Source: Sphingomonadales bacterium (GTDB lineage: Bacteria; Bacteroidota; Bacteroidia; NS11-12g; UBA955). Taken from it: a DNA stretch of 64,000 bases. Location of the stretch: positions 5,042 through 69,041 of the forward strand of contig VHBA01000006.1 of NCBI GenBank assembly GCA_016872175.1, in the 5' to 3' direction. The translations under genes and the position numbers were made by a program. The notes below the pieces were generated by a model. That model had not been told where the DNA came from. It saw only the letters and a program-made list of their open reading frames with translations, and did not search any database. Below, one piece after another: positions 1 to 64,000 of this stretch (its first letter is position 1; every line of letters starts with the position of its first letter).

Positions 1-1368
1 TTCCATTTTTTTACGCAACTGCCCTTTTAATTTACCGGCACATTGTTTGCCAAATGCATCGAATTGTTCGGGGGTAATAAAGCGTTCGGAAGCAGGCAGC
101 GTCTCATGGCTGTTTCGGAAATCATTGGCAAAGTCAAACACATAGCGTTCTTCCAGCAGGTATTTAATAAGCGGTTCACCGCTAAAGGGATCTACCGCCA
201 CATCCGGGCGAATACCGCCACCGTCGTACACCGTGCGGCCTGCAGCGGTTTTAAATGCCTTGCGCAGGCTATCCGGTATGCTGCCTGCGCTGCCATCGGG
301 GTTGCGTTTGCTGTAATCCAGCAGCTGTATGCAGCGACCACTGGGGGTGTAGTATTTGGCGGTAGTAATTTTCATTTGGGTGCGGTATGGCAGCGGATAA
401 AAATTTTGCACCAGCCCTTTGCCAAAGCTGTTTTGCCCGATGATAACTGCACGGTCCATATCCTGCAGACTGCCGCTCACCACCTCGCTGGCACTGGCAC
501 TTTGGGCGTCAACCAACACCACCAGGGGAAGGTCAGGTGCGATGGCGGGTTTGCGCGTCATCCATTTGCGGTTGCTTTCTGTGGTGCGACCTTTCATGTT
601 TACCACCATTTTGTTTTCGCCTACAAACAATCCCACAATATCTACCGCTTCGGCAAGAAGACCACCGCCGTTGCCGCGCAAATCCAGTACCAGCTTGTTC
701 ATGCCGGGATTTTTTTGCAGTGTAGCGAGAGCAGTTTCTATTTCCTGGGCGCAGTTTTGTCCAAACTCGTCAAGCTTTATGTAGCCTGTTTGTTCGTTAA
801 TCATACCCGACCAGGGCACATTTTTGGTGCGCACGGAAACACGGGTAATTTTTTTCTCCATGGTTTTTCCGTTTCGGTCAATGATGAGGGTAAGTGAAGT
901 GTTGGGAGCACCGCGCAGCATGGCTCCCACATCATTGGTGGATTTATTGGCCATATCCTGCCCCGATACAAACTTGATGATGTCACCGCAACGTATATCA
1001 GCATTAGCAAAAGCATAGCCCCGAAAAACTTCACTCACTACCGGATAGCGGTTACGTAGAAAAATGCGGCAGCCTACACCTCCATATTCACCTTGCCTTT
1101 CAATCATGGCTTCCTCTGTCTGCGCTTCACTGTAGAAATTGGTGTAGGGATCAAGTGTTGCCAGCATAGCGTCGAGCCCTTTACGCATGAGGGTTCCGGG
1201 GTTTACGTCATCAACAAAGTGGGTGCCCACCTGTTTGTAGGCGGTAGCAAAAATTTCCAGGTTTTTGCTATATTCAAATAGGTCATCATAGGTTTTATAG
1301 CCGGTGCTCAGGAACAGGGCAGCGAATGCCAGCAGTGCGGTTTTGGGTATGCGAATACAGATTTCCAT
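1..1368 (-). CDS. S41 family C-terminal processing (tail-specific) peptidase, partial (runs off left edge)
   Basis: Absent from the ORF track because it has no stop in the window. My minus-strand translation from the ATG (complement of 1366-1368) reads MEICIRIPKTALLAFAALFLSTG... It includes a PDZ-like segment (GDIIKFVSGQDM) and the motifs LDLRGNGGG, DAQSASASEVVSG and IGQNSFGKG, typical of S41 peptidases. Confidence 0.85.
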   Translation of the reverse strand, partial: MEICIRIPKTALLAFAALFLSTGYKTYDDLFEYSKNLEIFATAYKQVGTHFVDDVNPGTLMRKGLDAMLATLDPYTNFYSEAQTEEAMIERQGEYGGVGCRIFLRNRYPVVSEVFRGYAFANADIRCGDIIKFVSGQDMANKSTNDVGAMLRGAPNTSLTLIIDRNGKTMEKKITRVSVRTKNVPWSGMINEQTGYIKLDEFGQNCAQEIETALATLQKNPGMNKLVLDLRGNGGGLLAEAVDIVGLFVGENKMVVNMKGRTTESNRKWMTRKPAIAPDLPLVVLVDAQSASASEVVSGSLQDMDRAVIIGQNSFGKGLVQNFYPLPYRTQMKITTAKYYTPSGRCIQLLDYSKRNPDGSAGSIPDSLRKAFKTAAGRTVYDGGGIRPDVAVDPFSGEPLIKYLLEERYVFDFANDFRNSHETLPASERFITPEQFDAFGKQCAGKLKGQLRKKME

Positions 1369-1492
1369 ACAGGGCAAAGTTACGAAGTAAAGCGGGGTTG
1401 GGTGCATAAAAAGGGTAATCTGACGGAATGCGGATTTTTGTGGCGCGAATACAGGGCTAAATACAGATATTTGCAAGCTGTTTAAACAGGCT

Positions 1493-1564
1493 GGTCCCAT
1501 AGTAGAATGGATACTACGAATGCCTCCGGAGCATTAGATTCAGGTTCGATTCCTGATGGGACCA
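1493..1564 (+). tRNA. tRNA-Arg (anticodon CCG)
   Basis: Cloverleaf read by eye. Acceptor GGTCCCA/TGGGACC, D arm GTAG..CTAC, anticodon stem AATGC/GCATT with loop CTCCGGA (anticodon CCG), T arm TCAGG-TTCGATT-CCTGA, discriminator A. Confidence 0.9.
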
Positions 1565-1902
1565 CTACCTATTAAAATAAACCCTTATACGTTCGATATG
1601 AAGGGAAGTTCTGCAACTCTTAAACCTGCTTGGGGTAAATCAAATCTGTCCTGCGCAGCAGCAATAGTGGCAATAAAAATCAGAAAGATAAAATAAAATA
1701 GTCTCATTGAAAGTGAAATACTGCATGCAATATTATATGAAAAATTTATGCGGTCTCTTATTTGACGCTATAAAAATCATTTTATGTTTAATAATTTTCA
1801 CAGTTAACGAACAAAAAATATCATCAGGCGCATGAATATTATTGTTATATTTGAAACTAAAATATCTTCCATAAAAAGGTAAATAAAAAAATACATTAAT
1901 AT

Positions 1903-2598
1903 ATGAAAATAATACTCACAGCATTTTTTATGCTGACTATTGGTTTGTCATTTTCCCAGTCAAAAAAAGAACAAATTGAGTACTTGAAATTCAAAACCGA
2001 TAGCTTGACGAACGTTCTGGAAACAGAAAGAGCCAAAAACCAAAAACAGGTACAGGAATTGAATACCTCATTAAATACTGCAGAGAATCAGAGAAAGTCT
2101 TTGGCGAATACACTGGATAGTTCGAGCAAAGTATTGATTGCGGAGAGAGTGAATTTTCTCATTACCCAAAAAGAACTCAATTTGCGAATTGAAAAGCTGA
2201 AAAATGAAATTGATTCTCTAAGGACAGCATGTGCAAACATTTCTGCTGAAAGCTTTAAAAAACAGGTTTTAATTGATAATTTACAGCAATTGATAAAAGG
2301 CAAATCCGATAGTATTCTTTTGCTCACTGCTGAAGGTTTAAAATTGAAAGCGGTAAAACCGTTTGTGCCGGAAAACAACTACGATGGTTTGAAGGCGCAT
2401 TTTACCAATAGGGAAAAGGATGTTGCCAATCTGAAAACAATCATCTTTGGGGTTTATCGCCAAGATTTAAAAGAATCTTTGAAGCTAACAAAAAGGTGTT
2501 CAGATTTTGTGAATGATGTTACAGAATTTACCGCAGGTTATCCTGGGGCAATTGAAGAGCATACATTCAAAAAAAATGGTCTCAGTATTATGATTTGA
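1903..2598 (+). CDS. hypothetical secreted coiled-coil protein (probably the 5' part of a frameshift-split gene)
   Basis: Signal-peptide-like N-terminus MKIILTAFFMLTIGLSFSQ followed by heptad-rich, Lys/Glu/Leu-rich sequence. Lies in an AT-rich segment. Ends just after an A8 tract (2569-2576). Confidence 0.5.
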   Translation: MKIILTAFFMLTIGLSFSQSKKEQIEYLKFKTDSLTNVLETERAKNQKQVQELNTSLNTAENQRKSLANTLDSSSKVLIAERVNFLITQKELNLRIEKLKNEIDSLRTACANISAESFKKQVLIDNLQQLIKGKSDSILLLTAEGLKLKAVKPFVPENNYDGLKAHFTNREKDVANLKTIIFGVYRQDLKESLKLTKRCSDFVNDVTEFTAGYPGAIEEHTFKKNGLSIMI

Positions 2599-2837
2599 AT
2601 TATGCTAGTTTTACCGCTTTTTATGAAAACGGAAATTGCGGATGGGCATCTAAAAAAGTTGCTTCTGTTGAATATCTTGGCGAATTAAATAATGGAGATT
2701 GGTTTAAATTTACCATTAAAGGGGGCTGTGGAATTAATGATTTTTCAGAAACAATTCACAGGGTTATTAAGGTAATTAAAAAAGATAACACTTACTTTAT
2801 TGATTATATAATTGATCCAACGTACAAGCGTGAATAA
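2595..2837 (+). CDS. hypothetical protein, likely the 3' part of the preceding ORF
   Basis: Only a TTG start is available. Its frame is open from 2556 and overlaps the previous ORF across the A8 tract. A +1 A insertion (or a -1 slip) fuses the two ORFs. Confidence 0.35.
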   Translation: MNYASFTAFYENGNCGWASKKVASVEYLGELNNGDWFKFTIKGGCGINDFSETIHRVIKVIKKDNTYFIDYIIDPTYKRE

Positions 2838-2843
2838 TATGCT

Positions 2844-3659
2844 TTACTTTTTAATTAGTGATGTAAAACCATTTCTCAATCCTTCGTAGCTTGTAATATC
2901 AACCTTAAGCGAACCTACCTGAATGGCAGTTTGCACGCGGACAGGAATGTGGTTGGCATCGTCGCTTACCCATACAGTCATATCGTTGCTGCTTTTAAAG
3001 ACCCTGTCTACCACCAGCTTAGGCCTTAGTTTTATACATTTCACCTTGCCAATATCGGTGCTGAGGGTTTCTTTACCCAGGTAGGTGAAATTGAGGTTGT
3101 AAATTTTGTTGTCAAGGTAAACATCCAGCGGAAATACCTGGTTGGTTTTGGCACTTTCAAAATTTAAATTGCGGGCATAATACAGCGCTGAGGCAATGTC
3201 CTGCGTGTACATGGGCATGGCAATTTCGCCATCGGTGTTGCGCAGTTTCTTTTTGTCGTGCATATAAATGGCCAAATCTTCATCATAATATTTGTTTTCG
3301 CGCACTGTTTTAGCATAGCGAATAGGGGCAAGAGCTTCTGCATCTATCCAGCTCTGGAATTTGTCGCGTACCTTGTAGGCCCAGTCAAAACTTTTCAGGG
3401 TTTCTCCCTCACAGCGCACAGCCAGCGCATCGCGTCCATTGATAGTGGTTGCCTGATCTACAGACATGGTAATATTGGCAGCATTGATAAGTCCGTAATG
3501 CACACGAAATTTCAATTTTTCACCCACCTTAAACGCCTGGTTATTTAGCTTACGGTAGTTGAACGGATCATTCGGTGCACTTTGGGGTTGTGTGCTGAAC
3601 GATTGGATAAGTGCGGCTAATCCGGCGGCAAGGGATACAATGACAAAACTGCGTTTCAT
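2844..3659 (-). CDS. DUF3108-like secreted protein
   Basis: Signal peptide MKRSFVIVSLAAGLAALIQS. The overall sequence pattern (FRVHYGLINAANITM..., YLDNKIYNL..., VWVSDDANHIPVRV) matches my memory of the Bacteroidota DUF3108 family. Not verified by search. Confidence 0.6.
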   Translation of the reverse strand: MKRSFVIVSLAAGLAALIQSFSTQPQSAPNDPFNYRKLNNQAFKVGEKLKFRVHYGLINAANITMSVDQATTINGRDALAVRCEGETLKSFDWAYKVRDKFQSWIDAEALAPIRYAKTVRENKYYDEDLAIYMHDKKKLRNTDGEIAMPMYTQDIASALYYARNLNFESAKTNQVFPLDVYLDNKIYNLNFTYLGKETLSTDIGKVKCIKLRPKLVVDRVFKSSNDMTVWVSDDANHIPVRVQTAIQVGSLKVDITSYEGLRNGFTSLIKK

Positions 3660-3766
3660 GATGCTTTATTTTAGGTCTGTTTCATACATATACACATAAC
3701 GTATGCCAAACCCCCAAACATGCGTAAAAATTAATTTGTGGTTTTATTTCATTGTACTTTTGTATC

Positions 3767-4782
3767 ATGACCTCCCCGAATCTTATGTCATTTGGCAAAG
3801 GCAGCGGCTGCGGGTGTAAAATGCCGCCCGAAGCGCTAAAAACCATGCTCTCCGGACTCTTGTGTAATAATAGTGTGGAGAATGTGGTTGTTGGCAATGA
3901 CTTGTCAGACGACTGCTCTGTTTATGATCTGGGCAATGGTCAATATTTGCTGCAAACGGTAGATTTTTTCACGCCCATGATAAATGATCCTTTTATCTTC
4001 GGATCGGCAGCGGCAGCCAATGCCCTCAGCGATATCTGGGCCATGGGCGGAAAACCCATTATGGCAAATGCTGTTTTTAGCTGGCCTTCGGAATTGCCTA
4101 TTGAAATGGGACGTGAGGTGCTTCATGGTGCTCGCGATATTTGCCGGCAGGCCGGCGTGGCACTTGCAGGCGGGCATACCATCGATGGACGCGAACCCCT
4201 TTTTGGTCTGTCGGTGACGGGTTTGGCAACTCCCCAAACCCTAAAACGCAACGCAGGCGCACAACCCGGTGATGTTATCCTACTCAGCAAACCGCTGGGT
4301 GTGGGCATGCTGGCAGCCGCTTACAAACGGGGCACCGCAGATGAAAACCAGCAAATAGCACTGCAAACGACACTGGTAAAACTCAACAACGGCGGAGAGC
4401 AGCTTGGAAAGCTTGCTGCAGTTCATGCCATGACCGATGTGACCGGTTTTGGACTGGCAGGTCATTTGCTGGAAATGATGCGTGCTGCAGGCTGTGGTGC
4501 AGAAATAAGTGAAGCATTACTGCCCAAAATCCCCGAAGCATTACCGCTGGCGGCATCTTTCGTGCTGCCGGATAATGCAACCCGCAACTGGAATGCGTAT
4601 GAAAAAGAATTACAAATGAACAATGCCGCCGCATTCCCGTGGGTTGCCGATCCCCAGACCAATGGTGGCCTGCTGATGGCGGTAGGACCGGATTGTGTAG
4701 ATTCCGTGCTGGAAATGTTGCCGGAATGCAGCGTTATCGGTACATTCACCGAAAAGCAGAAAATACCTGTATTGGTAATTAA

Positions 4783-4786
<4 letters not shown>
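3767..4786 (+). CDS. selD: selenide, water dikinase (selenophosphate synthetase), Cys-type
   Basis: N-terminal GSGCGCKMPPEALKTML matches the SelD active-site G-C-G-C-K loop (E. coli HGAGCGCKISP). AIR-synthase-like body (DDCSVY, DFFTP, ALSDIWAMGG). Start is uncertain (ATG 3767 or 3785; the ORF track start 3752 is TTG). Confidence 0.9.
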
Positions 4787-5763
<977 letters not shown>

Positions 5764-5868
5764 GGTTTTAAAAAAGAATCCCAAACAGCACCCTTAAGAG
5801 TTGCTTTGGAACTGCAAAAATAACAATTTTCCTTTGCAAGGGTTCAGGGCTTTTTAGAATATTCAGAA

Positions 5869-6435
5869 TTAAGCGATTCTGCGGCCAATTAACGCTTCTA
5901 CCGCTTCGTGCAGTTGCCTGGGAGAACGTTTTCTCCATTCGAATTCATCCAAATCTCCGCCAAAATTGATGTAATAATCGATTCGGGCCTTGCGGAATTC
6001 ATCCAGCACGTGGTCTCTGAAATTGATAAATGCAATCCAGCCGTCTTCGGCTTCCTGAAACCATTCCTCGTAGTAGCTGTCGTCGCTGGCATGAAAATTC
6101 AGTATGTTTTCCCCTATCAGTATAAACTTTTGAATGCCTTGATCGCTCAGCATTTCAATCACTTCCCGCTTCAGCATCATGATATCGTTGTACAGGGCAT
6201 CATTCCACTCGCCAATCAATTCCAAAATGGCGTAACCATCTATGTAATCAACGTATAAAATTTTTAGGTATAAGGTGTTAGAACCAAAAGAATCCCATTG
6301 TGGATGAATGAGATAATTGTATACCGCATGAGTGAAGGTAAATTCGCTGTATTCACGCCCGAAAAACGGCGATTGTTCGTCTTCGGCGGCGTTATACAGG
6401 TGCAACCAGTTGTAGTACGGCTCTATATCATGCAC
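5869..6435 (-). CDS. conserved hypothetical protein
   Basis: 188-aa acidic ORF with a coding-like composition. I recognise no family. The segment ILELIGEWND...KFILIGENILNFHASD is vaguely STAS-like. Confidence 0.55.
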   Translation of the reverse strand: MHDIEPYYNWLHLYNAAEDEQSPFFGREYSEFTFTHAVYNYLIHPQWDSFGSNTLYLKILYVDYIDGYAILELIGEWNDALYNDIMMLKREVIEMLSDQGIQKFILIGENILNFHASDDSYYEEWFQEAEDGWIAFINFRDHVLDEFRKARIDYYINFGGDLDEFEWRKRSPRQLHEAVEALIGRRIA

Positions 6436-6531
6436 GGTGCAAAATTAAATCGCTTTGCCGCAAACCGTAAATGGTATTACCGAAATCAGCGGATTTTTTT
6501 CGGATTGGCGCATTTCTTCTTTTTCTTTGTT

Positions 6532-7959
6532 GTGTTGAAACGCACTTTCCTTGGTAATTTATTGCTTTTGCAGGCACTGAACTGGCTAATCAAGCCTGTC
6601 TGGATTTTCTTTATTGAGGTAGCGGTGCAAAATAACCTGGGCGATGCCCTTTATGGCAAGTATTACGGCATTTTCGGGCTGGCCTTGCTGTTTAATATTC
6701 TGCTGGATTTTGGGCTGAATAATTACACGGCTGCCAAGGTGGCATCAGCTCCGGACCATGCGGTTCCCACGGGATTGTTGGGTTTGAGAATGTGGCTGGC
6801 TTTGTCGTATGTGCTCATTACCGCCATTTTTGGGCTGGTTCAGCACATGGATATTCGTTTTCTGGGATTGGTCATACTCAACCAGGTGCTGGCCGGTTTC
6901 ACGCTCTATTTCAGATCCATACTGCAGGGCAGGCATTTGTTTAAAACCGATAGCATTGCATCGGTGACCGACAGGATGGTGGCGGTGGCGCTGCTTTCAT
7001 GGCTTATTTTGGGCAGCGGTCTTAGTGGGGAAGAGGGATTATTGTATTTTCTGCTTGCGCAAACGGCAGGTTATGCGGTTTCCCTGTTTTTTTCATGGTT
7101 TTACGCCCGCAGGCAAAACCAAACTATAACAGAAATTTCATCGGTTGAAGGCTTTTCATTGTTGTCATCCATGCGTTGGTTTGCCATACTTTCCCTTTGC
7201 ATGGCCGTTTTTACACGCCTTGACACCCAGATGCTGCGGCACCTGTCACCCGGTGGTGAGGCCGAAGTGGGGCAATATGCCCGCAGTTTTCGTTTTCTGG
7301 ATGCTGCACTGATTTTCAGTTCTTTAATAAGCTCGCAACTGCTGCCGTTGTTTAGCCGCATGATCAGCCGAAATGAACCCACCGATGGCCTGCTATGGCT
7401 GAATGTGAGAATCGTATTGTTTGTAGCTTTACCACTGCTTTTTACCGGAATGTATTTTGCTTCGCCGTTAATGGGCCTTTTTTATGACGGCCCCGGCAAA
7501 GCCGGATTTACGGCATCGGATGCCACTGTTTTTGGCAGGTTAATGGCATGTTTTTTACCTATGGCATTGGTGCATATTTTCGGTACCTGGCTCACGGCTG
7601 CGGGTGAATTGAAAAAACTGGGACTTTTGGCCATTTTTTGTGTAGTTATAAATGCCGGTTTGAATTTTTGGCTGATACCGCTGCAAGGCCCATCCGGCGC
7701 GGCCCTGGCCGGACTGATTACGCAAACACTTTTTGTGATAATTTGTATTTACTGGGTGATACTGCGAAACGGTTTTTCCCTTAAGCAGTACAGGTTTTTT
7801 TATCTGTTGATTAGCGCCAATGCGGTCTACGCTATTTTTTATGTAGTTTCAAGAAACCTGCCTGACCTGAACGGCTTTCTGCTTGCCTGTGGCCTATGGG
7901 CGTTTACGGGCATGTTTTTGTTTGTCCCGGAGTGGAAAAAGTGGTTGGGCCGTAGCTAA
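6532..7959 (+). CDS. MOP/Wzx-type polysaccharide (oligosaccharide) flippase
   Basis: Polytopic membrane protein with many hydrophobic helices and the LNWLIKPVWIFFIEVAVQN..YGKYYGIFGLALL pattern of polysaccharide biosynthesis/flippase proteins. The ORF track start (6298) overlaps the divergent gene. I place the start at GTG 6532 or TTG 6535. Confidence 0.65.
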   Translation: MLKRTFLGNLLLLQALNWLIKPVWIFFIEVAVQNNLGDALYGKYYGIFGLALLFNILLDFGLNNYTAAKVASAPDHAVPTGLLGLRMWLALSYVLITAIFGLVQHMDIRFLGLVILNQVLAGFTLYFRSILQGRHLFKTDSIASVTDRMVAVALLSWLILGSGLSGEEGLLYFLLAQTAGYAVSLFFSWFYARRQNQTITEISSVEGFSLLSSMRWFAILSLCMAVFTRLDTQMLRHLSPGGEAEVGQYARSFRFLDAALIFSSLISSQLLPLFSRMISRNEPTDGLLWLNVRIVLFVALPLLFTGMYFASPLMGLFYDGPGKAGFTASDATVFGRLMACFLPMALVHIFGTWLTAAGELKKLGLLAIFCVVINAGLNFWLIPLQGPSGAALAGLITQTLFVIICIYWVILRNGFSLKQYRFFYLLISANAVYAIFYVVSRNLPDLNGFLLACGLWAFTGMFLFVPEWKKWLGRS

Positions 7960-7977
7960 AAAAACCGAAATATTTGC

Positions 7978-9255
7978 TTAAGCATACAGTGGATACCCTG
8001 CCATCAGTGTATGAACCTTACTTTTCACGTTTTCCAGCACAGCCGCATTATCCGTGTTCATTAGCGCTTCATCTATCAATCCGGCAATGCTGTCCATATC
8101 GGCTTCATTAAGTCCGCGGGTGGTAACGGCAGCCGTGCCCAGGCGAATGCCTGAGGTAACGAAAGGACTGCGGGTTTCGAAGGGAACGGTATTTTTATTT
8201 ACGGTGATATCGCATATTCCAAGTGTGTTTTCAGCCAGTTTTCCGGTTAGGTTATCGCCTTTGGGCCTCAGGTCAATGAGCATGAGGTGGTTATCTGTTC
8301 CTCCGCTGATGATGCTGTAACCACGGCTCACCATCCCAGTTGCCAGCGCAGCAGCATTCCTTTTTACCTGCTGTTGGTATTGTTTGAATTCAGGTTTTAG
8401 GGCTTCGCCAAAGGCGATTGCTTTGGCCGCAATTACATGCTCCAGGGGCCCGCCTTGTGTGCCGGGGAATACTGCTCCATCCAAAAGCGCGCTCATCATT
8501 TTCACTTCACCTTTGGGTGTGGTTTCGCCCCAGGGGTTGGCAAAATCGGTTCCCATCATAATAATGCCGCCCCTTGGTCCCCTCAGCGTTTTGTGTGTGG
8601 TGCTTGTGGCAATATGCACATGTTTTAGGGGGTTTTCAAGCAATCCGGCGGCTATAAGCCCCGAAGGATGAGAAATATCGGCTAGCACGAGTGCACCTAC
8701 CTCATCAGCAACAGCACGGATGCGGGCATAATCCCACTCGCGGCTGTAAGAACTGGCCCCGCAGATGATCAGTTTGGGTTTTACTTCTCGGGTTTTGCTT
8801 TCAAGCGTCTCGTAATCCACATAGCCGGTGTCTTGTTTTACGCCGTAAAAATGGGGTTTATACAATTTGCCTGAAAAATTTACCGGTGAGCCATGCGTGA
8901 GGTGGCCACCATGGCTGAGGTCAAAGCCCAAAATCGAATCGCCGGGTTTCAGCACGGCCAGCATCACGGCGGCATTGGCCTGCGCACCGCTGTGAGGCTG
9001 CACATTGGCCCAGGCGGCCCCGAAAAGTTGTTTCAATCGATCAATAGCGAGTTGTTCTACTTGGTCCACGATTTCGCAACCTCCATAGTATCGCTTTCCC
9101 GGCAAGCCTTCAGCATATTTGTTTGTGAGGACAGAGCCCATGGCATCCATCACCTGCTGACTCACAAAGTTTTCGCTGGCAATCAGCTCAATCCCTTCCT
9201 GTTGTCGCTTTAGTTCACGGTTTATCAGTTCAAAAACAACTTCGTCTCTTTCCAT
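7978..9255 (-). CDS. glyA: serine hydroxymethyltransferase
   Basis: [36 protein letters not shown] and [12 protein letters not shown] motifs. Full length, 425 aa. Confidence 0.95.
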
Positions 9256-9361
9256 AATTGATGTTGCAAATTAACATTGAAAATTAATTTTTGTGACATG
9301 GTATTTTTTCATTCCGCATGCAGTCAAATTGCTCAAAAATACTGAAATTCGCCTCTTAACT

Positions 9362-11914
9362 ATGAAAACCAACAAAGATTTCCTCAAACAGGCAGGTATT
9401 TTTCTGCTTTTCCTCATTGGTTTTTGGTTGCTATCAGTCATTTTTCTTTGGCCTGCCACGCAGGATAAAGCCCTACAACAGGGTGATATGCAGCAGGTTC
9501 GCATGATGGTGGATGCTGCCAACAAACACGCCGATACTTTCGGGGTAAAGCCCAATTGGAATGACCGCCTTTTTTCGGGCATGCCTTCCAACCTTATTAC
9601 GGGTATACCCACCGGAAATTTACTCTTGAAACTTAGGCCTCTTGAATTATTTCTGCTTGTAAAGGGGCCGTTCAATTTTCTGTTTGTTGCCATGCTCAGC
9701 ATGTTTGTGCTGCTTCTATCCTGTAATGTAAACCGATGGTTATCTGCAGCGGGTGCTATTGGCTACGCTTTCATGACGTTTTCCATAAGTTCATACGAGG
9801 CCGGCCACATCACCAAAGTGCTCGCAACCGATGTAATGCCCGGAATGCTGGCAGGATTGGTATTGATTACCCGACGTAAATACCTCCTTGGCGCCGGTGT
9901 GCTTGGTGTTTTCTTCGCCATGCTGGTGGGTTATTTTCACTACCAGATTGCCTATTACGCGGGGATTGTAGCCGGTATTTATTTGCTGATAGAAATGATT
10001 ATGGCCCTCAAAGCCGGTGAAATTAAGCATGCGGCTATTGCAACAGGACTGTCCGTGTTAATGCTCGGCATGGGAGCGGCTACCAATATTGGCAAAGCTA
10101 TCGATACGGCCCGTTACAGTGAAGCTACCATGCGTGGAGGAAGTGCAGTTGCCAGCGAGGTTCCAACCAAAGATGGTCCCAAAAATCAGGTAGGCAGAAA
10201 AGGTCTTGATATTGATTATGCTTTTTCGTGGAGCTATGGTATTGATGAATCCATGACCCTGCTGATACCCGGATACATGGGCGGAAGTAGCAATGAAAGA
10301 GTTTCCAATGAAGATGGTGATCAGCAGGATAGGGCACCGCTTTACCATGGTGATTTACAGTTTACTTCAGGCCCCATCTACATTGGTGCTGTTTTTATAT
10401 TTTTATTCTTACTTGGCACAGTAGCCGTTCTACGTTATCTCAAAACCGAAAATGTGGATTCCAAAGAAAAAACAGTAGCCCTAACATTGCTCGTATTTAG
10501 TTTGGTAACTGTAGCGGTTTCACTTATGCTGGCATGGGGAAGATACCTTGGATTGAATGAATGGCTGTTTAACCACCTGCCCTATTACAATAAGTTCCGT
10601 ACACCCATGATGGCGCTGGTTATTGCACAGATGACAATTCCGTTTTTCGGACTGTATGGCCTGCAAATGCTACTTTCTGACCGTTTTAATGAAACAGATA
10701 AAAAACAGATATGGAAAGTATCAGCTATTGCTACAGGAGCGCTGATGGCCATTGCCGCACTGATGCTGTCATCCGAGGATTTCAAAGGAGCTGAGGACAA
10801 GGATATTCTTAAACAGGCTACACAGCAAGCCATGCAATCCGGACAAAACGAAACCTCAGCGATGGCTTATGCTTCTGATTATATTAAACAAATTGTTGAT
10901 ATGCGTTCTTCACTGGCTTGGGGAGATTGGAGACGGAGCTTGTTTCTAATTGTTTTGGCTGCCGCATTAATTTGGTTTACTGCGCTTAAAAACAAAAACC
11001 GCGAACTGCTATGGATTGGCATGCTGGCACTTGTTTCTTTTGATTTAATGGGGGTTGCCAAACGCTATCTAACAGAAGATAACTGGCAGGATAAAGAGAC
11101 GGAAATGGCCATTGAACCTACTGCTAAGGAGCTTCAGTTAATGGCAAACAATAAAGATAACAAACGTGTGTTTGATTTGCGATACAATCCTTTCAATGAT
11201 AACCACGCAGCACCTTTCTTTCGCAATGTAGGCGGTTACCATCCGGCCAAACTAAGCCGGTATCAGGATATTATCAGTTATTGCATTACGCCAAATGGTG
11301 GACAGCTGAGCAGCGACTGGGTTTTCAAAAACAATGCCCTTGATATGCTGAACTGTGGTTACATTCTGTCGGGCGGGCAGGGCGGTGATGAGGATTATTC
11401 GCGCGCTACAGCTTTGGGTCACGCCTGGTTTGTTCCAACTGTTAAGGAAGTTGCAGATCCTAAAACCGCCCTGTTGGAAATTAACAATAACCCGGCTAAC
11501 AGGCAGGTAGTTGTGGAAGCCTCTGAAAAGCTGAAACCTGCCTCAAAAACCTATGCTACCGATTCTGCCGATATCATAAAGCAAACCCATTATTCATTCG
11601 ATACACTTAAATATGAATCTGTTTCCAAGGCCAATGGGCTGGCGGTTTTCAGCGAGGTTTATTATAACGAGAAAAACGGAAGCTGGAAAGCCTATGTAGA
11701 CGGCAAGGAAACTCCTGTATTGCGGGTAAACTACATATTGAGAGCAGCGGAAATACCTGCAGGTAAGCATAAAATAGAACTTATGTATGTTCCGGCCAAT
11801 CGAAGCATGTTAAAAAACATTGAAACAGCTACATCGGCATCTATGCTGCTAGTTGTGTTGGCTGCACTGGGGCTGATGGCGATGCGCAGGGATGAAGATG
11901 GCCTGAAATCTTAA
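9362..11914 (+). CDS. YfhO-like large polytopic membrane protein (putative GT-C glycosyltransferase)
   Basis: About 850 aa with many TM helices. The N-terminal pattern (QQGDMQQVRMM...WNDRLFSGMPSNL) is typical of Bacteroidota YfhO-family proteins. Start trimmed to MKTNKDF. Confidence 0.7.
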   Translation: MKTNKDFLKQAGIFLLFLIGFWLLSVIFLWPATQDKALQQGDMQQVRMMVDAANKHADTFGVKPNWNDRLFSGMPSNLITGIPTGNLLLKLRPLELFLLVKGPFNFLFVAMLSMFVLLLSCNVNRWLSAAGAIGYAFMTFSISSYEAGHITKVLATDVMPGMLAGLVLITRRKYLLGAGVLGVFFAMLVGYFHYQIAYYAGIVAGIYLLIEMIMALKAGEIKHAAIATGLSVLMLGMGAATNIGKAIDTARYSEATMRGGSAVASEVPTKDGPKNQVGRKGLDIDYAFSWSYGIDESMTLLIPGYMGGSSNERVSNEDGDQQDRAPLYHGDLQFTSGPIYIGAVFIFLFLLGTVAVLRYLKTENVDSKEKTVALTLLVFSLVTVAVSLMLAWGRYLGLNEWLFNHLPYYNKFRTPMMALVIAQMTIPFFGLYGLQMLLSDRFNETDKKQIWKVSAIATGALMAIAALMLSSEDFKGAEDKDILKQATQQAMQSGQNETSAMAYASDYIKQIVDMRSSLAWGDWRRSLFLIVLAAALIWFTALKNKNRELLWIGMLALVSFDLMGVAKRYLTEDNWQDKETEMAIEPTAKELQLMANNKDNKRVFDLRYNPFNDNHAAPFFRNVGGYHPAKLSRYQDIISYCITPNGGQLSSDWVFKNNALDMLNCGYILSGGQGGDEDYSRATALGHAWFVPTVKEVADPKTALLEINNNPANRQVVVEASEKLKPASKTYATDSADIIKQTHYSFDTLKYESVSKANGLAVFSEVYYNEKNGSWKAYVDGKETPVLRVNYILRAAEIPAGKHKIELMYVPANRSMLKNIETATSASMLLVVLAALGLMAMRRDEDGLKS

Positions 11915-11925
11915 AAGCGGTTTGC

Positions 11926-12678
11926 GTGCCGATTTTTTCCGTTATTACCATCAATTACAATAACCTACGCGGGTTAAAACGCACGTATGAAAGTGTGCAA
12001 AACCAGACCGCACGCGGGCAAATACAATGGATTGTGGTGGACGGCAACAGCAGCGACGGCAGTGCAGATTTTTTGCGTGAAAATAGCCAAAATATCGATT
12101 TGCTGGTGATTGAGCCTGACAAAGGCTTGTACGATGCCATGAATAAAGGCCTGCACCTTGCAGAATCGCCCTACGTTTGGTTCATGAATAGTGGTGATGT
12201 TATTTATACCAATGATGTGGCTGAAAAGCTTTTATTACTGGCCAAAACTGAACCTGACGTGATATTCGGCGACACCATGTTTGTGCATGAAAGTGGCCGT
12301 GATATTGGTTTAATCAGCAAGCTTAAACCCCAGCGGTTTCCGGAAAAGCTGGATAAGTGGTCATTCCGATTTGGCATGAACCTCTGCCACCAAAGTTTTA
12401 TTGCCAAAAAAGCCATTTGCCCGGATTACGACCTACAATACCGGCAAGCAGCCGATGTAGACTGGATTATTCGGATACTAGGTAAAAATCCCTCGAATAT
12501 TAGGTTTGACGGCGTGATTGCCGGTTTCGAAACCGGTGGCAGCAGTGCACAACACGAAAAGAAAGCATGGAAGGAGCGTTTTGCCGTATTGTCGAAGCAT
12601 TATGGATTTTTGCCGAATTGCATTAACCACTGCTGGATAGTTTTACGAAGATTATTGTTTAATTTGAAGATTCGATGA
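11926..12678 (+). CDS. family 2 glycosyltransferase
   Basis: FSVITINYNN...VVDGNSSDGS...DKGLYDAMNKG, the GT2 (GT-A fold) signature. GTG start 11 nt after the upstream stop. Confidence 0.85.
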   Translation: MPIFSVITINYNNLRGLKRTYESVQNQTARGQIQWIVVDGNSSDGSADFLRENSQNIDLLVIEPDKGLYDAMNKGLHLAESPYVWFMNSGDVIYTNDVAEKLLLLAKTEPDVIFGDTMFVHESGRDIGLISKLKPQRFPEKLDKWSFRFGMNLCHQSFIAKKAICPDYDLQYRQAADVDWIIRILGKNPSNIRFDGVIAGFETGGSSAQHEKKAWKERFAVLSKHYGFLPNCINHCWIVLRRLLFNLKIR

Positions 12679-13433
12679 GCAACACCGCGCGGGTAGATAA
12701 AAGCATGTTTGAGGAGTCTCATTACCTGGGCAAACCCGCCGATGCCGACGACCTGATCGTACAGCGTCGTTTGCGTATTTTGTACAATATCCCCAGTTTT
12801 ATCGGTAAAGACCTGGATTTGCTGGAGATTGGCTGTGGCAATGGCAATACGCTGTTGCAGCTTTCTTCGGAGTTTAAAAGTACAGTAGGCCTTGAGTACA
12901 ATGAAGTCCATAAAGCAGAATTTGAGCAACTTAAACAACAACTCAACCTACAGGGTGCAGAATTTCAGGTTTGGGATATCATGGAAGAGCCTTTCACCCC
13001 TCAGGCAGACCGGCTGTTGAGTTTTGAGGTGATAGAGCATTTGCCTTCGGAAGAGGGTGTTGCCAATTATGCGGCAAGCCTGAAACAGGGTGGCCTGGCG
13101 GCATTTAGCGTGCCCAATAAATGTTGGATTTTTGAAACCCACGGAGCCCGTTTGCCATTATTGCCCTGGAACCGTGTGCCTTTCTTCTCATGGCTTCCAA
13201 CACCCTTACACGAACGTTGGGCCAATGCACGTATTTATACAAAAAGAAGAATAAAAAAATTGCTCGAAAAACATGGGTTTGAAGTATTGGATATGCAGTA
13301 TGTAATGGCTCCTATGGATGTTATCCGATGGAAACCCTTGCAACAACTTCTCAGAAAATACGTTTTTAATTCGGATACCACCCGCATTCCCTTTAAATCT
13401 GTGAGTATCTTTGTAACCGCACGCAAGAAATAA
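12675..13433 (+). CDS. class I SAM-dependent methyltransferase
   Basis: Motif I LLEIGCGNGNTLL plus a post-I acidic residue (GLEYN). ATGA start/stop overlap with the GT2 gene. Confidence 0.8.
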   Translation: MSNTARVDKSMFEESHYLGKPADADDLIVQRRLRILYNIPSFIGKDLDLLEIGCGNGNTLLQLSSEFKSTVGLEYNEVHKAEFEQLKQQLNLQGAEFQVWDIMEEPFTPQADRLLSFEVIEHLPSEEGVANYAASLKQGGLAAFSVPNKCWIFETHGARLPLLPWNRVPFFSWLPTPLHERWANARIYTKRRIKKLLEKHGFEVLDMQYVMAPMDVIRWKPLQQLLRKYVFNSDTTRIPFKSVSIFVTARKK

Positions 13434-13435
13434 TC

Positions 13436-15016
13436 ATGAAATTTTATATATCACTATTTATCCTGCTTTCTACTGCAGGAACAGCACTGTGCCAGTCAGC
13501 ATCAAAAAAAGAAAATGCATCTTCAAAACTCTGGTATCAGCAGGCTTTCAACAAGAAAAAGAACTTCAGCATCAAGCTGGACAAGGCCTATAAGCTGGTT
13601 GATAAATTAAACCCCACCGAAATTGTGGTGGCTGTTATTGATGGCGGTACAGACCCTCATCACCCTGATTTGCAAGCCAATATGTGGCACAATCCCAAAG
13701 AGATTCCTTTTAACAATCTCGATGAGGACAACAACGGCTATACCGATGATACGGTAGGTTGGAACTTTATTGGTGGCAAGGACGGTAAAATGGTGGGTTG
13801 CGACAACCTTGAAATCGTTCGTTTGGTTCGTGAGCAAGCCAAAGAATTTGAAGGTTTTAAAGCAGAGGGTAACCCGGATAAACGCATGGTTGCACGCTAC
13901 GAAAACTACCTGAAAATGAGGCAGGATGTGGAGGATAATAAAGAAAAATATTCCAAGCAGCTTGAACGTATTAAACCCATTTTGGATACCATGGAAAATA
14001 TTTTGAAAAACATGGGAACCGACAATCCAACCGATGCACAGGTTCAGGCATACGAACCCAAAGGCCTCATGGAAACGATTATCTTGGGTCTGCTCAAGAA
14101 AAATAACATGTCTTTTTCAGACCTTATGAAAGGATTAAATGAGCAGGTAAAACAAATTGAAGTAAGGGCCAATTGCCAGTATAATCTTGATTATGATCCA
14201 CGCTCGATTGTCGGAGATGATTACGGCAATGCCAATGAGAGATTTTATGGCAACAACAGTGTAGCCGGACCTGACGCATTTCATGGAACACATGTGGCGG
14301 GCATTATCGCTGCGGTGCGCGGAAATGGCATTGGCGTTGAAGGTGTTGCCTCCAAAGCTAAAATCATGGTTGTACGCGTTGTTCCGGATGGTGATGAGCG
14401 CGATAAGGATGTAGCCAATGGCATTCGCTATGCTGTGGACAATGGCGCTAAAATCATCAATATGAGTTTTGGTAAGGGTTATTCCTACAATAAGCAGGTT
14501 GTGAATGAAGCTGTTGAATACGCTTCCAAAAAAGGCGTATTGCTGGTGCATGCCGCAGGGAACAGCAGCAACGACAATGATGCCATTGCCAATTATCCCA
14601 ATGATTCTCTTGTTGGCGGACGCTTTGCCGAAACATGGATAGAAGTAGGTGCAAGCCGGCAAGCCAGTAAGGAGTTACCAACAGATTTCAGCAACTACGG
14701 AAAGCAAAACGTGGATTTGTTTGCCCCCGGTTATGAAATTTATAGCACTACGCCCAATAACGGATACGAAAACGCAAACGGCACCAGCATGGCTTCGCCC
14801 GTAGTAGCCGGTGTGGCAGCCTTGGTTTGGAGCTGCTATCCCAATCTTACCGCTGTTCAGGTGAAAGACGTTTTGATGAAAAGCGTTACGAAATACAAGG
14901 GTAAAGTAGTTTTACCCGGCACCGAGTCAGATAAAGTTAAATTCTCTGATTTATCTATTTCAGGAGGCGTGGTAAACGCTGAAATGGCGCTGAAATTGGC
15001 CGCTGAAATAAAGTAA
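13436..15016 (+). CDS. S8 (subtilisin-like) serine peptidase, secreted
   Basis: Catalytic triad contexts VAVIDGGTD (Asp), HGTHVAGIIAA (His) and GTSMASPVVAGVAAL (Ser). Signal peptide present. Start is 2 nt after the upstream stop. Confidence 0.9.
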   Translation: MKFYISLFILLSTAGTALCQSASKKENASSKLWYQQAFNKKKNFSIKLDKAYKLVDKLNPTEIVVAVIDGGTDPHHPDLQANMWHNPKEIPFNNLDEDNNGYTDDTVGWNFIGGKDGKMVGCDNLEIVRLVREQAKEFEGFKAEGNPDKRMVARYENYLKMRQDVEDNKEKYSKQLERIKPILDTMENILKNMGTDNPTDAQVQAYEPKGLMETIILGLLKKNNMSFSDLMKGLNEQVKQIEVRANCQYNLDYDPRSIVGDDYGNANERFYGNNSVAGPDAFHGTHVAGIIAAVRGNGIGVEGVASKAKIMVVRVVPDGDERDKDVANGIRYAVDNGAKIINMSFGKGYSYNKQVVNEAVEYASKKGVLLVHAAGNSSNDNDAIANYPNDSLVGGRFAETWIEVGASRQASKELPTDFSNYGKQNVDLFAPGYEIYSTTPNNGYENANGTSMASPVVAGVAALVWSCYPNLTAVQVKDVLMKSVTKYKGKVVLPGTESDKVKFSDLSISGGVVNAEMALKLAAEIK

Positions 15017-15052
15017 ATAAAATGCTGATTCTAAAATTATTAGCCGTAAAAT

Positions 15053-15082
15053 TTTGGTTTTAAGGCTTGTTTGATATATTTG
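15053..15082 (+). promoter_or_regulatory. Bacteroidota sigma-A type promoter (TTTG-N18-TATATTTG) for the giant adhesin gene
   Basis: TTTG at 15053-15056 and TATATTTG (TAnnTTTG consensus) at 15075-15082. The ATG at 15090 is only 7 nt after the -7 box, which implies a near-leaderless mRNA. Confidence 0.5.
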
Positions 15083-15089
15083 TGCTACC

Positions 15090-18000
15090 ATGCACAAATA
15101 TGCATCGCGCATACTTGTTTTTTTAGTGGCGTTTTGCTTTGCAGAAGCCCTATCAGCGCAGGGCAATAAACTGAGTATTGTGGGTTCTGCCCCCAAAAAC
15201 ATGACCATTTGTGGTCTTACGGACACTGCGCGGGTTACTGTTCTTAACATCAGCAGTTCTGCCGTCAATGGCAATTTAGTTACACTTTCCATGCCAACCG
15301 GAATGCGCTATGTACCCGGATCAGCAACTGGAACCGGGGTGGCTGAAAGTAACATTACCAACCTCAACAGGCCCATATTCTCTGCTCCCAACCTTGCCAT
15401 AGGCAAAAACTTCACATTCCGCTACCGCGTTAGGGCCAATTGTGATATGATACCGGTGGTAAGCGGTCCATCCAATCCCAGTATCAGCATTCGCGTTGAC
15501 TACACCGGCAATTTTGATGCGGCTTTGTCACTGCCATTCACATCAGCTGTGCCATCTCTGGGTTATAACATTATTACTAATCAGACCTTCATCGGCAATG
15601 TGGGAGATAAGTTTGTGCGCCGCGTTACCTTGACCAATTTTGGGAAAGGCCCTCTCCTGAATTTGCGCCTGGTCCGCGTGAAAGGCAAGGATCTGACCCT
15701 TAGGTCTGAAGGAGGTTTCAGCCACCGATACAATTTGGATTCCGTTATTACCACCATTACCAAAACCGATATTCAGAAGGTGGGCAATAAAGATACCTTT
15801 CTGGATCAGAACGAGAGTATTGCATTTTCGGATACTTTCACTATCACCGGTTGCATATCGCTGATTACCAGCTATGACCTGACCTGGGGCTGTGATGGTA
15901 AATTTTGTCAGGTGGTGAAAAATACTGCCACCACGGCTATCAGCACGGCAAGTCCCAACCTACAGGTGGTTATTAGCAGCAGTGTTCAGCCTGTTTACAA
16001 CAACACAACGGCGAGTAAATTCACCATGCGCATTGCAAACATAGGGCAAATGACAGCGATGGCTTCCGATGCCTTGATTTTTCAGACATTGAGTCCCGGT
16101 GTCGGTTTTTATAATTATGTGATGTCACGCATCGATTCAACAAGCATCCGACTACAAAAGGGCTGGAATGGTTTTACAAACCGTGCATATACCGATACTT
16201 TTTTATCCAATGCAATAACACCCTGCTGGTCAACAGGCAGTATGGGCGGTTTTAGGCTCAGATTGGGCAACATGCAACCAAAAGATACTGTTTATATTAC
16301 CTGGGATGTGTATCGCTGCGTTAATACAAACTGCAACACCAGTACTTATGAATTAGGTTGGGGTTACAGAGCATCGTACAGAAACCAATGCAACAACACA
16401 TTGAGTACTGGAAATCAATGGACTGTTGGATATACATATTCAGGTGGCGTTGTTGCGCCATACACCCCAGCGGATCTCCAGCAAAACGAAGTGAAGCCAT
16501 TTCGCTACTCTTTCAGCGGCATGGGAAATCTTCCGTTGCACAGCAGCGCTGCCATTCGCATTGATCTGGTATTGCCGAATACCCTAACGCACAGCCTTAC
16601 CAAAACAGATTTTTATATTGATAATCCCAACCTAACTGCCATTTGGTATCCGGACAGCCTGAAGATGGTAAAAGACACCCTAAGGGCGTTTATGGGCCGC
16701 AGCATGGTTTTCTGGCTAACCAATTCTGAGTTGACCGTAAGGTTGAAAGGTGTATGTTCCACCGGAAGTAATAATAGCAACCTGCCGCTAACCCTTATTT
16801 ATGCCTACAACCCCAACACCAGCGCCCATCCGAATCTATGGATAAAACCAATATGTAACACAGTCAATGTGAAAGTACACTGCAGTAATATTTGTAACCG
16901 TGGCGGGATGCTTTTCCGCAATTTTGAATTGTACCGAAGCAACTACGGCCGTCCTGACAATGACAACAATGGTTTGCCCGACGTTTCCGGAAGTATTGAT
17001 AAACTAAAAATCCGCACAGAAAGGATAATGTTTGGTGATACGTTGACTACAATCTTTAGGGGCAGACCCAGAAATGCTTCAGGCATTACGAGCTGGCGCT
17101 ACGGCTATGCTGAATCCGTTGTTACCAATGGCGATTATATCACAGTGGTGGATGCAAAACTGGAGGTTCATAAAGGCATAACCAAAGTGTCCGGTAATTG
17201 CGGTGCTGTTAAATGGAGAAAGGTAAGCAGCGGCACAAATGCCACATTTTATTTTGATTTTACAGTAGATAGTATCTGGCGTGGAGGCTGTTTAACCTCC
17301 ATATACCGATACACCCAAAATGACAGTGTGACCCTAACAGTCCGCTATAAAGTTGATAAAAACCGCGGGCAAACTGCGCAGCCCATGAATTTTAGCAACC
17401 GTTTTTACCTTGCATCTGCCGCAAATCCTACGCTGTCTCAGTCTTACCAATGCGATACCTTTTCGGGTAATTGTATTTTAAATGGTTATATATTCCACAA
17501 TTGGGGAAGTGACTATATCACCTATGCAAGTTGTAATGAAGTTGCTGTAGCCCAGAATTTTTACTTTGGAATTGGAAATTGCTGCAATTATGGTGGCGGA
17601 AATATTTTTCCTTTTGAATACCGTAGCTGGGGCAGACCCATTGCCATGAAACTGACCATGTCATCTGGTCTGAAACTTGGCAGATCCAGTTTCATTCAAT
17701 ACAGGACTGCCGGAACTAACAATACAGTTACCGAACGTAAAGACACCATTCCATTCCGTAAGGGGAGTACCTACTGGTTCGATTTTACCAAGTATTACAA
17801 AGACTCGGGTGGCACTGTCAACTTTAGCGATGATGGGTTTCACGGCACATTTTGGTACACGGTTTATCCAACCTGTGACCTGATACCCTATGTTGCGTAT
17901 CCTATTCAGTATGATTACGTATATGAAAAGCGAGGCGCTCTGGGCAAAGGCTATGATACTGTAAGGTCTCAGAGCATGAGAACCCCTGATTTCTTCACTT

Positions 18001-21000
18001 TTGCACCACCCAAATTCACCCTGCAGACTGCTTTACCCATTGTTTATGGAACCAAAGATACCGTAGAATGGGAGGTGAGATATACAAACCCATCAACTAC
18101 CTTTACCGCCAACACCATTTGGCTTTCACCTGCCAAAAACAGCAATATCAGGGTAGTGCAGATTCGGGACTGGGTAAAAGATACCATCATTAAACCCGTA
18201 AACGATATTTACCGGGCAGGCTCACTGCCTGCGGGTCAAACGCGCCGTTTCAAAGTCAGGGCGGTTTTTAGTAATTGTACCCCTGACAGCCTGCTGTTAT
18301 TTGGTGGATGGAACTGCCAGACATATCCCACCGATTTTACCTCCAATACCTGTGTGCCTGTTGCAACCAAACTATACCTGGAGCCACTAAATACGCGATT
18401 AAATCTTACCCTCACGGATTCGCTCAGCAAATTCGATCTCTGTTATCCCAACCGTATGACGCTGGTGATAGACAATGTACAGTCTGTTACTGCGCATCAG
18501 CTAAAGGTACGGATTGCCCTGCCCATCGGTATGGATATTATTTCTGGCAACAATTTTATCCGTTACCCCCACAAATCAGCTGCAGTGAAACTGAGCAATC
18601 CCACACTGCTCGCAGGCACAACCTGGGAATGGGACCTCGCCAAACTCATGTCCGGTTTGTCTGCAGGATTTCCCGGAACCATTGATACCAATAAAAACAA
18701 GATTATCATAACCTTCAGGGTAAAAACCAACTGCGATTATGCATCAGGCAGTTTTATTTCAGCCAGGGCCTCATCCAATATCCGCTGTGGAGATCCCGTG
18801 CCTGCCAATACTTCCTACACCAATCCGCTGGAAATAAAAGGCGTGGTCAAAACCCTGTACACGCAGGTAAAAAACTGGACAGATTCCATTTTGCCCTGCG
18901 AAAAACCGGCCATTTCCAAAATCAGGGTGATTGTTCTGGGTCCGCGGGAGATGGATTCCAACGACAGGGTTGAAGTGATTTTGCCATCAGGCATTTCCAG
19001 GGATACATCCTATTTCAAGGCGGTCAGAAATGCGCCCAATAAAGATTCAGTTAAGGTCAGCAATTTCAATGGAGCGACACTTCTTTCCTGGCCTGCCACT
19101 CGCAAACTCCAACCGGGAGATTCTCTGGAATTTGATATCCGTTTGTTGTCGAATGGTGCCCAGCTCAACTGTGGTACGGCCGATATTCTGTCTCGAACGG
19201 TTGTCAGCCAAAATGTTGAATGTGTTCCCGAAAATAGAATTTGCAATATAAAAATCGTGACAGGTTCCGTCCTTACTGCCCCGGCAGTAGATAAAGGTAA
19301 CCTCCAGTTTACGGGCATCAGCATCAGTGCCGCCCGCCTGCTGAATTCCGATACCGAACAGGTAGTTGTGAAATTCGGAATTAAAAACCTTGGTAAATAT
19401 ACCAGCAGTGCCACACCCATTGTAGTACGCTATCATTACGACAATGACGGCAATGGTAAATGGAGTACCGGCGATCTTCGGCTGGGAGCGGACACCATAC
19501 GCAAAACGCTGAAAAAAGATTCTCTTTTGACGGTGTCTCGGACATTGAAGATAAGGGCCGGACAAAGCTGTGCCATACTGGCTGTGATAGACAGCGCTGC
19601 CTGTGCCTGTAAATTCGGGCAGACAATCTTCCCTGCGGCGTATTACCCCAATGCGGGCCGTGATACTTCGTTCTGTTCGGGGTCGCCCTGGCGGCTGGGA
19701 ACCCTTACCTCCAAGTGGTATAAATACAGCTGGGATAGAATCGATCTGCTGGATAGTTTTCAAATCGGGAATCCAGTCTATAAGCCCATAAATACGGGAA
19801 ATAACCCCGATACATTGTTCTTTATGCTAACCACAAACCGCGGGGTTTGCAGCTCAAAGGATACAGTGCGGCTTATTGTACAGTCGTTGCCCACGGTGGT
19901 TTTCAGCAATAAATCCATAAATATCTGTGAGGGCGCCTCTTCTGCATTGTCCAATTCGGTAAATGGGGGATTTTCGCCCTACAAATGCCGGTGGACGCCG
20001 GCAACAGGGTTGTCGGATACAACCGCTCCCATTCCTGTGGCGAAACCCAAAACAGACACACGCTATACCCTTCGGATTACCGATAAACTGGGCTGTGTGC
20101 AATCGGATACCATGCGCATTTCCGTCAATCCCAAGCCGGTGGCAAGCTTCTTCTGGCCGGTTACCTGCGACGGAAGGCCTGTGGTGGTTTCAGACAGCAG
20201 CCGTATTCTGCGCGATACCATTGTAAGCCGCCTCTGGAGTGCAACCGGTTTTGATACTTTCGGATTAAAGGTGTTGAACTTTAACATGAATGGCCTGTCC
20301 CGCCTGCCACTGACACTGATGGTATATTCCAACAAAGGCTGCGGCGATACCCTTACAAGAACTTTGGATGTAAAGGCCATACCCAAAGTGGCTTTCAGTA
20401 TCCCTTACGTTTGCAATGGTGATTCTAGTCGTTTTGCCAACCAAACCACCCTCGACAGCGGAGTTATTACTGCCTGGGGCTGGGACTTTGGAGACGGTAA
20501 AACATCCACCGTGAAAAATCCTGTGCACCGCTACGTCGATACAGGAATACGAACCGTAATGCTGGCAGCCCAAAGCAACAATGGGTGTGCCGATACCATC
20601 CGCAAAACGTCAAGGGTATTCCCGGTTCCATCGGCAGCATTCACCTTTATCAACGTCTGCTCCGGCGATTCCTTCGCTTTTGCCGATGCATCCAAACTCT
20701 TTGGCGATACCCTGAAAACGCGCAACTGGAATCTGGGTACCATGGGAACAGCCACGGACAGCAGTTTCAAACGCATGGTCAAAACGTGGGGAAAATATCC
20801 CGTTTCGTTGCGTATTGAAACCATTCATGGCTGTAAAAATGCAGCCTCAGACACCGCCAGGGTTTATCCTTTACCAATACCTTCATTCACCGCCGATTCT
20901 GTTTGCGAAGGGCTAACCACTAAATTCATCAATACTGCCAAAATTCCACAAGGAAGCATTGCTACATACAATTGGCAATTTGGCGACGGCAATATATCCG

Positions 21001-22373
21001 CCGCAGTTGCACCTTCAAATGCTTATGCCAAACAGGGGTTGTATACAGTTAGGCTGAAAGCCACCTCCGACAAGGGTTGTGTAGATAGCGTAAAAAATAC
21101 AATAACAGTGTTTGCGCCTGCATGGCCGGTCTTTGCAGTTAATAATTTGTGTTTGCGACAAAGCCTTGTCAGCACGGCTACCCACCGCGGTGCCGGAATA
21201 CCCGTCATTTACCGCTGGTATCTTGGCAATGGCGACAGTCTCAGCGGCTCCGGATTGAACTACACCTACCCTGCACATGGAACATACAACGTTCGCTTGC
21301 GCATGGTAACTGACAAGGGCTGCATGCGTGATTCAGTTGCCGTGGTAACCGTGCATCCGCTTCCTCAGGTTGCATTTACGGCAGTGAATCCCTGTAAGGA
21401 TGATAGTTTGGTGTTCACTGCCCAATCAGGTATCGCACTGGGCAGTGCTGGCCTGCCACAATGGTCATTCAGCAGCGGACAAACCGCCACAGGAAGCCCC
21501 ATACGACGCATTTTTAGTGTACCCGGTAGTTTTACCGCCAAGCTGAAACACACATCCGATAAAGGTTGTATGGATTCTCTTTCATTGCCTTATACCGTGG
21601 GAGAAAAGGTTATTGTTAAATATACCGTAAATGATGTTTGTTTGGAAGAAACAACACAGTTTACAGATTCTTCATACAGTGTTCAGCCAATAAACATCTG
21701 GAACTGGGACTTTGGCAACGGTGTTAAATCAACCAAAAACAATCCGGGCTTTACCTACAAAATGCCCAGGAAATACAATACCCGTCTGCAGATTAGTACC
21801 CTGCCGGGTTGTAATTATTCGGTGGGCAAAACAGCAACCGTTCACCCAAAACCACAGGCATTTTTCACCCATAATCCGGATCAGGGAACGATTGTAAATC
21901 CAAACATCACTTTCACCGATAAAAGTGTGGGTGCAGATGATGTGCGGTATGTATTCAGCACGGGATATAGCACCGGCAACCGCAACTTTACTCATTCTCT
22001 GCCTGACAGTGGCATATTCTCGATAACACAATATGTTTCCACCCAGTTTGGATGTAAAGACTCATTTACCAAACAGATAGTTATTAATTACATGTACACC
22101 CAGCATGTGCCTACCGCTTTCACACCCGATGGCAATAACCTGAATGAAGGATTTTCGCCCTTGGGTATGGGAATTAACTGGTATAGTATGAAAATTTACA
22201 CGCGCTGGGGCGAGAAAATATATGAAACCCAGGACAGCAAACCCTGGAATGGCACATACAATGGCGAGCCGGTTCCCGAAGGGGTTTACGTAGTTCTGAT
22301 AGAAATAAAAGATTACAAGCGTAAAAACCACTATTACAAGGGCACGGTGCAGATTCTCCGCAAAACGGAGTAA
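15090..22373 (+). CDS. giant (2427 aa) cell-surface adhesin-like protein with about 8 PKD-like domains and a T9SS type-B C-terminal sorting domain
   Basis: Signal peptide MHKYASRILVFLVAFCFAEALSAQG. Repeated W-x-F/L-G-D/N-G ... GC-x-D modules from about nt 20140 to 22080 (e.g. WDFGDGKTSTVKNPVHRY, WQFGDGNISAAVAPSNAY). C-terminus VPTAFTPDGNNLNEGF...IYTRWGEKIYE...WNGTYNGEPVPEGVYVVLIEI matches the gliding-motility-associated CTD. Confidence 0.85.
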   Translation: MHKYASRILVFLVAFCFAEALSAQGNKLSIVGSAPKNMTICGLTDTARVTVLNISSSAVNGNLVTLSMPTGMRYVPGSATGTGVAESNITNLNRPIFSAPNLAIGKNFTFRYRVRANCDMIPVVSGPSNPSISIRVDYTGNFDAALSLPFTSAVPSLGYNIITNQTFIGNVGDKFVRRVTLTNFGKGPLLNLRLVRVKGKDLTLRSEGGFSHRYNLDSVITTITKTDIQKVGNKDTFLDQNESIAFSDTFTITGCISLITSYDLTWGCDGKFCQVVKNTATTAISTASPNLQVVISSSVQPVYNNTTASKFTMRIANIGQMTAMASDALIFQTLSPGVGFYNYVMSRIDSTSIRLQKGWNGFTNRAYTDTFLSNAITPCWSTGSMGGFRLRLGNMQPKDTVYITWDVYRCVNTNCNTSTYELGWGYRASYRNQCNNTLSTGNQWTVGYTYSGGVVAPYTPADLQQNEVKPFRYSFSGMGNLPLHSSAAIRIDLVLPNTLTHSLTKTDFYIDNPNLTAIWYPDSLKMVKDTLRAFMGRSMVFWLTNSELTVRLKGVCSTGSNNSNLPLTLIYAYNPNTSAHPNLWIKPICNTVNVKVHCSNICNRGGMLFRNFELYRSNYGRPDNDNNGLPDVSGSIDKLKIRTERIMFGDTLTTIFRGRPRNASGITSWRYGYAESVVTNGDYITVVDAKLEVHKGITKVSGNCGAVKWRKVSSGTNATFYFDFTVDSIWRGGCLTSIYRYTQNDSVTLTVRYKVDKNRGQTAQPMNFSNRFYLASAANPTLSQSYQCDTFSGNCILNGYIFHNWGSDYITYASCNEVAVAQNFYFGIGNCCNYGGGNIFPFEYRSWGRPIAMKLTMSSGLKLGRSSFIQYRTAGTNNTVTERKDTIPFRKGSTYWFDFTKYYKDSGGTVNFSDDGFHGTFWYTVYPTCDLIPYVAYPIQYDYVYEKRGALGKGYDTVRSQSMRTPDFFTFAPPKFTLQTALPIVYGTKDTVEWEVRYTNPSTTFTANTIWLSPAKNSNIRVVQIRDWVKDTIIKPVNDIYRAGSLPAGQTRRFKVRAVFSNCTPDSLLLFGGWNCQTYPTDFTSNTCVPVATKLYLEPLNTRLNLTLTDSLSKFDLCYPNRMTLVIDNVQSVTAHQLKVRIALPIGMDIISGNNFIRYPHKSAAVKLSNPTLLAGTTWEWDLAKLMSGLSAGFPGTIDTNKNKIIITFRVKTNCDYASGSFISARASSNIRCGDPVPANTSYTNPLEIKGVVKTLYTQVKNWTDSILPCEKPAISKIRVIVLGPREMDSNDRVEVILPSGISRDTSYFKAVRNAPNKDSVKVSNFNGATLLSWPATRKLQPGDSLEFDIRLLSNGAQLNCGTADILSRTVVSQNVECVPENRICNIKIVTGSVLTAPAVDKGNLQFTGISISAARLLNSDTEQVVVKFGIKNLGKYTSSATPIVVRYHYDNDGNGKWSTGDLRLGADTIRKTLKKDSLLTVSRTLKIRAGQSCAILAVIDSAACACKFGQTIFPAAYYPNAGRDTSFCSGSPWRLGTLTSKWYKYSWDRIDLLDSFQIGNPVYKPINTGNNPDTLFFMLTTNRGVCSSKDTVRLIVQSLPTVVFSNKSINICEGASSALSNSVNGGFSPYKCRWTPATGLSDTTAPIPVAKPKTDTRYTLRITDKLGCVQSDTMRISVNPKPVASFFWPVTCDGRPVVVSDSSRILRDTIVSRLWSATGFDTFGLKVLNFNMNGLSRLPLTLMVYSNKGCGDTLTRTLDVKAIPKVAFSIPYVCNGDSSRFANQTTLDSGVITAWGWDFGDGKTSTVKNPVHRYVDTGIRTVMLAAQSNNGCADTIRKTSRVFPVPSAAFTFINVCSGDSFAFADASKLFGDTLKTRNWNLGTMGTATDSSFKRMVKTWGKYPVSLRIETIHGCKNAASDTARVYPLPIPSFTADSVCEGLTTKFINTAKIPQGSIATYNWQFGDGNISAAVAPSNAYAKQGLYTVRLKATSDKGCVDSVKNTITVFAPAWPVFAVNNLCLRQSLVSTATHRGAGIPVIYRWYLGNGDSLSGSGLNYTYPAHGTYNVRLRMVTDKGCMRDSVAVVTVHPLPQVAFTAVNPCKDDSLVFTAQSGIALGSAGLPQWSFSSGQTATGSPIRRIFSVPGSFTAKLKHTSDKGCMDSLSLPYTVGEKVIVKYTVNDVCLEETTQFTDSSYSVQPINIWNWDFGNGVKSTKNNPGFTYKMPRKYNTRLQISTLPGCNYSVGKTATVHPKPQAFFTHNPDQGTIVNPNITFTDKSVGADDVRYVFSTGYSTGNRNFTHSLPDSGIFSITQYVSTQFGCKDSFTKQIVINYMYTQHVPTAFTPDGNNLNEGFSPLGMGINWYSMKIYTRWGEKIYETQDSKPWNGTYNGEPVPEGVYVVLIEIKDYKRKNHYYKGTVQILRKTE

Positions 22374-22378
22374 GCACG

Positions 22379-22951
22379 TTACAGCACAAACTGCTGCAAC
22401 TCGCGGTAAAACCTTGACATCGGGAAGCCCATTACATTGTAAAAGCAACCATTGATGCGCTTTACGCCCATATATCCCATCCAATCCTGAACCCCGTAAG
22501 CACCTGCTTTGTCGAAGGGTTTAAAATGCTCGATATAGTAGTCAATTTCAGCAGATGTTAAGGGATAAAATTCCACTTCACTGCGTTCGTGAAACACCTG
22601 CTGTCGCTCTTGGTTGCGCATGCACACACCCGTAAAAACCTCATGGGTTCTGCCACTTAGCGATGCCAGCATTTCGGCGGCTTCTTCCTTGGTTGCGGGC
22701 TTGTTGATGACCTTGTTGCCCAGGCAAACAATGGTATCGGCCGTTACCAGTATTTTTTCATGTAATGGTTCCGTAAAATGTGTGGCTTTGTGAGACGCCA
22801 GAAATTCACATACCTGTTCGCGCTGCAGGTAATCGGGAAAATCTTCCTCGGCTTCGATATTCACCACCTCAAAGTGCAGTCCCGCTTCGCGAAAAATCTG
22901 ATGACGTCGCGGACTTTTTGAAGCCAGCAGCAGGGTGGGGAACTGAATCAT
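22379..22951 (-). CDS. maf: Maf family nucleoside-triphosphate pyrophosphatase
   Basis: LLLASKSPRRHQIF..., ADTIV, KAGAYGVQD motifs. Start trimmed to MIQFPT. Confidence 0.85.
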   Translation of the reverse strand: MIQFPTLLLASKSPRRHQIFREAGLHFEVVNIEAEEDFPDYLQREQVCEFLASHKATHFTEPLHEKILVTADTIVCLGNKVINKPATKEEAAEMLASLSGRTHEVFTGVCMRNQERQQVFHERSEVEFYPLTSAEIDYYIEHFKPFDKAGAYGVQDWMGYMGVKRINGCFYNVMGFPMSRFYRELQQFVL

Positions 22952-23019
22952 GCCGCAAAGGTATTGCAAGTGCAGGAAAGTAGAAGTTAGCAGCCAAAGG
23001 GTTATTTTTGCAGCCACTT

Positions 23020-23910
23020 ATGAAGCAAATTGCAGTAATCGGCGGCGGTACCATGGGAAATGGCATCGTGCATGTGTTCGCTCAAAACGACTATCAGGTT
23101 TCTTTGATTGACGTAAAACCCGAAATACTTGAAAAGGCCCTGGCCACCATCACCAAAAACCTCGACAGGCAGATTGCCAAGGGTGCTATTGATGAAGATA
23201 AAAAAACAGCTACCCTGGCCAATATCAAAACCTTTACCAACATCGCCGATGGGGTGGAAGGTGCCGGTTTGGTGGTGGAAGCGGCCACCGAAAACATTGA
23301 GATTAAGTTGAATATTTTCCGGCAGCTGGACAGTTTTGCCAAACCCGGATGCATACTTGCTTCTAACACTTCATCCATCAGCATTACCAAAATTGGTTCG
23401 GTTACAAACCGCCCTGAAAAGGTAATAGGCATGCACTTTATGAACCCCGTGCCTGTAATGAAGCTTGTGGAAATTATCGGTGGCTACAAAACAGATAAAG
23501 AAACCCTGGAAAGCATAACAGAGCTTACAAAAGCCATTGGCAAGGTGCCCGCAGTTACGCAGGATTATCCCGGATTTATTTCCAACCGCGTGCTGATTCC
23601 CATGATCAATGAAGCCATCCTTTCACTGGAAGAGGGCATAGCCGGTGTAGCGGATATCGACACCATCATGAAATTGGGTATGGCCCATCCCATGGGGCCG
23701 CTTCAACTGGCCGATTTTATCGGTCTGGATGTTTGTCTGGCTATTCTGCACGTATTGCACGACGGATTTAAAAATCCAAAATATGCACCCTCCAATTTGC
23801 TGGTGAACATGGTAACTGCGGGTGATCTCGGTGTTAAATCAGGACGTGGATTTTACGATTATTCCCACGGCACCAAAGACCTGGTGGTTTCTCCGAAATT
23901 CAGCAAATAA
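23020..23910 (+). CDS. hbd: 3-hydroxyacyl/3-hydroxybutyryl-CoA dehydrogenase
   Basis: MKQIAVIGGGTMGNGIVHVFAQ Rossmann N-terminus, SNTSSISIT, HFMNPVPVMKLVEII and PGFISNRVL motifs. Confidence 0.9.
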   Translation: MKQIAVIGGGTMGNGIVHVFAQNDYQVSLIDVKPEILEKALATITKNLDRQIAKGAIDEDKKTATLANIKTFTNIADGVEGAGLVVEAATENIEIKLNIFRQLDSFAKPGCILASNTSSISITKIGSVTNRPEKVIGMHFMNPVPVMKLVEIIGGYKTDKETLESITELTKAIGKVPAVTQDYPGFISNRVLIPMINEAILSLEEGIAGVADIDTIMKLGMAHPMGPLQLADFIGLDVCLAILHVLHDGFKNPKYAPSNLLVNMVTAGDLGVKSGRGFYDYSHGTKDLVVSPKFSK

Positions 23911-24040
23911 TATCGGGTATTTTTTAGGATAACTGACTTTAAAGTCCTTTGTAGCAAGAGCTTTCGTCGTATTTCCTTGACTTTCCTTTCATATTATAGT
24001 ACATTCGCGTTTTAATCAATCACGGGCGCACTGCAACCGC

Positions 24041-25087
24041 ATGAAATTAAGTCAATTTAAATTCGAACTACCTGAAGAGCTGATAGCCCAGGAACCCCTT
24101 AAAACCCGTCACGAAAGCCGCCTGCTGGTGGTAAATCGCAAGGGAAAAACCATTGAGCACAAAATGTTTCATGATGTGCTGGATCTTTTTGACGAAGATG
24201 ACACGTTTGTAGTTAACAATACCAAGGTTTTCACCGCCCGTATGTACGGCCAAAAAGAGAAAACCGGTGCCCAGATTGAAGTGTTTTTGCTACGCGAACT
24301 CAACCACAATTTCCGTTTGTGGGACGTGCTGGTAGATCCGGCCCGTAAGATTAGAGTAGGCAACAAACTGTATTTTGGTGATGATGACCTGGTGGCTGAA
24401 GTGGTTGATAACACTACATCGCGCGGCCGCACCATTCGTTTCTTGTTTGACGGAGATGACGAGGCATTCAATCGCATAATCAAAAAATTGGGTGAAACCC
24501 CCATCCCCAAATACATTACACGTCCTGTAAAGCCCGAAGATGAACTTTGGTACCAGAGCCAGTTTGCCAAGCACGTTGGGGCTGTGGCTGCGCCTGCTGC
24601 GCAATTGCACCTTACCCGTGAGTTGCTTATGCGTCTGGACATCAAGGGAATCAGGTTTGCCGAAATTACTCTGCACCTGGGTTTGGGCGCATTCCGCGAA
24701 GTTGAGGTAGAAGACCTCACCAAGCATAAGATGGATAGCGAGTTTTACAGCATAGACCAAACGGCTTGTGATATTGTGAACGAGTCCATTGAAAAACGCA
24801 AGCGTGTGGTTGCTGTGGGTGGCTCGGTGATGCGCGCCATGGAAAGCAGCGTTAGCTCAACCAAAACCCTGAATCCCGGCGCGGGCTGGTCGGATAAGTT
24901 CATTTTTCCGCCCCACGATTTCAGTGTGGCCAATGCGTTCATTACCAACCTGCATCAGCCCGAGAGCCCCTTGTATATGATGGCCTGTGCCTACACCAGC
25001 CATGAATTCATGACCCATGTGTACCAGGAAGCCATGAAGGAAAAGTACCGTTTTCTTTGCTATGGCGACGCCATGCTGATTATGTAA
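24041..25087 (+). CDS. queA: S-adenosylmethionine:tRNA ribosyltransferase-isomerase
   Basis: [28 protein letters not shown]-terminus and overall QueA pattern. 348 aa. Confidence 0.93.
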
Positions 25088-25237
25088 GTCATGCTTCGGC
25101 AGGCTCAGCATGCCAGCCCTTGTTGCCCGGCAATACTCTAATCGCCCTGCATATACGCAGTTAAAAATCTACTGCATAGCTGTAAAGCGAATCGAAATTA
25201 ACAATATCTTCATTTTTTCATTAACAATTAAATCCTC

Positions 25238-25269
25238 CTTGACTTTCGTCAAAAATTGTTGTATATTTG
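25238..25269 (+). promoter_or_regulatory. putative ssrA promoter (cTTG-N20-TATATTTG)
   Basis: TATATTTG at 25262-25269 fits TAnnTTTG. It ends 12 nt before the mature tmRNA 5' end (25282). Confidence 0.4.
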
Positions 25270-25281
25270 AGATAGTTCTTT

Positions 25282-25651
25282 GGGGCTGACCGGACTTGAC
25301 AGGATGAATGGGTGCGGTGTAAGCATGTGGTGCTTTGGATGTTGGCACTTGAATCTCAATGTTCAAAACCATAAGAGGCGAAAATAACTACGCCCTCGCT
25401 GCCTAATTCGTTGTAATTAGCATCGCGTGTTGCTCCCGTCGCTTTTGTCTGTGTAACTGACGAAACGGAGCAATCGATGAACACGGATATGGCCACTCAC
25501 ACCGGCCAGGTGAGCCATTAACACGCCGGCTAAGGATGGAGTAGGGTTATTTCTGTACCCGCCTCATCCCGACAACAAACAGAAATAAACATGTAGAAAG
25601 CGCCAGCAGTCGCGTCTCTGGACGAGGGTTCGATTCCCTCCAGCTCCACCA
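25282..25651 (+). ncRNA. ssrA: tmRNA (transfer-messenger RNA)
   Basis: 5' GGGGCTGA acceptor half. Tag reading frame GGC GAA AAT AAC TAC GCC CTC GCT GCC TAA at 25377-25406 (GENNYALAA). 3' tRNA-like end GGACGAGGGTTCGATTCCCTCCAGCTCCACCA. Confidence 0.9.
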
Positions 25652-25717
25652 CCCAACAAACAAAACCCGCGTAAACATTGAGTTTAGCGGGTTCTTTGTT
25701 TTGTTGTTGTCGGTTTT
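25634..25717. repeat. left direct repeat (attL-like): last 18 nt of tmRNA plus terminator
   Basis: 25634-25679 is identical to 31624-31669 (46 bp). Over 84 bp I count 79 matches. A 12-bp tandem duplication GTTGTCGGTTTT x2 at 25706-25729 is present only on this side. Confidence 0.85.
25664..25705 (+). terminator. rho-independent terminator of ssrA
   Basis: AACCCGCGTAAAC / GTTTAGCGGGTT stem (one bulged G), loop ATTGA, followed by a T-rich run. Confidence 0.7.
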
Positions 25718-26122
25718 GTTGTCGGTTTTCTGCGGAAATCAATAACAAAACTTGTATTTATGAGATAGTTCTATTTATTTGCACAGCATGAAAACGACTC
25801 TCACTATTTTCTTATGTTGCATTTTTTATACCTTAAATGGTCAAACTGCACCCGTTTCCAAAACTTCCGATTCAACTTATTCGCACCTCGAAAAATCGGC
25901 TGACTTGAAAATCGCATCGAAGATTACTGCATTTTTAGGAGCTGGATTAACTTAATTAAATATGAAATCAGTCAAAACTAATCCACAGATATCATATCTG
26001 CCTTTCAGCACTTATTTATGTGGAGCGGTTGCAGTGGTGTTTGATATAGCCTCACTGGTAGAGTTCAAAAAGGCCGGAAAGTCAGAATCTAATAAGAGAA
26101 AAAAACAATAAAAACATGGGGG

Positions 26123-26488
26123 TTACCCCAAATCCATTGTCAGCAAAATGTGTTTTGCCTCAATACTTACCTCCTGTGTGACACGTGGCAACCCGATTGC
26201 ACGATTCAACAAACTTTCTATTGCGTATAAACTACCTTTTTTTGCTCCATTTAACAATGCGCGGGCAATGGTGAGTTCAAGTATTGTGGCCGTGCCTGTA
26301 TTAACAATGTCGCTCAATTCGGTTTCGTCCAGTGTCAGCATTACCAGTATTATGTCATTCACTTGCGATTGTGTGTAACCTTGTTTTTTTAATGAGGTGA
26401 TAAACTTTTGAGGCCTCCCGGCGGGATTAGGTGAAACCATACCGCGTTGCCACGGGGTTAAATGGTCAGTTTTGGGATTTATATTCAT
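26123..26488 (-). CDS. phage/mobile-element-related small protein (terminase-small-subunit-like or DUF5681-like)
   Basis: SPNPAGRPQKF motif followed by a helical region (ILELTIARALLNGAKKGSLYAIESLLNRAIG), resembling phage small-terminase/HTH proteins from memory. Start set at MNINPK. Weak call. Confidence 0.35.
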   Translation of the reverse strand: MNINPKTDHLTPWQRGMVSPNPAGRPQKFITSLKKQGYTQSQVNDIILVMLTLDETELSDIVNTGTATILELTIARALLNGAKKGSLYAIESLLNRAIGLPRVTQEVSIEAKHILLTMDLG

Positions 26489-26505
26489 TTGTTTAAGTTT
26501 GTGGT

Positions 26506-27183
26506 ATGAAAAGAATAATTCTGATATTATTGTTGGTAAAGTCACAAATTGTTGTTTCTCAAACATCTCATATTTCACAAGATTCTATTAACATCTATTT
26601 CCAAAATATTGTCAATGAGTATAGAATGAATAATCACCTAAGTGGTTTATCTATCGATACAACATTAAGTTCTTTTACAAAGAATTGGTCGGAGTATATG
26701 TTCAAACAAAATTATTGTGGACATGGTGTTGGTGATGAATCATTTCAAAATCGAGCAATAAATTTTGCACCAACATGAGAACTTCACTGTGTTGAAAATG
26801 CGGCAGGTCCATGGGATTTTACCAAAGATTTACCTTATGATGTTGAAGACCCAAGTTACTTGTATTATACAAAAATTGGTTTGGATGGTTTTGATTATCA
26901 ATATAAATTGACCAATACAGAAATACAAACTTTAATAAATGTTGAAAATAAAATAGGTGAAGGTGTAAACATTAACCAAAATATCGCTGTGTTCATTTTT
27001 TATTTATGGAAAAACTCACCATCACACAATGAAGGGTTGTTGGATTATCACACAACTAAATTCTATGTTTCCATAACTTATGTGGGTACAAAAATAACCG
27101 CGTCATATTTGGCAACAAGTTCACCAAAACCTATTACTAAAAAAAGACATGGATGGTTAAGTAAATTCAGCCCTGTTAAATGA
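26506..27183 (+). pseudogene. CAP/SCP (PR-1-like) domain secreted protein interrupted by one in-frame TGA
   Basis: ORFs 26506-26778 and 26860-27183 are in the same frame (offset 354 nt). The only stop between them is TGA at 26776-26778. The N-part has IVNEYRMNNHLSGLSID...; the C-part has WKNSPSHNEGLLDY..., the CAP-domain hallmark. Confidence 0.6.
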
Positions 27184-27899
27184 GTGTTTTTGTTGATAAT
27201 GAGTTTGTATATGGTGTTACGACAAATGTTGTAGCAAGGTATACATTCTGTGAATTTGCTTTTCTGCAATCAAGTTTACATGAATACTGGGCTTGGAAAT
27301 ATGGTTCAACAATGCGATTTGCAATTCGATATACAAATGGAGATTGTATTGATACCTTTCCAATTTTAGAAAATCTAACGTCACAACAAGAGCAGCAATT
27401 AGAATCCATTGGCGAAGCCTACCACGAACACCGCAGGCAACTCATGTTGGGTATGCAATTAGGGCTTACGAAAACCTATAATTTGTTTCACAGCAATGCC
27501 ATCACGGCACAAGCTGTAAATGAGAAAGACAATCAAGTAGCCGCCCGGCGAAAGCACTTAGAAAAGACGCCCAATACCATTTCATTCAACGAAGCCATTC
27601 AAGGTATCCTCAAACTCCGTGAGCTGCATGTGCAAATGGATGAGGCGGTGTTAGATGCTTATGGATGGAATGATATAGCCCTCCGTCATGATTTCTACGA
27701 AGTAGATTATTTGCCGGAGAATGATCGTATTCGTTTCACCATCCATTCGGATGCCAGAAAAGAGGTGTTGAAGCGGTTGTTGGATTTGAATCAGAAAATA
27801 CATGAGGAGGAAATGGCCGCAGGTTTATGGAATAAAAAACCTTCTGCTAAACCCAAAAAATCTAAAGATACCAATCCCGACCAAACCCAACTTTTATAA
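27180..27899 (+). pseudogene. C-terminal fragment of an MmeI/Eco57I-like type IIG/IIL restriction-modification methyltransferase
   Basis: FLQSSLHEYWAWKYGSTMRFAIRYTNGDCIDTFPI, LTKTYNLFH and LHVQMDEAVLDAYGW resemble the TRD/C-terminal region of about 900-1200 aa MmeI-family enzymes. No methyltransferase or helicase-like part lies upstream. The ATG overlaps the CAP gene stop (ATGA). Confidence 0.5.
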
Positions 27900-27908
27900 A
27901 GGAATACA

Positions 27909-29807
27909 ATGCAAGCTTATAAACTTTCTTTTGCCGATTTATTGAAAATAGAAGGCAATATAGAGCACTATCATATACCTAAATACCAGCGCGAATATGT
28001 TTGGGGTAAAACCGAATGGGAAACGCTAATTAATGATATCAATGAAAATGACATTGATTATTTTATCGGTTCTGTGATCGTTGTTGCTTATTCTGATGCT
28101 CGCCCGGGAGCTGAGAAGATATATCAAGTGGTGGATGGGCAGCAGCGGCTAACCACATTAACCTTATTGCTTGCTGCAATTTACAAGAAGTTAAAGGCAA
28201 TTCAAGCAACTTTAGATAAGGAGGATGAAGATGTATTCTCCGATTTAGGGGTAAAACTAAATAGTATTGAACGGAAGCTGGTGCATCGTAAAAAGGCTGC
28301 TTACAATGATGAGCCAGGTGGGTTTTTAGATAAACAGCAGGTTTGTTTTCTTAGGGTTCAGCCGTCATCTCAAAACAGCAACCTGGCCGATTATAAATAT
28401 ATTTTTAAGGAGTGTGGTTTGCTTAAAGATGCAGATGTTCCCAAGAATTTTGGAAACCGCAGATTTGCACGAGCTTTTTATTATTTCCTACAGGAAATTC
28501 CGGATTCACTTGAAGATCTTGAATTATTACTGGACAAAATAAACCGCCTTGTGTTTATTCATATTGCTGTTGGCACCCAGGCCGATGCATTTGTTTTGTT
28601 TGAAACACTCAATAATAGAGGGGTGGATTTATCGCCCATTGATATCATAAAAAATAGTTTGTTGGCAGAAATGGAAAAGCAACAGCAAGTAAATATTGAT
28701 GATTCTTTTCAGCGATGGCAAGAGCTGCTTACATTGATTCCTGATTTTGACAATCAGCTTCGTTTTTTAAGGCAGTATTACAATGCATTTAAGGTTTATC
28801 CTGAAATCAAGCACGATAAGGTTACTAAAGCTACCAAAACAACAGTACTAATGGTATATGAAAGGTTAATTAAAAAGAATCCTGATAAGATTTTCAATGA
28901 CCTAATTAGCAAAGCTAAATCATATTCTATTTTAACCGGAGTTTCAAGCACAGAAAGCAATCAATTAAATCAGAAAATAGAGGAGTTAAATAAGGTTGGT
29001 GCTGCCGCATCTTACACTTTATTGATATATCTTCTGCAAAATAAAGAACATCTAGTAGATGACGGGGTGCTGCCCAAATTGGTAGATTTTTTAATTAAGT
29101 ATTATCTGCGTAGAAATGTGACGGACACGCCTAATACCAGGGATCTTGATTCCATCAACATTGACGTTGTAGAACATTGTCATCATTCAATTTTAAGTGG
29201 CAACAAGCTTACCGCTGATTTTATAATAGCATTGCATCTGAATAATGCCAAAGCCAAGCCGGCTGGAATTGATGTATTCAGAAAGTGGTTGAGTGATGCA
29301 ATATACGAGAATAATGTGGGTATGACCCGATATCTGCTTTGGAAAATAGACAGTATATATCACACCAGAGAATATGCCCCTGATTTATGGAAGCGCAATG
29401 AAAATAACAATGCCTTCATTTGGACTATAGAACATGTTTTTCCTGAGGGTAAGAATATCCCTGAAACTTGGATAAGTATGGTGGCTAATGGAGATAAAAA
29501 GTTAGCGGAAAAGATCCAAGAAGAATGCGTACATAAATTGGGTAATTTAACGCTGTCGGCCTACAACTCAAATCTGTCTAACCGTTCCTTTGAAGATAAA
29601 CGTAATCTTACCACACGCAGGGTTGGTGCCGAGGATGTTAAGATTGGCTATCTGAATGGCTTAGGTTTGAATAAGTTTAATTACCAAGTAAACAATGAGT
29701 CTATATCCCTGTCAGAAACCAAAATATGGAATCAAAGCCATATAGAAGCGCGAACCAATCAAATGGTAGAAAAGATTATAGAGCTTTTTAAATTTGACGG
29801 GGAATAG
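27909..29807 (+). CDS. GmrSD-family type IV restriction-like enzyme (DUF262 + DUF1524)
   Basis: N-terminal IPKYQREYVWGK...FIGSVIVV...VVDGQQRLTTL (DUF262/ParB-like NTPase). C-terminal IEHVFPEG...HKLGNLTLSAYNSNLSNRSF (DUF1524 His-Me finger). 632 aa, apparently intact. Confidence 0.8.
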   Translation: MQAYKLSFADLLKIEGNIEHYHIPKYQREYVWGKTEWETLINDINENDIDYFIGSVIVVAYSDARPGAEKIYQVVDGQQRLTTLTLLLAAIYKKLKAIQATLDKEDEDVFSDLGVKLNSIERKLVHRKKAAYNDEPGGFLDKQQVCFLRVQPSSQNSNLADYKYIFKECGLLKDADVPKNFGNRRFARAFYYFLQEIPDSLEDLELLLDKINRLVFIHIAVGTQADAFVLFETLNNRGVDLSPIDIIKNSLLAEMEKQQQVNIDDSFQRWQELLTLIPDFDNQLRFLRQYYNAFKVYPEIKHDKVTKATKTTVLMVYERLIKKNPDKIFNDLISKAKSYSILTGVSSTESNQLNQKIEELNKVGAAASYTLLIYLLQNKEHLVDDGVLPKLVDFLIKYYLRRNVTDTPNTRDLDSINIDVVEHCHHSILSGNKLTADFIIALHLNNAKAKPAGIDVFRKWLSDAIYENNVGMTRYLLWKIDSIYHTREYAPDLWKRNENNNAFIWTIEHVFPEGKNIPETWISMVANGDKKLAEKIQEECVHKLGNLTLSAYNSNLSNRSFEDKRNLTTRRVGAEDVKIGYLNGLGLNKFNYQVNNESISLSETKIWNQSHIEARTNQMVEKIIELFKFDGE

Positions 29808-29852
29808 TAAGAGTCAAAACAAAATATAATTTTTAATTTGAGAGTCTGAATT

Positions 29853-30254
29853 ATGAAAATAAAGAGTGCAAAATCATTTCGCCAATGGTATAAAAGTTTA
29901 ATTCCAGCAAGGAAAAAGCATCCTGAAGATTGGAATGAAAACTTTATGGGAACTCTGCACGAAGATGAATCTGGATTTCTTCAAATGTATCACGGAGGTA
30001 AGGAAGATATCTACGGGTTTCTTAGAAAAGAAGTTGAAATGGCAGAAGATGGACAAGCGATTTATGAATTTGTCCAAAATGCAGCAGACAGTGATTCTAC
30101 AAAGTTTTATATGTTTTATGACCAAAATTATTTGATTGTTATAAATAACGGAAGTGTCTTTACTAAAGAGGGTGTAAAGTCAATTCTTGATATCGGACAA
30201 AGTTTTGGAAAACAAAATTTGATCAAACTTTTTATTAATTTTAAATGTTATTGA
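29853..30254 (+). pseudogene. N-terminal fragment of a GHKL (sacsin/HATPase_c_3-like) ATPase
   Basis: IYEFVQNAADSDSTKFYMFYD...LIVINNGSVFTKEGVKSILDIGQS matches Bergerat-fold motifs I and II (ELxQNAxDA; NG..F; IG.S.K). It terminates about 15 aa later, whereas family members are much longer. Confidence 0.5.
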
Positions 30255-30305
30255 GATGGTATTGACCAATTTGATACATTATTAACTTAACTAAATAACA
30301 TAAAA

Positions 30306-30479
30306 ATGAATAAATTATCTATTCTCGAAATCGGAATTGTCGTTCTATCTGTGATTTGTATTTTTGTATCTGAGTACCTCTACTTATTTCAGGGTGACCA
30401 AACGAAAGCGATTTTTATTGGTCTTTGGCCGCCAACGATGCTTGGACTTTTGAATTACATCAATTCAAAAAGAAAATAA
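30306..30479 (+). CDS. small two-TM membrane protein (57 aa), hypothetical
   Basis: My translation: MNKLSILEIGIVVLSVICIFVSEYLYLFQGDQTKAIFIGLWPPTMLGLLNYINSKRK. Below the ORF-track size cutoff. Confidence 0.3.
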   Translation: MNKLSILEIGIVVLSVICIFVSEYLYLFQGDQTKAIFIGLWPPTMLGLLNYINSKRK

Positions 30480-30480
30480 A

Positions 30481-30624
30481 ATGGAAAATTTGGATATTAT
30501 CATATTGACTATTGTTATTGTTGTTCTTTTCGCGGGATTTATATTTATACCATTGTTATATGCGCACAAGATTGAAAAAAAACACATAACGAAAAACCAA
30601 TCAAATCGTAGTGATTCAAGTTGA
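30481..30624 (+). CDS. small single-TM protein (47 aa), hypothetical
   Basis: My translation: MENLDIIILTIVIVVLFAGFIFIPLLYAHKIEKKHITKNQSNRSDSS. Starts 1 nt after the previous stop. Confidence 0.3.
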   Translation: MENLDIIILTIVIVVLFAGFIFIPLLYAHKIEKKHITKNQSNRSDSS

Positions 30625-30631
30625 TGAATTA

Positions 30632-30880
30632 TAAGTTGATGGCAAACGGATTGGCACATCAAAAGAATATTATAAGGACGGTAAGCTACTTTTTGAAGGA
30701 TTTTACAAATACGACAAAAGAGAGGGCGAACATAAATGGTATCATCCTAATGGTAGGTTACGATTAATTGCAAATTATTATAATGGACGTAAACACGGTA
30801 AATTTTTCTATTATGATGTGAATGGAAACTTAGAATCTACTAAAATGTATGTTTACGGGAGGGAAAAATTGGAAAAGTAG
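30632..30880 (+). pseudogene. MORN-variant repeat (YwqK-like) protein remnant without a start codon
   Basis: The open frame reads VDGKRIGTSKEYYKDGKLLFEGFYKYDKREGEHKWYHPNGRLRLIANYYNGRKHGKFFYYDVNGNLESTKMYVYGREKLEK (three YY-x-NG-type repeats). It is preceded by an in-frame TAA, with no ATG/GTG/TTG before the repeats. Confidence 0.5.
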
Positions 30881-30883
30881 ACC

Positions 30884-31528
30884 ATGATGCACATTTCTAC
30901 TAATAAATATACTGCAATATTATGCGGTCTCATGATTAGCAGTATTGGCTGCAATAACCGACGTGCCGCATCGGAAAGAGCAAGAGGCGATTCCTATTCG
31001 TCTTCAGAGAGTAGCCATTTTGAGGATGAAAGCAAAGAAGGTGGTTTTGAAGATGGTACTTGGTGCGCAAGCGTTACATATTACAACCCCAACACAGGAA
31101 CAAGCGGAACTTACACATTGAACGTGGAAGTACAGGACAATGAACTAATAAAAATCTATTGGGGCAATGGTGGGTGGTTGGACGAAGACCATTTTTACGC
31201 CCAAGATTTGGATGAGGATGGTTATTGCTCCTTTACGAGCGATAAGGGCAACAGTTACACGGTTACATTATCACAAGAAGGCGGCTGCGGCTCCACAGAC
31301 GAATACAGACTGCGGGATGAGGTAGAGGAAGACAGAGCAGATATTACCTGCCCGAAATGCGGGGATAGCAAGTACAGCGTAGATGACTACTGCTCATCAT
31401 GCGAAAGGAAGATGAGGGATGAAGAGGAAGAAAGAAACAACACATGTTCAGAGTGTGGAGCTCATGAATACGGGGTTCGTGGAGGCAAGTGTTCAAGCTG
31501 CAAGGATGATGAAGATGGATACAGATAG
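30884..31528 (+). CDS. acidic lipoprotein with two C-terminal zinc-ribbon-like CxxC pairs, hypothetical
   Basis: Lipobox-like LMISSIGC. Conserved-looking core DGTWCASVTYYNPNTGTSGTYTLNVEVQDNELIKIYWGNGGWLDEDHF. C-terminal CPKCG..CSSC and CSECG..CSSC. Confidence 0.55.
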   Translation: MMHISTNKYTAILCGLMISSIGCNNRRAASERARGDSYSSSESSHFEDESKEGGFEDGTWCASVTYYNPNTGTSGTYTLNVEVQDNELIKIYWGNGGWLDEDHFYAQDLDEDGYCSFTSDKGNSYTVTLSQEGGCGSTDEYRLRDEVEEDRADITCPKCGDSKYSVDDYCSSCERKMRDEEEERNNTCSECGAHEYGVRGGKCSSCKDDEDGYR

Positions 31529-31623
31529 CCAAAGTGCTTCACTTCTGTTTCACTTTAATTTTGTGGAAAACTTTTAGGGCTTGTAAGTGATAGTATATCA
31601 ATTACTTGTTCAGAAATGTTCAC

Positions 31624-31707
31624 TTCCCTCCAGCTCCACCACCCAACAAACAAAACCCGCGTAAACATTCAGTTTAGCGGGTTTTTTGTTTTTATGTGGT
31701 CGGTTTT
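31624..31707. repeat. right direct repeat (attR-like): orphan copy of the tmRNA 3' end plus terminator
   Basis: TTCCCTCCAGCTCCACCA plus the terminator hairpin, with no tmRNA body upstream. 79/84 identical to 25634-25717. Confidence 0.85.
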
Positions 31708-31809
31708 AATTGGTTTCAGAAAATTATTTAGTACCCAGATTAGTGAATTGAGGAAAATTTTGAGGGGAAGTCAAGGGTGGGAGGTGTAGTGACAGGTTGC
31801 GACCTGCCA

Positions 31810-32766
31810 CTAAACCCCCATTTTCCGCAGATTCTCCAGCATATCTGCTGTCATCCGGTCGAGGTCGTAGTCGGGTTTCCAGCTCCAGTCTTCGCGGGCA
31901 CGCGTATCGTCAATCACGGCAGGCCATGAATCGGCGATGGCCTGACGGTAATCGGGTTCGTATGTGCTGCTGAAGGTGGGAATATGCTTTTGGATGGCGG
32001 CTGTAATTTCTTCGGGGCCAAAACTCATGCCGGCCAGGTTGTAGCTGGTGCGGATTTTTACCTTTTCTGCCGGCACATGCATAATGTCCAGCGTGGCTTT
32101 CAGGGCATCAGGCATATAGAGCATCGGCAATACCGTGCCGGGTTTTAAAAAGCATTGGTGCTTGCCCGTGGTGAGGGCATCATGGTAAATGGCTACTGCG
32201 TAGTCGGTGGTGCCGCCACCGGGTGCCGATTTATAGCCAATGAGGCCGGGATAACGCAAACTGCGGGTATCCACACCCCAGCGGTTGAAGTAATACTGTG
32301 CATACAATTCACCGGCCAGCTTGCTGATGCCATAAACCGTTGTTGGATCCATAGCCCCATATTGAGGTGTATTGATGCGCGGTGTGTTGGGTCCGAATGC
32401 CGCAATGCTGCTGGGCCAGTACACTTTTTTCACAATGCCTGTATCGCGGGCGGCATCCAGCAGGTGAAATAGCCCATCCATGTTGAGTTTCCAGGCAAAT
32501 TCAGGCATTTTTTCGGCTGTGGCACTCAGTAAAGCTGCCAGGTGATAAACCTGCGTAGGTTTGTATTTCTCCAGAATCTCCAACAGCTTGGGTTTATCCA
32601 AAATATCAAGCACTTCAAAGGGTCCGGTCTGAAAAACAACATTGTCGCTCTTTTTCACATCGCTGGCAACCACCTGATTTTCGCCATAAATTCCCCTCAG
32701 GGCTTCTACAAGTTCGGTACCAAGCTGTCCGCAGGCACCTATCACCAAAACCGTTTCTTTCTGCAT
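31810..32766 (-). CDS. NAD-dependent epimerase/dehydratase family protein, probably SDR-type L-threonine 3-dehydrogenase
   Basis: VLVIGACGQLGTEL Rossmann motif, YGISKLAGE catalytic YxxxK, and PGGGTTDYAV as in UDP-galactose-4-epimerase-like TDHs. Start trimmed to MQKETV. Confidence 0.7.
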   Translation of the reverse strand: MQKETVLVIGACGQLGTELVEALRGIYGENQVVASDVKKSDNVVFQTGPFEVLDILDKPKLLEILEKYKPTQVYHLAALLSATAEKMPEFAWKLNMDGLFHLLDAARDTGIVKKVYWPSSIAAFGPNTPRINTPQYGAMDPTTVYGISKLAGELYAQYYFNRWGVDTRSLRYPGLIGYKSAPGGGTTDYAVAIYHDALTTGKHQCFLKPGTVLPMLYMPDALKATLDIMHVPAEKVKIRTSYNLAGMSFGPEEITAAIQKHIPTFSSTYEPDYRQAIADSWPAVIDDTRAREDWSWKPDYDLDRMTADMLENLRKMGV

Positions 32767-32833
32767 TTCAATGCAAAGGTTCACAAATGGCAGTAATTTA
32801 CAAAATTCATTTATCTACGTACCTTTGTTAGCT

Positions 32834-34558
32834 TTGAACGCCAGGAAAATCATACTTACCGCGCACAGAGGCTTTAGGCATTTGCTGACAGACGCACAGC
32901 TGGGCAAAACGCGTATGATACTGCTCGGACAGACCCTGTTGGCCTGTGCAGACATCATCGGGCTGGGCAGTATGGTGCCAGTACTCATGCTCGCTTTGGA
33001 CCACTCGTTTCTGGAAAAAAGCAGCAAACTGAGATTCATTTTCAGTCAACTGGGTTTTACATCAGAGGCAAATTTTCTGAAGACCCTCATAGGCATTATT
33101 CTGTTGTTTTTTCTCATCAAAGGCTTACTCGCATTTTTTCTCCAGCAATTCATCCGAAAAACCGCCTCAGAAATTGCTTACAGTTTATCTCATCGCGCAT
33201 ACAATCATGTGTTTGAGGCACGTTCCTATGACCGCCTGAACCACGATGGTCCCGGTTTCAATGAAGTGGTTTTTTTCTCGCCGTTTTACTTTGTTTCGGG
33301 CACCTACATCCCATATCTGACGCTGATGAGTGAGTTGGCCATTGTAGTGCTGCTCACCGCATTTTTCACCTGGTATAATCCGTTTATTTTCTTTCTGATT
33401 GTGGGATTGATAGGCGGTGGATTTTTTCTGGTAAACCGTTTTGCCCGCAAACGCATTACCGAACTTGGTGAGGCCGGAGCGCAATACAGAGACAAGGCAC
33501 TGCGTGAAATCAATTACGGCAGCGGTGGTTTTACCGATATCATCACCCATGGAGCAGAAGAGCATTTTCGAGGAAAAATGCTGCAGCATTTTCGTGGTTT
33601 TTCCGAAAGCGGTATCCGTGCCATCAACCTGCAAACACTGCCATTTCGGGTTAATGAAATGATTGCCCTGATTGGCATAACCCTGCTGGTAATTTATGCG
33701 TATTTTTATTCAAGCGACAACATCGGGCAGGTGCGGGCGCTGGCGGCTCTTTTCGCCATTGCTGTTTTTCGTTTGCTGCCTGCGGCCAACAGGGTTTTAC
33801 AAAGCCTGATGCACCTAAAACTCAGCGCCTATACGCTGGATCAGCTGAGACCCGTTGTAGCGGAACCCTCCTCCAAAAAAGAAAGCATCTGTCATTTTGA
33901 GCAGGAAATTTCCATTCGGGACGTGCATTTTGCCTTTAGCGATAAACCTGAAATTATCAGCGCGTTGAATCTGTCTATCCGTAAAGGGGAATCTGTGGGC
34001 ATTCGCGGGGTGTCGGGTGCCGGAAAAACAACCTTGGTAAAACTGTTGATGGGTTTTTATTTGCCCAAAAGCGGAAAAATCTATGTGGATGGTAAAATCG
34101 TTGATGACAGCAAGAGCACACTGGAATTATTTGCCTACCTGGGCCAGGATCCCTATATCATCAATGGCAGCATTGCAGTCAATGTGGTTTTTGGAACAGA
34201 TGCCAGCGATACCCAAAAGATACAAAAGGCACTCGAAATGGCCGCTTTCATCTGGCCTGAGGCTACCGGAGATTTGTTGAAGGCCGAAGTGGGCGATCAT
34301 GGCTCTCACCTTAGTGAGGGACAAAAACAACGTTTGGCGCTGGCCAGGGCAATCTACCACAACAGTGAGGTGCTTATACTGGATGAACCCAGCAGTGCGC
34401 TGGACGGTGCCACAGAACAAATTTTATTGGGACATCTGGCTGAATTAAAAAAATCCGGAAAAACCCTCATTATTATTGCCCACCGCGAAAAAGTTTTCGA
34501 CATTTGCGACACCGTTTACACTTTAGAAAATAAACGATTAAATCCTTATCAACCATGA
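32834..34558 (+). CDS. ABC exporter, fused permease/ATPase (MsbA-like)
   Basis: Six-TM N-half. Walker A GVSGAGKTT, signature LSEGQKQR, Walker B LILDEPSS. Start is uncertain (TTG 32834 or ATG 32915; the ORF track start is 32771). Confidence 0.8.
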   Translation: MNARKIILTAHRGFRHLLTDAQLGKTRMILLGQTLLACADIIGLGSMVPVLMLALDHSFLEKSSKLRFIFSQLGFTSEANFLKTLIGIILLFFLIKGLLAFFLQQFIRKTASEIAYSLSHRAYNHVFEARSYDRLNHDGPGFNEVVFFSPFYFVSGTYIPYLTLMSELAIVVLLTAFFTWYNPFIFFLIVGLIGGGFFLVNRFARKRITELGEAGAQYRDKALREINYGSGGFTDIITHGAEEHFRGKMLQHFRGFSESGIRAINLQTLPFRVNEMIALIGITLLVIYAYFYSSDNIGQVRALAALFAIAVFRLLPAANRVLQSLMHLKLSAYTLDQLRPVVAEPSSKKESICHFEQEISIRDVHFAFSDKPEIISALNLSIRKGESVGIRGVSGAGKTTLVKLLMGFYLPKSGKIYVDGKIVDDSKSTLELFAYLGQDPYIINGSIAVNVVFGTDASDTQKIQKALEMAAFIWPEATGDLLKAEVGDHGSHLSEGQKQRLALARAIYHNSEVLILDEPSSALDGATEQILLGHLAELKKSGKTLIIIAHREKVFDICDTVYTLENKRLNPYQP

Positions 34559-35610
34559 AAGTAAAATTTGCCGTACTCGGCACCGGACACATCGGAAAAC
34601 GCCATGCTGAAATGATTGTGCGCAATCCCGATGCTGAATTGGTGGCCCTGGCCGATATCAGACCCAAAACCGATGTGGGGGTTGAATCTTTCGGTGTGCC
34701 TTTCTTCAACTCGCTGCATAGCTTGTTGTCCGAAGGTCCTGATTTTGATGTGTTGAACATCGCCACACCCAACGGTTTGCACGGTCAGCATGCCGTAGCT
34801 GCCCTGAAAGCCAACAAGCACGTGGTGATTGAAAAACCCATGGCGCTGAGCAAAGCGGAGTGTGAGCAGGTGGTATATAATGCAATGGCGCACCACAAAC
34901 TGGTTTTTTGTGTGATGCAGAATCGCTATTCGCCACCTTCGGTTTGGATTAAGGATTTGTTGGACAGCGGCAAACTGGGAAAAATCTTCATGGTGCAGGT
35001 AAATTGCTACTGGAACCGCGATGAGCGCTACTACAAAGCCGGCAACTGGAAGGGCCTTCAGGTGTTGGATGGCGGAACCCTTTTCACACAGTTCTCCCAC
35101 TTCATAGACATTATGTACTGGCTATTTGGCGATATCACCGACATCCGCGCCCAGTTTGAGGATTTTACCCATAAAACCAATACTGAATTCGAAGATTCAG
35201 GCATGATACAATTCCGTTTTCTGAATGGTGGATTGGGATGTATCAATTACTCCACCTGTGTTTGGGACAAGAACTTTGAAAGTTCTATTACCATCATCGG
35301 CGAAAACGGTACCGTGAAAATTGGCGGGCAATACATGAATGAAGTAGAATACTGCCATATCAAGGATTACACCATGCCCGAACTGCCACCTGCCAATCCT
35401 GCCAACGATTACGGGCCTTACAAAGGCAGTGCCGCCAACCATAATTTTGTGATTGAAAACGTGGTGGATACCATCAACCGAAATGTGGCGCCTACTACCA
35501 ATGCCCTCGAGGGATTGAAAGTGGTGGAAATTATTGAGCGTATTTATACCGCAAATCCTTATCCGGAAAGCAAAAAAGACATTCTGGATGATACCTATCC
35601 AAGAGGGTAA
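34555..35610 (+). CDS. Gfo/Idh/MocA family oxidoreductase (WbpB-like sugar-nucleotide dehydrogenase candidate)
   Basis: MKVKFAVLGTGHIGKRH Rossmann N-terminus and the EKP motif (VVIEKPMAL). ATGA overlap with the ABC exporter stop. Confidence 0.8.
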   Translation: MKVKFAVLGTGHIGKRHAEMIVRNPDAELVALADIRPKTDVGVESFGVPFFNSLHSLLSEGPDFDVLNIATPNGLHGQHAVAALKANKHVVIEKPMALSKAECEQVVYNAMAHHKLVFCVMQNRYSPPSVWIKDLLDSGKLGKIFMVQVNCYWNRDERYYKAGNWKGLQVLDGGTLFTQFSHFIDIMYWLFGDITDIRAQFEDFTHKTNTEFEDSGMIQFRFLNGGLGCINYSTCVWDKNFESSITIIGENGTVKIGGQYMNEVEYCHIKDYTMPELPPANPANDYGPYKGSAANHNFVIENVVDTINRNVAPTTNALEGLKVVEIIERIYTANPYPESKKDILDDTYPRG

Positions 35611-35674
35611 AAAAATATTTTTCTTTTTTTGGGGGTAAGATGCCTTTTTGTGGTATTTAAGGTCACAAAAAGGA

Positions 35675-35854
35675 ATGAAGGAACAACTTGAATCCAACCT
35701 GATAACCAAGTATGCCGCCGGATTGATGTCCCGCGAAGAAATGAAGCATCTGGAAGAATGGTTAAAGAAAAATCCTCAGTACAATGTGACTGTAGCGATC
35801 ATCAAGCAGCAGGTAGACGCCCTTGTGGGTGCTGCCGGAAGGGTATTGGGATAA
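35675..35854 (+). CDS. FecR-type anti-sigma factor, detached N-terminal segment (split ORF)
   Basis: ITKYAAGLMSREEMKHLEEWLKKNPQYN is the usual FecR N-terminal sigma-binding helix pattern. It ends 1 nt before the ATG of the main FecR ORF, in another frame. Confidence 0.45.
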   Translation: MKEQLESNLITKYAAGLMSREEMKHLEEWLKKNPQYNVTVAIIKQQVDALVGAAGRVLG

Positions 35855-35855
35855 G

Positions 35856-36710
35856 ATGAATAAACAGGAAAAAAACCGCATGACCGAAGAGTTCAAGGAT
35901 GTTTGGGATACAGCCGCAGGCTATACCTATGCTGAAGCTGCGCAAAATGCGGAGCAATGGGAAGCACTGCAGGCCAAAATTAGCAGCCGCAACCTGAGGG
36001 TGACACACAAACCGCTGCTTACACGCAAGTGGTTTCTGGCTGCTGCAACCGTAGCTCTGGTTGTTGGTTTTGCAGCTGTAATTTACAGCAATTTGGCAGG
36101 CGGACATGTGGAACCGCTGGTTGCCACCACCGGTGCTGGCGAGGTAAAAATACTCACCCTGCCCGACGGTTCTGAAGTAACCCTAAACAGCAACAGCCGA
36201 CTGGCGTATGATGCAGAGTTCAGTAATCACAATAGGCATATTACCCTATCTGGGCAGGCACATTTTGAGGTGAAAAAGAATGAGTTGCTGCCATTTGTGG
36301 TTCAAAGCGCACATGTGAATGTGACGGTGTTGGGCACAGGTTTTAATGTAACGGATTATAATGCCGAAGATCCTTCCGTGGAAGTTTCGCATGGTCGTGT
36401 GCAGGTGGATGCCGAAGGGCAACGCACCACGCTTACCAAAAATATGATGGCCCGTGTGAAAAACGGCAAGCTTTTCAGCAGTGCAGCGGATGCTGCTTGC
36501 AGGTGGAATGAGGGTAAACTGATTTTTAATAATGCTCAACTCAGTGAAATATCTGTAGTGATGAAAAACCGCTTTGGCAAAGGGCTGGTGTGGCAGAATG
36601 CCGCTGATAAAAACCGGGTATTTACCGGCAGTTTCGAGCCCGGAACATCTCCGCAATTCATCCTGAATACGCTGAATACGGCGCTGGGATTGAAGATGAC
36701 TCTGGAGTAA
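35856..36710 (+). CDS. FecR family protein (TM + FecR domain + DUF4974-like C-terminus)
   Basis: TM WFLAAATVALVVGFAAVIY. LPDGSEVTLNSNSRLAY...LSGQAHFEV...VNVTVLGTGFNV. C-terminal GKLIFNNAQLSEISVVMKNRFG. Confidence 0.8.
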   Translation: MNKQEKNRMTEEFKDVWDTAAGYTYAEAAQNAEQWEALQAKISSRNLRVTHKPLLTRKWFLAAATVALVVGFAAVIYSNLAGGHVEPLVATTGAGEVKILTLPDGSEVTLNSNSRLAYDAEFSNHNRHITLSGQAHFEVKKNELLPFVVQSAHVNVTVLGTGFNVTDYNAEDPSVEVSHGRVQVDAEGQRTTLTKNMMARVKNGKLFSSAADAACRWNEGKLIFNNAQLSEISVVMKNRFGKGLVWQNAADKNRVFTGSFEPGTSPQFILNTLNTALGLKMTLE

Positions 36711-36750
36711 TTCAGGCCGTTTATGTGATCCCTCCGGGTTCGGAAGGCGG

Positions 36751-36777
36751 TTTGACAACTTTCCAAAAGTTGTCAAA
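36751..36777. promoter_or_regulatory. perfect 12-bp inverted repeat TTTGACAACTTT-CCA-AAAGTTGTCAAA
   Basis: Read directly. Lies 40 nt after the FecR stop and about 85 nt upstream of the next gene. No adjacent U-tract, so it is either an operator or a weak hairpin. Confidence 0.5.
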
Positions 36778-36863
36778 TCTGACCGAAGGGCTGACTGCTT
36801 TTTTACCGTGCAAAGACAACACCACACGCTGTCATGGCGTCTAAACCTATATCTTTGTATTGA

Positions 36864-39854
36864 GTGCAGTGGCGCCTTTTCATATTATTTGGGTTTTTGC
36901 TTTCCGCAACAGGCCTGCAATCGCAGTCAGCACTGTATTTCACGCCCAACGAAGGACAATGGAATGAACCCATTGTGGCCAAAGCCGTTTTTAAAGGCGG
37001 AGCCATTTTTATTGAAAAAAATGGGTTCAGCATTAAAATGCTGCACAAAGACGATTTGCCTAATGTGCACAAAGCCTTTCACTACAGGGGTTTGGACACC
37101 CAGTTTGCACTGCGCGGTCATGTAATTAAAGTTCGCTTTTCAGGGTGTAATACTTCAGAAAAGATCACCACGGAACAAAGCGGCGAAGCCCCGTATTACG
37201 AAAATTATTTTTTGGGTAATAACCCTGCTCAATGGCGCACAGAGGTTTATCCGGTCAATCGAATTAAACTAAAAAATGTTTACCCGGGTATTGATTTTAT
37301 TGTGTATTCACGGGGTGAAGAAATAGAATTTGACTGGCTGGTAAATCCAGGTGCAGATCCGTCGCGCATTAAATTGGAAATGCAGGGGCAAAACCAAATG
37401 TCATTGGTTGAAAATGCGGCCGTTTGCGAAACATCTGTCGGCAATTTTACATTAAAAAAACCTTTGGCCTTTCAGGGCGAAAAGCCTGTGGAATGCACTT
37501 TCAGGCAAGAACAAAACACCTTGTCATTTGTGCAGGGAGCTTATGATAAAAGCAAGCCCCTGATTATTGATCCGGTGCTGGTTTTCAGTACCTATTCAGG
37601 TTCGCGTGGCGATAACTTTGGTTTTACGGCCACCTACGATTCTACCGGCCATTTGTATGCAGGCGGCATTGTAGACACGGATATGGGGGCTTATCCGGTT
37701 ACCTCGGGTGCATTTCAGACGGTTTATGGTGGCAGTGGGCCAGCTGATGCCCCTGTTTATCTTCCCTGCGATGTGGCCATCTCTAAGTACACACCCAATG
37801 GCAACAACCTCGTATACGCCAGCTACCTGGGAGGCAGCAGCAATGAGTATCCCCACAGTTTGTGCATTGATGAAAAAAACAACCTGCTGGTACTAGGCAC
37901 AACTTTGTCTACCGACTTTCCTGTTTCAGGCGGTGCTTTTGACAAAACCCACAACGGCAACCACGATTTGTACGTGGCCAAAATCAGCACTGATGGAACA
38001 ACCCTCATGGGAAGCACATACCTTGGAGGCTCGGGAAATGACGGCATCAATACAGGCGCACTGCACTACAATTATGCCGACGATTTTAGAGGAGATGTAT
38101 TGGCCGACGGAAAGGGCAACATCTTTGCCGCAACCTGCACCCGCTCGAACAATTTTCCGGTACAGCGTGCTGCCTACGGAACAGCCAAAGGCGGTCTGGA
38201 TGCCGTGGTGTTTTCACTAAACGGAAATCTGAGCGGCCTGCGCTGGAGTACCTATCTTGGCGGAACCAGCGATGATGCAGCATATTCTGTGAAACTAGAT
38301 GACAGCAGCAATTTATTTGTGGGCGGCGGAACCGTAAGCAGCAGTTTTCCCATCGTGGGCAATACCTACAAAACAACCTATCAGGGTGGGGGAGCCGATG
38401 GTTTCGTGGTGAAAATGAACCCGGATACGGGTTCCGTCCTGCGAAGCACATTTTGGGGTACCCTGGCTTATGAGCAGATTTATTTTCTGGATTACGACCC
38501 CGAGCAAAACATCTACATCAACGGACAAACAGAGGGGCGTATTACCCGCAGTGCCGGGAAGTACGGCAAGGACAATACTACCCAGTTTATCGGAAAACTC
38601 AGCAACGATTTGGGTTCGCAGATATGGGTAACCACCTTTGGCAACCGCTCCGGCACGCCGGAATTAAGTCCCTGTGCGTTTATGGTAGATAAGTGCTATA
38701 ATATCTATTTCAGCGGCTGGGGAAGCAATGTGGGTGTGGGAAATGCAGGAACCACTGCAGGCTTGCCACTTACCCCTGATGCCATGCAAAAAACCACAGA
38801 CGATGCTGATTTTTACTTGCTCGCCCTCAGCAAGGACGCTACCAACGTGCTGTATGCAACCTATTTTGGCGGCAACCAGAGCGAAGACCACGTGGATGGC
38901 GGAACCAGCCGTTTCGACAAGCGAGGTGTAATATATCAGTCGGTGTGTGCCAGCTGTCCCAACAATCCGCCCGGACTTAATGATTTCCCCACCACCTCAG
39001 GCTCGGCTTTTCCTACCAACGTAAGTTACCGTTGTAGCAACGCCAGTTTCAAACTTGAGTTCAGGGTTTCTTATGCCATCACTTCACCGTTTACAGCCAC
39101 ACCCAATCCGGTATGTATGCCCAAACCCATTCAGTTTACCGTTACCACGCCGGGTGTGCGTTCCAAATACTATTGGGATTTTGGCGATGGCAAAACCGAT
39201 ACCGTACTCGATCCGAAGCACGCCTATGCCAAACCCGGTAAATACCGCGTAAAACTGCAGATGGTGGATTCCTCCTCCTGCAACAAGCTGGATAGTTTTC
39301 AGCTGGATGTGGAAGTGCTGGAAACTCCGCTGGCATTGCTTACTTCAGAGTCAGAACCATGTTCTACCGAATGGAAATTCAGGGTTGAGGGGCAGGGCCT
39401 CGGCAATCCATACTGGGATTTTGGCGATAGCACCAATACCAATGGCCTGGATGTAACCCACAAATACGGCCCCGGAATTTATCAATTGAATGTATATATA
39501 ACCCACCCAACCTCAGGTTGCAAAGACACCCTTAAAAAGCGCATTTCCATTAATGCTGACAGTTTGCAGGATATTCGTTTGGCGAATGTGTTTACCCCAA
39601 ATCAGGATGGTAAAAATGATTGCTACAAGGTGGTGGGGCTCAATAAAAATTGCAATACCGGTAACCTGAAAATCTTTAACCGCTGGGGCGAACGTATTTT
39701 CTACAGCGATAACCTAGAAGCCTGTTGGGATGGAACAGTCGACAATAACAAGGTCTGGCTGCCCGAAGGAACCTATTTCTACCAGATTATGCTGAAAGGC
39801 AAAAATGGCAAGAAGGATAAGGTTATCAGCGGTTCGGTGAACCTGATACGGTAA
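36864..39854 (+). CDS. secreted beta-propeller-repeat (SBBP-like) / PKD protein with T9SS type-B C-terminal domain
   Basis: Signal peptide. Repeated YLGGS..D motifs (SBBP-like). Two PKD modules (YWDFGDGKTDTVLDPKHAY, YWDFGDSTNTNGLDVTHKY). CTD LANVFTPNQDGKNDCY...IFNRWGERIFY...WDGTV...PEGTYFYQI. GTG start. Confidence 0.8.
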   Translation: MQWRLFILFGFLLSATGLQSQSALYFTPNEGQWNEPIVAKAVFKGGAIFIEKNGFSIKMLHKDDLPNVHKAFHYRGLDTQFALRGHVIKVRFSGCNTSEKITTEQSGEAPYYENYFLGNNPAQWRTEVYPVNRIKLKNVYPGIDFIVYSRGEEIEFDWLVNPGADPSRIKLEMQGQNQMSLVENAAVCETSVGNFTLKKPLAFQGEKPVECTFRQEQNTLSFVQGAYDKSKPLIIDPVLVFSTYSGSRGDNFGFTATYDSTGHLYAGGIVDTDMGAYPVTSGAFQTVYGGSGPADAPVYLPCDVAISKYTPNGNNLVYASYLGGSSNEYPHSLCIDEKNNLLVLGTTLSTDFPVSGGAFDKTHNGNHDLYVAKISTDGTTLMGSTYLGGSGNDGINTGALHYNYADDFRGDVLADGKGNIFAATCTRSNNFPVQRAAYGTAKGGLDAVVFSLNGNLSGLRWSTYLGGTSDDAAYSVKLDDSSNLFVGGGTVSSSFPIVGNTYKTTYQGGGADGFVVKMNPDTGSVLRSTFWGTLAYEQIYFLDYDPEQNIYINGQTEGRITRSAGKYGKDNTTQFIGKLSNDLGSQIWVTTFGNRSGTPELSPCAFMVDKCYNIYFSGWGSNVGVGNAGTTAGLPLTPDAMQKTTDDADFYLLALSKDATNVLYATYFGGNQSEDHVDGGTSRFDKRGVIYQSVCASCPNNPPGLNDFPTTSGSAFPTNVSYRCSNASFKLEFRVSYAITSPFTATPNPVCMPKPIQFTVTTPGVRSKYYWDFGDGKTDTVLDPKHAYAKPGKYRVKLQMVDSSSCNKLDSFQLDVEVLETPLALLTSESEPCSTEWKFRVEGQGLGNPYWDFGDSTNTNGLDVTHKYGPGIYQLNVYITHPTSGCKDTLKKRISINADSLQDIRLANVFTPNQDGKNDCYKVVGLNKNCNTGNLKIFNRWGERIFYSDNLEACWDGTVDNNKVWLPEGTYFYQIMLKGKNGKKDKVISGSVNLIR

Positions 39855-39857
39855 ACC

Positions 39858-40739
39858 TTACTGAAATCCTTCTGTTTCGGTTTCAGGAGCAATCTTTTTC
39901 ACCAGGCCCTGCAATACCTTGCCGGGACCTACTTCGGTAAACAGGGTAGCTCCATCGGCCCACATGGCCTGAACGCTTTGGGTCCATCTAACGGGCGCGG
40001 TGAGCTGTGCCACCAGGTTTTTGCGGATGCTCTCTTTATTGGTAACAGCCGAAGCGGTTACGTTCTGATAAACCGGGCATGAGGGTTCGCCGAAAGGTGT
40101 ATTTTCTATGGCTTTGGCAAGTTTTTCACGTGCGGGTTCCATCAGCGGGCTGTGGAAGGCACCACCCACGGGCAATACCAGTGCGCGCTTGGCTCCGGCG
40201 GCTTTCAGGGCTTCGCAGGCTTCGTTTACGGCCTCGACGCTGCCTGAAATCACCAGTTGTCCGGGACAGTTGTAGTTGGCAGGAACCACGATGCCATTAA
40301 TGCCGGCACATATTTCTTCTACTTTGTCGTCTTCCAGTGCAAGCACAGCCGCCATGGTAGAGGGTTGCAGCTCACAGGCTTCCTGCATGGCCATGGCGCG
40401 TTGGTAAACGAGTTTAAGGCCATCTTCGAATGACAGGGTTTCGTTGGCCACCAGCGCACTGAATTCACCGAGGGAGTGGCCCGCCACCATATCGGGGTGG
40501 AAGTTGTCCAGCATGCGTGCACGGATAACGCTGTGCAGGAATATGGCGGGTTGGGTAACGCGGGTTTGTTTCAGGTCTTCGTCGGTGCCTGCAAACATGA
40601 GGTCGGTGATGCGAAAACCCAGGATATCGTTGGCCTGTTCAAAGAGGGCCTTTGCCTTGGGGGCGTTGTCGTAGAGGTCTTTTCCCATGCCCACGAACTG
40701 GCTGCCCTGGCCGGGAAATACATAAGCGTGTTTAGCCAT
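39858..40739 (-). CDS. fabD: ACP S-malonyltransferase
   Basis: YVFPGQGSQFVGMGKDLYD and GHSLGEFSAL active-site motifs. 293 aa. Confidence 0.93.
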   Translation of the reverse strand: MAKHAYVFPGQGSQFVGMGKDLYDNAPKAKALFEQANDILGFRITDLMFAGTDEDLKQTRVTQPAIFLHSVIRARMLDNFHPDMVAGHSLGEFSALVANETLSFEDGLKLVYQRAMAMQEACELQPSTMAAVLALEDDKVEEICAGINGIVVPANYNCPGQLVISGSVEAVNEACEALKAAGAKRALVLPVGGAFHSPLMEPAREKLAKAIENTPFGEPSCPVYQNVTASAVTNKESIRKNLVAQLTAPVRWTQSVQAMWADGATLFTEVGPGKVLQGLVKKIAPETETEGFQ

Positions 40740-40857
40740 GGAGCAAAGTTAGGCAAGGAAAAGCGGCAGATACAAAGAGATGTTATTCACATGGCCTTTA
40801 GTTTCAAATATACAAAATTCCCGTCAAAAAAACAAAAAAATCGGCGTAGCCACGCAC

Positions 40858-42744
40858 TCACATTTCACTCAGTTCCAGCCAGCGCATACCCTTTTCATCC
40901 AGGTCTGCTTTCAGTTTTTCCAACTCGGCGGTGAGTTTTACTATTTGTTCGTAGTCGTCAAATTTGGTTGCCAGTTCCTGCTCTATTTCTGTCTTGCGGG
41001 CTTCCATCTGGGGTAGCTCCTTTTCCAGTTGCTCCAGCTCAAATTTTTCCTTGAATGACAACTTGCGTTTCTCGGCTGCCTCCGGTGCTTTTTCAGTTAC
41101 AGGGGTTTCTACGGGCTTGGGTGCCGACTGCATTTCTTCCTGCAGCTCTTTCCACTCGCGGTAATCGCTGTAGCTGCGCGGAAAATCGCGGATGATGCCG
41201 TTGCCCTCGAAGACAAACAAATGGTCCACGACCTTGTCCATAAAGTAACGGTCGTGGCTTACCACGATGGCGCAACCCTGGTAATCGAGCAGAAACTGTT
41301 CCAGCACGCCCAGTGTTTCGATATCAAGGTCGTTGGTGGGTTCGTCCAGAATCAGAAAATTCGGGGCTTTCATCAGGATGCTCATCAAAAACAGGCGCCG
41401 TTTTTCGCCACCGGAGAGCTTGGATACGAAATCCCATTGTTTATCATAGGAAAACCCAAATCGCAGTAAGAGTTGTGAGGCTGTGAGTTTATGGCTATTG
41501 GCCATGGGAATCCATTCGGCCACATCGCGCACCACGTCTATCACTTTTTTGTGGTCATCCACCTTAAAGGTTTGCTGGCTGAAGTACCCAAACACCATAG
41601 TATCGCCGGTTATGATCTTACCGGAATCGGGCGTTTCGAGGTCCATGATCATGTTCAGCAGGGTGGATTTGCCCACGCCATTGGGCCCTACAATGCCCAC
41701 TTTTTCGCCACGGCGGAAGATGTAGTTGAAATCATCCAGAATTTTCAGGTCACCAAAGGCCTTTTTTACATGGTGCAGTTCAAGGATTTTGGCGCCCAGC
41801 CGCTCCATGCGCATGGTGATGTTCAGTTCGTTTTTGTGTTTTACGCCCTTAAGCTTTTCCTGCAGGTCGTCGAATGAATCTATGCGGCTTTTGCTTTTGG
41901 TGGTGCGGGCTTTGGGCATGCGTCGCACCCAGTCGAGTTCGCGGCGAAAGAGGTTTCGGTCTTTTTCGGCCTCGCTGGCGGCCACTTCCTCGCGGTGGGC
42001 CTTGTTTTCCACGAAATAACTATAGTTGCCCTTGTAGTGGTATATCTGTCCGCTATCCAGCTCTATGATGCGTTCGCAGATGCGGTCCAGGAAGTAGCGG
42101 TCGTGGGTTACCAGCAGCAGGGTGATATCACGGCGGGTGAGGTATTCTTCCAGCCACTCAATCATGTCCAGATCCAGGTGGTTGGTGGGTTCGTCGAGTA
42201 TGAGCAAATCGGGCTCACTGATGAGGATGCGTGCCAGTGCCACCCGTTTTTTCTGTCCGCCGCTAAGCGAGGCCGCGGCTTGTCCCACATCGCGAATTTT
42301 CAGCTGGTTGAGAATCTGTTTCACCCGGTATTCATAATCCCAGGCACCCAGGCGGTTCATGGTTTCGGTGGCGGTTTGCAGGGCCTGCAGGGCGGCATCG
42401 CCGGGTTTTTCTTCCTGAGATGACAGGGCCTTTTCATAGTCGGCCACTGCACGGGTTACCGGGGTTTGCTGCAGCAGCACATTTTCCAGAATGTTTTGAG
42501 CGGGGTTGAGTTCGGGTTCCTGGGGCAAAAACCCCACGGTGATGTCCTTGCGCAGGATGGCTTGTCCGGAATCGGGGCTTTCCTGCCCGCTGATGATGCT
42601 GAGCAGGGTGCTTTTGCCTTGTCCGTTTCCGGCCACAAGTGCTACTTTTTCGCCCTTGGCAATGCCAAAGGAAATGCCCGACAGCACGGGCCTGTCATGC
42701 CAGGTTTTGGATATGTTTTCGATGGACAGGTAATTGGTTCCCAC
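40858..42744 (-). CDS. ABC-F family ATPase (Uup-like, two ABC domains plus C-terminal coiled coil)
   Basis: Two Walker A sites (GNGQGKST, GPNGVGKST), two signatures (LSGGQKKR, LSGGEKRR), no TM domain, and a Glu/Lys-rich helical tail. Confidence 0.88.
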   Translation of the reverse strand: MGTNYLSIENISKTWHDRPVLSGISFGIAKGEKVALVAGNGQGKSTLLSIISGQESPDSGQAILRKDITVGFLPQEPELNPAQNILENVLLQQTPVTRAVADYEKALSSQEEKPGDAALQALQTATETMNRLGAWDYEYRVKQILNQLKIRDVGQAAASLSGGQKKRVALARILISEPDLLILDEPTNHLDLDMIEWLEEYLTRRDITLLLVTHDRYFLDRICERIIELDSGQIYHYKGNYSYFVENKAHREEVAASEAEKDRNLFRRELDWVRRMPKARTTKSKSRIDSFDDLQEKLKGVKHKNELNITMRMERLGAKILELHHVKKAFGDLKILDDFNYIFRRGEKVGIVGPNGVGKSTLLNMIMDLETPDSGKIITGDTMVFGYFSQQTFKVDDHKKVIDVVRDVAEWIPMANSHKLTASQLLLRFGFSYDKQWDFVSKLSGGEKRRLFLMSILMKAPNFLILDEPTNDLDIETLGVLEQFLLDYQGCAIVVSHDRYFMDKVVDHLFVFEGNGIIRDFPRSYSDYREWKELQEEMQSAPKPVETPVTEKAPEAAEKRKLSFKEKFELEQLEKELPQMEARKTEIEQELATKFDDYEQIVKLTAELEKLKADLDEKGMRWLELSEM

Positions 42745-42829
42745 AATGCTTGCTTACAACCCTGCAAAAGTAACCCCAATCGAAAGGTTTTGTGTCTGAA
42801 TGTTTGTGGAAATCAATGTCAGGCAACTC

Positions 42830-43963
42830 TTATCCCGGCAACTCTTCCCTGCCGTCGGCATGCAAAGCAAAGCGGCCTTTGCTGCGGTCGTGTACCTGCC
42901 CGGTTTTGGGCCAGGGCCAGCCGCCAAATTGCGTGGCATGGTAATCCTGAAAGGCCTGGTAAATTTCATCTTTGGTGTTCATCACAAACGGACCATACTG
43001 AATTACGGGCTCTGCAATGGGTTTGCCCTGCAGTATCAGAATTTTGGCGGCTTTGGGGCCATTTTGTATGGTAATGTCTGTGCGTGCATCCACTTCGGCA
43101 CCATGGTAGGCCTTCAGTTCATAGCCCGCCAGGGTTAGCGTTTCTCCCTCATAAAAATACAACATGCGGTTAATGCCATCGCCGGCGGCGGGTAGGGTAA
43201 ATGTTGCATTTTCCTCCATGCTGATGTTCCAAATGGCAACTTGGTTTTCGGGGATGCCGGCCCAAGAGTCGGGCGGGGGTGTTGGGGCTGTTTTATCGGC
43301 CAATCGGCCTGCAATCACTTCCACCATGGTGTTTTTATTTTGGCCATCAGTGTAGTTGTGACGTGGAATGGTATGGTTCCACAGCATTTTGAAGTGTGGT
43401 TCCACCATTTTGTTTCTTTTGGGCAGGTTCAGCCAAATTTGAAACAGTTCCATGGTGTTGTCTTTGTCCGGGTGAACAAGGGGGAACATTTCGGAGTGTT
43501 GTACGCCTTTGCCGGCAGTCATCCATTGCACATCGCCATCGCCGTAGCGGCCTGCAGCGCCCAGTGAATCGGCGTGATCCACCAATCCGCGGCGCACCAC
43601 GGTCACCGTTTCAAAACCACGGTGGGGATGGCCGGGAAAGCCTGGAACTGTATCACCGTGATACATGCGCCATCCGTCTTTGATGATGAAATCATCGCCA
43701 ATGGAACGCCCTCTCAGCTGTTCGGGTGCGGGGCCCATTTGTTCGTTGCCGGCGGGAAAATAATCTTCGTGGTGAACACAAAACAAAAACGGGTCCAGGG
43801 TTTCCCACTGAAAGCCGAGTTCCATGCTGCGTTTGATGGGATTGCTCATTTCTTCTTCTTTTTTAAGGGCTTTGGCCACGGCCAGGGCGGGCAGTGCAGC
43901 CGCACCGGCTATTCCCAGTCCCAGACAGGTTAAAAAACTTCTGCGGGGTTCCTGTTTAGCCAT
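42830..43963 (-). CDS. pirin family protein with twin-arginine (Tat) signal peptide
   Basis: N-terminal PRRSFLTCLGLGIAGAAALPALAVA. Cupin motifs HPHRGFETVTVV and GDVQWMTAGKGVQHSE. Confidence 0.8.
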   Translation of the reverse strand: MAKQEPRRSFLTCLGLGIAGAAALPALAVAKALKKEEEMSNPIKRSMELGFQWETLDPFLFCVHHEDYFPAGNEQMGPAPEQLRGRSIGDDFIIKDGWRMYHGDTVPGFPGHPHRGFETVTVVRRGLVDHADSLGAAGRYGDGDVQWMTAGKGVQHSEMFPLVHPDKDNTMELFQIWLNLPKRNKMVEPHFKMLWNHTIPRHNYTDGQNKNTMVEVIAGRLADKTAPTPPPDSWAGIPENQVAIWNISMEENATFTLPAAGDGINRMLYFYEGETLTLAGYELKAYHGAEVDARTDITIQNGPKAAKILILQGKPIAEPVIQYGPFVMNTKDEIYQAFQDYHATQFGGWPWPKTGQVHDRSKGRFALHADGREELPG

Positions 43964-44017
43964 AATTTAGTGTTTTAACAAAGTTAGTAGAAGTTTGTTT
44001 AAACAACAAACGTTTTA

Positions 44018-45664
44018 TCAGGTTTGAATCACCCCCACATTGTAGGGTTTTACGGGTGCCTGCGAAGCGGCCTGAATGCCCATGCTGATCCAGGTGCGGG
44101 TTTGCAGCGGATCGATGATGGCATCCACCCACAGGCGTGAGGCGGCATAGTAAGGCGTGGTTTGGTTTTCGTAGCGCTGTGTGATCTTGTCCAGCAGGGC
44201 TTTTTTGGCTTCGGGGGTAATTTCCTCTCCTTTGGACTTTAAGCTCATTTCTTCAATCTGCAGCAGCACCTTAGCGGCCTGTTCACCACCCATTACGGCT
44301 ATTTTGGCCGAAGGCCAGGCCACAATCAGGCGGGGATCGTAAGCTTTGCCGCACATGGCGTAGTTGCCGGCACCGTAGCTGTTTCCCATGATGATGGTAA
44401 ATTTGGGAACGGTGCTGTTGCTCATGGCGTTCACCATTTTGGCTCCGTCCTTGATGATGCCGCCCTGTTCACTCCGGCTGCCTACCATAAATCCGGTCAC
44501 GTCTTGTAGAAATACCAGCGGAATATTTTTTTGGTTGCAGTTCATGATGAAGCGGGCGGCTTTGTCTGCGCTGTCGCTGTATATAACACCGCCAAACTGC
44601 ATTTCGGTGCTGCCTCCGGGTTTTTTGGCCTTGGCCAGCTCGCGGTTGTTGGCCACAATGCCCACCGCCCAGCCGTCTATGCGGGCATAGCCACAGATAA
44701 TGGTTTTGCCGTAATTTTCCTTGTATTGCTCAAACTCACTGTTGTCAACCAAGCGGTGAATGATTTCCAGCGTTTTATAAGGTTTGGCGCGGTCTGAGGG
44801 CAGAATTCCCCAGATGTCTTTGGGATTTTCTTTGGGTGCTGCGGCTTTCACGCGGCTAAATCCGGCATCGTGGGGTTTCCCCAGTTTGTCCATAATGTAG
44901 CGTATTCGATCCAGGCAGCTTTTGTCGTCGGGAAATTTATCGTCAATCACCCCGCTGATTTCACTTTGGGTAGTACCACCGCCCAAGGTTTCGTTGTCTA
45001 CATCCTCGCCAATGGCGGCTTTCACCAGGTAACTGCCGGCTAAGAAGATGGAGCCGGTTTTATCTACGATGAGGGCTTCATCGCTCATGATGGGCAGGTA
45101 GGCGCCACCGGCCACGCAGCTTCCCATCACAGCGGCAATCTGGGTGATGCCCATACTGCTCATAATGGCGTTGTTGCGGAATATGCGTCCGAAGTGTTCT
45201 TTATCGGGGAAAATTTCGTCCTGCATGGGCAGGTAAACCCCGGCGCTATCCACCAGATAGATAATGGGAAGGTGGTTTTCCATGGCAATTTCCTGGGCGC
45301 GCAGGTTTTTCTTTCCTGTGATGGGAAACCAGGCGCCGGCTTTCACGGTAGCGTCGTTTGCCACAATCATGCACTGCCGGCCCGAGACAAAGCCGAGCCC
45401 TGCTACCACACCGCCGGCAGGGCAGCCACCGTGTTCGGGGTACATCTCATACCCTGCAAACTCTCCAATTTCAATCCATTCAGAGTTTTTATCGCGCAGG
45501 TAATCGATGCGTTCGCGGCACAGCATTTTGCCTTTTTCCTTCTGTTTGGCAGCCGCTTTGGCCCCGCCACCCTGATGTATTACCGACAGTTTTTGTTTGA
45601 CTGCATCCCAGGCCTGTTGGTTCAGGTCTTCGTTTTTTGTGAATTCCAGATTGGTTGTTGCCAT
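44018..45664 (-). CDS. acyl-CoA carboxylase carboxyltransferase (beta) subunit, methylcrotonyl/propionyl-CoA carboxylase-like
   Basis: 548 aa. GGGAKAAAKQKEKGKMLCRERIDYL, MGSCVAGGAY and GNSYGAGNYAM motifs of the crotonase-fold CT family. Confidence 0.85.
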   Translation of the reverse strand: MATTNLEFTKNEDLNQQAWDAVKQKLSVIHQGGGAKAAAKQKEKGKMLCRERIDYLRDKNSEWIEIGEFAGYEMYPEHGGCPAGGVVAGLGFVSGRQCMIVANDATVKAGAWFPITGKKNLRAQEIAMENHLPIIYLVDSAGVYLPMQDEIFPDKEHFGRIFRNNAIMSSMGITQIAAVMGSCVAGGAYLPIMSDEALIVDKTGSIFLAGSYLVKAAIGEDVDNETLGGGTTQSEISGVIDDKFPDDKSCLDRIRYIMDKLGKPHDAGFSRVKAAAPKENPKDIWGILPSDRAKPYKTLEIIHRLVDNSEFEQYKENYGKTIICGYARIDGWAVGIVANNRELAKAKKPGGSTEMQFGGVIYSDSADKAARFIMNCNQKNIPLVFLQDVTGFMVGSRSEQGGIIKDGAKMVNAMSNSTVPKFTIIMGNSYGAGNYAMCGKAYDPRLIVAWPSAKIAVMGGEQAAKVLLQIEEMSLKSKGEEITPEAKKALLDKITQRYENQTTPYYAASRLWVDAIIDPLQTRTWISMGIQAASQAPVKPYNVGVIQT

Positions 45665-45932
45665 GAAGGTTCAAAATTACGGGAAATATGAGTTGACAGT
45701 TGATAGTCTACAGTTTTCGTTGGAAGTTGAAAGTTAGGAGTCATGAGTTGAAGTCCGCGATTTTCGCTGCTTTCTAACCACCATTAAACCATGAGACGAA
45801 TAAACAAGTTACTATGCACGAATAACGGTGTCCGTTTTTAAAGTTCAGCGATTGGTTTGCTGAGCCGCTTGTTTGCTCAAATCAAATAAACTCCATTAAT
45901 CAATACAGCAGCCCCCATTATCTTTGCCTCGC

Positions 45933-46532
45933 ATGCAATCCTTATACCGCGCAATTTCCTATGGTTTTTATCCCGGCAGTATGGCTGTTTTAGGACTTGG
46001 CATTGCGCATTTTAACAGTCCTGTTTCTGTTTTGGTTTGGACGATATTTTTGTGTGGCATTGTGGTATTACCTCTCCTGACCTTGTTTCTTTTTATGCGT
46101 CTGGGAAAGGTTTCGGACATTTTTATTTTTCAGCGTGAACAACGACACGGTTTGTATGTGTTGGGCGTCGTTTTTTCAGCACTTTCTGGTTGGTTTATTT
46201 TTTGTGAAAACGCCACATATGCCGCAGTTTGGAGTATGTGTAATATGGTTGTGCTTTTTTTGCTGTTAATTATCAATTTCATGGGATACAAAATATCGGC
46301 ACACATGGCAGGTGCAGCGGGATTACTGGGTTGGGTAATTTGTTTGCAACTCATCGGATGGGCTTTTTTTATAACATTGCTTTTGGTGATTTTGGTATAT
46401 GTCGCCCGAAAAGGATTGTCTGCCCACAGCCATTTTGAACTTATTATCGGTTTTTGCCTCGGATTATTTGTTACATTTGCATTAGCTTCTTTCTTGCTAA
46501 CCTACTATGGATTCTCCTGCAGTTTTGTATGA
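45933..46532 (+). CDS. polytopic membrane protein, hypothetical (weak PAP2-like motifs)
   Basis: About 6 TM helices. KISAHMAG and ARKGLSAHSHFE loosely resemble PAP2 motifs 2 and 3. Low functional confidence. Confidence 0.5.
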   Translation: MQSLYRAISYGFYPGSMAVLGLGIAHFNSPVSVLVWTIFLCGIVVLPLLTLFLFMRLGKVSDIFIFQREQRHGLYVLGVVFSALSGWFIFCENATYAAVWSMCNMVVLFLLLIINFMGYKISAHMAGAAGLLGWVICLQLIGWAFFITLLLVILVYVARKGLSAHSHFELIIGFCLGLFVTFALASFLLTYYGFSCSFV

Positions 46533-47289
46533 AAATAAGGGCAATGTAGCCCACATTACCCTGAATAGACCTGATGTTTTTAATGCATTTAATGATGATC
46601 AGAGCTATCAGCTGCAGGATGTGCTGAAGCAGGCTGGCAAGGACGATGATGTTCGTGTGCTTGTTCTGACAGGAGCAGGTAAGGCCTTTTGCAGCGGACA
46701 GGATTTAAAGGCTATCGCAGGCAGCAAAAACCGCAGTCTGAGTGAAAGTCTTTACAAGCGTTACAATCCTATAATCCGTGCCATGCGCGAAATGCCAAAA
46801 CCGATTATCGGCAGGATAAACGGTGTGGCAGCAGGTGCGGGTGCATCGCTGGCACTGGCCTGCGACTTTATTGTTGCAGCCGAACATGTTTCACTGATTG
46901 AAGTTTTTGTCAATGTGGGTCTGGTACCCGATAGTGGAAGCAGCTATTTTCTGCCCAAAGCTATTTCGCCTGCCCGTGCTTTTGAAATGTGCACCATGGC
47001 ACAGAAGGTAACAGCGCAGCAGGCACTGGAATGGGGGCTAATCAACCGGGTGGTGGCGGCAGATTTGCTGGATGAAGAAGTAAACAAAGCGGCGGAGTAT
47101 TACGCCAACGCACCTACACTCGCCATTGGCATGATTAAAAAGATGCTGAATAAGGCTACCTATTCTGATTTGGAAACCATGCTGCAATATGAAGCCTATT
47201 GTCAGGAGATAGCCGGCAGGAGTGAGGATTATCGCGAAGGGGTAACTGCGTTCAATGAGAAGAGGAAACCGGAATTTAAAGGAAAATAA
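46507..47289 (+). CDS. enoyl-CoA hydratase/isomerase family protein
   Basis: ITLNRPDVFNAF...LTGAGKAFCSGQDLK...GVAAGAGASLALACD crotonase signature. Confidence 0.88.
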   Translation: MDSPAVLYENKGNVAHITLNRPDVFNAFNDDQSYQLQDVLKQAGKDDDVRVLVLTGAGKAFCSGQDLKAIAGSKNRSLSESLYKRYNPIIRAMREMPKPIIGRINGVAAGAGASLALACDFIVAAEHVSLIEVFVNVGLVPDSGSSYFLPKAISPARAFEMCTMAQKVTAQQALEWGLINRVVAADLLDEEVNKAAEYYANAPTLAIGMIKKMLNKATYSDLETMLQYEAYCQEIAGRSEDYREGVTAFNEKRKPEFKGK

Positions 47290-47293
47290 ATAG

Positions 47294-48649
47294 ATGAGAT
47301 ATTTTTACCTGATACTTTTTACCCTTACCATTAATTTTGCCCAGGCACAAATACCTGCCATAGACCGCTGCGGTTACGATCAGGTATTGGAAAACCTGGA
47401 AAAGCAGTATCCCGGCTTCAGGTCAGCATATGATAAAGCCTATATCCAAAGTATAAACGGTCCCCGGGTACTTCCCAGAAAACTAAAAATTAAGGATACC
47501 ACCTATTTTCTGGATACAATCTATACAATTCCTGTTGTTTTTCATATTTTATATAACAATGCCAATGAGAATATTCAAGACAGTCTTATATTCAATCAGC
47601 TGGAGGTACTAAATCAGGATTTTAGCCGGTTGAATCCGGATACAGGCAATACACGAAGTATCTTCAAAAGCCGGGCCGGTAGCACTCGTTTCAAATTTGA
47701 ACTTGCCACAACAGATCCTTCCGGTAACCCCACTTCAGGTATTGTTCGCAAAAGCACAACGTTAACCAATTTCAATACGAGCAATGACAATATAAAATTC
47801 ACGGCTCAGGGAGGTGATAACGTATGGAATGCTACCAAATATCTGAATGTTTGGGTTGGAGATCTTCAGGTACCCAATCAGGGAAGTATTGTTCTGGGTT
47901 ACGCTTACCCGCCTTACGGCCATCCCTTCTGGCCGAATTCATCTTGGGTTGCGAACAGCAATCAGGGGGTAGTACTGCATTATCAGGTTGTGGGAAGAAA
48001 TAACCCAAGGGCTACAGGAGCGCTTGCTACCAGTAAAAAAGGTCGCGTTGCCACACATGAATTCGGACATTTTTTTGGACTTCGTCACATCTGGGGCGAC
48101 CCGATCTTTACATCCGGATGTTCTGTAGATGATTATTTATATGACACTCCCAATCAGGGCAGCCGCAGCAATTTTATCTGCAATTTTGGCGCGAACACCT
48201 GTTTTGATGCCAAAGATGATTTGCCGGATATGGTTGAAAACTACATGGATTATAGTTCAGAAACCTGCCAGAATATGTTTACCCGTCAGCAAATTCAGGT
48301 GATGCGCTCTGCCATTAAAGATTACCGCTCCTCGCTGCCGATTAAGGTTGAAATTGTACAGCGAATGCGCATTTTTGATACATTCGTTTACAATGAAGTG
48401 AAGATATTTGCCCGCAACACTAATCAGACTGCGGTAGTGGAATTAACAAACGAAGAGCTGCTAAACACCCTGACACTGGATGTGTATGATGCTGCAGGGC
48501 GAGCTATTTTTCAAAATATGCCTCTGAAGCGCAACGAAGAAATTATCTCAACCATTCGTTTTGCTCCCGGTGTTTATGTGTTTCAGCTGAGGCGCGCTGA
48601 TACGAAAAAACCGGTTAAAACAGAAAAATTATACATCAACAAAAGTTGA
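47294..48649 (+). CDS. M43 (pappalysin/cytophagalysin-like) zinc metallopeptidase with T9SS type-A C-terminal domain
   Basis: HEFGHFFGLRHIWGD zinc site. Signal peptide. C-terminal about 80 aa beta-rich tail (LTLDVYDAAGRAIF...GVYVFQLRR...) typical of Por secretion tails. Confidence 0.8.
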   Translation: MRYFYLILFTLTINFAQAQIPAIDRCGYDQVLENLEKQYPGFRSAYDKAYIQSINGPRVLPRKLKIKDTTYFLDTIYTIPVVFHILYNNANENIQDSLIFNQLEVLNQDFSRLNPDTGNTRSIFKSRAGSTRFKFELATTDPSGNPTSGIVRKSTTLTNFNTSNDNIKFTAQGGDNVWNATKYLNVWVGDLQVPNQGSIVLGYAYPPYGHPFWPNSSWVANSNQGVVLHYQVVGRNNPRATGALATSKKGRVATHEFGHFFGLRHIWGDPIFTSGCSVDDYLYDTPNQGSRSNFICNFGANTCFDAKDDLPDMVENYMDYSSETCQNMFTRQQIQVMRSAIKDYRSSLPIKVEIVQRMRIFDTFVYNEVKIFARNTNQTAVVELTNEELLNTLTLDVYDAAGRAIFQNMPLKRNEEIISTIRFAPGVYVFQLRRADTKKPVKTEKLYINKS

Positions 48650-49350
48650 GCAGCGGCAAACTCTACCTGGTGGCCACGCCGGTTGGCAATTTGTCAGACA
48701 TGACATTCAGGGCGGTGGAAACGCTCAAAGCGGTGGATGCCGTGTTTGCAGAAGATACACGCAACAGTAAAGTTTTATTCAATCATTACGGCATACAAAC
48801 CCCGCTTGAGTCTTTGCATCAACACAATGAGCACCAGCGGTTGGCGGGTATTTTAGATCGCCTTAAAAAAGGGGCCGTTCTGGCCCAGATTTCGGATGCG
48901 GGCACGCCCGGCATTTCAGATCCCGGGTTTTTGCTGGCAAGAGCTTGCGTTGAAAATGATATCCCTGTTGAGGTGATTCCCGGTGCAACAGCATTTATTC
49001 CGGCCTTGCTAAAAAGTGGATTTGCCCTCCACCGGTTTGTATTTGAAGGTTTTTTACCCCAGAAAAAAGGGCGACAGACCAAGTTGATGCAAATGTTGCA
49101 GCAACCGTGTACGGTGGTGTTTTATGAAAGTCCGCATAAACTGCTCAAAACCCTGCAGGCACTCAAGGAATTGGGTGCGGGTGATCGAAAAATCAGTATA
49201 AGCAGGGAGCTTACAAAAAAATTTGAAGAAACGGTAAACGGCTCCGTGGAAATGATGATTAGTCATTTTACCCAACACGCACCCAAGGGTGAATTTGTTG
49301 TGGTATTGCAAGGTACCGACTACGCAAATGATAACGGCCATGATGACTAG
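48646..49350 (+). CDS. rsmI: 16S rRNA (cytidine1402-2'-O)-methyltransferase
   Basis: GKLYLVATPVGNLSDMTFRAVETL...AEDTR...ISDAGTPGISDPG motifs. TTG start overlapping the upstream stop. Confidence 0.88.
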   Translation: MSSGKLYLVATPVGNLSDMTFRAVETLKAVDAVFAEDTRNSKVLFNHYGIQTPLESLHQHNEHQRLAGILDRLKKGAVLAQISDAGTPGISDPGFLLARACVENDIPVEVIPGATAFIPALLKSGFALHRFVFEGFLPQKKGRQTKLMQMLQQPCTVVFYESPHKLLKTLQALKELGAGDRKISISRELTKKFEETVNGSVEMMISHFTQHAPKGEFVVVLQGTDYANDNGHDD

Positions 49351-50923
49351 GTGGAAATGGCTGTATTACCTATTGGCCCCCGGATTGTGCCTCTGGCTGG
49401 CCTGGCCACCTATTGGCATTTTTGTGTTGTTGTTTGTGGGTTTTGTGCCACTTTTGCAACAACAGGAAGAATGGCAACAGCGAAATAGGCTGCAGTGGTG
49501 GATTCGCTTATATGGTTCCCTGTTTTTCTGGAACCTGTTTACCACATGGTGGGTATGGAACAGTACGGTGCCGGGTGCCATAACTATGCTGGTACTGAAT
49601 ACGCTATTCATGACATTTCCCTGGATGCTGTACAGGTATGCTCGCAAAAAGCTGGGAGATCCTGCCATATATCTGTTTGTGGTTTTCTGGCTTACCTATG
49701 AATTTCTCCACCACCGCTGGGATTTGAGCTGGCCCTGGTTAACACTGGGCAACGGACTGGCATCGGCCCCCTGGCTGGTGCAGTGGTACGATATTACAGG
49801 CACGCTGGGCGGCTCTGCTTTTGCGCTGGCTATGAATGTGCTAATCTGGAAAACCTGGAAATACCGCAGCCGGAATTATGGATTGGGTGCCACAGCATTG
49901 CTGGTTTTTGTGTGGTTATCTTCTGTCTTCAATGCCTGGAAATGGGAGAAAACAGTAAAGCCCGATACAACAGTAAATGTAACAATATGTCAGCCCAGTT
50001 ATGATCCATGGACTGAGAAATTTGCCCGGCCTTCGTCTGAAATGGTGGCCGAGATGATTGCCCTTAGCAAAAAGGCAGTAGATAAAAACACATACCTGTT
50101 GGTATGGCCCGAAACCAGCATCACATCATCCATTGACGTGAACTATCCACAGCAGCATCCTGATGTGTCAGCTATAGCTACACTCAGAAAGGAATTTCCG
50201 TCTCTGCAAATACTTTCGGGCGCGGATATGCAGCAGGTGTACGAGAACTGCACATCACGTCCCAATAGCACAGCGCGCCCTACACAGGATCCCAGGCTTT
50301 GGTGGAATGCGTATAATAGTGCGGTGCTGATTGGGGATAGACCCCTTCAGTATTACCACAAAAACATATTGGTGCCCGGCACTGAGCAAATGCCGTTCGT
50401 GCAGCATTTTCCATGGATAGACAAACTGGCTGTGAAGCTGGATGAGAATTCTATTTCGGGTAGCTTGGGTAAAAGCCCTGCCCCGGTAGTTTTTAATGCA
50501 GGTAAGATAAAAGTAGCACCCATCATTTGCTACGAGAGCATTTATGGTGATTATACAGGCCGCTTTGTGAAAGACAGTGCCGATGTGTTGTGCGTAATTA
50601 CCAACGATGCCTGGTGGGGAAATACACCCGGCTACAAGCAGCACCTGGCATACGCGCAACTGCGGGCTATAGAACACCGCCGGTGGCTTGTTAGGAGTGC
50701 CAATACAGGAATTTCAGGGTTTATCAATCCTTACGGTGAAATTGTGAAAGCTACAAATTGGTGGGAAAAGACGGCCATTTCCGCAGAGCTGAATATTGAC
50801 AGCAGCCGCAAAATGACCTTGTATTCCCGCATGGGAGATCTGGTTTGGCTGATAATACTGAGTTTAATTTGCTTCTTGCTGGGCACTGCCTATTACCTGC
50901 GATTGCGCAAAGTCACGGTTTAA
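49340..50923 (+). CDS. lnt: apolipoprotein N-acyltransferase
   Basis: Multi-TM N-half plus C-terminal CN-hydrolase domain (LLVWPETS, APIICYESIY, VRSANTGISG). Start trimmed to MMTRWKW. Confidence 0.82.
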   Translation: MMTRWKWLYYLLAPGLCLWLAWPPIGIFVLLFVGFVPLLQQQEEWQQRNRLQWWIRLYGSLFFWNLFTTWWVWNSTVPGAITMLVLNTLFMTFPWMLYRYARKKLGDPAIYLFVVFWLTYEFLHHRWDLSWPWLTLGNGLASAPWLVQWYDITGTLGGSAFALAMNVLIWKTWKYRSRNYGLGATALLVFVWLSSVFNAWKWEKTVKPDTTVNVTICQPSYDPWTEKFARPSSEMVAEMIALSKKAVDKNTYLLVWPETSITSSIDVNYPQQHPDVSAIATLRKEFPSLQILSGADMQQVYENCTSRPNSTARPTQDPRLWWNAYNSAVLIGDRPLQYYHKNILVPGTEQMPFVQHFPWIDKLAVKLDENSISGSLGKSPAPVVFNAGKIKVAPIICYESIYGDYTGRFVKDSADVLCVITNDAWWGNTPGYKQHLAYAQLRAIEHRRWLVRSANTGISGFINPYGEIVKATNWWEKTAISAELNIDSSRKMTLYSRMGDLVWLIILSLICFLLGTAYYLRLRKVTV

Positions 50924-52014
50924 ACGCCACGTGTAATACTTCTTATTACATCAAACCCCTGCAAAAACTCCTTGGCAATAATTCTGAGCATGGTGTACAC
51001 CGGTGCAGCCACAATCATACCGCCTAGTCCGGCCAGCTGAAAGCCCGCCAGCACCACAAAAAAGAGTTCCAGGGGATGAACTTTGAGTGAATTTGAGAAA
51101 ATGAGGGGATAGGATACCAGGTTATCCAGCAAAATAGCCACAAGAAAAACAGTGGCTACTTCCATCAGATGTGGCATAATGGAAGTATAGAAATCCGCAC
51201 CTACGTGCCCGCCGATGCTGAATAATAAGGCAAAGGACAGCCCTAAGGCAGGGCCAATATAGCTAATCAGGTTCATCAATCCGCAGAATACGGCGATAGT
51301 GAGTGCATAGGGCTCCCCTACAATACTCAGTCCAATGAAAATGTAGCTTCCAAATACGAGTATCTGTAGCAGTATGCTTCTGAAATATTTGCCCAGCAGT
51401 TTTTGTATCGCCCTCAGCACCTTTTGCATACGGGGTTCAACATTATCCGGGGTTAGCGTATGAATGAGTCGATAAAGAAGAAATTTTTCTTTTAGGAAGA
51501 AGAAAGTTATGAATTGAACAGAGAAAATCCATCCGCCTGCGGTGCTTACTCCACTTAAGATACCCTCAACAGCGGTGCGTATGTCGGTGGTTTGGACCCA
51601 ATGCATAAAATCCTGTTTAATGTGCTCAGCATTAAACAACTGACCATCTATACCCCATGTTCCAAGGTAGTTTTGTAAATCAGCCAGCGGAGTCCCAAAA
51701 CTGCGTTTAAAATCTTCGTTGGAGATTTGACTGATTCTGTCTGCCTGTTCCAGAAGCGGAGGTATAATCAAACGCAGCAAACCAAAAACAGCAATCAGCA
51801 GAACTGCAATAATGCTGATGGCATAAATCCAGCGGGGCAGGGGTTTCTTCTTCCATCTTACATACTTTTCCAACCCGGCCATTAATGGTGCTGCGATAAA
51901 GTTTATGAGCGCCGCTACCAGAAAATATGCGATTACACTACGGAGATACCAGGCCGCAATGAGGGTAACTACCAGGGCTACCCTGCCTATCCATTTTTTA
52001 TGCTTCGGGCTCAA
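50920..52014 (-). CDS. AI-2E family transporter (PerM-like permease)
   Basis: 364 aa polytopic protein with the AI-2E-like helix pattern (family recalled from memory). Its stop overlaps the lnt stop by 4 nt. Confidence 0.7.
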
Positions 52015-54028
52015 TAACGGGGTTGTCTTCTGCGGGTGCTTCCGGTTCTGTGGTTTCCGGTATTACAGGTTCAGTGGCTTGTTCTGTAGTTTCGGCACTG
52101 ATAACAGGTTCCTTATCAAAAGGACGTTTTCCAATCAGCCTTTCAAGATCCGACTGAAAAAGGATTTCTTTTTGCAACAATTCCTCTGCCACGGATTTTA
52201 GCTCGTCTTTCTTTTCGTTCAGCAGATTCTTGCAGCGTGTGTAGGCACCGGCAATGATACTGCGCACTTCTTCATCAATCAGTTCGGAAGTTTTTTCGCT
52301 GTAGGGCTTTTGGTAGCCATATTCACCCTGAGGGTCATAAAAGGAAAGATTGCCTACCTTGTCGCTCATACCATAAATGGTTACCATGCTATATGCCATT
52401 TTGGTAATGCGTTCCAGGTCATTCTGGGCCCCGGTACTGATTTTTCCAAAGAAAATGTCCTCTGCGGCCCGGCCACCCAATGTCATACACATGCTATCCA
52501 ACAATTGCTCTGTGCGATACAGATATTGTTCCTTGGGCAGATATTGTGCGTATCCCAAAGCAGCCACACCGCGGGGAACGATGCTCACTTTCAGCAGGGG
52601 ATCGGCATTTTCGAGGAACCAGCCTGCGATGGCATGTCCGGCCTCGTGGTAAGCTACAATTTGCTTTTCCTCGGGAGATATGATTTTATTTTTCTTTTCC
52701 AATCCACCGATGACGCGATCGATGGCATCCTGAAAATCCTGCATGTCTACATGCTCTTTGCCATGGCGCGCAGCAATCAGGGCCGCTTCATTGCAAACAT
52801 TGGCAATTTCAGCACCGGCAAATCCCGGGGTTTGTGCGGCCAGTTTATGGGCATCCACATCGCCAGCCAGTTTGGTAAGCGGTTTCAGGTGAACCTTAAA
52901 GATTTGTTCCCTGCCTGCAATGTCGGGCCTATCGACAGAAATTTGTCTGTCAAATCGCCCCGGACGCAGCAGTGCACTGTCAAGAATATCTGGGCGGTTG
53001 GTGGCGGCCATTATGATGACACCACTGTCTGTTCCAAAACCGTCCATTTCGGCCAGCAGCTGATTCAATGTATTCTCGCGTTCATCGTTGCTGCCCTGCA
53101 CCAGGTTTTTACCACGGGCACGCCCAACGGCATCAATTTCATCAATAAAAATGATACATGGTGCTTTTTCTTTGGCTTGTTTGAAAAGGTCACGCACACG
53201 GCTGGCACCCACACCCACAAACATTTCCACGAAATCGGAACCTGAAAGCGAGAAGAAAGGCACGCCTGCTTCGCCTGCAACTGCTTTAGCCAGGAGGGTT
53301 TTACCCGTACCGGGAGGGCCTACCAGCAGCACGCCTTTGGGAATTTTACCTCCCAGGTTGGTATATTTCTTTGGATTTTTCAGGAAGTCTACCACTTCCA
53401 TTACTTCCACCTTGGCTTCTTCGAGTCCTGCTACATCCTTGAAAGATATATTAACCTTGGTGTCTTTGTCAAAAAGCTGTGCCCTGGCACGTCCAATGCT
53501 GAAAATATTGGAACCGCTTCCACCTCCACCTCCGCCTACACGGCGGAAAAGGATGCTCCAGAAGATCAGGAAAATGCCAATGAAAAAAAGCCACTGAAAC
53601 AACTGACCCATAAAGTCGCTGTGCGATTCATAGGCTATGGGAGGAATTGGAGTGTCAATTTTCTTATCCTTGAATTCTTCCTTTAAATCTTTGATTTCGT
53701 TATTGAAATAGCCTTTTTCAATCTCAAAATAATAATTGGGCTGATTAGAACCTAACAGATCTTCTTTTTTGGTGTTCCCTTTGTGTTCATCTTTTTTCAA
53801 AGCTTCCCTGGTAAGGTAAATTTCTGCCAGTTGCTCATTTACGATGGTTATTTTTTCAACATCACCTTGTAAAATCATCTGCCGAACCTCGGTCCAGTTG
53901 GTGCTTTTGCCAGCACTGCGTGGCAAGAATGTGAGAACAAGCATCACGATGAAGATGACGCCGTAAATCCAGTAAGGATTAAATTTAAAACCGCCGGGTT
54001 TGGGTTTGTTGTTGTTAATTTCGCTCAT
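51998..54028 (-). CDS. ftsH: ATP-dependent zinc metalloprotease FtsH
   Basis: Walker [12 protein letters not shown], Walker [32 protein letters not shown], zinc site HEAGHAI. Confidence 0.95.
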
Positions 54029-54138
54029 TACTCTGTTAAATATCTGATAGCAAAAGGTGAGCCAAACAGAATTACACTACAAAGCTACTATTTATACCTG
54101 CCAAATACCACATTTCTCCCAATTTGTATTATCATGTG

Positions 54139-54168
54139 TAAAAAAACCCTGCCATTTTAGCAGGGTTC
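54139..54168 (-). terminator. rho-independent terminator after the 934-aa GH13 gene
   Basis: AACCCTGC (54145-54152) / GCAGGGTT (54160-54167) stem with a 7-nt loop. On the minus strand it is followed by a U-run (complement of the A-run at 54139-54146). Confidence 0.65.
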
Positions 54169-54186
54169 TAAAAAAGACAGTTATTA

Positions 54187-56949
54187 TTAGTGTTGAATCA
54201 GCGTTTTAACAGACCAGTTGCCAAATTGCGATTTCCCATGTATTAAATACACCCCGGCAGGCCATTCCCTGGTATTAATTTTTATGCCATCGAATGCAGA
54301 ATTGCCTGTGAAAACCACCCTCCCGGATATGTCTCTTACGTTTATCAGCATGGACTCTGAGGTTAGAAGATGCAGATTGTCGGAAGCCGGGTTTGGATAT
54401 GCAATTATACCGGTTGAACCTTTAACTTTTCCCGCACTGTTGGGTATTTGCACCTTGGACTGAAGCTCCATTTTTTTGTTGGTAAACAATCGGTAAGCAC
54501 CGGCCGCCAAAGTTATGGGCATGTTTTTGTTTGTCACACGCAGGCTGTCGCCCGAAAACACTTCATACCATTTGCCGGTATCATGAAAATCATAGGTGGT
54601 ATTAACAGAAACAACATCTGTATTGGCAATTACATGAACATAGTGGTTAAAATACTGCAGCCATGCTTTTTTTACCCTGCCGCTGAGGTCGAAATTGTTA
54701 TAGGTGGTATGGAAAACAGGGTACTTATTTCGCAGGTTCATCATGGTAGAATATACCTGATGCAGGCTTTGACGGTTTGGCTCAGTGAGGTAATTCCAGC
54801 GGATGGGTTTTTCACCGGTGCGGCCATTGGTGTTGATGCCTACATCATAACCGAGTTCACCAAACTGCCATACCATTTTAGGGCCGGGTACGCTAAAGAA
54901 CAGCACAGCTGCCATCTCACAACGCTTCAGGCCTGTGGGGGTCTGCTTGATGTTATACGCACCATTGACATTGCCAAAATTGATGTTTTTATACATCATG
55001 CGTTCCTCATCATGGCTTTCCATGTAAGAAACCAGGTTGGGATTGCTCCAGCCGCGGTTTTTATAGTTGCTGAACCAGGCAATATCGTAATTATAGCCCA
55101 TGGCAACCTCCGTGTAAGCTGTATTGCCATTGCCCCAGAGCATAAAGCCTTCATTGGATAATTCTGTTTCCTCGCTGTTGTCGGCAAAGTGTTCCAGAAT
55201 TAGGACTGCATTGTTATCATAGCTGCGAATGGCATCGCGCATGCGTTTGAGCAGGTAGATGCGGCTGCCATCATATTGGCCCCAGGCACCGGTATTTCCC
55301 AGTGTGTTTTTCTGGGTGAATCCTTTGGAAAGATCAAAACGGAAGCCATCTGCTTTGAATTCTGTGAGCCAGTATTTGATAACGCGATCCATGTATTGTT
55401 GGGTAAATTGGCTTTCATGATTGAAATCATATCCCACATTAAAATCATGTTTAGCAACAGGATTTAACCAAGGGTTGTTATCTGCCGGTTGGTTAAGGGC
55501 ACTGTTCCAATACAGGTGGCACATGGTATTTTGTCCAAAAACATGATTAAACACCACATCCAAAAACACTGCAATTCCCTGTTTGTGGCATTCATCAATG
55601 AATGCTTTGAGTTGATTGGCATTGCCATAATATTTGTCGAGGGCCATGTGGTAGGAGACATTGTATCCCCAGCTTGAGTTACCCTCGAACTCATTTACAG
55701 GCATGAGTTTGATGGCATTAACGCCCAGTTTTTTCAAATAAGGAAGCGTGTCTTTCAAAACCGTGTATGAATGGGCTGCAATGAAATCCCGAATGTGCAA
55801 TTCGTAAATGTTCAGCTGCCCAACATTTTTAACCGTGAAGGTGTCATGTTTCCACGCGTAGGAAGCTTTTCCGGGTTGGATAACCGAAACGAGACCGGTG
55901 GTTTTTCCGGCAGGGTAATTGGGCAAACCGGGAAAATCTGATTTGTTTATAAAACCATCATTCCAGTTATCCAAAACAAGCTCACTGAGCGGATCCGCTT
56001 CCCTGAATAATCCGTCTACAAGGTACTGATATCCGTATTGCTGCCCCTTTTTCAAACCTGATACCCTTACCCACCAGCGATTTCCGTCAGGGGTTTTCTT
56101 CATAAAATATTGGGTTAATGGTTGCCAGCTGTTGAAATCTCCTATCACATACGCATATTTTTTACCCGGTGCTACCAATGAAAATAGCAAGGTGCTATCG
56201 TTGATATAGTTGGCTCCGTCAACCATTCCCGCAGGCAGCGCCTCGGTAACAACAGCCGGATTGATGGTAATATAAATGGTATCGCTGGCTGAGAGGCTTC
56301 CCTTCTGAGCACGCGCTACATAGGTGTATCTTCCTGCAGCCCTTCCGCTAATGGTCTTTGTGAAGGTAGTCGTTGTCTGGGTATCAAGCTGGACGCCATT
56401 TTCGAAGAGGGTGATTTTGGCAGATTCCGAAGCTTTTGCCTCAAATGTAATATTGTCTGTTGTTTCAAAAATACCCGGAATTTCGGCAGGTTTGGTAAAA
56501 CTGATTTTCAGCCCGGGAGGGAAAATATCGGCATAAATGTCTGTGCCATCCGCGTTTCTGCCCACTTTATTTCCGGCTTTATCCCTAAAAACAGCGGCAA
56601 TTTTCTTGATGGTTTCACCGCCCGGTACACCGTAAAATGTGGGGATGTAAATCTTTATTTTATAAATATTGTTGCCGGTATATGTCATTTTGCGGGGTAA
56701 ATCATCAGTGCCCCAAACACCTTTAACATAGCGCCAGTTTGAGTTTCCGGTGCTGATATTGGTGATTACGCCGGTGTGAATGTAGACATCGGGTGGTCCC
56801 AGATCCTTCAAAGCAGCATTCCCTTTTGTAGCATCATAATAGATGGTAACACTGTCATTTTGTGATGCAAACACAGGGTCTAATGTCATCTGCGCGGAAG
56901 CATAACTGCTTAATAAAAGCGCAGAAACGATAGTAATTAATTTAGACAT
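54187..56949 (-). CDS. GH13 alpha-amylase-family enzyme (CBM48-like module; pullulanase/amylase type) with T9SS type-A C-terminal domain
   Basis: GH13 regions LDVVFNHV, DGFRFDLSKG, LILEHFAD and SHDE. E-set/CBM48-like YVIGDFNSWQP. C-terminal IAYPNPASDNLHLL...GVYLIHGK sorting tail. Start trimmed to MSKLITIV. Confidence 0.82.
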   Translation of the reverse strand: MSKLITIVSALLLSSYASAQMTLDPVFASQNDSVTIYYDATKGNAALKDLGPPDVYIHTGVITNISTGNSNWRYVKGVWGTDDLPRKMTYTGNNIYKIKIYIPTFYGVPGGETIKKIAAVFRDKAGNKVGRNADGTDIYADIFPPGLKISFTKPAEIPGIFETTDNITFEAKASESAKITLFENGVQLDTQTTTTFTKTISGRAAGRYTYVARAQKGSLSASDTIYITINPAVVTEALPAGMVDGANYINDSTLLFSLVAPGKKYAYVIGDFNSWQPLTQYFMKKTPDGNRWWVRVSGLKKGQQYGYQYLVDGLFREADPLSELVLDNWNDGFINKSDFPGLPNYPAGKTTGLVSVIQPGKASYAWKHDTFTVKNVGQLNIYELHIRDFIAAHSYTVLKDTLPYLKKLGVNAIKLMPVNEFEGNSSWGYNVSYHMALDKYYGNANQLKAFIDECHKQGIAVFLDVVFNHVFGQNTMCHLYWNSALNQPADNNPWLNPVAKHDFNVGYDFNHESQFTQQYMDRVIKYWLTEFKADGFRFDLSKGFTQKNTLGNTGAWGQYDGSRIYLLKRMRDAIRSYDNNAVLILEHFADNSEETELSNEGFMLWGNGNTAYTEVAMGYNYDIAWFSNYKNRGWSNPNLVSYMESHDEERMMYKNINFGNVNGAYNIKQTPTGLKRCEMAAVLFFSVPGPKMVWQFGELGYDVGINTNGRTGEKPIRWNYLTEPNRQSLHQVYSTMMNLRNKYPVFHTTYNNFDLSGRVKKAWLQYFNHYVHVIANTDVVSVNTTYDFHDTGKWYEVFSGDSLRVTNKNMPITLAAGAYRLFTNKKMELQSKVQIPNSAGKVKGSTGIIAYPNPASDNLHLLTSESMLINVRDISGRVVFTGNSAFDGIKINTREWPAGVYLIHGKSQFGNWSVKTLIQH

Positions 56950-56970
56950 GGCTATGTTCTCAAATTTAGC

Positions 56971-57010
56971 ATAAAAAAAGGCAACTTTCAAAAGAAAAGT
57001 TGCCTTTTTG
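56971..57010 (-). terminator. rho-independent terminator after the CBM-like protein gene
   Basis: AAGGCAACTTT (56978-56988) / AAAGTTGCCTT (56996-57006), an 11-bp stem with a 7-nt loop, flanked by A/T runs on both sides (bidirectional shape). Confidence 0.65.
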
Positions 57011-57025
57011 TAGGGGAAATATCAA

Positions 57026-58330
57026 TTATTCAAACACGAGGGTTGAAGTGGCAGTTGAGCCGTCTGCAGCGGTAACTTTCACGAAGTAAGTTCCAGCAGC
57101 GTGCTTCATGATAGTGCCATAATTTACGCCTGCGGCGAAATTATTTTTAGCAACTACTTTTCCTGAAATATCCATCAACTCTATTGCATGTGCTACATTT
57201 TTGTTAGTAAATGAAATATTGGCAGATGCTGTAGCAGGGTTAGGATAAATACCTTTGAAAACATTGTTTGATTTTTTGATGCCGGTAGTAGGTAGTTTGT
57301 ACACAACACAGCTGTCGTATTTGTATATATCAACAACAACATCAGCAGTTGCGCTGCTCAGATCAATGTTGCGGTTAAAGCCACCTAGTCCGTTGTCAGA
57401 TCCGCATCCGCCGGTTTTGAAATCGCCTTTTTCACCGTCGGGATCACCGCCACGGCCGTTGAAGTATTTGTATGCATAGTTACCGGGAGACATGCTAACA
57501 GTCAGTTCATATACATCATTCTTGTCAGCGTCGGTGAGGCGCAGGGTATCCTTGCTCCAGTTGCAGAGAGATTTACCTGAAACGGCATCCATGAAGTCAC
57601 CTGCAATGTAGAGACCGGAAGAATTCACGATTACGTCACCCATGTAAACACGGAAAGTAACATTGATTGGCGTGGTGAGTGCAGGAATGCTGTAAGAAAC
57701 ACTTCCTGAAACAGCGCCACCTACAGCTACCGTGAACTGGCGGTTAGGACCTACAAGTTTCCATCCGCACTGGTTTTCGATGCCCCATTCGAAGCTACCT
57801 TCTTCCACGTCGGTTTTCAGGGTCCATACTTTGTCGCCTGCAGTGGTGTCACCATTGGTTCCATCATCAAACATGTCTTTGCTTGACCAACCGAACATAG
57901 CACCTTTCAGTTTTACGCCGCTTTCTTTTTTGGCAAGGTCACGCACGGTGAATACAACGGGGTGCATGGGCTTGGTTTTTGGAATCACGATTTCAGCCTG
58001 TCCGGAAACAGCACCTGAGGCAACAGTAAATTTGTAGTTTGCAACACCGGGAGTCAGCCAAGCACCATCCTGGTCTACGGCACCCCATTCATAAGTACCA
58101 TCTGCAACTCCGGCTACTTTTAGAGACCAAATATTGTCTTTGGCAGTAGCATCACCATTGGTTCCGTCGTCATACGCCGAAACTTCGGTCCAGCTATTGA
58201 ACTGGCCTTTGAATTTGATAGCGGTTTTGGTTTTGTTGTTACGATCGTCGACCTTAAGCGTTACATCCGCTTGTGCATAAAGGCCCGCTGTTGCCGAAAA
58301 TGCAAGAATGGTCAGGTAGTTTTTAATCAT
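57026..58330 (-). CDS. surface protein with tandem CBM-like (starch-binding-type) beta-sandwich domains and T9SS type-A C-terminal domain
   Basis: Two clearly related modules (FKGQFNSWTEVSAYDDGTNGDATAKDNIWSLKV..GTYEWG and LKGAMFGWSSKDMFDDGTNGDTTAGDKVWTLKT..GSFEWG) plus a third CBM20-like one (GLYIAGDF...YELTV..GNYAYKY). C-terminal IYPNPATASANISF...GTYFVKV tail. Confidence 0.6.
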   Translation of the reverse strand: MIKNYLTILAFSATAGLYAQADVTLKVDDRNNKTKTAIKFKGQFNSWTEVSAYDDGTNGDATAKDNIWSLKVAGVADGTYEWGAVDQDGAWLTPGVANYKFTVASGAVSGQAEIVIPKTKPMHPVVFTVRDLAKKESGVKLKGAMFGWSSKDMFDDGTNGDTTAGDKVWTLKTDVEEGSFEWGIENQCGWKLVGPNRQFTVAVGGAVSGSVSYSIPALTTPINVTFRVYMGDVIVNSSGLYIAGDFMDAVSGKSLCNWSKDTLRLTDADKNDVYELTVSMSPGNYAYKYFNGRGGDPDGEKGDFKTGGCGSDNGLGGFNRNIDLSSATADVVVDIYKYDSCVVYKLPTTGIKKSNNVFKGIYPNPATASANISFTNKNVAHAIELMDISGKVVAKNNFAAGVNYGTIMKHAAGTYFVKVTAADGSTATSTLVFE

Positions 58331-58374
58331 GTTGGTTTGATAGTTTAGTTCTAGTAGCAAAAATAAAAATTAAT

Positions 58375-58393
58375 AAGTGTATTTCGGACACTT
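58375..58393. promoter_or_regulatory. candidate NrtR-type operator AAGTGT-N7-ACACTT
   Basis: Palindrome in the 103-bp divergent region between the CBM-like gene and the periplasmic GH13 gene. Confidence 0.45.
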
Positions 58394-58433
58394 TCAAATA
58401 ATTTTTTTTTCTTTGTTGAGGTAATTTTAACAA

Positions 58434-60272
58434 ATGATGAAGTTTTTTCTCCGGAGGTTAAGTTTTGTTATCCTACTTATCTCTATGTTTAGTGCAGCTG
58501 CTTTGGCTCAGCACATCAATCGTTGTGACCCTCCATTTTGGTATAAAAACATGGGGCAGTACAAGTTGCAATTGCTTCTGTATGGAGATTCTGTACATCT
58601 GGTGAAAATCAAAATCAAAGGCGGACCTCGATTTCTTAGGGAATCTACTGGCATCAATCCAGGCTACAGAATTATTTATGTTTCCATCAAACCTGGACAG
58701 GGGGATTTTACCATTGAAACTTACCTGAATGGACGAAAATGCAAATTTCGCTATGCTGTAAAGGAAAAACCACAACCCGGGGCCATGATAAGTGCAGCAG
58801 ACCGAATGTATTTGCTGATGCCCGATCGATTTGCCGACGGCAATGATAGCAATGACAACGTTGCCGGAATGCTGGAAAGGTCTGACAGGAGCGCATTGCA
58901 TGGCCGACATGGCGGCGATATTGCCGGTATTTCAAATAATCTGGAGCATATAAAAAATCTGGGGTTTAATGCCCTTTGGATGACGCCACTGCTCGAGAAC
59001 AACCAGCCCTCGCAGAGCTACCATGGATATGCCTGCACCGACCATTATCGAATAGATCCGCGGTTTGGCACCATGGAAGAATACCTGAAACTGGCGGAAA
59101 AATCCCGTAACATGGGCATTAAATGGGTACCCGATGTGGTTTACAATCATGTTGGCAATGAGCATCCTTTATATAAAAAATTGATTTCCAAAGACTGGTT
59201 TCATTTTCGTGATACTTTTTTTCGCAGCAATTACCGTGTAGCGGCTTTGAGCGATCCTTATGCAGCACCATCTGAACTAAAAACCATGTTAGAGGGATGG
59301 TTTGATCACCACATGCCCGATTTGGATCAAAACAATCCGGATGTGCAGTGTTACCTGATTCAAAATACGATGTGGTGGGTAGCTGCTACATCGTCTTCAG
59401 GTTTGCGTGTAGATACCTATCCCTATTCGGCTTCCGGGTTCCTCCAGCAACTAAATATTGACCTGAAAAAGGCATTTCCCAGTTTGTTTGTGTTTGGTGA
59501 AACATGGGAACACACCCTGGCGGCACAGTCGGTTTTTGCACCCAATAAACGCTCCCGAACAATCGGCTTGCCGGATGCGGTGACGGATTTTCAATTCTGT
59601 TTCGGTTTGCATCAGGCACTGAATGAGCCGTTTGGCTGGAATACAGGCCTCAGTCGTTTGTATTATCTCATGGCCTCGGATTATGTGTATCAACGGCCTG
59701 AAATGCTGGTAACCTTTGCCGATAATCATGACCTAAACCGCATGCACGCTACATTTGGGAAAAACATATCCAAAACCAAAATGGCACTGGGTCTCATGTA
59801 TATGTGCCGTGGCATTCCATGCGTATTTTATGGCACCGAATGGCTTATGACCGATACAGGAGCGCACGGAGCGATACGAAGGGATGCACCGGGTGGCTGG
59901 AAGGATGATTCCAAAAATGGATTTTCGAACGACGGGCTAAGTACAGAGCAACGGGAAATGTTTGATTACATCAAAAGCCTGGCCGGAATACGGGAACGTT
60001 TTGCAGCATTGTTTGCGTATGGCCACCGTACGCAGTACATTCCCAATAATGGCATGTATACTTTCTTTATTGAGGGTGAAAGGGATGTAATCGGTGTGTT
60101 TGTGAACCAGTCTGATAAACCGCAACAAATAGACACCAGGCGCTATCCTGATATTAAAGCTGTTTGGACAGAAGGTGCTGTATTACTAAATCCTGAAACC
60201 AAGGGTTTGCAGGTGCCTTCTGTAGATGCTATGGGTATTTCGGTGGTGTATTATCCCAAGGGGGGTAAATAG
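58434..60272 (+). CDS. GH13 cyclomaltodextrinase/neopullulanase-like enzyme (SusA-like) with signal peptide
   Basis: N-terminal cyclomaltodextrinase-N-like domain, then LLMPDRFADG, HGGDIAGI, NALWMTPL, DVVYNHVG and FADNHD GH13 motifs. Confidence 0.85.
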   Translation: MMKFFLRRLSFVILLISMFSAAALAQHINRCDPPFWYKNMGQYKLQLLLYGDSVHLVKIKIKGGPRFLRESTGINPGYRIIYVSIKPGQGDFTIETYLNGRKCKFRYAVKEKPQPGAMISAADRMYLLMPDRFADGNDSNDNVAGMLERSDRSALHGRHGGDIAGISNNLEHIKNLGFNALWMTPLLENNQPSQSYHGYACTDHYRIDPRFGTMEEYLKLAEKSRNMGIKWVPDVVYNHVGNEHPLYKKLISKDWFHFRDTFFRSNYRVAALSDPYAAPSELKTMLEGWFDHHMPDLDQNNPDVQCYLIQNTMWWVAATSSSGLRVDTYPYSASGFLQQLNIDLKKAFPSLFVFGETWEHTLAAQSVFAPNKRSRTIGLPDAVTDFQFCFGLHQALNEPFGWNTGLSRLYYLMASDYVYQRPEMLVTFADNHDLNRMHATFGKNISKTKMALGLMYMCRGIPCVFYGTEWLMTDTGAHGAIRRDAPGGWKDDSKNGFSNDGLSTEQREMFDYIKSLAGIRERFAALFAYGHRTQYIPNNGMYTFFIEGERDVIGVFVNQSDKPQQIDTRRYPDIKAVWTEGAVLLNPETKGLQVPSVDAMGISVVYYPKGGK

Positions 60273-60470
60273 TTTATTGGTTTAATTGTTTAATGGTACA
60301 TGTCACCCTGAACTTGTCGAAGAGTGTCCCGTCCTGAAAAAGGTTGATGTTTTGATTAATGAATAATGAAATAATGAAGGAGTGTTTTGGGGTAATTATG
60401 TCGTTTTGCTGTAAAAAGCCGGAAACACCCTGCTATTCAACCAATAAACGAATAAACGAATAAACCCGCA

Positions 60471-61802
60471 TCACTTCACTTTGATCAATTTTCCATCATT
60501 TACATATATCATGGAAACGGCGGCCAGAAGCATCATTAACCCTCCTGTAACCAGTGCATATACGGCTTGATTGTCAAACAAGTATTTAACCATGGGACCG
60601 GCCAGTAAAGCACTTACTATTTGTGGTATGGTAATGAAGAAGTTGAATATGCCCATGTAAATACCCATCTTTCCTGCCGGAATGCTGCTTGCCAGAATGG
60701 CGTAGGGCATGGCAAGAATGCTGGCCCAGGCCATTCCTACCCCTATCATACTGTAAACAAGCATGGTTGGATTGGTAATAAAGAACATAGAAATTAGACC
60801 AATGCCACCACAAACCAATGAAAAGGCATGGGTTTGTTTTCGCCCTATCTTTCTTACGATTGTTGGCAAAATCAATGCATAAATAGCACTCACACCGTTA
60901 TAGATGCCAAATAATATCCCAACCCAGTCGCCGGCTTTGCCTAGCACTTCCGCATTGGTCTCGTCATATCCAAATGCATTGTCGGCCACAGCCCTGGTGG
61001 TATAAACCCACATACAAAACAGCCCAAACCAGCTAAAGAATTGCACAAGCCCCAATTGCAGCATGGCTTTGGGCATTCTGCCAAAATCTCTGAAAATCTC
61101 AGATAGGCCGGCTTTTTCATCTTCCTTGCTTTCACCATGATACCGTGCATACGTTTCGGGGTCATATTCTTTGGCAAAAAGAACAGTAACCAAAATGCAG
61201 GCCAGGAAAAAAGCAGCACCTATGTAGAAGGAATAGACAACGTTATCTGCTACCAATCCTTTTTGGGCTTGATTGCTTACGTGAAACAAATTGGTCATCA
61301 TCCATGGGAGCCAGCTGCCCAGCACTGCCCCGATGCCAATCAGGAAGGTTTGAATGCTGAATCCCAGGGTTCGTTGCTCATCACTGAGATTATCTGCCAC
61401 CAGTGCACGGAAGGGTTCCATGGCCACATTGATACTGGCATCCATCAGGGCCAGAAAGACAGCACCGAACAACAAGGCCGATTTTCCTGCAAACCAGGCC
61501 GCACTGTTGGGCAGCATCACAATGGCAATACAACAAAGCAGGGTACCTGCCAAAAAGTAGGGTTTTCTTCTGCCCAGGGGTGTCCAGGTTTTGTCGCTGA
61601 AATAGCCAATCAGGGGTTGCACCAGCATACCGGTTAGCGGAGCCACCAGCCAAAACCAGCTGAGTTCTTCCACTTTGGCACCAAAATCTTCAAGAATGCG
61701 GCTTGCATTGCCGTTTTGCAGTCCGAAACCGCACTGAATACCCATGAAGCCAAAGCTCATCCATGTGATTTGTGCAGCCGTAAGTCTGGGTTTCTTTTCC
61801 AT
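60471..61802 (-). CDS. MFS sugar transporter (SLC45/GPH-like; maltose/maltodextrin candidate)
   Basis: 12-TM protein. The N-terminus ...MSFGFMGIQCGFGLQNGNASRI...GYFSDKTWTPLGRRKPY is characteristic of SLC45-type symporters found in Bacteroidota starch loci. Confidence 0.8.
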   Translation of the reverse strand: MEKKPRLTAAQITWMSFGFMGIQCGFGLQNGNASRILEDFGAKVEELSWFWLVAPLTGMLVQPLIGYFSDKTWTPLGRRKPYFLAGTLLCCIAIVMLPNSAAWFAGKSALLFGAVFLALMDASINVAMEPFRALVADNLSDEQRTLGFSIQTFLIGIGAVLGSWLPWMMTNLFHVSNQAQKGLVADNVVYSFYIGAAFFLACILVTVLFAKEYDPETYARYHGESKEDEKAGLSEIFRDFGRMPKAMLQLGLVQFFSWFGLFCMWVYTTRAVADNAFGYDETNAEVLGKAGDWVGILFGIYNGVSAIYALILPTIVRKIGRKQTHAFSLVCGGIGLISMFFITNPTMLVYSMIGVGMAWASILAMPYAILASSIPAGKMGIYMGIFNFFITIPQIVSALLAGPMVKYLFDNQAVYALVTGGLMMLLAAVSMIYVNDGKLIKVK

Positions 61803-61835
61803 AAGGTTAGAGCCGCAATCTACGGAATTAGGGGC

Positions 61836-61856
61836 ATAGTGTCAAATAAACACTAT
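61836..61856. promoter_or_regulatory. candidate NrtR-type operator ATAGTGT-N7-ACACTAT
   Basis: Perfect 7-bp arms. Lies 34 nt upstream of the MFS transporter start. Confidence 0.5.
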
Positions 61857-61865
61857 TAGACGGCA

Positions 61866-62576
61866 TCACATCTGGTGAAACAGCGATTTATCGAAGCGGT
61901 AGAGTCCGGCAGGTTTATGGGCAACTCCCTGCTGTTTTTCATTCAACGGAACGATAAAATAAGTGCGCAGGATTTTGCGTCGGAAGTTTCGTTTATCAAA
62001 TTTATCATCCAGTATAGCCTCATACAATTTTTGCAACTGGGCCAAGGTAAATCTGTCCGGGAGCAATTCATATCCCAGTGGCTTAATATAGATTTTTTGT
62101 TTGAGGTGGTCGAGGGCTTTTTCCAGGATGTCGTTATGGTCGAAACCCAGCTGGGGAACATCTTTCACCTTCACCCAAACTGCATTGCGCGCAAAGCTGG
62201 AAGGAGTAAGGTTAAACCTTTCTTTGTTAATCAATGAAGTGTAAGCAACCGTAATTACCCGTGCTTCCGGATGGGCACGGATGCTTCTCAGCCAGTCCTG
62301 GTCATGTTTTTTGCTGATTCGGTCTGGATCGCCGAAGGTGTATACCTGTTCCAGAAAGATGTTTTCAAGTCCGGTTAATTCAGTTAAAACACGCTCTGCG
62401 GCGCAATCCAGCGTTTCATCTTCATAAATAAGATTGCCCGGCAAAGCTTTGATTTCATCTACCTTGTCGGTATTCCCTGCCGAGCGCTCAATCAGCAATA
62501 CTTCCAGCTCCTGATTGTTAAAACTAAAAATAACACAATCTACAGAAACATTGGGGTTGATGGCATGTTGGGGCAT
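61866..62576 (-). CDS. NrtR-family transcriptional regulator (degenerate Nudix domain + C-terminal winged helix)
   Basis: The Nudix box is degenerate (GNLIYEDETLDCAAERVLTELTGL versus GX5EX7REUXEEXGU). C-terminal FTLAQLQKLYEAIL...FRRKIL...YRFD winged-helix pattern. Start trimmed to MPQHAINP. Confidence 0.7.
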   Translation of the reverse strand: MPQHAINPNVSVDCVIFSFNNQELEVLLIERSAGNTDKVDEIKALPGNLIYEDETLDCAAERVLTELTGLENIFLEQVYTFGDPDRISKKHDQDWLRSIRAHPEARVITVAYTSLINKERFNLTPSSFARNAVWVKVKDVPQLGFDHNDILEKALDHLKQKIYIKPLGYELLPDRFTLAQLQKLYEAILDDKFDKRNFRRKILRTYFIVPLNEKQQGVAHKPAGLYRFDKSLFHQM

Positions 62577-62651
62577 AGCAAATATAGGGCTCACAAATAT
62601 AGTAATTTTGGCCTTTTTTATGCTAATATTAAACAAGCTTCTGTTGGCAAT

Positions 62652-62666
62652 GTGTAATAATTACAC
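62652..62666. promoter_or_regulatory. candidate NrtR-type operator GTGTAAT-A-ATTACAC (GTGT-N7-ACAC), abutting a TAAGTTTG -7 box
   Basis: 15-bp perfect palindrome between the regulator gene and the kinase-pgmB operon. TAAGTTTG (TAnnTTTG) lies at 62667-62674. Confidence 0.5.
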
Positions 62667-62695
62667 TAAGTTTGCAGTTGTACTGTGCTGAAAAA

Positions 62696-63568
62696 ATGAT
62701 TATTGTAGCTGAAAGTGGTTCGACCAAATGTGATTGGCTGATTAGCAATCAGGCCGGAGCTTTTCTGGAAACCCACACCATGGGATTCAATCCGTTTTTT
62801 CATCAACCTGACGAGATATTAACACACCTGCGTGCAAATGAAGAATTGACCAAGGCGGCACATCAGGCGAGTGCAGTTTATTTTTACGGAGCCGGATGTT
62901 CAAGTGCTGATAGAAATGAAGTAATTTTAACAGCACTCAGGCAGTTTTTTACTGTTGCACATTGCGAGGTAAACCATGATTTAAATGCTTCTGCATTTGC
63001 CACCTGGGATGGAAGACCGGCCATCACCTGTATAATTGGCACCGGTAGCAACAGCTGTTATTATGACGGGAACAAGGTTTCAGAGCAGGTTCCGGCCTTG
63101 GGTTATATTTTGGGTGATGAGGGCAGTGGATCTTATTTTGGTAGGAAAATAGTCTCTGATTATTTGTACAAGAGATTGCCGTCTGAACTTCAGACTGCTT
63201 TTTATGAGCAATACAAACTGCAGAAGGAAGAGATATTTCATCAAGTTTACAATACCAATAAAGCCAATGTGTTTCTGGCATCTTTTATGCGGTTTATTGT
63301 TCCTCACAAGGATCACACCTATATGAGGGAATTGGTATATGAAGGGCTTTCCCATTTTGCAGAAATTCATATTTGTTGTTTCCCAGATTATCGTGAGGTT
63401 CCGGTTCATTTTGTAGGTTCAGTGGCATTTTATTTTACAGAAATTTTGCAACAGGTGGCCGAAGAGAAAGGATTTACCCTTGGTAAAATAGATAAAAATC
63501 CGGGCATGTCTTTGCTCAAATACCACCTGGCCAAGGAGGAAGTTCACGGCAACGCTGACAAGGCATGA
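62696..63568 (+). CDS. BadF/BadG/BcrA/BcrD-type ATPase (N-acetylglucosamine-kinase-like sugar kinase)
   Basis: MIIVAESGSTKCDW (phosphate-1-like motif), IIGTGSNSC, GYILGDEGSG. Start trimmed to the ATG at 62696. Confidence 0.72.
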   Translation: MIIVAESGSTKCDWLISNQAGAFLETHTMGFNPFFHQPDEILTHLRANEELTKAAHQASAVYFYGAGCSSADRNEVILTALRQFFTVAHCEVNHDLNASAFATWDGRPAITCIIGTGSNSCYYDGNKVSEQVPALGYILGDEGSGSYFGRKIVSDYLYKRLPSELQTAFYEQYKLQKEEIFHQVYNTNKANVFLASFMRFIVPHKDHTYMRELVYEGLSHFAEIHICCFPDYREVPVHFVGSVAFYFTEILQQVAEEKGFTLGKIDKNPGMSLLKYHLAKEEVHGNADKA

Positions 63569-64000
63569 TTCAAGGTGTAATTTTCGACCTGGATGGGGTG
63601 TTAACAGACACAGCAGTTTATCACTATCAGTCTTGGAGAAACATTGCATCAGGTGTGGGTTTTGACCTAACAGAAAGCCATAATGAGCAGCTGAAAGGCG
63701 TAAGCAGGGCAGAAAGTCTGGATATAATACTCAACTGGGCAGGGGCGGAGCGCAGCGTAGAAGAAAAAGCCCTGTTGCTTACTGAAAAGAATAATCATTA
63801 TCTAACACTGATAGCTTCTTTGAGTACCGCCGATATTTTGCCCGGCGTGGTGGATTTTCTCAGTAATATAAGATCAGGCGGATTGAAAACCGCAGTAGGC
63901 AGTAGTTCTAAAAACGCTGTGTTCATATTGGATAAACTTCAGCTGACCGGTTACTTCGATGCCATTGTGGATGGCAATATGGTAAAACAAACAAAGCCCG
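63565..64000 (+). CDS. pgmB: beta-phosphoglucomutase (HAD superfamily), partial (runs off right edge)
   Basis: My translation: MIQGVIFDLDGVLTDTAVYHYQSWRNIA...NEQLKGVSRAESLDIIL...GSSSKNA. ATGA overlap with the preceding stop. Not in the ORF track because it has no stop in the window. Confidence 0.85.
   Translation, partial: MIQGVIFDLDGVLTDTAVYHYQSWRNIASGVGFDLTESHNEQLKGVSRAESLDIILNWAGAERSVEEKALLLTEKNNHYLTLIASLSTADILPGVVDFLSNIRSGGLKTAVGSSSKNAVFILDKLQLTGYFDAIVDGNMVKQTKP

What the first reader, a model, noticed from the sequence alone, without database searches (positions are those of the whole stretch)
25634..31707. About 6 kb integrase-less island inserted at the ssrA (tmRNA) 3' end, bracketed by a 46-bp perfect / 84-bp imperfect direct repeat
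The last 18 nt of tmRNA (TTCCCTCCAGCTCCACCA) plus the downstream terminator hairpin occur twice, exactly 5990 bp apart. 25634-25679 is identical to 31624-31669, and I count 79/84 matches over the extended repeat. The second copy has no tmRNA body. This is the attL/attR signature of site-specific integration into ssrA. The enclosed DNA is AT-richer than the flanks. It has no recognisable integrase, excisionase or transposase. It contains one intact defence gene (GmrSD) embedded among at least four truncated or interrupted genes and several tiny orphan ORFs. A 12-bp tandem duplication (GTTGTCGGTTTT x2, 25706-25729) is present only at the left junction. The island looks like an immobilised, eroding defence/immunity island. 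The uncharacterised survivors (small TM pair, Zn-ribbon lipoprotein) are candidates for unknown defence or immunity functions by association.
Basis: partly seen in the sequence, partly recalled or inferred. Interest (0 to 1): 0.7.

Follow-up and report, generated by a model that had tools for sequence, protein, structure and literature searches.

The report
Decayed satellite-like island at the tmRNA gene
The 6 kb after the tmRNA gene is the worn-down remnant of small integrase-carrying mobile elements that insert into this gene; only one anti-phage gene (GmrSD) and a few small genes are still whole, which makes it a clear but ordinary example of a known kind of genomic island.

Summary
The tmRNA gene lies at 25282-25651, and its last 18 nt plus a terminator hairpin recur 5990 bp downstream (46 nt perfect, 79/84). 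The enclosed DNA has 36.5% GC against 46-47% in the flanks, and no integrase is present. The integration reading is supported by relatives. The only backbone gene left, a 121-aa DUF5681 protein (26123-26488, minus strand), has homologues in small elements that still carry a tyrosine integrase. One is a roughly 4-kb circular contig (L226). Another (L225) has an attP with the same tmRNA 3' end. Their attP layout matches both window copies: T-loop, gene 3' end, own terminator, then two tandem 12-mers exactly 79 nt from the T-loop. So the "12-bp duplication" is a family feature, and the right-hand copy also carries an element arm. This implies serial or tandem integration followed by deletions. 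The middle 3 kb is an internal scrap of a helicase / type IIG methylase / GmrSD / Tiamat cluster that is seen intact elsewhere (GmrSD 96% identical). At least five genes are broken. No empty site could be tested, because the locus sits at a synteny breakpoint. Verdict: a new member of a known kind, of modest interest.

The parts
25282..25651 (+). ssrA (tmRNA gene), complete. A Bacteroidota-type promoter (TTG ... TATATTTG) lies just upstream at 25239-25269.
   Evidence: ARAGORN; Rfam RF00023, 123 bits, full length; promoter read from the sequence.
25627..25651 (+). T-loop (GGTTCGA) plus the last 18 nt of tmRNA. This is the identity block and presumed crossover region of the left junction (attL).
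   Evidence: Alignment with the attP of L225 and L226; the repeat starts here.
25652..25705 (+). Terminator hairpin that now ends ssrA. It is element-supplied (P' arm).
   Evidence: Fold -22.6 kcal/mol, z = -4.0. The same element occupies the same place in the L225 and L226 attP.
25706..25729 (+). Two tandem 12-mers, GTTGTCGGTTTT. This is a family-specific pair of sites, inferred to be arm-type integrase binding sites, 79 nt from the T-loop start.
   Evidence: The integrases of relatives have an Arm-DNA-bind_5 domain.
25779..26111 (+). Small secreted or membrane ORF, read as 58 aa + 49 aa in one frame with one in-frame stop. Probably a pseudogene. It occupies the cargo slot between the P' arm and DUF5681.
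   Evidence: Translation. No family hit. In L225 this slot holds other cargo.
26123..26488 (-). DUF5681 protein, 121 aa, intact. It is the only surviving backbone gene of the integrative element and is small-terminase-like by gene position in phages.
   Evidence: Pfam PF18932. Homologues of 58-97% identity, 120-135 aa and mostly 121 aa, plus one partial match. Contexts with an integrase. Distant homologues lie directly upstream of TerL.
26506..27183 (+). CAP/YkwD-like secreted protein gene, broken by one in-frame stop at 26776-26778. The L002 population has a further 22-bp deletion at 27009-27030.
   Evidence: Pfam CAP; translation; polymorphism.
27180..27899 (+). Last 239 codons of an MmeI/Eco57I-type type IIG / DrmMI methyltransferase gene of about 1290 codons (5'-truncated).
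   Evidence: PADLOC DrmMI 3.6e-54, profile positions 1146-1255 of 1347. The intact 1287-aa gene sits in the same position next to a 96%-identical GmrSD. L098 is 80% identical.
27909..29807 (+). GmrSD-family type IV restriction enzyme (DUF262 + DUF1524), intact, 632 aa.
   Evidence: Pfam GmrSD_N 8e-38 and GmrSD_C 4e-15; PADLOC; full-length homologues; dN/dS 0.03 against L098, with dS saturated.
29853..30254 (+). First ~117 codons of a Tiamat TmtA (sacsin-like ATPase) gene of about 1550-1590 codons (3'-truncated).
   Evidence: PADLOC TmtA 3.7e-46, profile positions 1-113 of 1552; NCBIfam P_loop_sacsin; intact 1593-aa neighbour in the related contig.
30306..30479 (+). 57-aa two-helix membrane ORF with no family. 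Status unknown.
30481..30877 (+). Probably one broken gene: a TM anchor (30481-30624), then a frameshift and a stop, then a MORN_2 repeat region (30635-30877) with no start codon of its own.
   Evidence: Pfam MORN_2 6e-9 on the six-frame translation; coordinates and frames. The fusion of the two pieces is inferred.
30884..31528 (+). Lipoprotein, 214 aa, with C-terminal CxxC pairs. It looks intact, has GC 0.453, and belongs to a widespread uncharacterised family.
   Evidence: 505 representative clusters at E<=1e-3, conserved core at residues ~40-135; no Pfam family; GC.
31617..31641 (+). Second copy of the core: a degenerate T-loop (TGTTCAC) plus the 18-nt tmRNA 3' end, with no tmRNA body upstream.
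31642..31719 (+). Second terminator hairpin (31642-31695), then one consensus 12-mer GTGGTCGGTTTT (31696-31707) and a degenerate one (7/12, 31708-31719). This is a second element P' arm.
   Evidence: Fold -23.8 kcal/mol, z = -5.1. The 12-mer lies 79 nt from the T-loop, as in L225 and L226.
31720..31809 (.). About 90 nt of unassigned spacer up to the stop codon of the epimerase gene (31810-32784, minus). Homology with related species starts only at 31812.

Best explanation
The region is a fossil of serial, site-specific integration into ssrA by a family of small tyrosine-integrase elements.

In intact relatives the element is a circle of about 4 kb or more. It encodes an integrase with an arm-binding domain, an HTH_17 excisionase-like protein, two proteins of unknown function and a DUF5681 protein. 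Its attP carries, in order: a pair of 12-mers, about 105 nt of spacer, the T-loop and 3' end of the target RNA gene, a terminator hairpin, and a second pair of 12-mers.

Recombination in the T-loop replaces the gene's own 3' end and terminator with the element's copy, so ssrA stays functional. In the window the left junction still has this exact layout, followed by a small cargo ORF and the inward-facing DUF5681 gene.

The rest of the backbone is gone: the two proteins of unknown function, the excisionase, the integrase and the P-arm sites. In its place lies a patchwork:
- a nonsense-mutated CAP gene;
- a 3-kb internal scrap of a helicase / type IIG methylase / GmrSD / Tiamat defence cluster, in which only GmrSD is whole;
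- a broken MORN gene;
- a lipoprotein gene.

The right-hand repeat is a second core plus a second element P' arm, left by another copy of the family. The locus therefore took at least two integrations and then several deletions. The element can no longer move by itself.

What the locus still does is inferred, not shown. It terminates ssrA with an element-derived hairpin, and it probably provides GmrSD-type restriction of modified phage DNA.
For: The repeat and the tmRNA gene are as described.

DUF5681 homologues sit in integrase-bearing elements. L226 reads integrase - HTH_17 - an ORF of 127 aa as called on the contig (139 aa from its first start codon) - 402 aa - DUF5681. It has a 127-nt terminal overlap, which means a circular or tandem contig of about 4.05 kb, and a second contig shows the permuted gene order. 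L218 and L219 carry an integrase, HTH_17 and AAA_25.

L225 (DUF5681 72% identical) has the integrase N-terminus (MAKFNLNL..., like L226), then a 12-mer pair, the tmRNA T-loop and 3' end, a terminator and a second 12-mer pair, contiguous and without a tmRNA body. That is an attP. It matches window 25627-25729 at 85% identity.

The spacing from T-loop to first 12-mer is 79 nt in window copy 1, window copy 2, L225 and L226. The P-arm pair lies 129 nt upstream of the T-loop in both L225 and L226.

The 12-mer (one mismatch or fewer) occurs only three times in the 64-kb window, all at these sites. Copy 2 has the family consensus GTGGTC, while both attL copies share GTTGTC, so copy 2 was not copied from attL.

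The fragments are real truncations. The PADLOC profile coordinates show it. An intact gene order with the same intergenic spacing (9 and 45 nt) lies next to a 96%-identical GmrSD, and the same trio is present in L098 and L099.

Pseudogenes. Low GC. Integration at ssrA, tandem ssrA islands and T-loop insertion are documented elsewhere (PMC3146451).
Against: No empty site, and no ssrA locus of a related species, could be examined. The claim that the copy-2 arm is not native DNA therefore rests only on its match to the element family, and one of its two 12-mers is only 7/12.

The P arm expected left of copy 2 shows no recognisable similarity to L225 or L226.

The genes CAP to lipoprotein lie where the backbone should be, not in the family's usual cargo slot. 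A history by deletions alone needs three element copies, or else an unobserved insertion or rearrangement.

The role of the 12-mers as integrase arm sites is inferred from position, conservation and the arm-binding domain. It has not been shown.

GmrSD activity and expression are untested.
Confidence: 0.75

Rival explanations
1. A single island was inserted once into a native attB. The left copy is attL, the right copy is attR on native downstream DNA, and the 12-bp duplication is a local slip at the left junction.
For: Two copies, with a perfect 46-nt core and mismatches on both sides. Low GC lies between them. This is the simplest history.
Against: The right copy carries the family's 12-mer at the family's exact spacing, in the consensus form rather than the attL variant. 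The tandem 12-mer pair is present in the attP of L225 and L226, so it is not a slip.
Confidence: 0.15
2. The island is still mobilisable in trans, as a cis-mobilisable element. It lacks an integrase but keeps usable attL and attR sites, and it could be excised by the integrase of a co-resident element of the same family.
For: The 46-nt core is identical in both copies, and the P' sites at attL are intact. Active relatives with a matching core exist in other metagenome samples (L225). The concept is described for ssrA islands (PMC3146451).
Against: The P-arm 12-mer pair expected 129 nt upstream of copy 2 is absent. The T-loop at copy 2 is mutated (TGTTCAC against GGTTCGA), and that is where crossover is expected. 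No integrase is present in 64 kb. All sampled strains carry the island.
Confidence: 0.07
3. This was not site-specific integration. The second copy arose by local duplication or rearrangement of the ssrA 3' region at a synteny breakpoint, and the DNA in between was acquired by other routes.
For: ssrA and the island sit exactly between two synteny blocks that are not adjacent in related species. A 21-nt stretch just upstream of ssrA recurs at 25752-25772 (family D5).
Against: The repeat starts in the T-loop. It has the same layout as the attP of integrase-bearing relatives, and it is followed by the family's DUF5681 gene in the expected orientation.
Confidence: 0.03

Closest known systems
Tyrosine-integrase genomic islands and prophage remnants at tRNA/tmRNA genes (Williams' 'traffic at the tmRNA gene' and the Islander database, from my own knowledge; Dehalococcoides tandem ssrA islands, PMC3146451)
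   Same: An intact ssrA at one end and a direct repeat of its 3' end at the other. Insertion is in the T-loop region. GC is low, the content is strain- or species-specific, and there is tandem accretion and decay into immobile remnants.
   Different: The Dehalococcoides islands use a serine recombinase and a 20-bp repeat. Here the relatives use a tyrosine integrase with an arm-binding domain, and the repeat extends 66 nt past the gene, because the element brings its own terminator and a pair of 12-mers.
Small phage satellites: PICI, PICMI and marine VEIMEs (PMC9618062; PMC10085698)
   Same: The intact relatives are 4-12 kb. They encode an integrase, an excisionase/AlpA-like HTH, replication-type proteins (AAA_25 and a primase-like protein in L218 and L223) and small-terminase-type genes (Terminase_4 in L222; DUF5681 in the TerS position in phages). 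L225 carries an HNH endonuclease, as some VEIMEs do.
   Different: There is no evidence of helper phage, induction or packaging. The close family is absent from IMG/VR and from cultured phages. The window copy has lost everything except DUF5681, so it cannot act as a satellite.
NBU-type mobilisable elements of Bacteroides, which integrate into the 3' ends of tRNA-Leu and tRNA-Ser genes (from my own knowledge, not tested here)
   Same: A Bacteroidota host, a tyrosine integrase, and a target at the 3' end of an RNA gene. L226 appears to target a tRNA whose acceptor end resembles tRNA-Ser.
   Different: No relaxase or oriT-type genes were seen in L225 or L226. The elements are much smaller, and DUF5681 is a phage-type protein.
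Defence islands and defence cargo of mobile elements: GmrSD type IV restriction, DISARM/type IIG methylases, Tiamat
   Same: GmrSD is complete. Its neighbours are recognisable pieces of a type IIG/DrmMI methylase and of TmtA. The trio is conserved in order and spacing in other genomes.
   Different: Only GmrSD is whole. The methylase keeps 239 of about 1290 residues and TmtA about 117 of about 1590, so neither system can be present.

Membership tests
Integrative island at a tRNA/tmRNA gene (tyrosine-integrase type) | Complete target gene at one end and a direct repeat of its 3' end at the other | tested here: met
Integrative island at a tRNA/tmRNA gene (tyrosine-integrase type) | The repeat starts at a canonical sublocation (T-loop or anticodon loop) of the RNA gene | tested here: met
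   Identity starts at the T-loop (GGTTCGA | TTCCC...). The same boundary is seen in the L225 and L226 attP.
Integrative island at a tRNA/tmRNA gene (tyrosine-integrase type) | Integrase gene inside the island | tested here: not met
   No Phage_integrase hit in the ORFs, in six frames of 25652-27200, or in the plus frames of 30200-31623. No tblastn match to related integrases in 64 kb.
Integrative island at a tRNA/tmRNA gene (tyrosine-integrase type) | Related elements exist with an integrase and an attP carrying the same core | tested here: met
   L225: integrase N-terminus, then P arm, tmRNA 3' end, terminator and 12-mers; 85% identity to window 25627-25729.
Integrative island at a tRNA/tmRNA gene (tyrosine-integrase type) | Empty site in related genomes | tested here: inconclusive
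   All same-species contigs carry the island. In related species the flanks are not adjacent and no tmRNA gene lies nearby.
DUF5681 small integrative elements (L225/L226 type; defined here) | P' arm: target 3' end, terminator hairpin, then a tandem 12-mer pair 79 nt from the T-loop, followed by an inward-facing DUF5681 gene | tested here: met
DUF5681 small integrative elements (L225/L226 type; defined here) | Backbone of integrase (Arm-DNA-bind_5), HTH_17 and two unknown proteins, plus a P-arm 12-mer pair 129 nt upstream of the core | tested here: not met
   Absent from the window. The window is therefore a remnant, not a member in working order.
Phage satellite (PICI / VEIME-like) | Gene set of integrase, regulator/excisionase, replication and packaging-redirection (TerS-like) | tested here: inconclusive
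   Relatives have an integrase and HTH_17. They also have AAA_25/primase-like genes (L218, L223) or unknown proteins (L226), plus DUF5681 and in L222 Terminase_4. DUF5681 is TerS-like only by its position next to TerL in L227 and L231. The window has DUF5681 only.
Phage satellite (PICI / VEIME-like) | Helper-phage-dependent excision, replication and packaging | not testable with these tools
   This needs virome or induction data. The close family is not in IMG/VR.
GmrSD type IV restriction | Single polypeptide with an N-terminal DUF262 (ParB-like NTPase) domain and a C-terminal DUF1524 (HNH-type nuclease) domain | tested here: met
   Pfam GmrSD_N 8.1e-38 and GmrSD_C 3.6e-15, full length 632 aa. 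Activity was not tested.
DISARM / type IIG restriction-modification | Full-length methyltransferase, with helicase partners for DISARM | tested here: not met
   Only profile positions ~1146-1347 are present. The helicases are absent. The intact version is seen only in another contig.
Tiamat (TmtA) | Full-length TmtA of about 1500 aa | tested here: not met
   Only profile positions 1-113 of 1552 are present.

The most novel reading that the evidence does not exclude
The DUF5681 elements may be an undescribed family of minimalist phage satellites (down to about 4 kb) of freshwater Bacteroidota. They would target the T-loop of ssrA or tRNA genes, bring a replacement 3' end plus their own terminator, use paired 12-mers as integrase arm sites, and carry a cargo slot in which defence genes are exchanged. 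The window would then be a fossil of that traffic, in which selection kept only GmrSD.
Probability: 0.3. Interest if true: 0.5.

Novelty: new member of a known kind. Interest (0 to 1): 0.3.

Why it matters
In itself this is a textbook-type decayed island at ssrA and does not change any concept. It has three modest uses.

1. It shows how a defence gene can outlive both the mobile element that brought it and the larger defence cluster it came from.
2. It gives a precise attP signature for finding a family of very small integrative elements in Bacteroidota metagenomes: T-loop, gene end, terminator, then a 12-mer pair at 79 nt. That family may be phage satellites.
3. It is a caution for annotation. 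The small "orphan" ORFs in such islands are mostly pieces of broken genes, not new defence candidates.

Tried and rejected
**Empty-site search by synteny.** QueA relatives (genome contigs) and epimerase relatives showed that the two flanks are not adjacent in other species. No tmRNA gene lies in the contig sequence available on the relevant side of either flank. The test therefore failed for lack of a comparable locus.

**Metagenome scan with a 32-nt core.** It returned only one contig (L087), from the same species, which also carries the island.

**Viral scans.**
- The 38-nt core had no match.
- The 12-mer pair had no match.
- The 18-nt tmRNA end alone gave 115 contigs, but these are tRNA genes and permuted tmRNA genes of other taxa, so they say nothing about this site.
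- The DUF5681 and lipoprotein queries found no close viral relatives.
- tblastn against cultured phages found nothing.

**Six-frame Pfam search by DNA reference.** The minus frames of 30200-31623 and the alternative frames of 27200-30200 were not scanned against Pfam. tblastn with family proteins covered the whole window instead.

**Divergence of L087 against the window.** The island part has 2 differences in 1394 nt and the right flank 125 in 5120 nt. The flank is a mosaic with equally clean stretches, so I draw no conclusion about a recent sweep.

**dN/dS.** dS is saturated, so the low ratios say nothing about the recent branch.

**Structure of DUF5681.** The AlphaFold model was poor (pLDDT 63), and Foldseek returned only other DUF5681 phage proteins. 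The PDB profile search was empty.

**The 402-aa protein of L226.** It has no Pfam, PHROG, NCBIfam or PDB match and is not homologous to the primase-like protein of L223.

**Assembly chimera.** Considered and rejected, because four independent assemblies agree.

Full report
**1. The observation**

ARAGORN and Rfam both find a complete tmRNA gene at 25282-25651 on the plus strand, with tag peptide GENNYALAA. The repeat finder gives one long direct repeat, 25628-25717 versus 31618-31707: 90 nt, 92% identity, 5990 bp apart.

25634-25679 equals 31624-31669 (46 nt), and 79 of 84 positions match over the extended repeat. A 38-nt core occurs twice in the window, and no match appeared in any of 100 shuffles. 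There is no tmRNA body at the second copy.

GC is 0.365 inside (25652-31617), 0.459 to the left and 0.469 to the right.

The same arrangement is present in contigs from other samples and assemblers (L001-L003), and the right-hand part is present in L087. It is therefore not an assembly artefact. The organism is an uncultured freshwater member of the Bacteroidota. Its closest database relatives are MAGs labelled Flavobacteriaceae, Bacteroidia or Bacteroidota.

**2. Gene content**

The island holds few whole genes.

Whole:
- GmrSD, 27909-29807, 632 aa, with both Pfam domains.
- A 121-aa DUF5681 protein, 26123-26488 on the minus strand.
- A 57-aa membrane ORF, 30306-30479.
- A 214-aa lipoprotein with CxxC pairs, 30884-31528.

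Broken:
- 25779-26111 is two ORFs in one frame, split by a single stop.
- 26506-27183 is a CAP/YkwD-like gene with one in-frame stop at 26776-26778. One population (L002) has a further 22-bp deletion in it.
- 27180-27899 is only the last 239 codons of a type IIG / DrmMI methyltransferase gene (PADLOC profile positions 1146-1255 of 1347, E = 3.6e-54).
- 29853-30254 is only the first ~117 codons of a Tiamat TmtA gene (profile positions 1-113 of 1552, E = 3.7e-46).
- 30635-30877 is a MORN_2 repeat region without a start codon. With the 47-aa TM ORF just upstream (30481-30624) it most likely formed one gene, now broken by a frameshift and a stop (this is an inference).

No integrase, excisionase or transposase domain appears in the called ORFs, in all six frames of 25652-27200, or in the three plus frames of 30200-31623. 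The minus frames of 30200-31623 and the alternative frames of 27200-30200 were not scanned.

**3. Where the middle came from**

A GmrSD that is 96% identical lies on a 22.6-kb metagenome contig in this gene order:
- a DEAD/ResIII helicase (1731 aa);
- an SNF2 helicase (960 aa);
- a 491-aa protein;
- an Eco57I/MmeI-type methyltransferase (1287 aa);
- GmrSD (632 aa);
- a HATPase/sacsin-type protein (1593 aa).

Its intergenic gaps of 9 and 45 nt are the same as at 27899/27909 and 29807/29853 in the window. Two further contigs, with GmrSD 87% identical, show the same three-gene order.

Window 27180-30254 is therefore an internal piece of a larger defence cluster. Both neighbours of GmrSD were cut off, and GmrSD alone was left whole.

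**4. What inserted at ssrA**

The DUF5681 protein has 18 near-full-length homologues at 58-97% identity, of 120-135 aa and mostly 121 aa, plus one partial match. Almost all are on short contigs. Their contexts are informative.

L226 is a contig with a 127-nt terminal overlap, which means a circle or tandem array of about 4.05 kb. It encodes:
- a tyrosine integrase with Arm-DNA-bind_5, SAM-like and catalytic domains;
- an HTH_17 excisionase-like protein;
- an ORF of 127 aa as called on the contig (139 aa from its first start codon) and a 402-aa protein, both without family;
- DUF5681.

A second contig shows the same genes in permuted order.

L218 and L219 combine DUF5681 with a cargo region, HTH_17, an integrase and an AAA_25 protein. 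L222 and L223 combine it with AAA_25, a primase-like protein and, in L222, a Terminase_4 small terminase, next to host genes.

In two viral contigs, distant DUF5681 homologues lie directly upstream of the large terminase gene, overlapping it. That is the usual place of a small terminase. A structure model was too poor to add anything.

**5. The attachment site**

Downstream of DUF5681 in L226, read in the window's orientation, lie in order:
- a pair of 12-mers (GTGGTCGGTTTT x2);
- about 105 nt of spacer;
- a tRNA-like T-loop and 3' end;
- a terminator hairpin;
- a second pair of the same 12-mers.

L225 (DUF5681 72% identical) has the same layout, but with the tmRNA T-loop and 3' end. It matches window 25627-25729 at 85% over 103 nt. 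The start of the integrase gene (MAKFNLNL...) lies just beyond the first 12-mer pair, and there is no tmRNA body. This is an attP specific for ssrA in an element that still has its integrase.

The distance from the start of the T-loop to the first downstream 12-mer is 79 nt in four places:
- L225 (258 to 337);
- L226 (266 to 345);
- the window's left copy (25627 to 25706);
- the window's right copy (31617 to 31696).

The upstream pair lies 129 nt before the T-loop in both L225 and L226. All four hairpins fold well. The 12-mer, allowing one mismatch, occurs only three times in the 64-kb window, all at these sites.

**6.

The core idea is right: site-specific integration into ssrA, with the integrase now lost and the island decaying. 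The predicted "variants that still carry an integrase" exist. Three points change.

First, the 12-bp tandem repeat is a conserved part of the element's arm. I infer that it is an arm-type integrase binding site, because the integrase has an arm-binding domain. It is not a junction-specific slip.

Second, the right-hand copy carries a consensus 12-mer and a degenerate second one (7/12) at the family's spacing. Its 12-mer has the family consensus GTGGTC, while both left copies share GTTGTC, so it was not copied from the left junction. The DNA to the right of the second core is therefore itself an element arm. The locus has seen at least two integrations, and foreign DNA probably extends to about 31809, where homology with related species begins.

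Third, the element backbone has left no trace anywhere in the window. This covers the two proteins of unknown function, the excisionase, the integrase and the P-arm 12-mers. The junction lies within 17 nt of the DUF5681 start codon.

The CAP-to-lipoprotein block sits where the backbone should be, not in the family's cargo slot between the P' arm and DUF5681. Its arrival needs either a third element copy plus deletions, or an unobserved insertion. I cannot resolve that history.

**7. What could not be tested**

In related species the left block (up to the queA stop at 25087) and the right block (up to the epimerase stop at 31812) are conserved but not adjacent. No tmRNA gene lies in the 5.3-10 kb of contig available on the relevant side of either block. 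In relatives queA is followed by tRNA-Leu genes, and the epimerase gene by a miaB-like gene or by other genes.

ssrA and the island thus sit at a species-specific synteny breakpoint, and no empty site could be examined.

All sampled strains of the species carry the island. L087 differs from the window by 2 of 1394 nt in the island and by 125 of 5120 nt in the flank. The flank is a patchwork that also has clean stretches, so this says little.

**8. Comparison with what is known**

Integration of islands at ssrA is well documented, including direct repeats of the gene's 3' end, T-loop insertion, tandem accretion and fixed remnants. The Dehalococcoides ssrA islands are one example (PMC3146451). 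Williams' work on tmRNA gene traffic is another, which I cite from my own knowledge.

Small integrative elements with an integrase, an AlpA/excisionase-type regulator, replication genes, a small terminase and sometimes an HNH endonuclease are known as phage satellites. These include the marine VEIMEs (PMC9618062).

The intact relatives found here resemble that kind, but nothing shows helper dependence. The close family is absent from IMG/VR and from cultured phages. I therefore file the window as a new member of a known kind: a decayed integrative island at ssrA. The satellite reading stays a hypothesis about its ancestors.

**9. The uncharacterised survivors**

The lipoprotein belongs to a family with 505 representative clusters at E <= 1e-3. 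The conserved core is residues ~40-135, and its GC is host-like. One of the two small TM ORFs is probably part of the broken MORN gene.

Neither is a good candidate for a new defence function on present evidence.

**10. Verdict**

- Observation: confirmed.
- Interpretation: partly supported and refined.
- Novelty: new member of a known kind.
- Interest: about 0.3. This rests mainly on the clean attP signature of a possibly undescribed family of very small elements, and on the example of a defence gene that outlived both its carrier and its cluster.

Noticed in passing
window 25259-25279 and 25752-25772: The 21 nt immediately upstream of the tmRNA 5' end include the TAnnTTTG promoter motif. They recur (19/21) about 100 nt downstream of the gene, just after the 12-mer pair. 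About 0.1 such matches are expected by chance in 8 kb by my own rough estimate. This may be a shared promoter element or chance.
   Followed up: partly
window 25088-31811; loci L007-L012, L088-L097: ssrA plus the island lie exactly between two synteny blocks that are not adjacent in related species. There, queA is followed by a tRNA-Leu(cag)/tRNA-Leu(gag) pair, and the epimerase gene by a miaB-like gene or by variable genes.
   Followed up: partly
L226 1-4175, and a 3857-bp contig of JGI 3300059473: A roughly 4.05-kb circular or tandem element (127-nt terminal overlap) with only five genes: integrase, HTH_17, two unknown proteins and DUF5681. Its attP carries a tRNA-like 3' end whose acceptor end resembles tRNA-Ser. 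It is unusually small for an integrative element.
   Followed up: partly
contig of JGI 3300059473 (no DNA held); L098, L099: A type IIG methylase, GmrSD and TmtA (Tiamat) occur as a trio with fixed order in three lineages. The short intergenic gaps are the same in the window and the contig. In one case the trio follows two large helicases. GmrSD may be a regular companion of this cluster.
   Followed up: partly
L104, L106, L108 and many other IMG/VR loci: Dozens of viral contigs carry permuted (two-piece) tmRNA genes, or tRNA genes, that end in the same 18-mer TTCCCTCCAGCTCCACCA. They are unrelated to this locus.
   Followed up: no
window 27909-29807 and 30884-31528: The identical GmrSD protein, and the 198-aa member of the lipoprotein's 90%-identity cluster, are deposited in NCBI (MBM3919983.1, MBM3919986.1) under a MAG named 'Sphingomonadales bacterium'. 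The tmRNA tag and all relatives point to Bacteroidota, so the label looks wrong.
   Followed up: no
L088 12138-13259 against L090: In the sister species, the region just past the epimerase gene is also variable. A 373-aa gene is present in L088 and absent in L090, although the two are 99% identical elsewhere.
   Followed up: no
window 15090-22373: A 2427-aa secreted protein with PKD repeats and a CHU_C (type IX secretion) domain. It diverges much faster between related species than its neighbours do.
   Followed up: no
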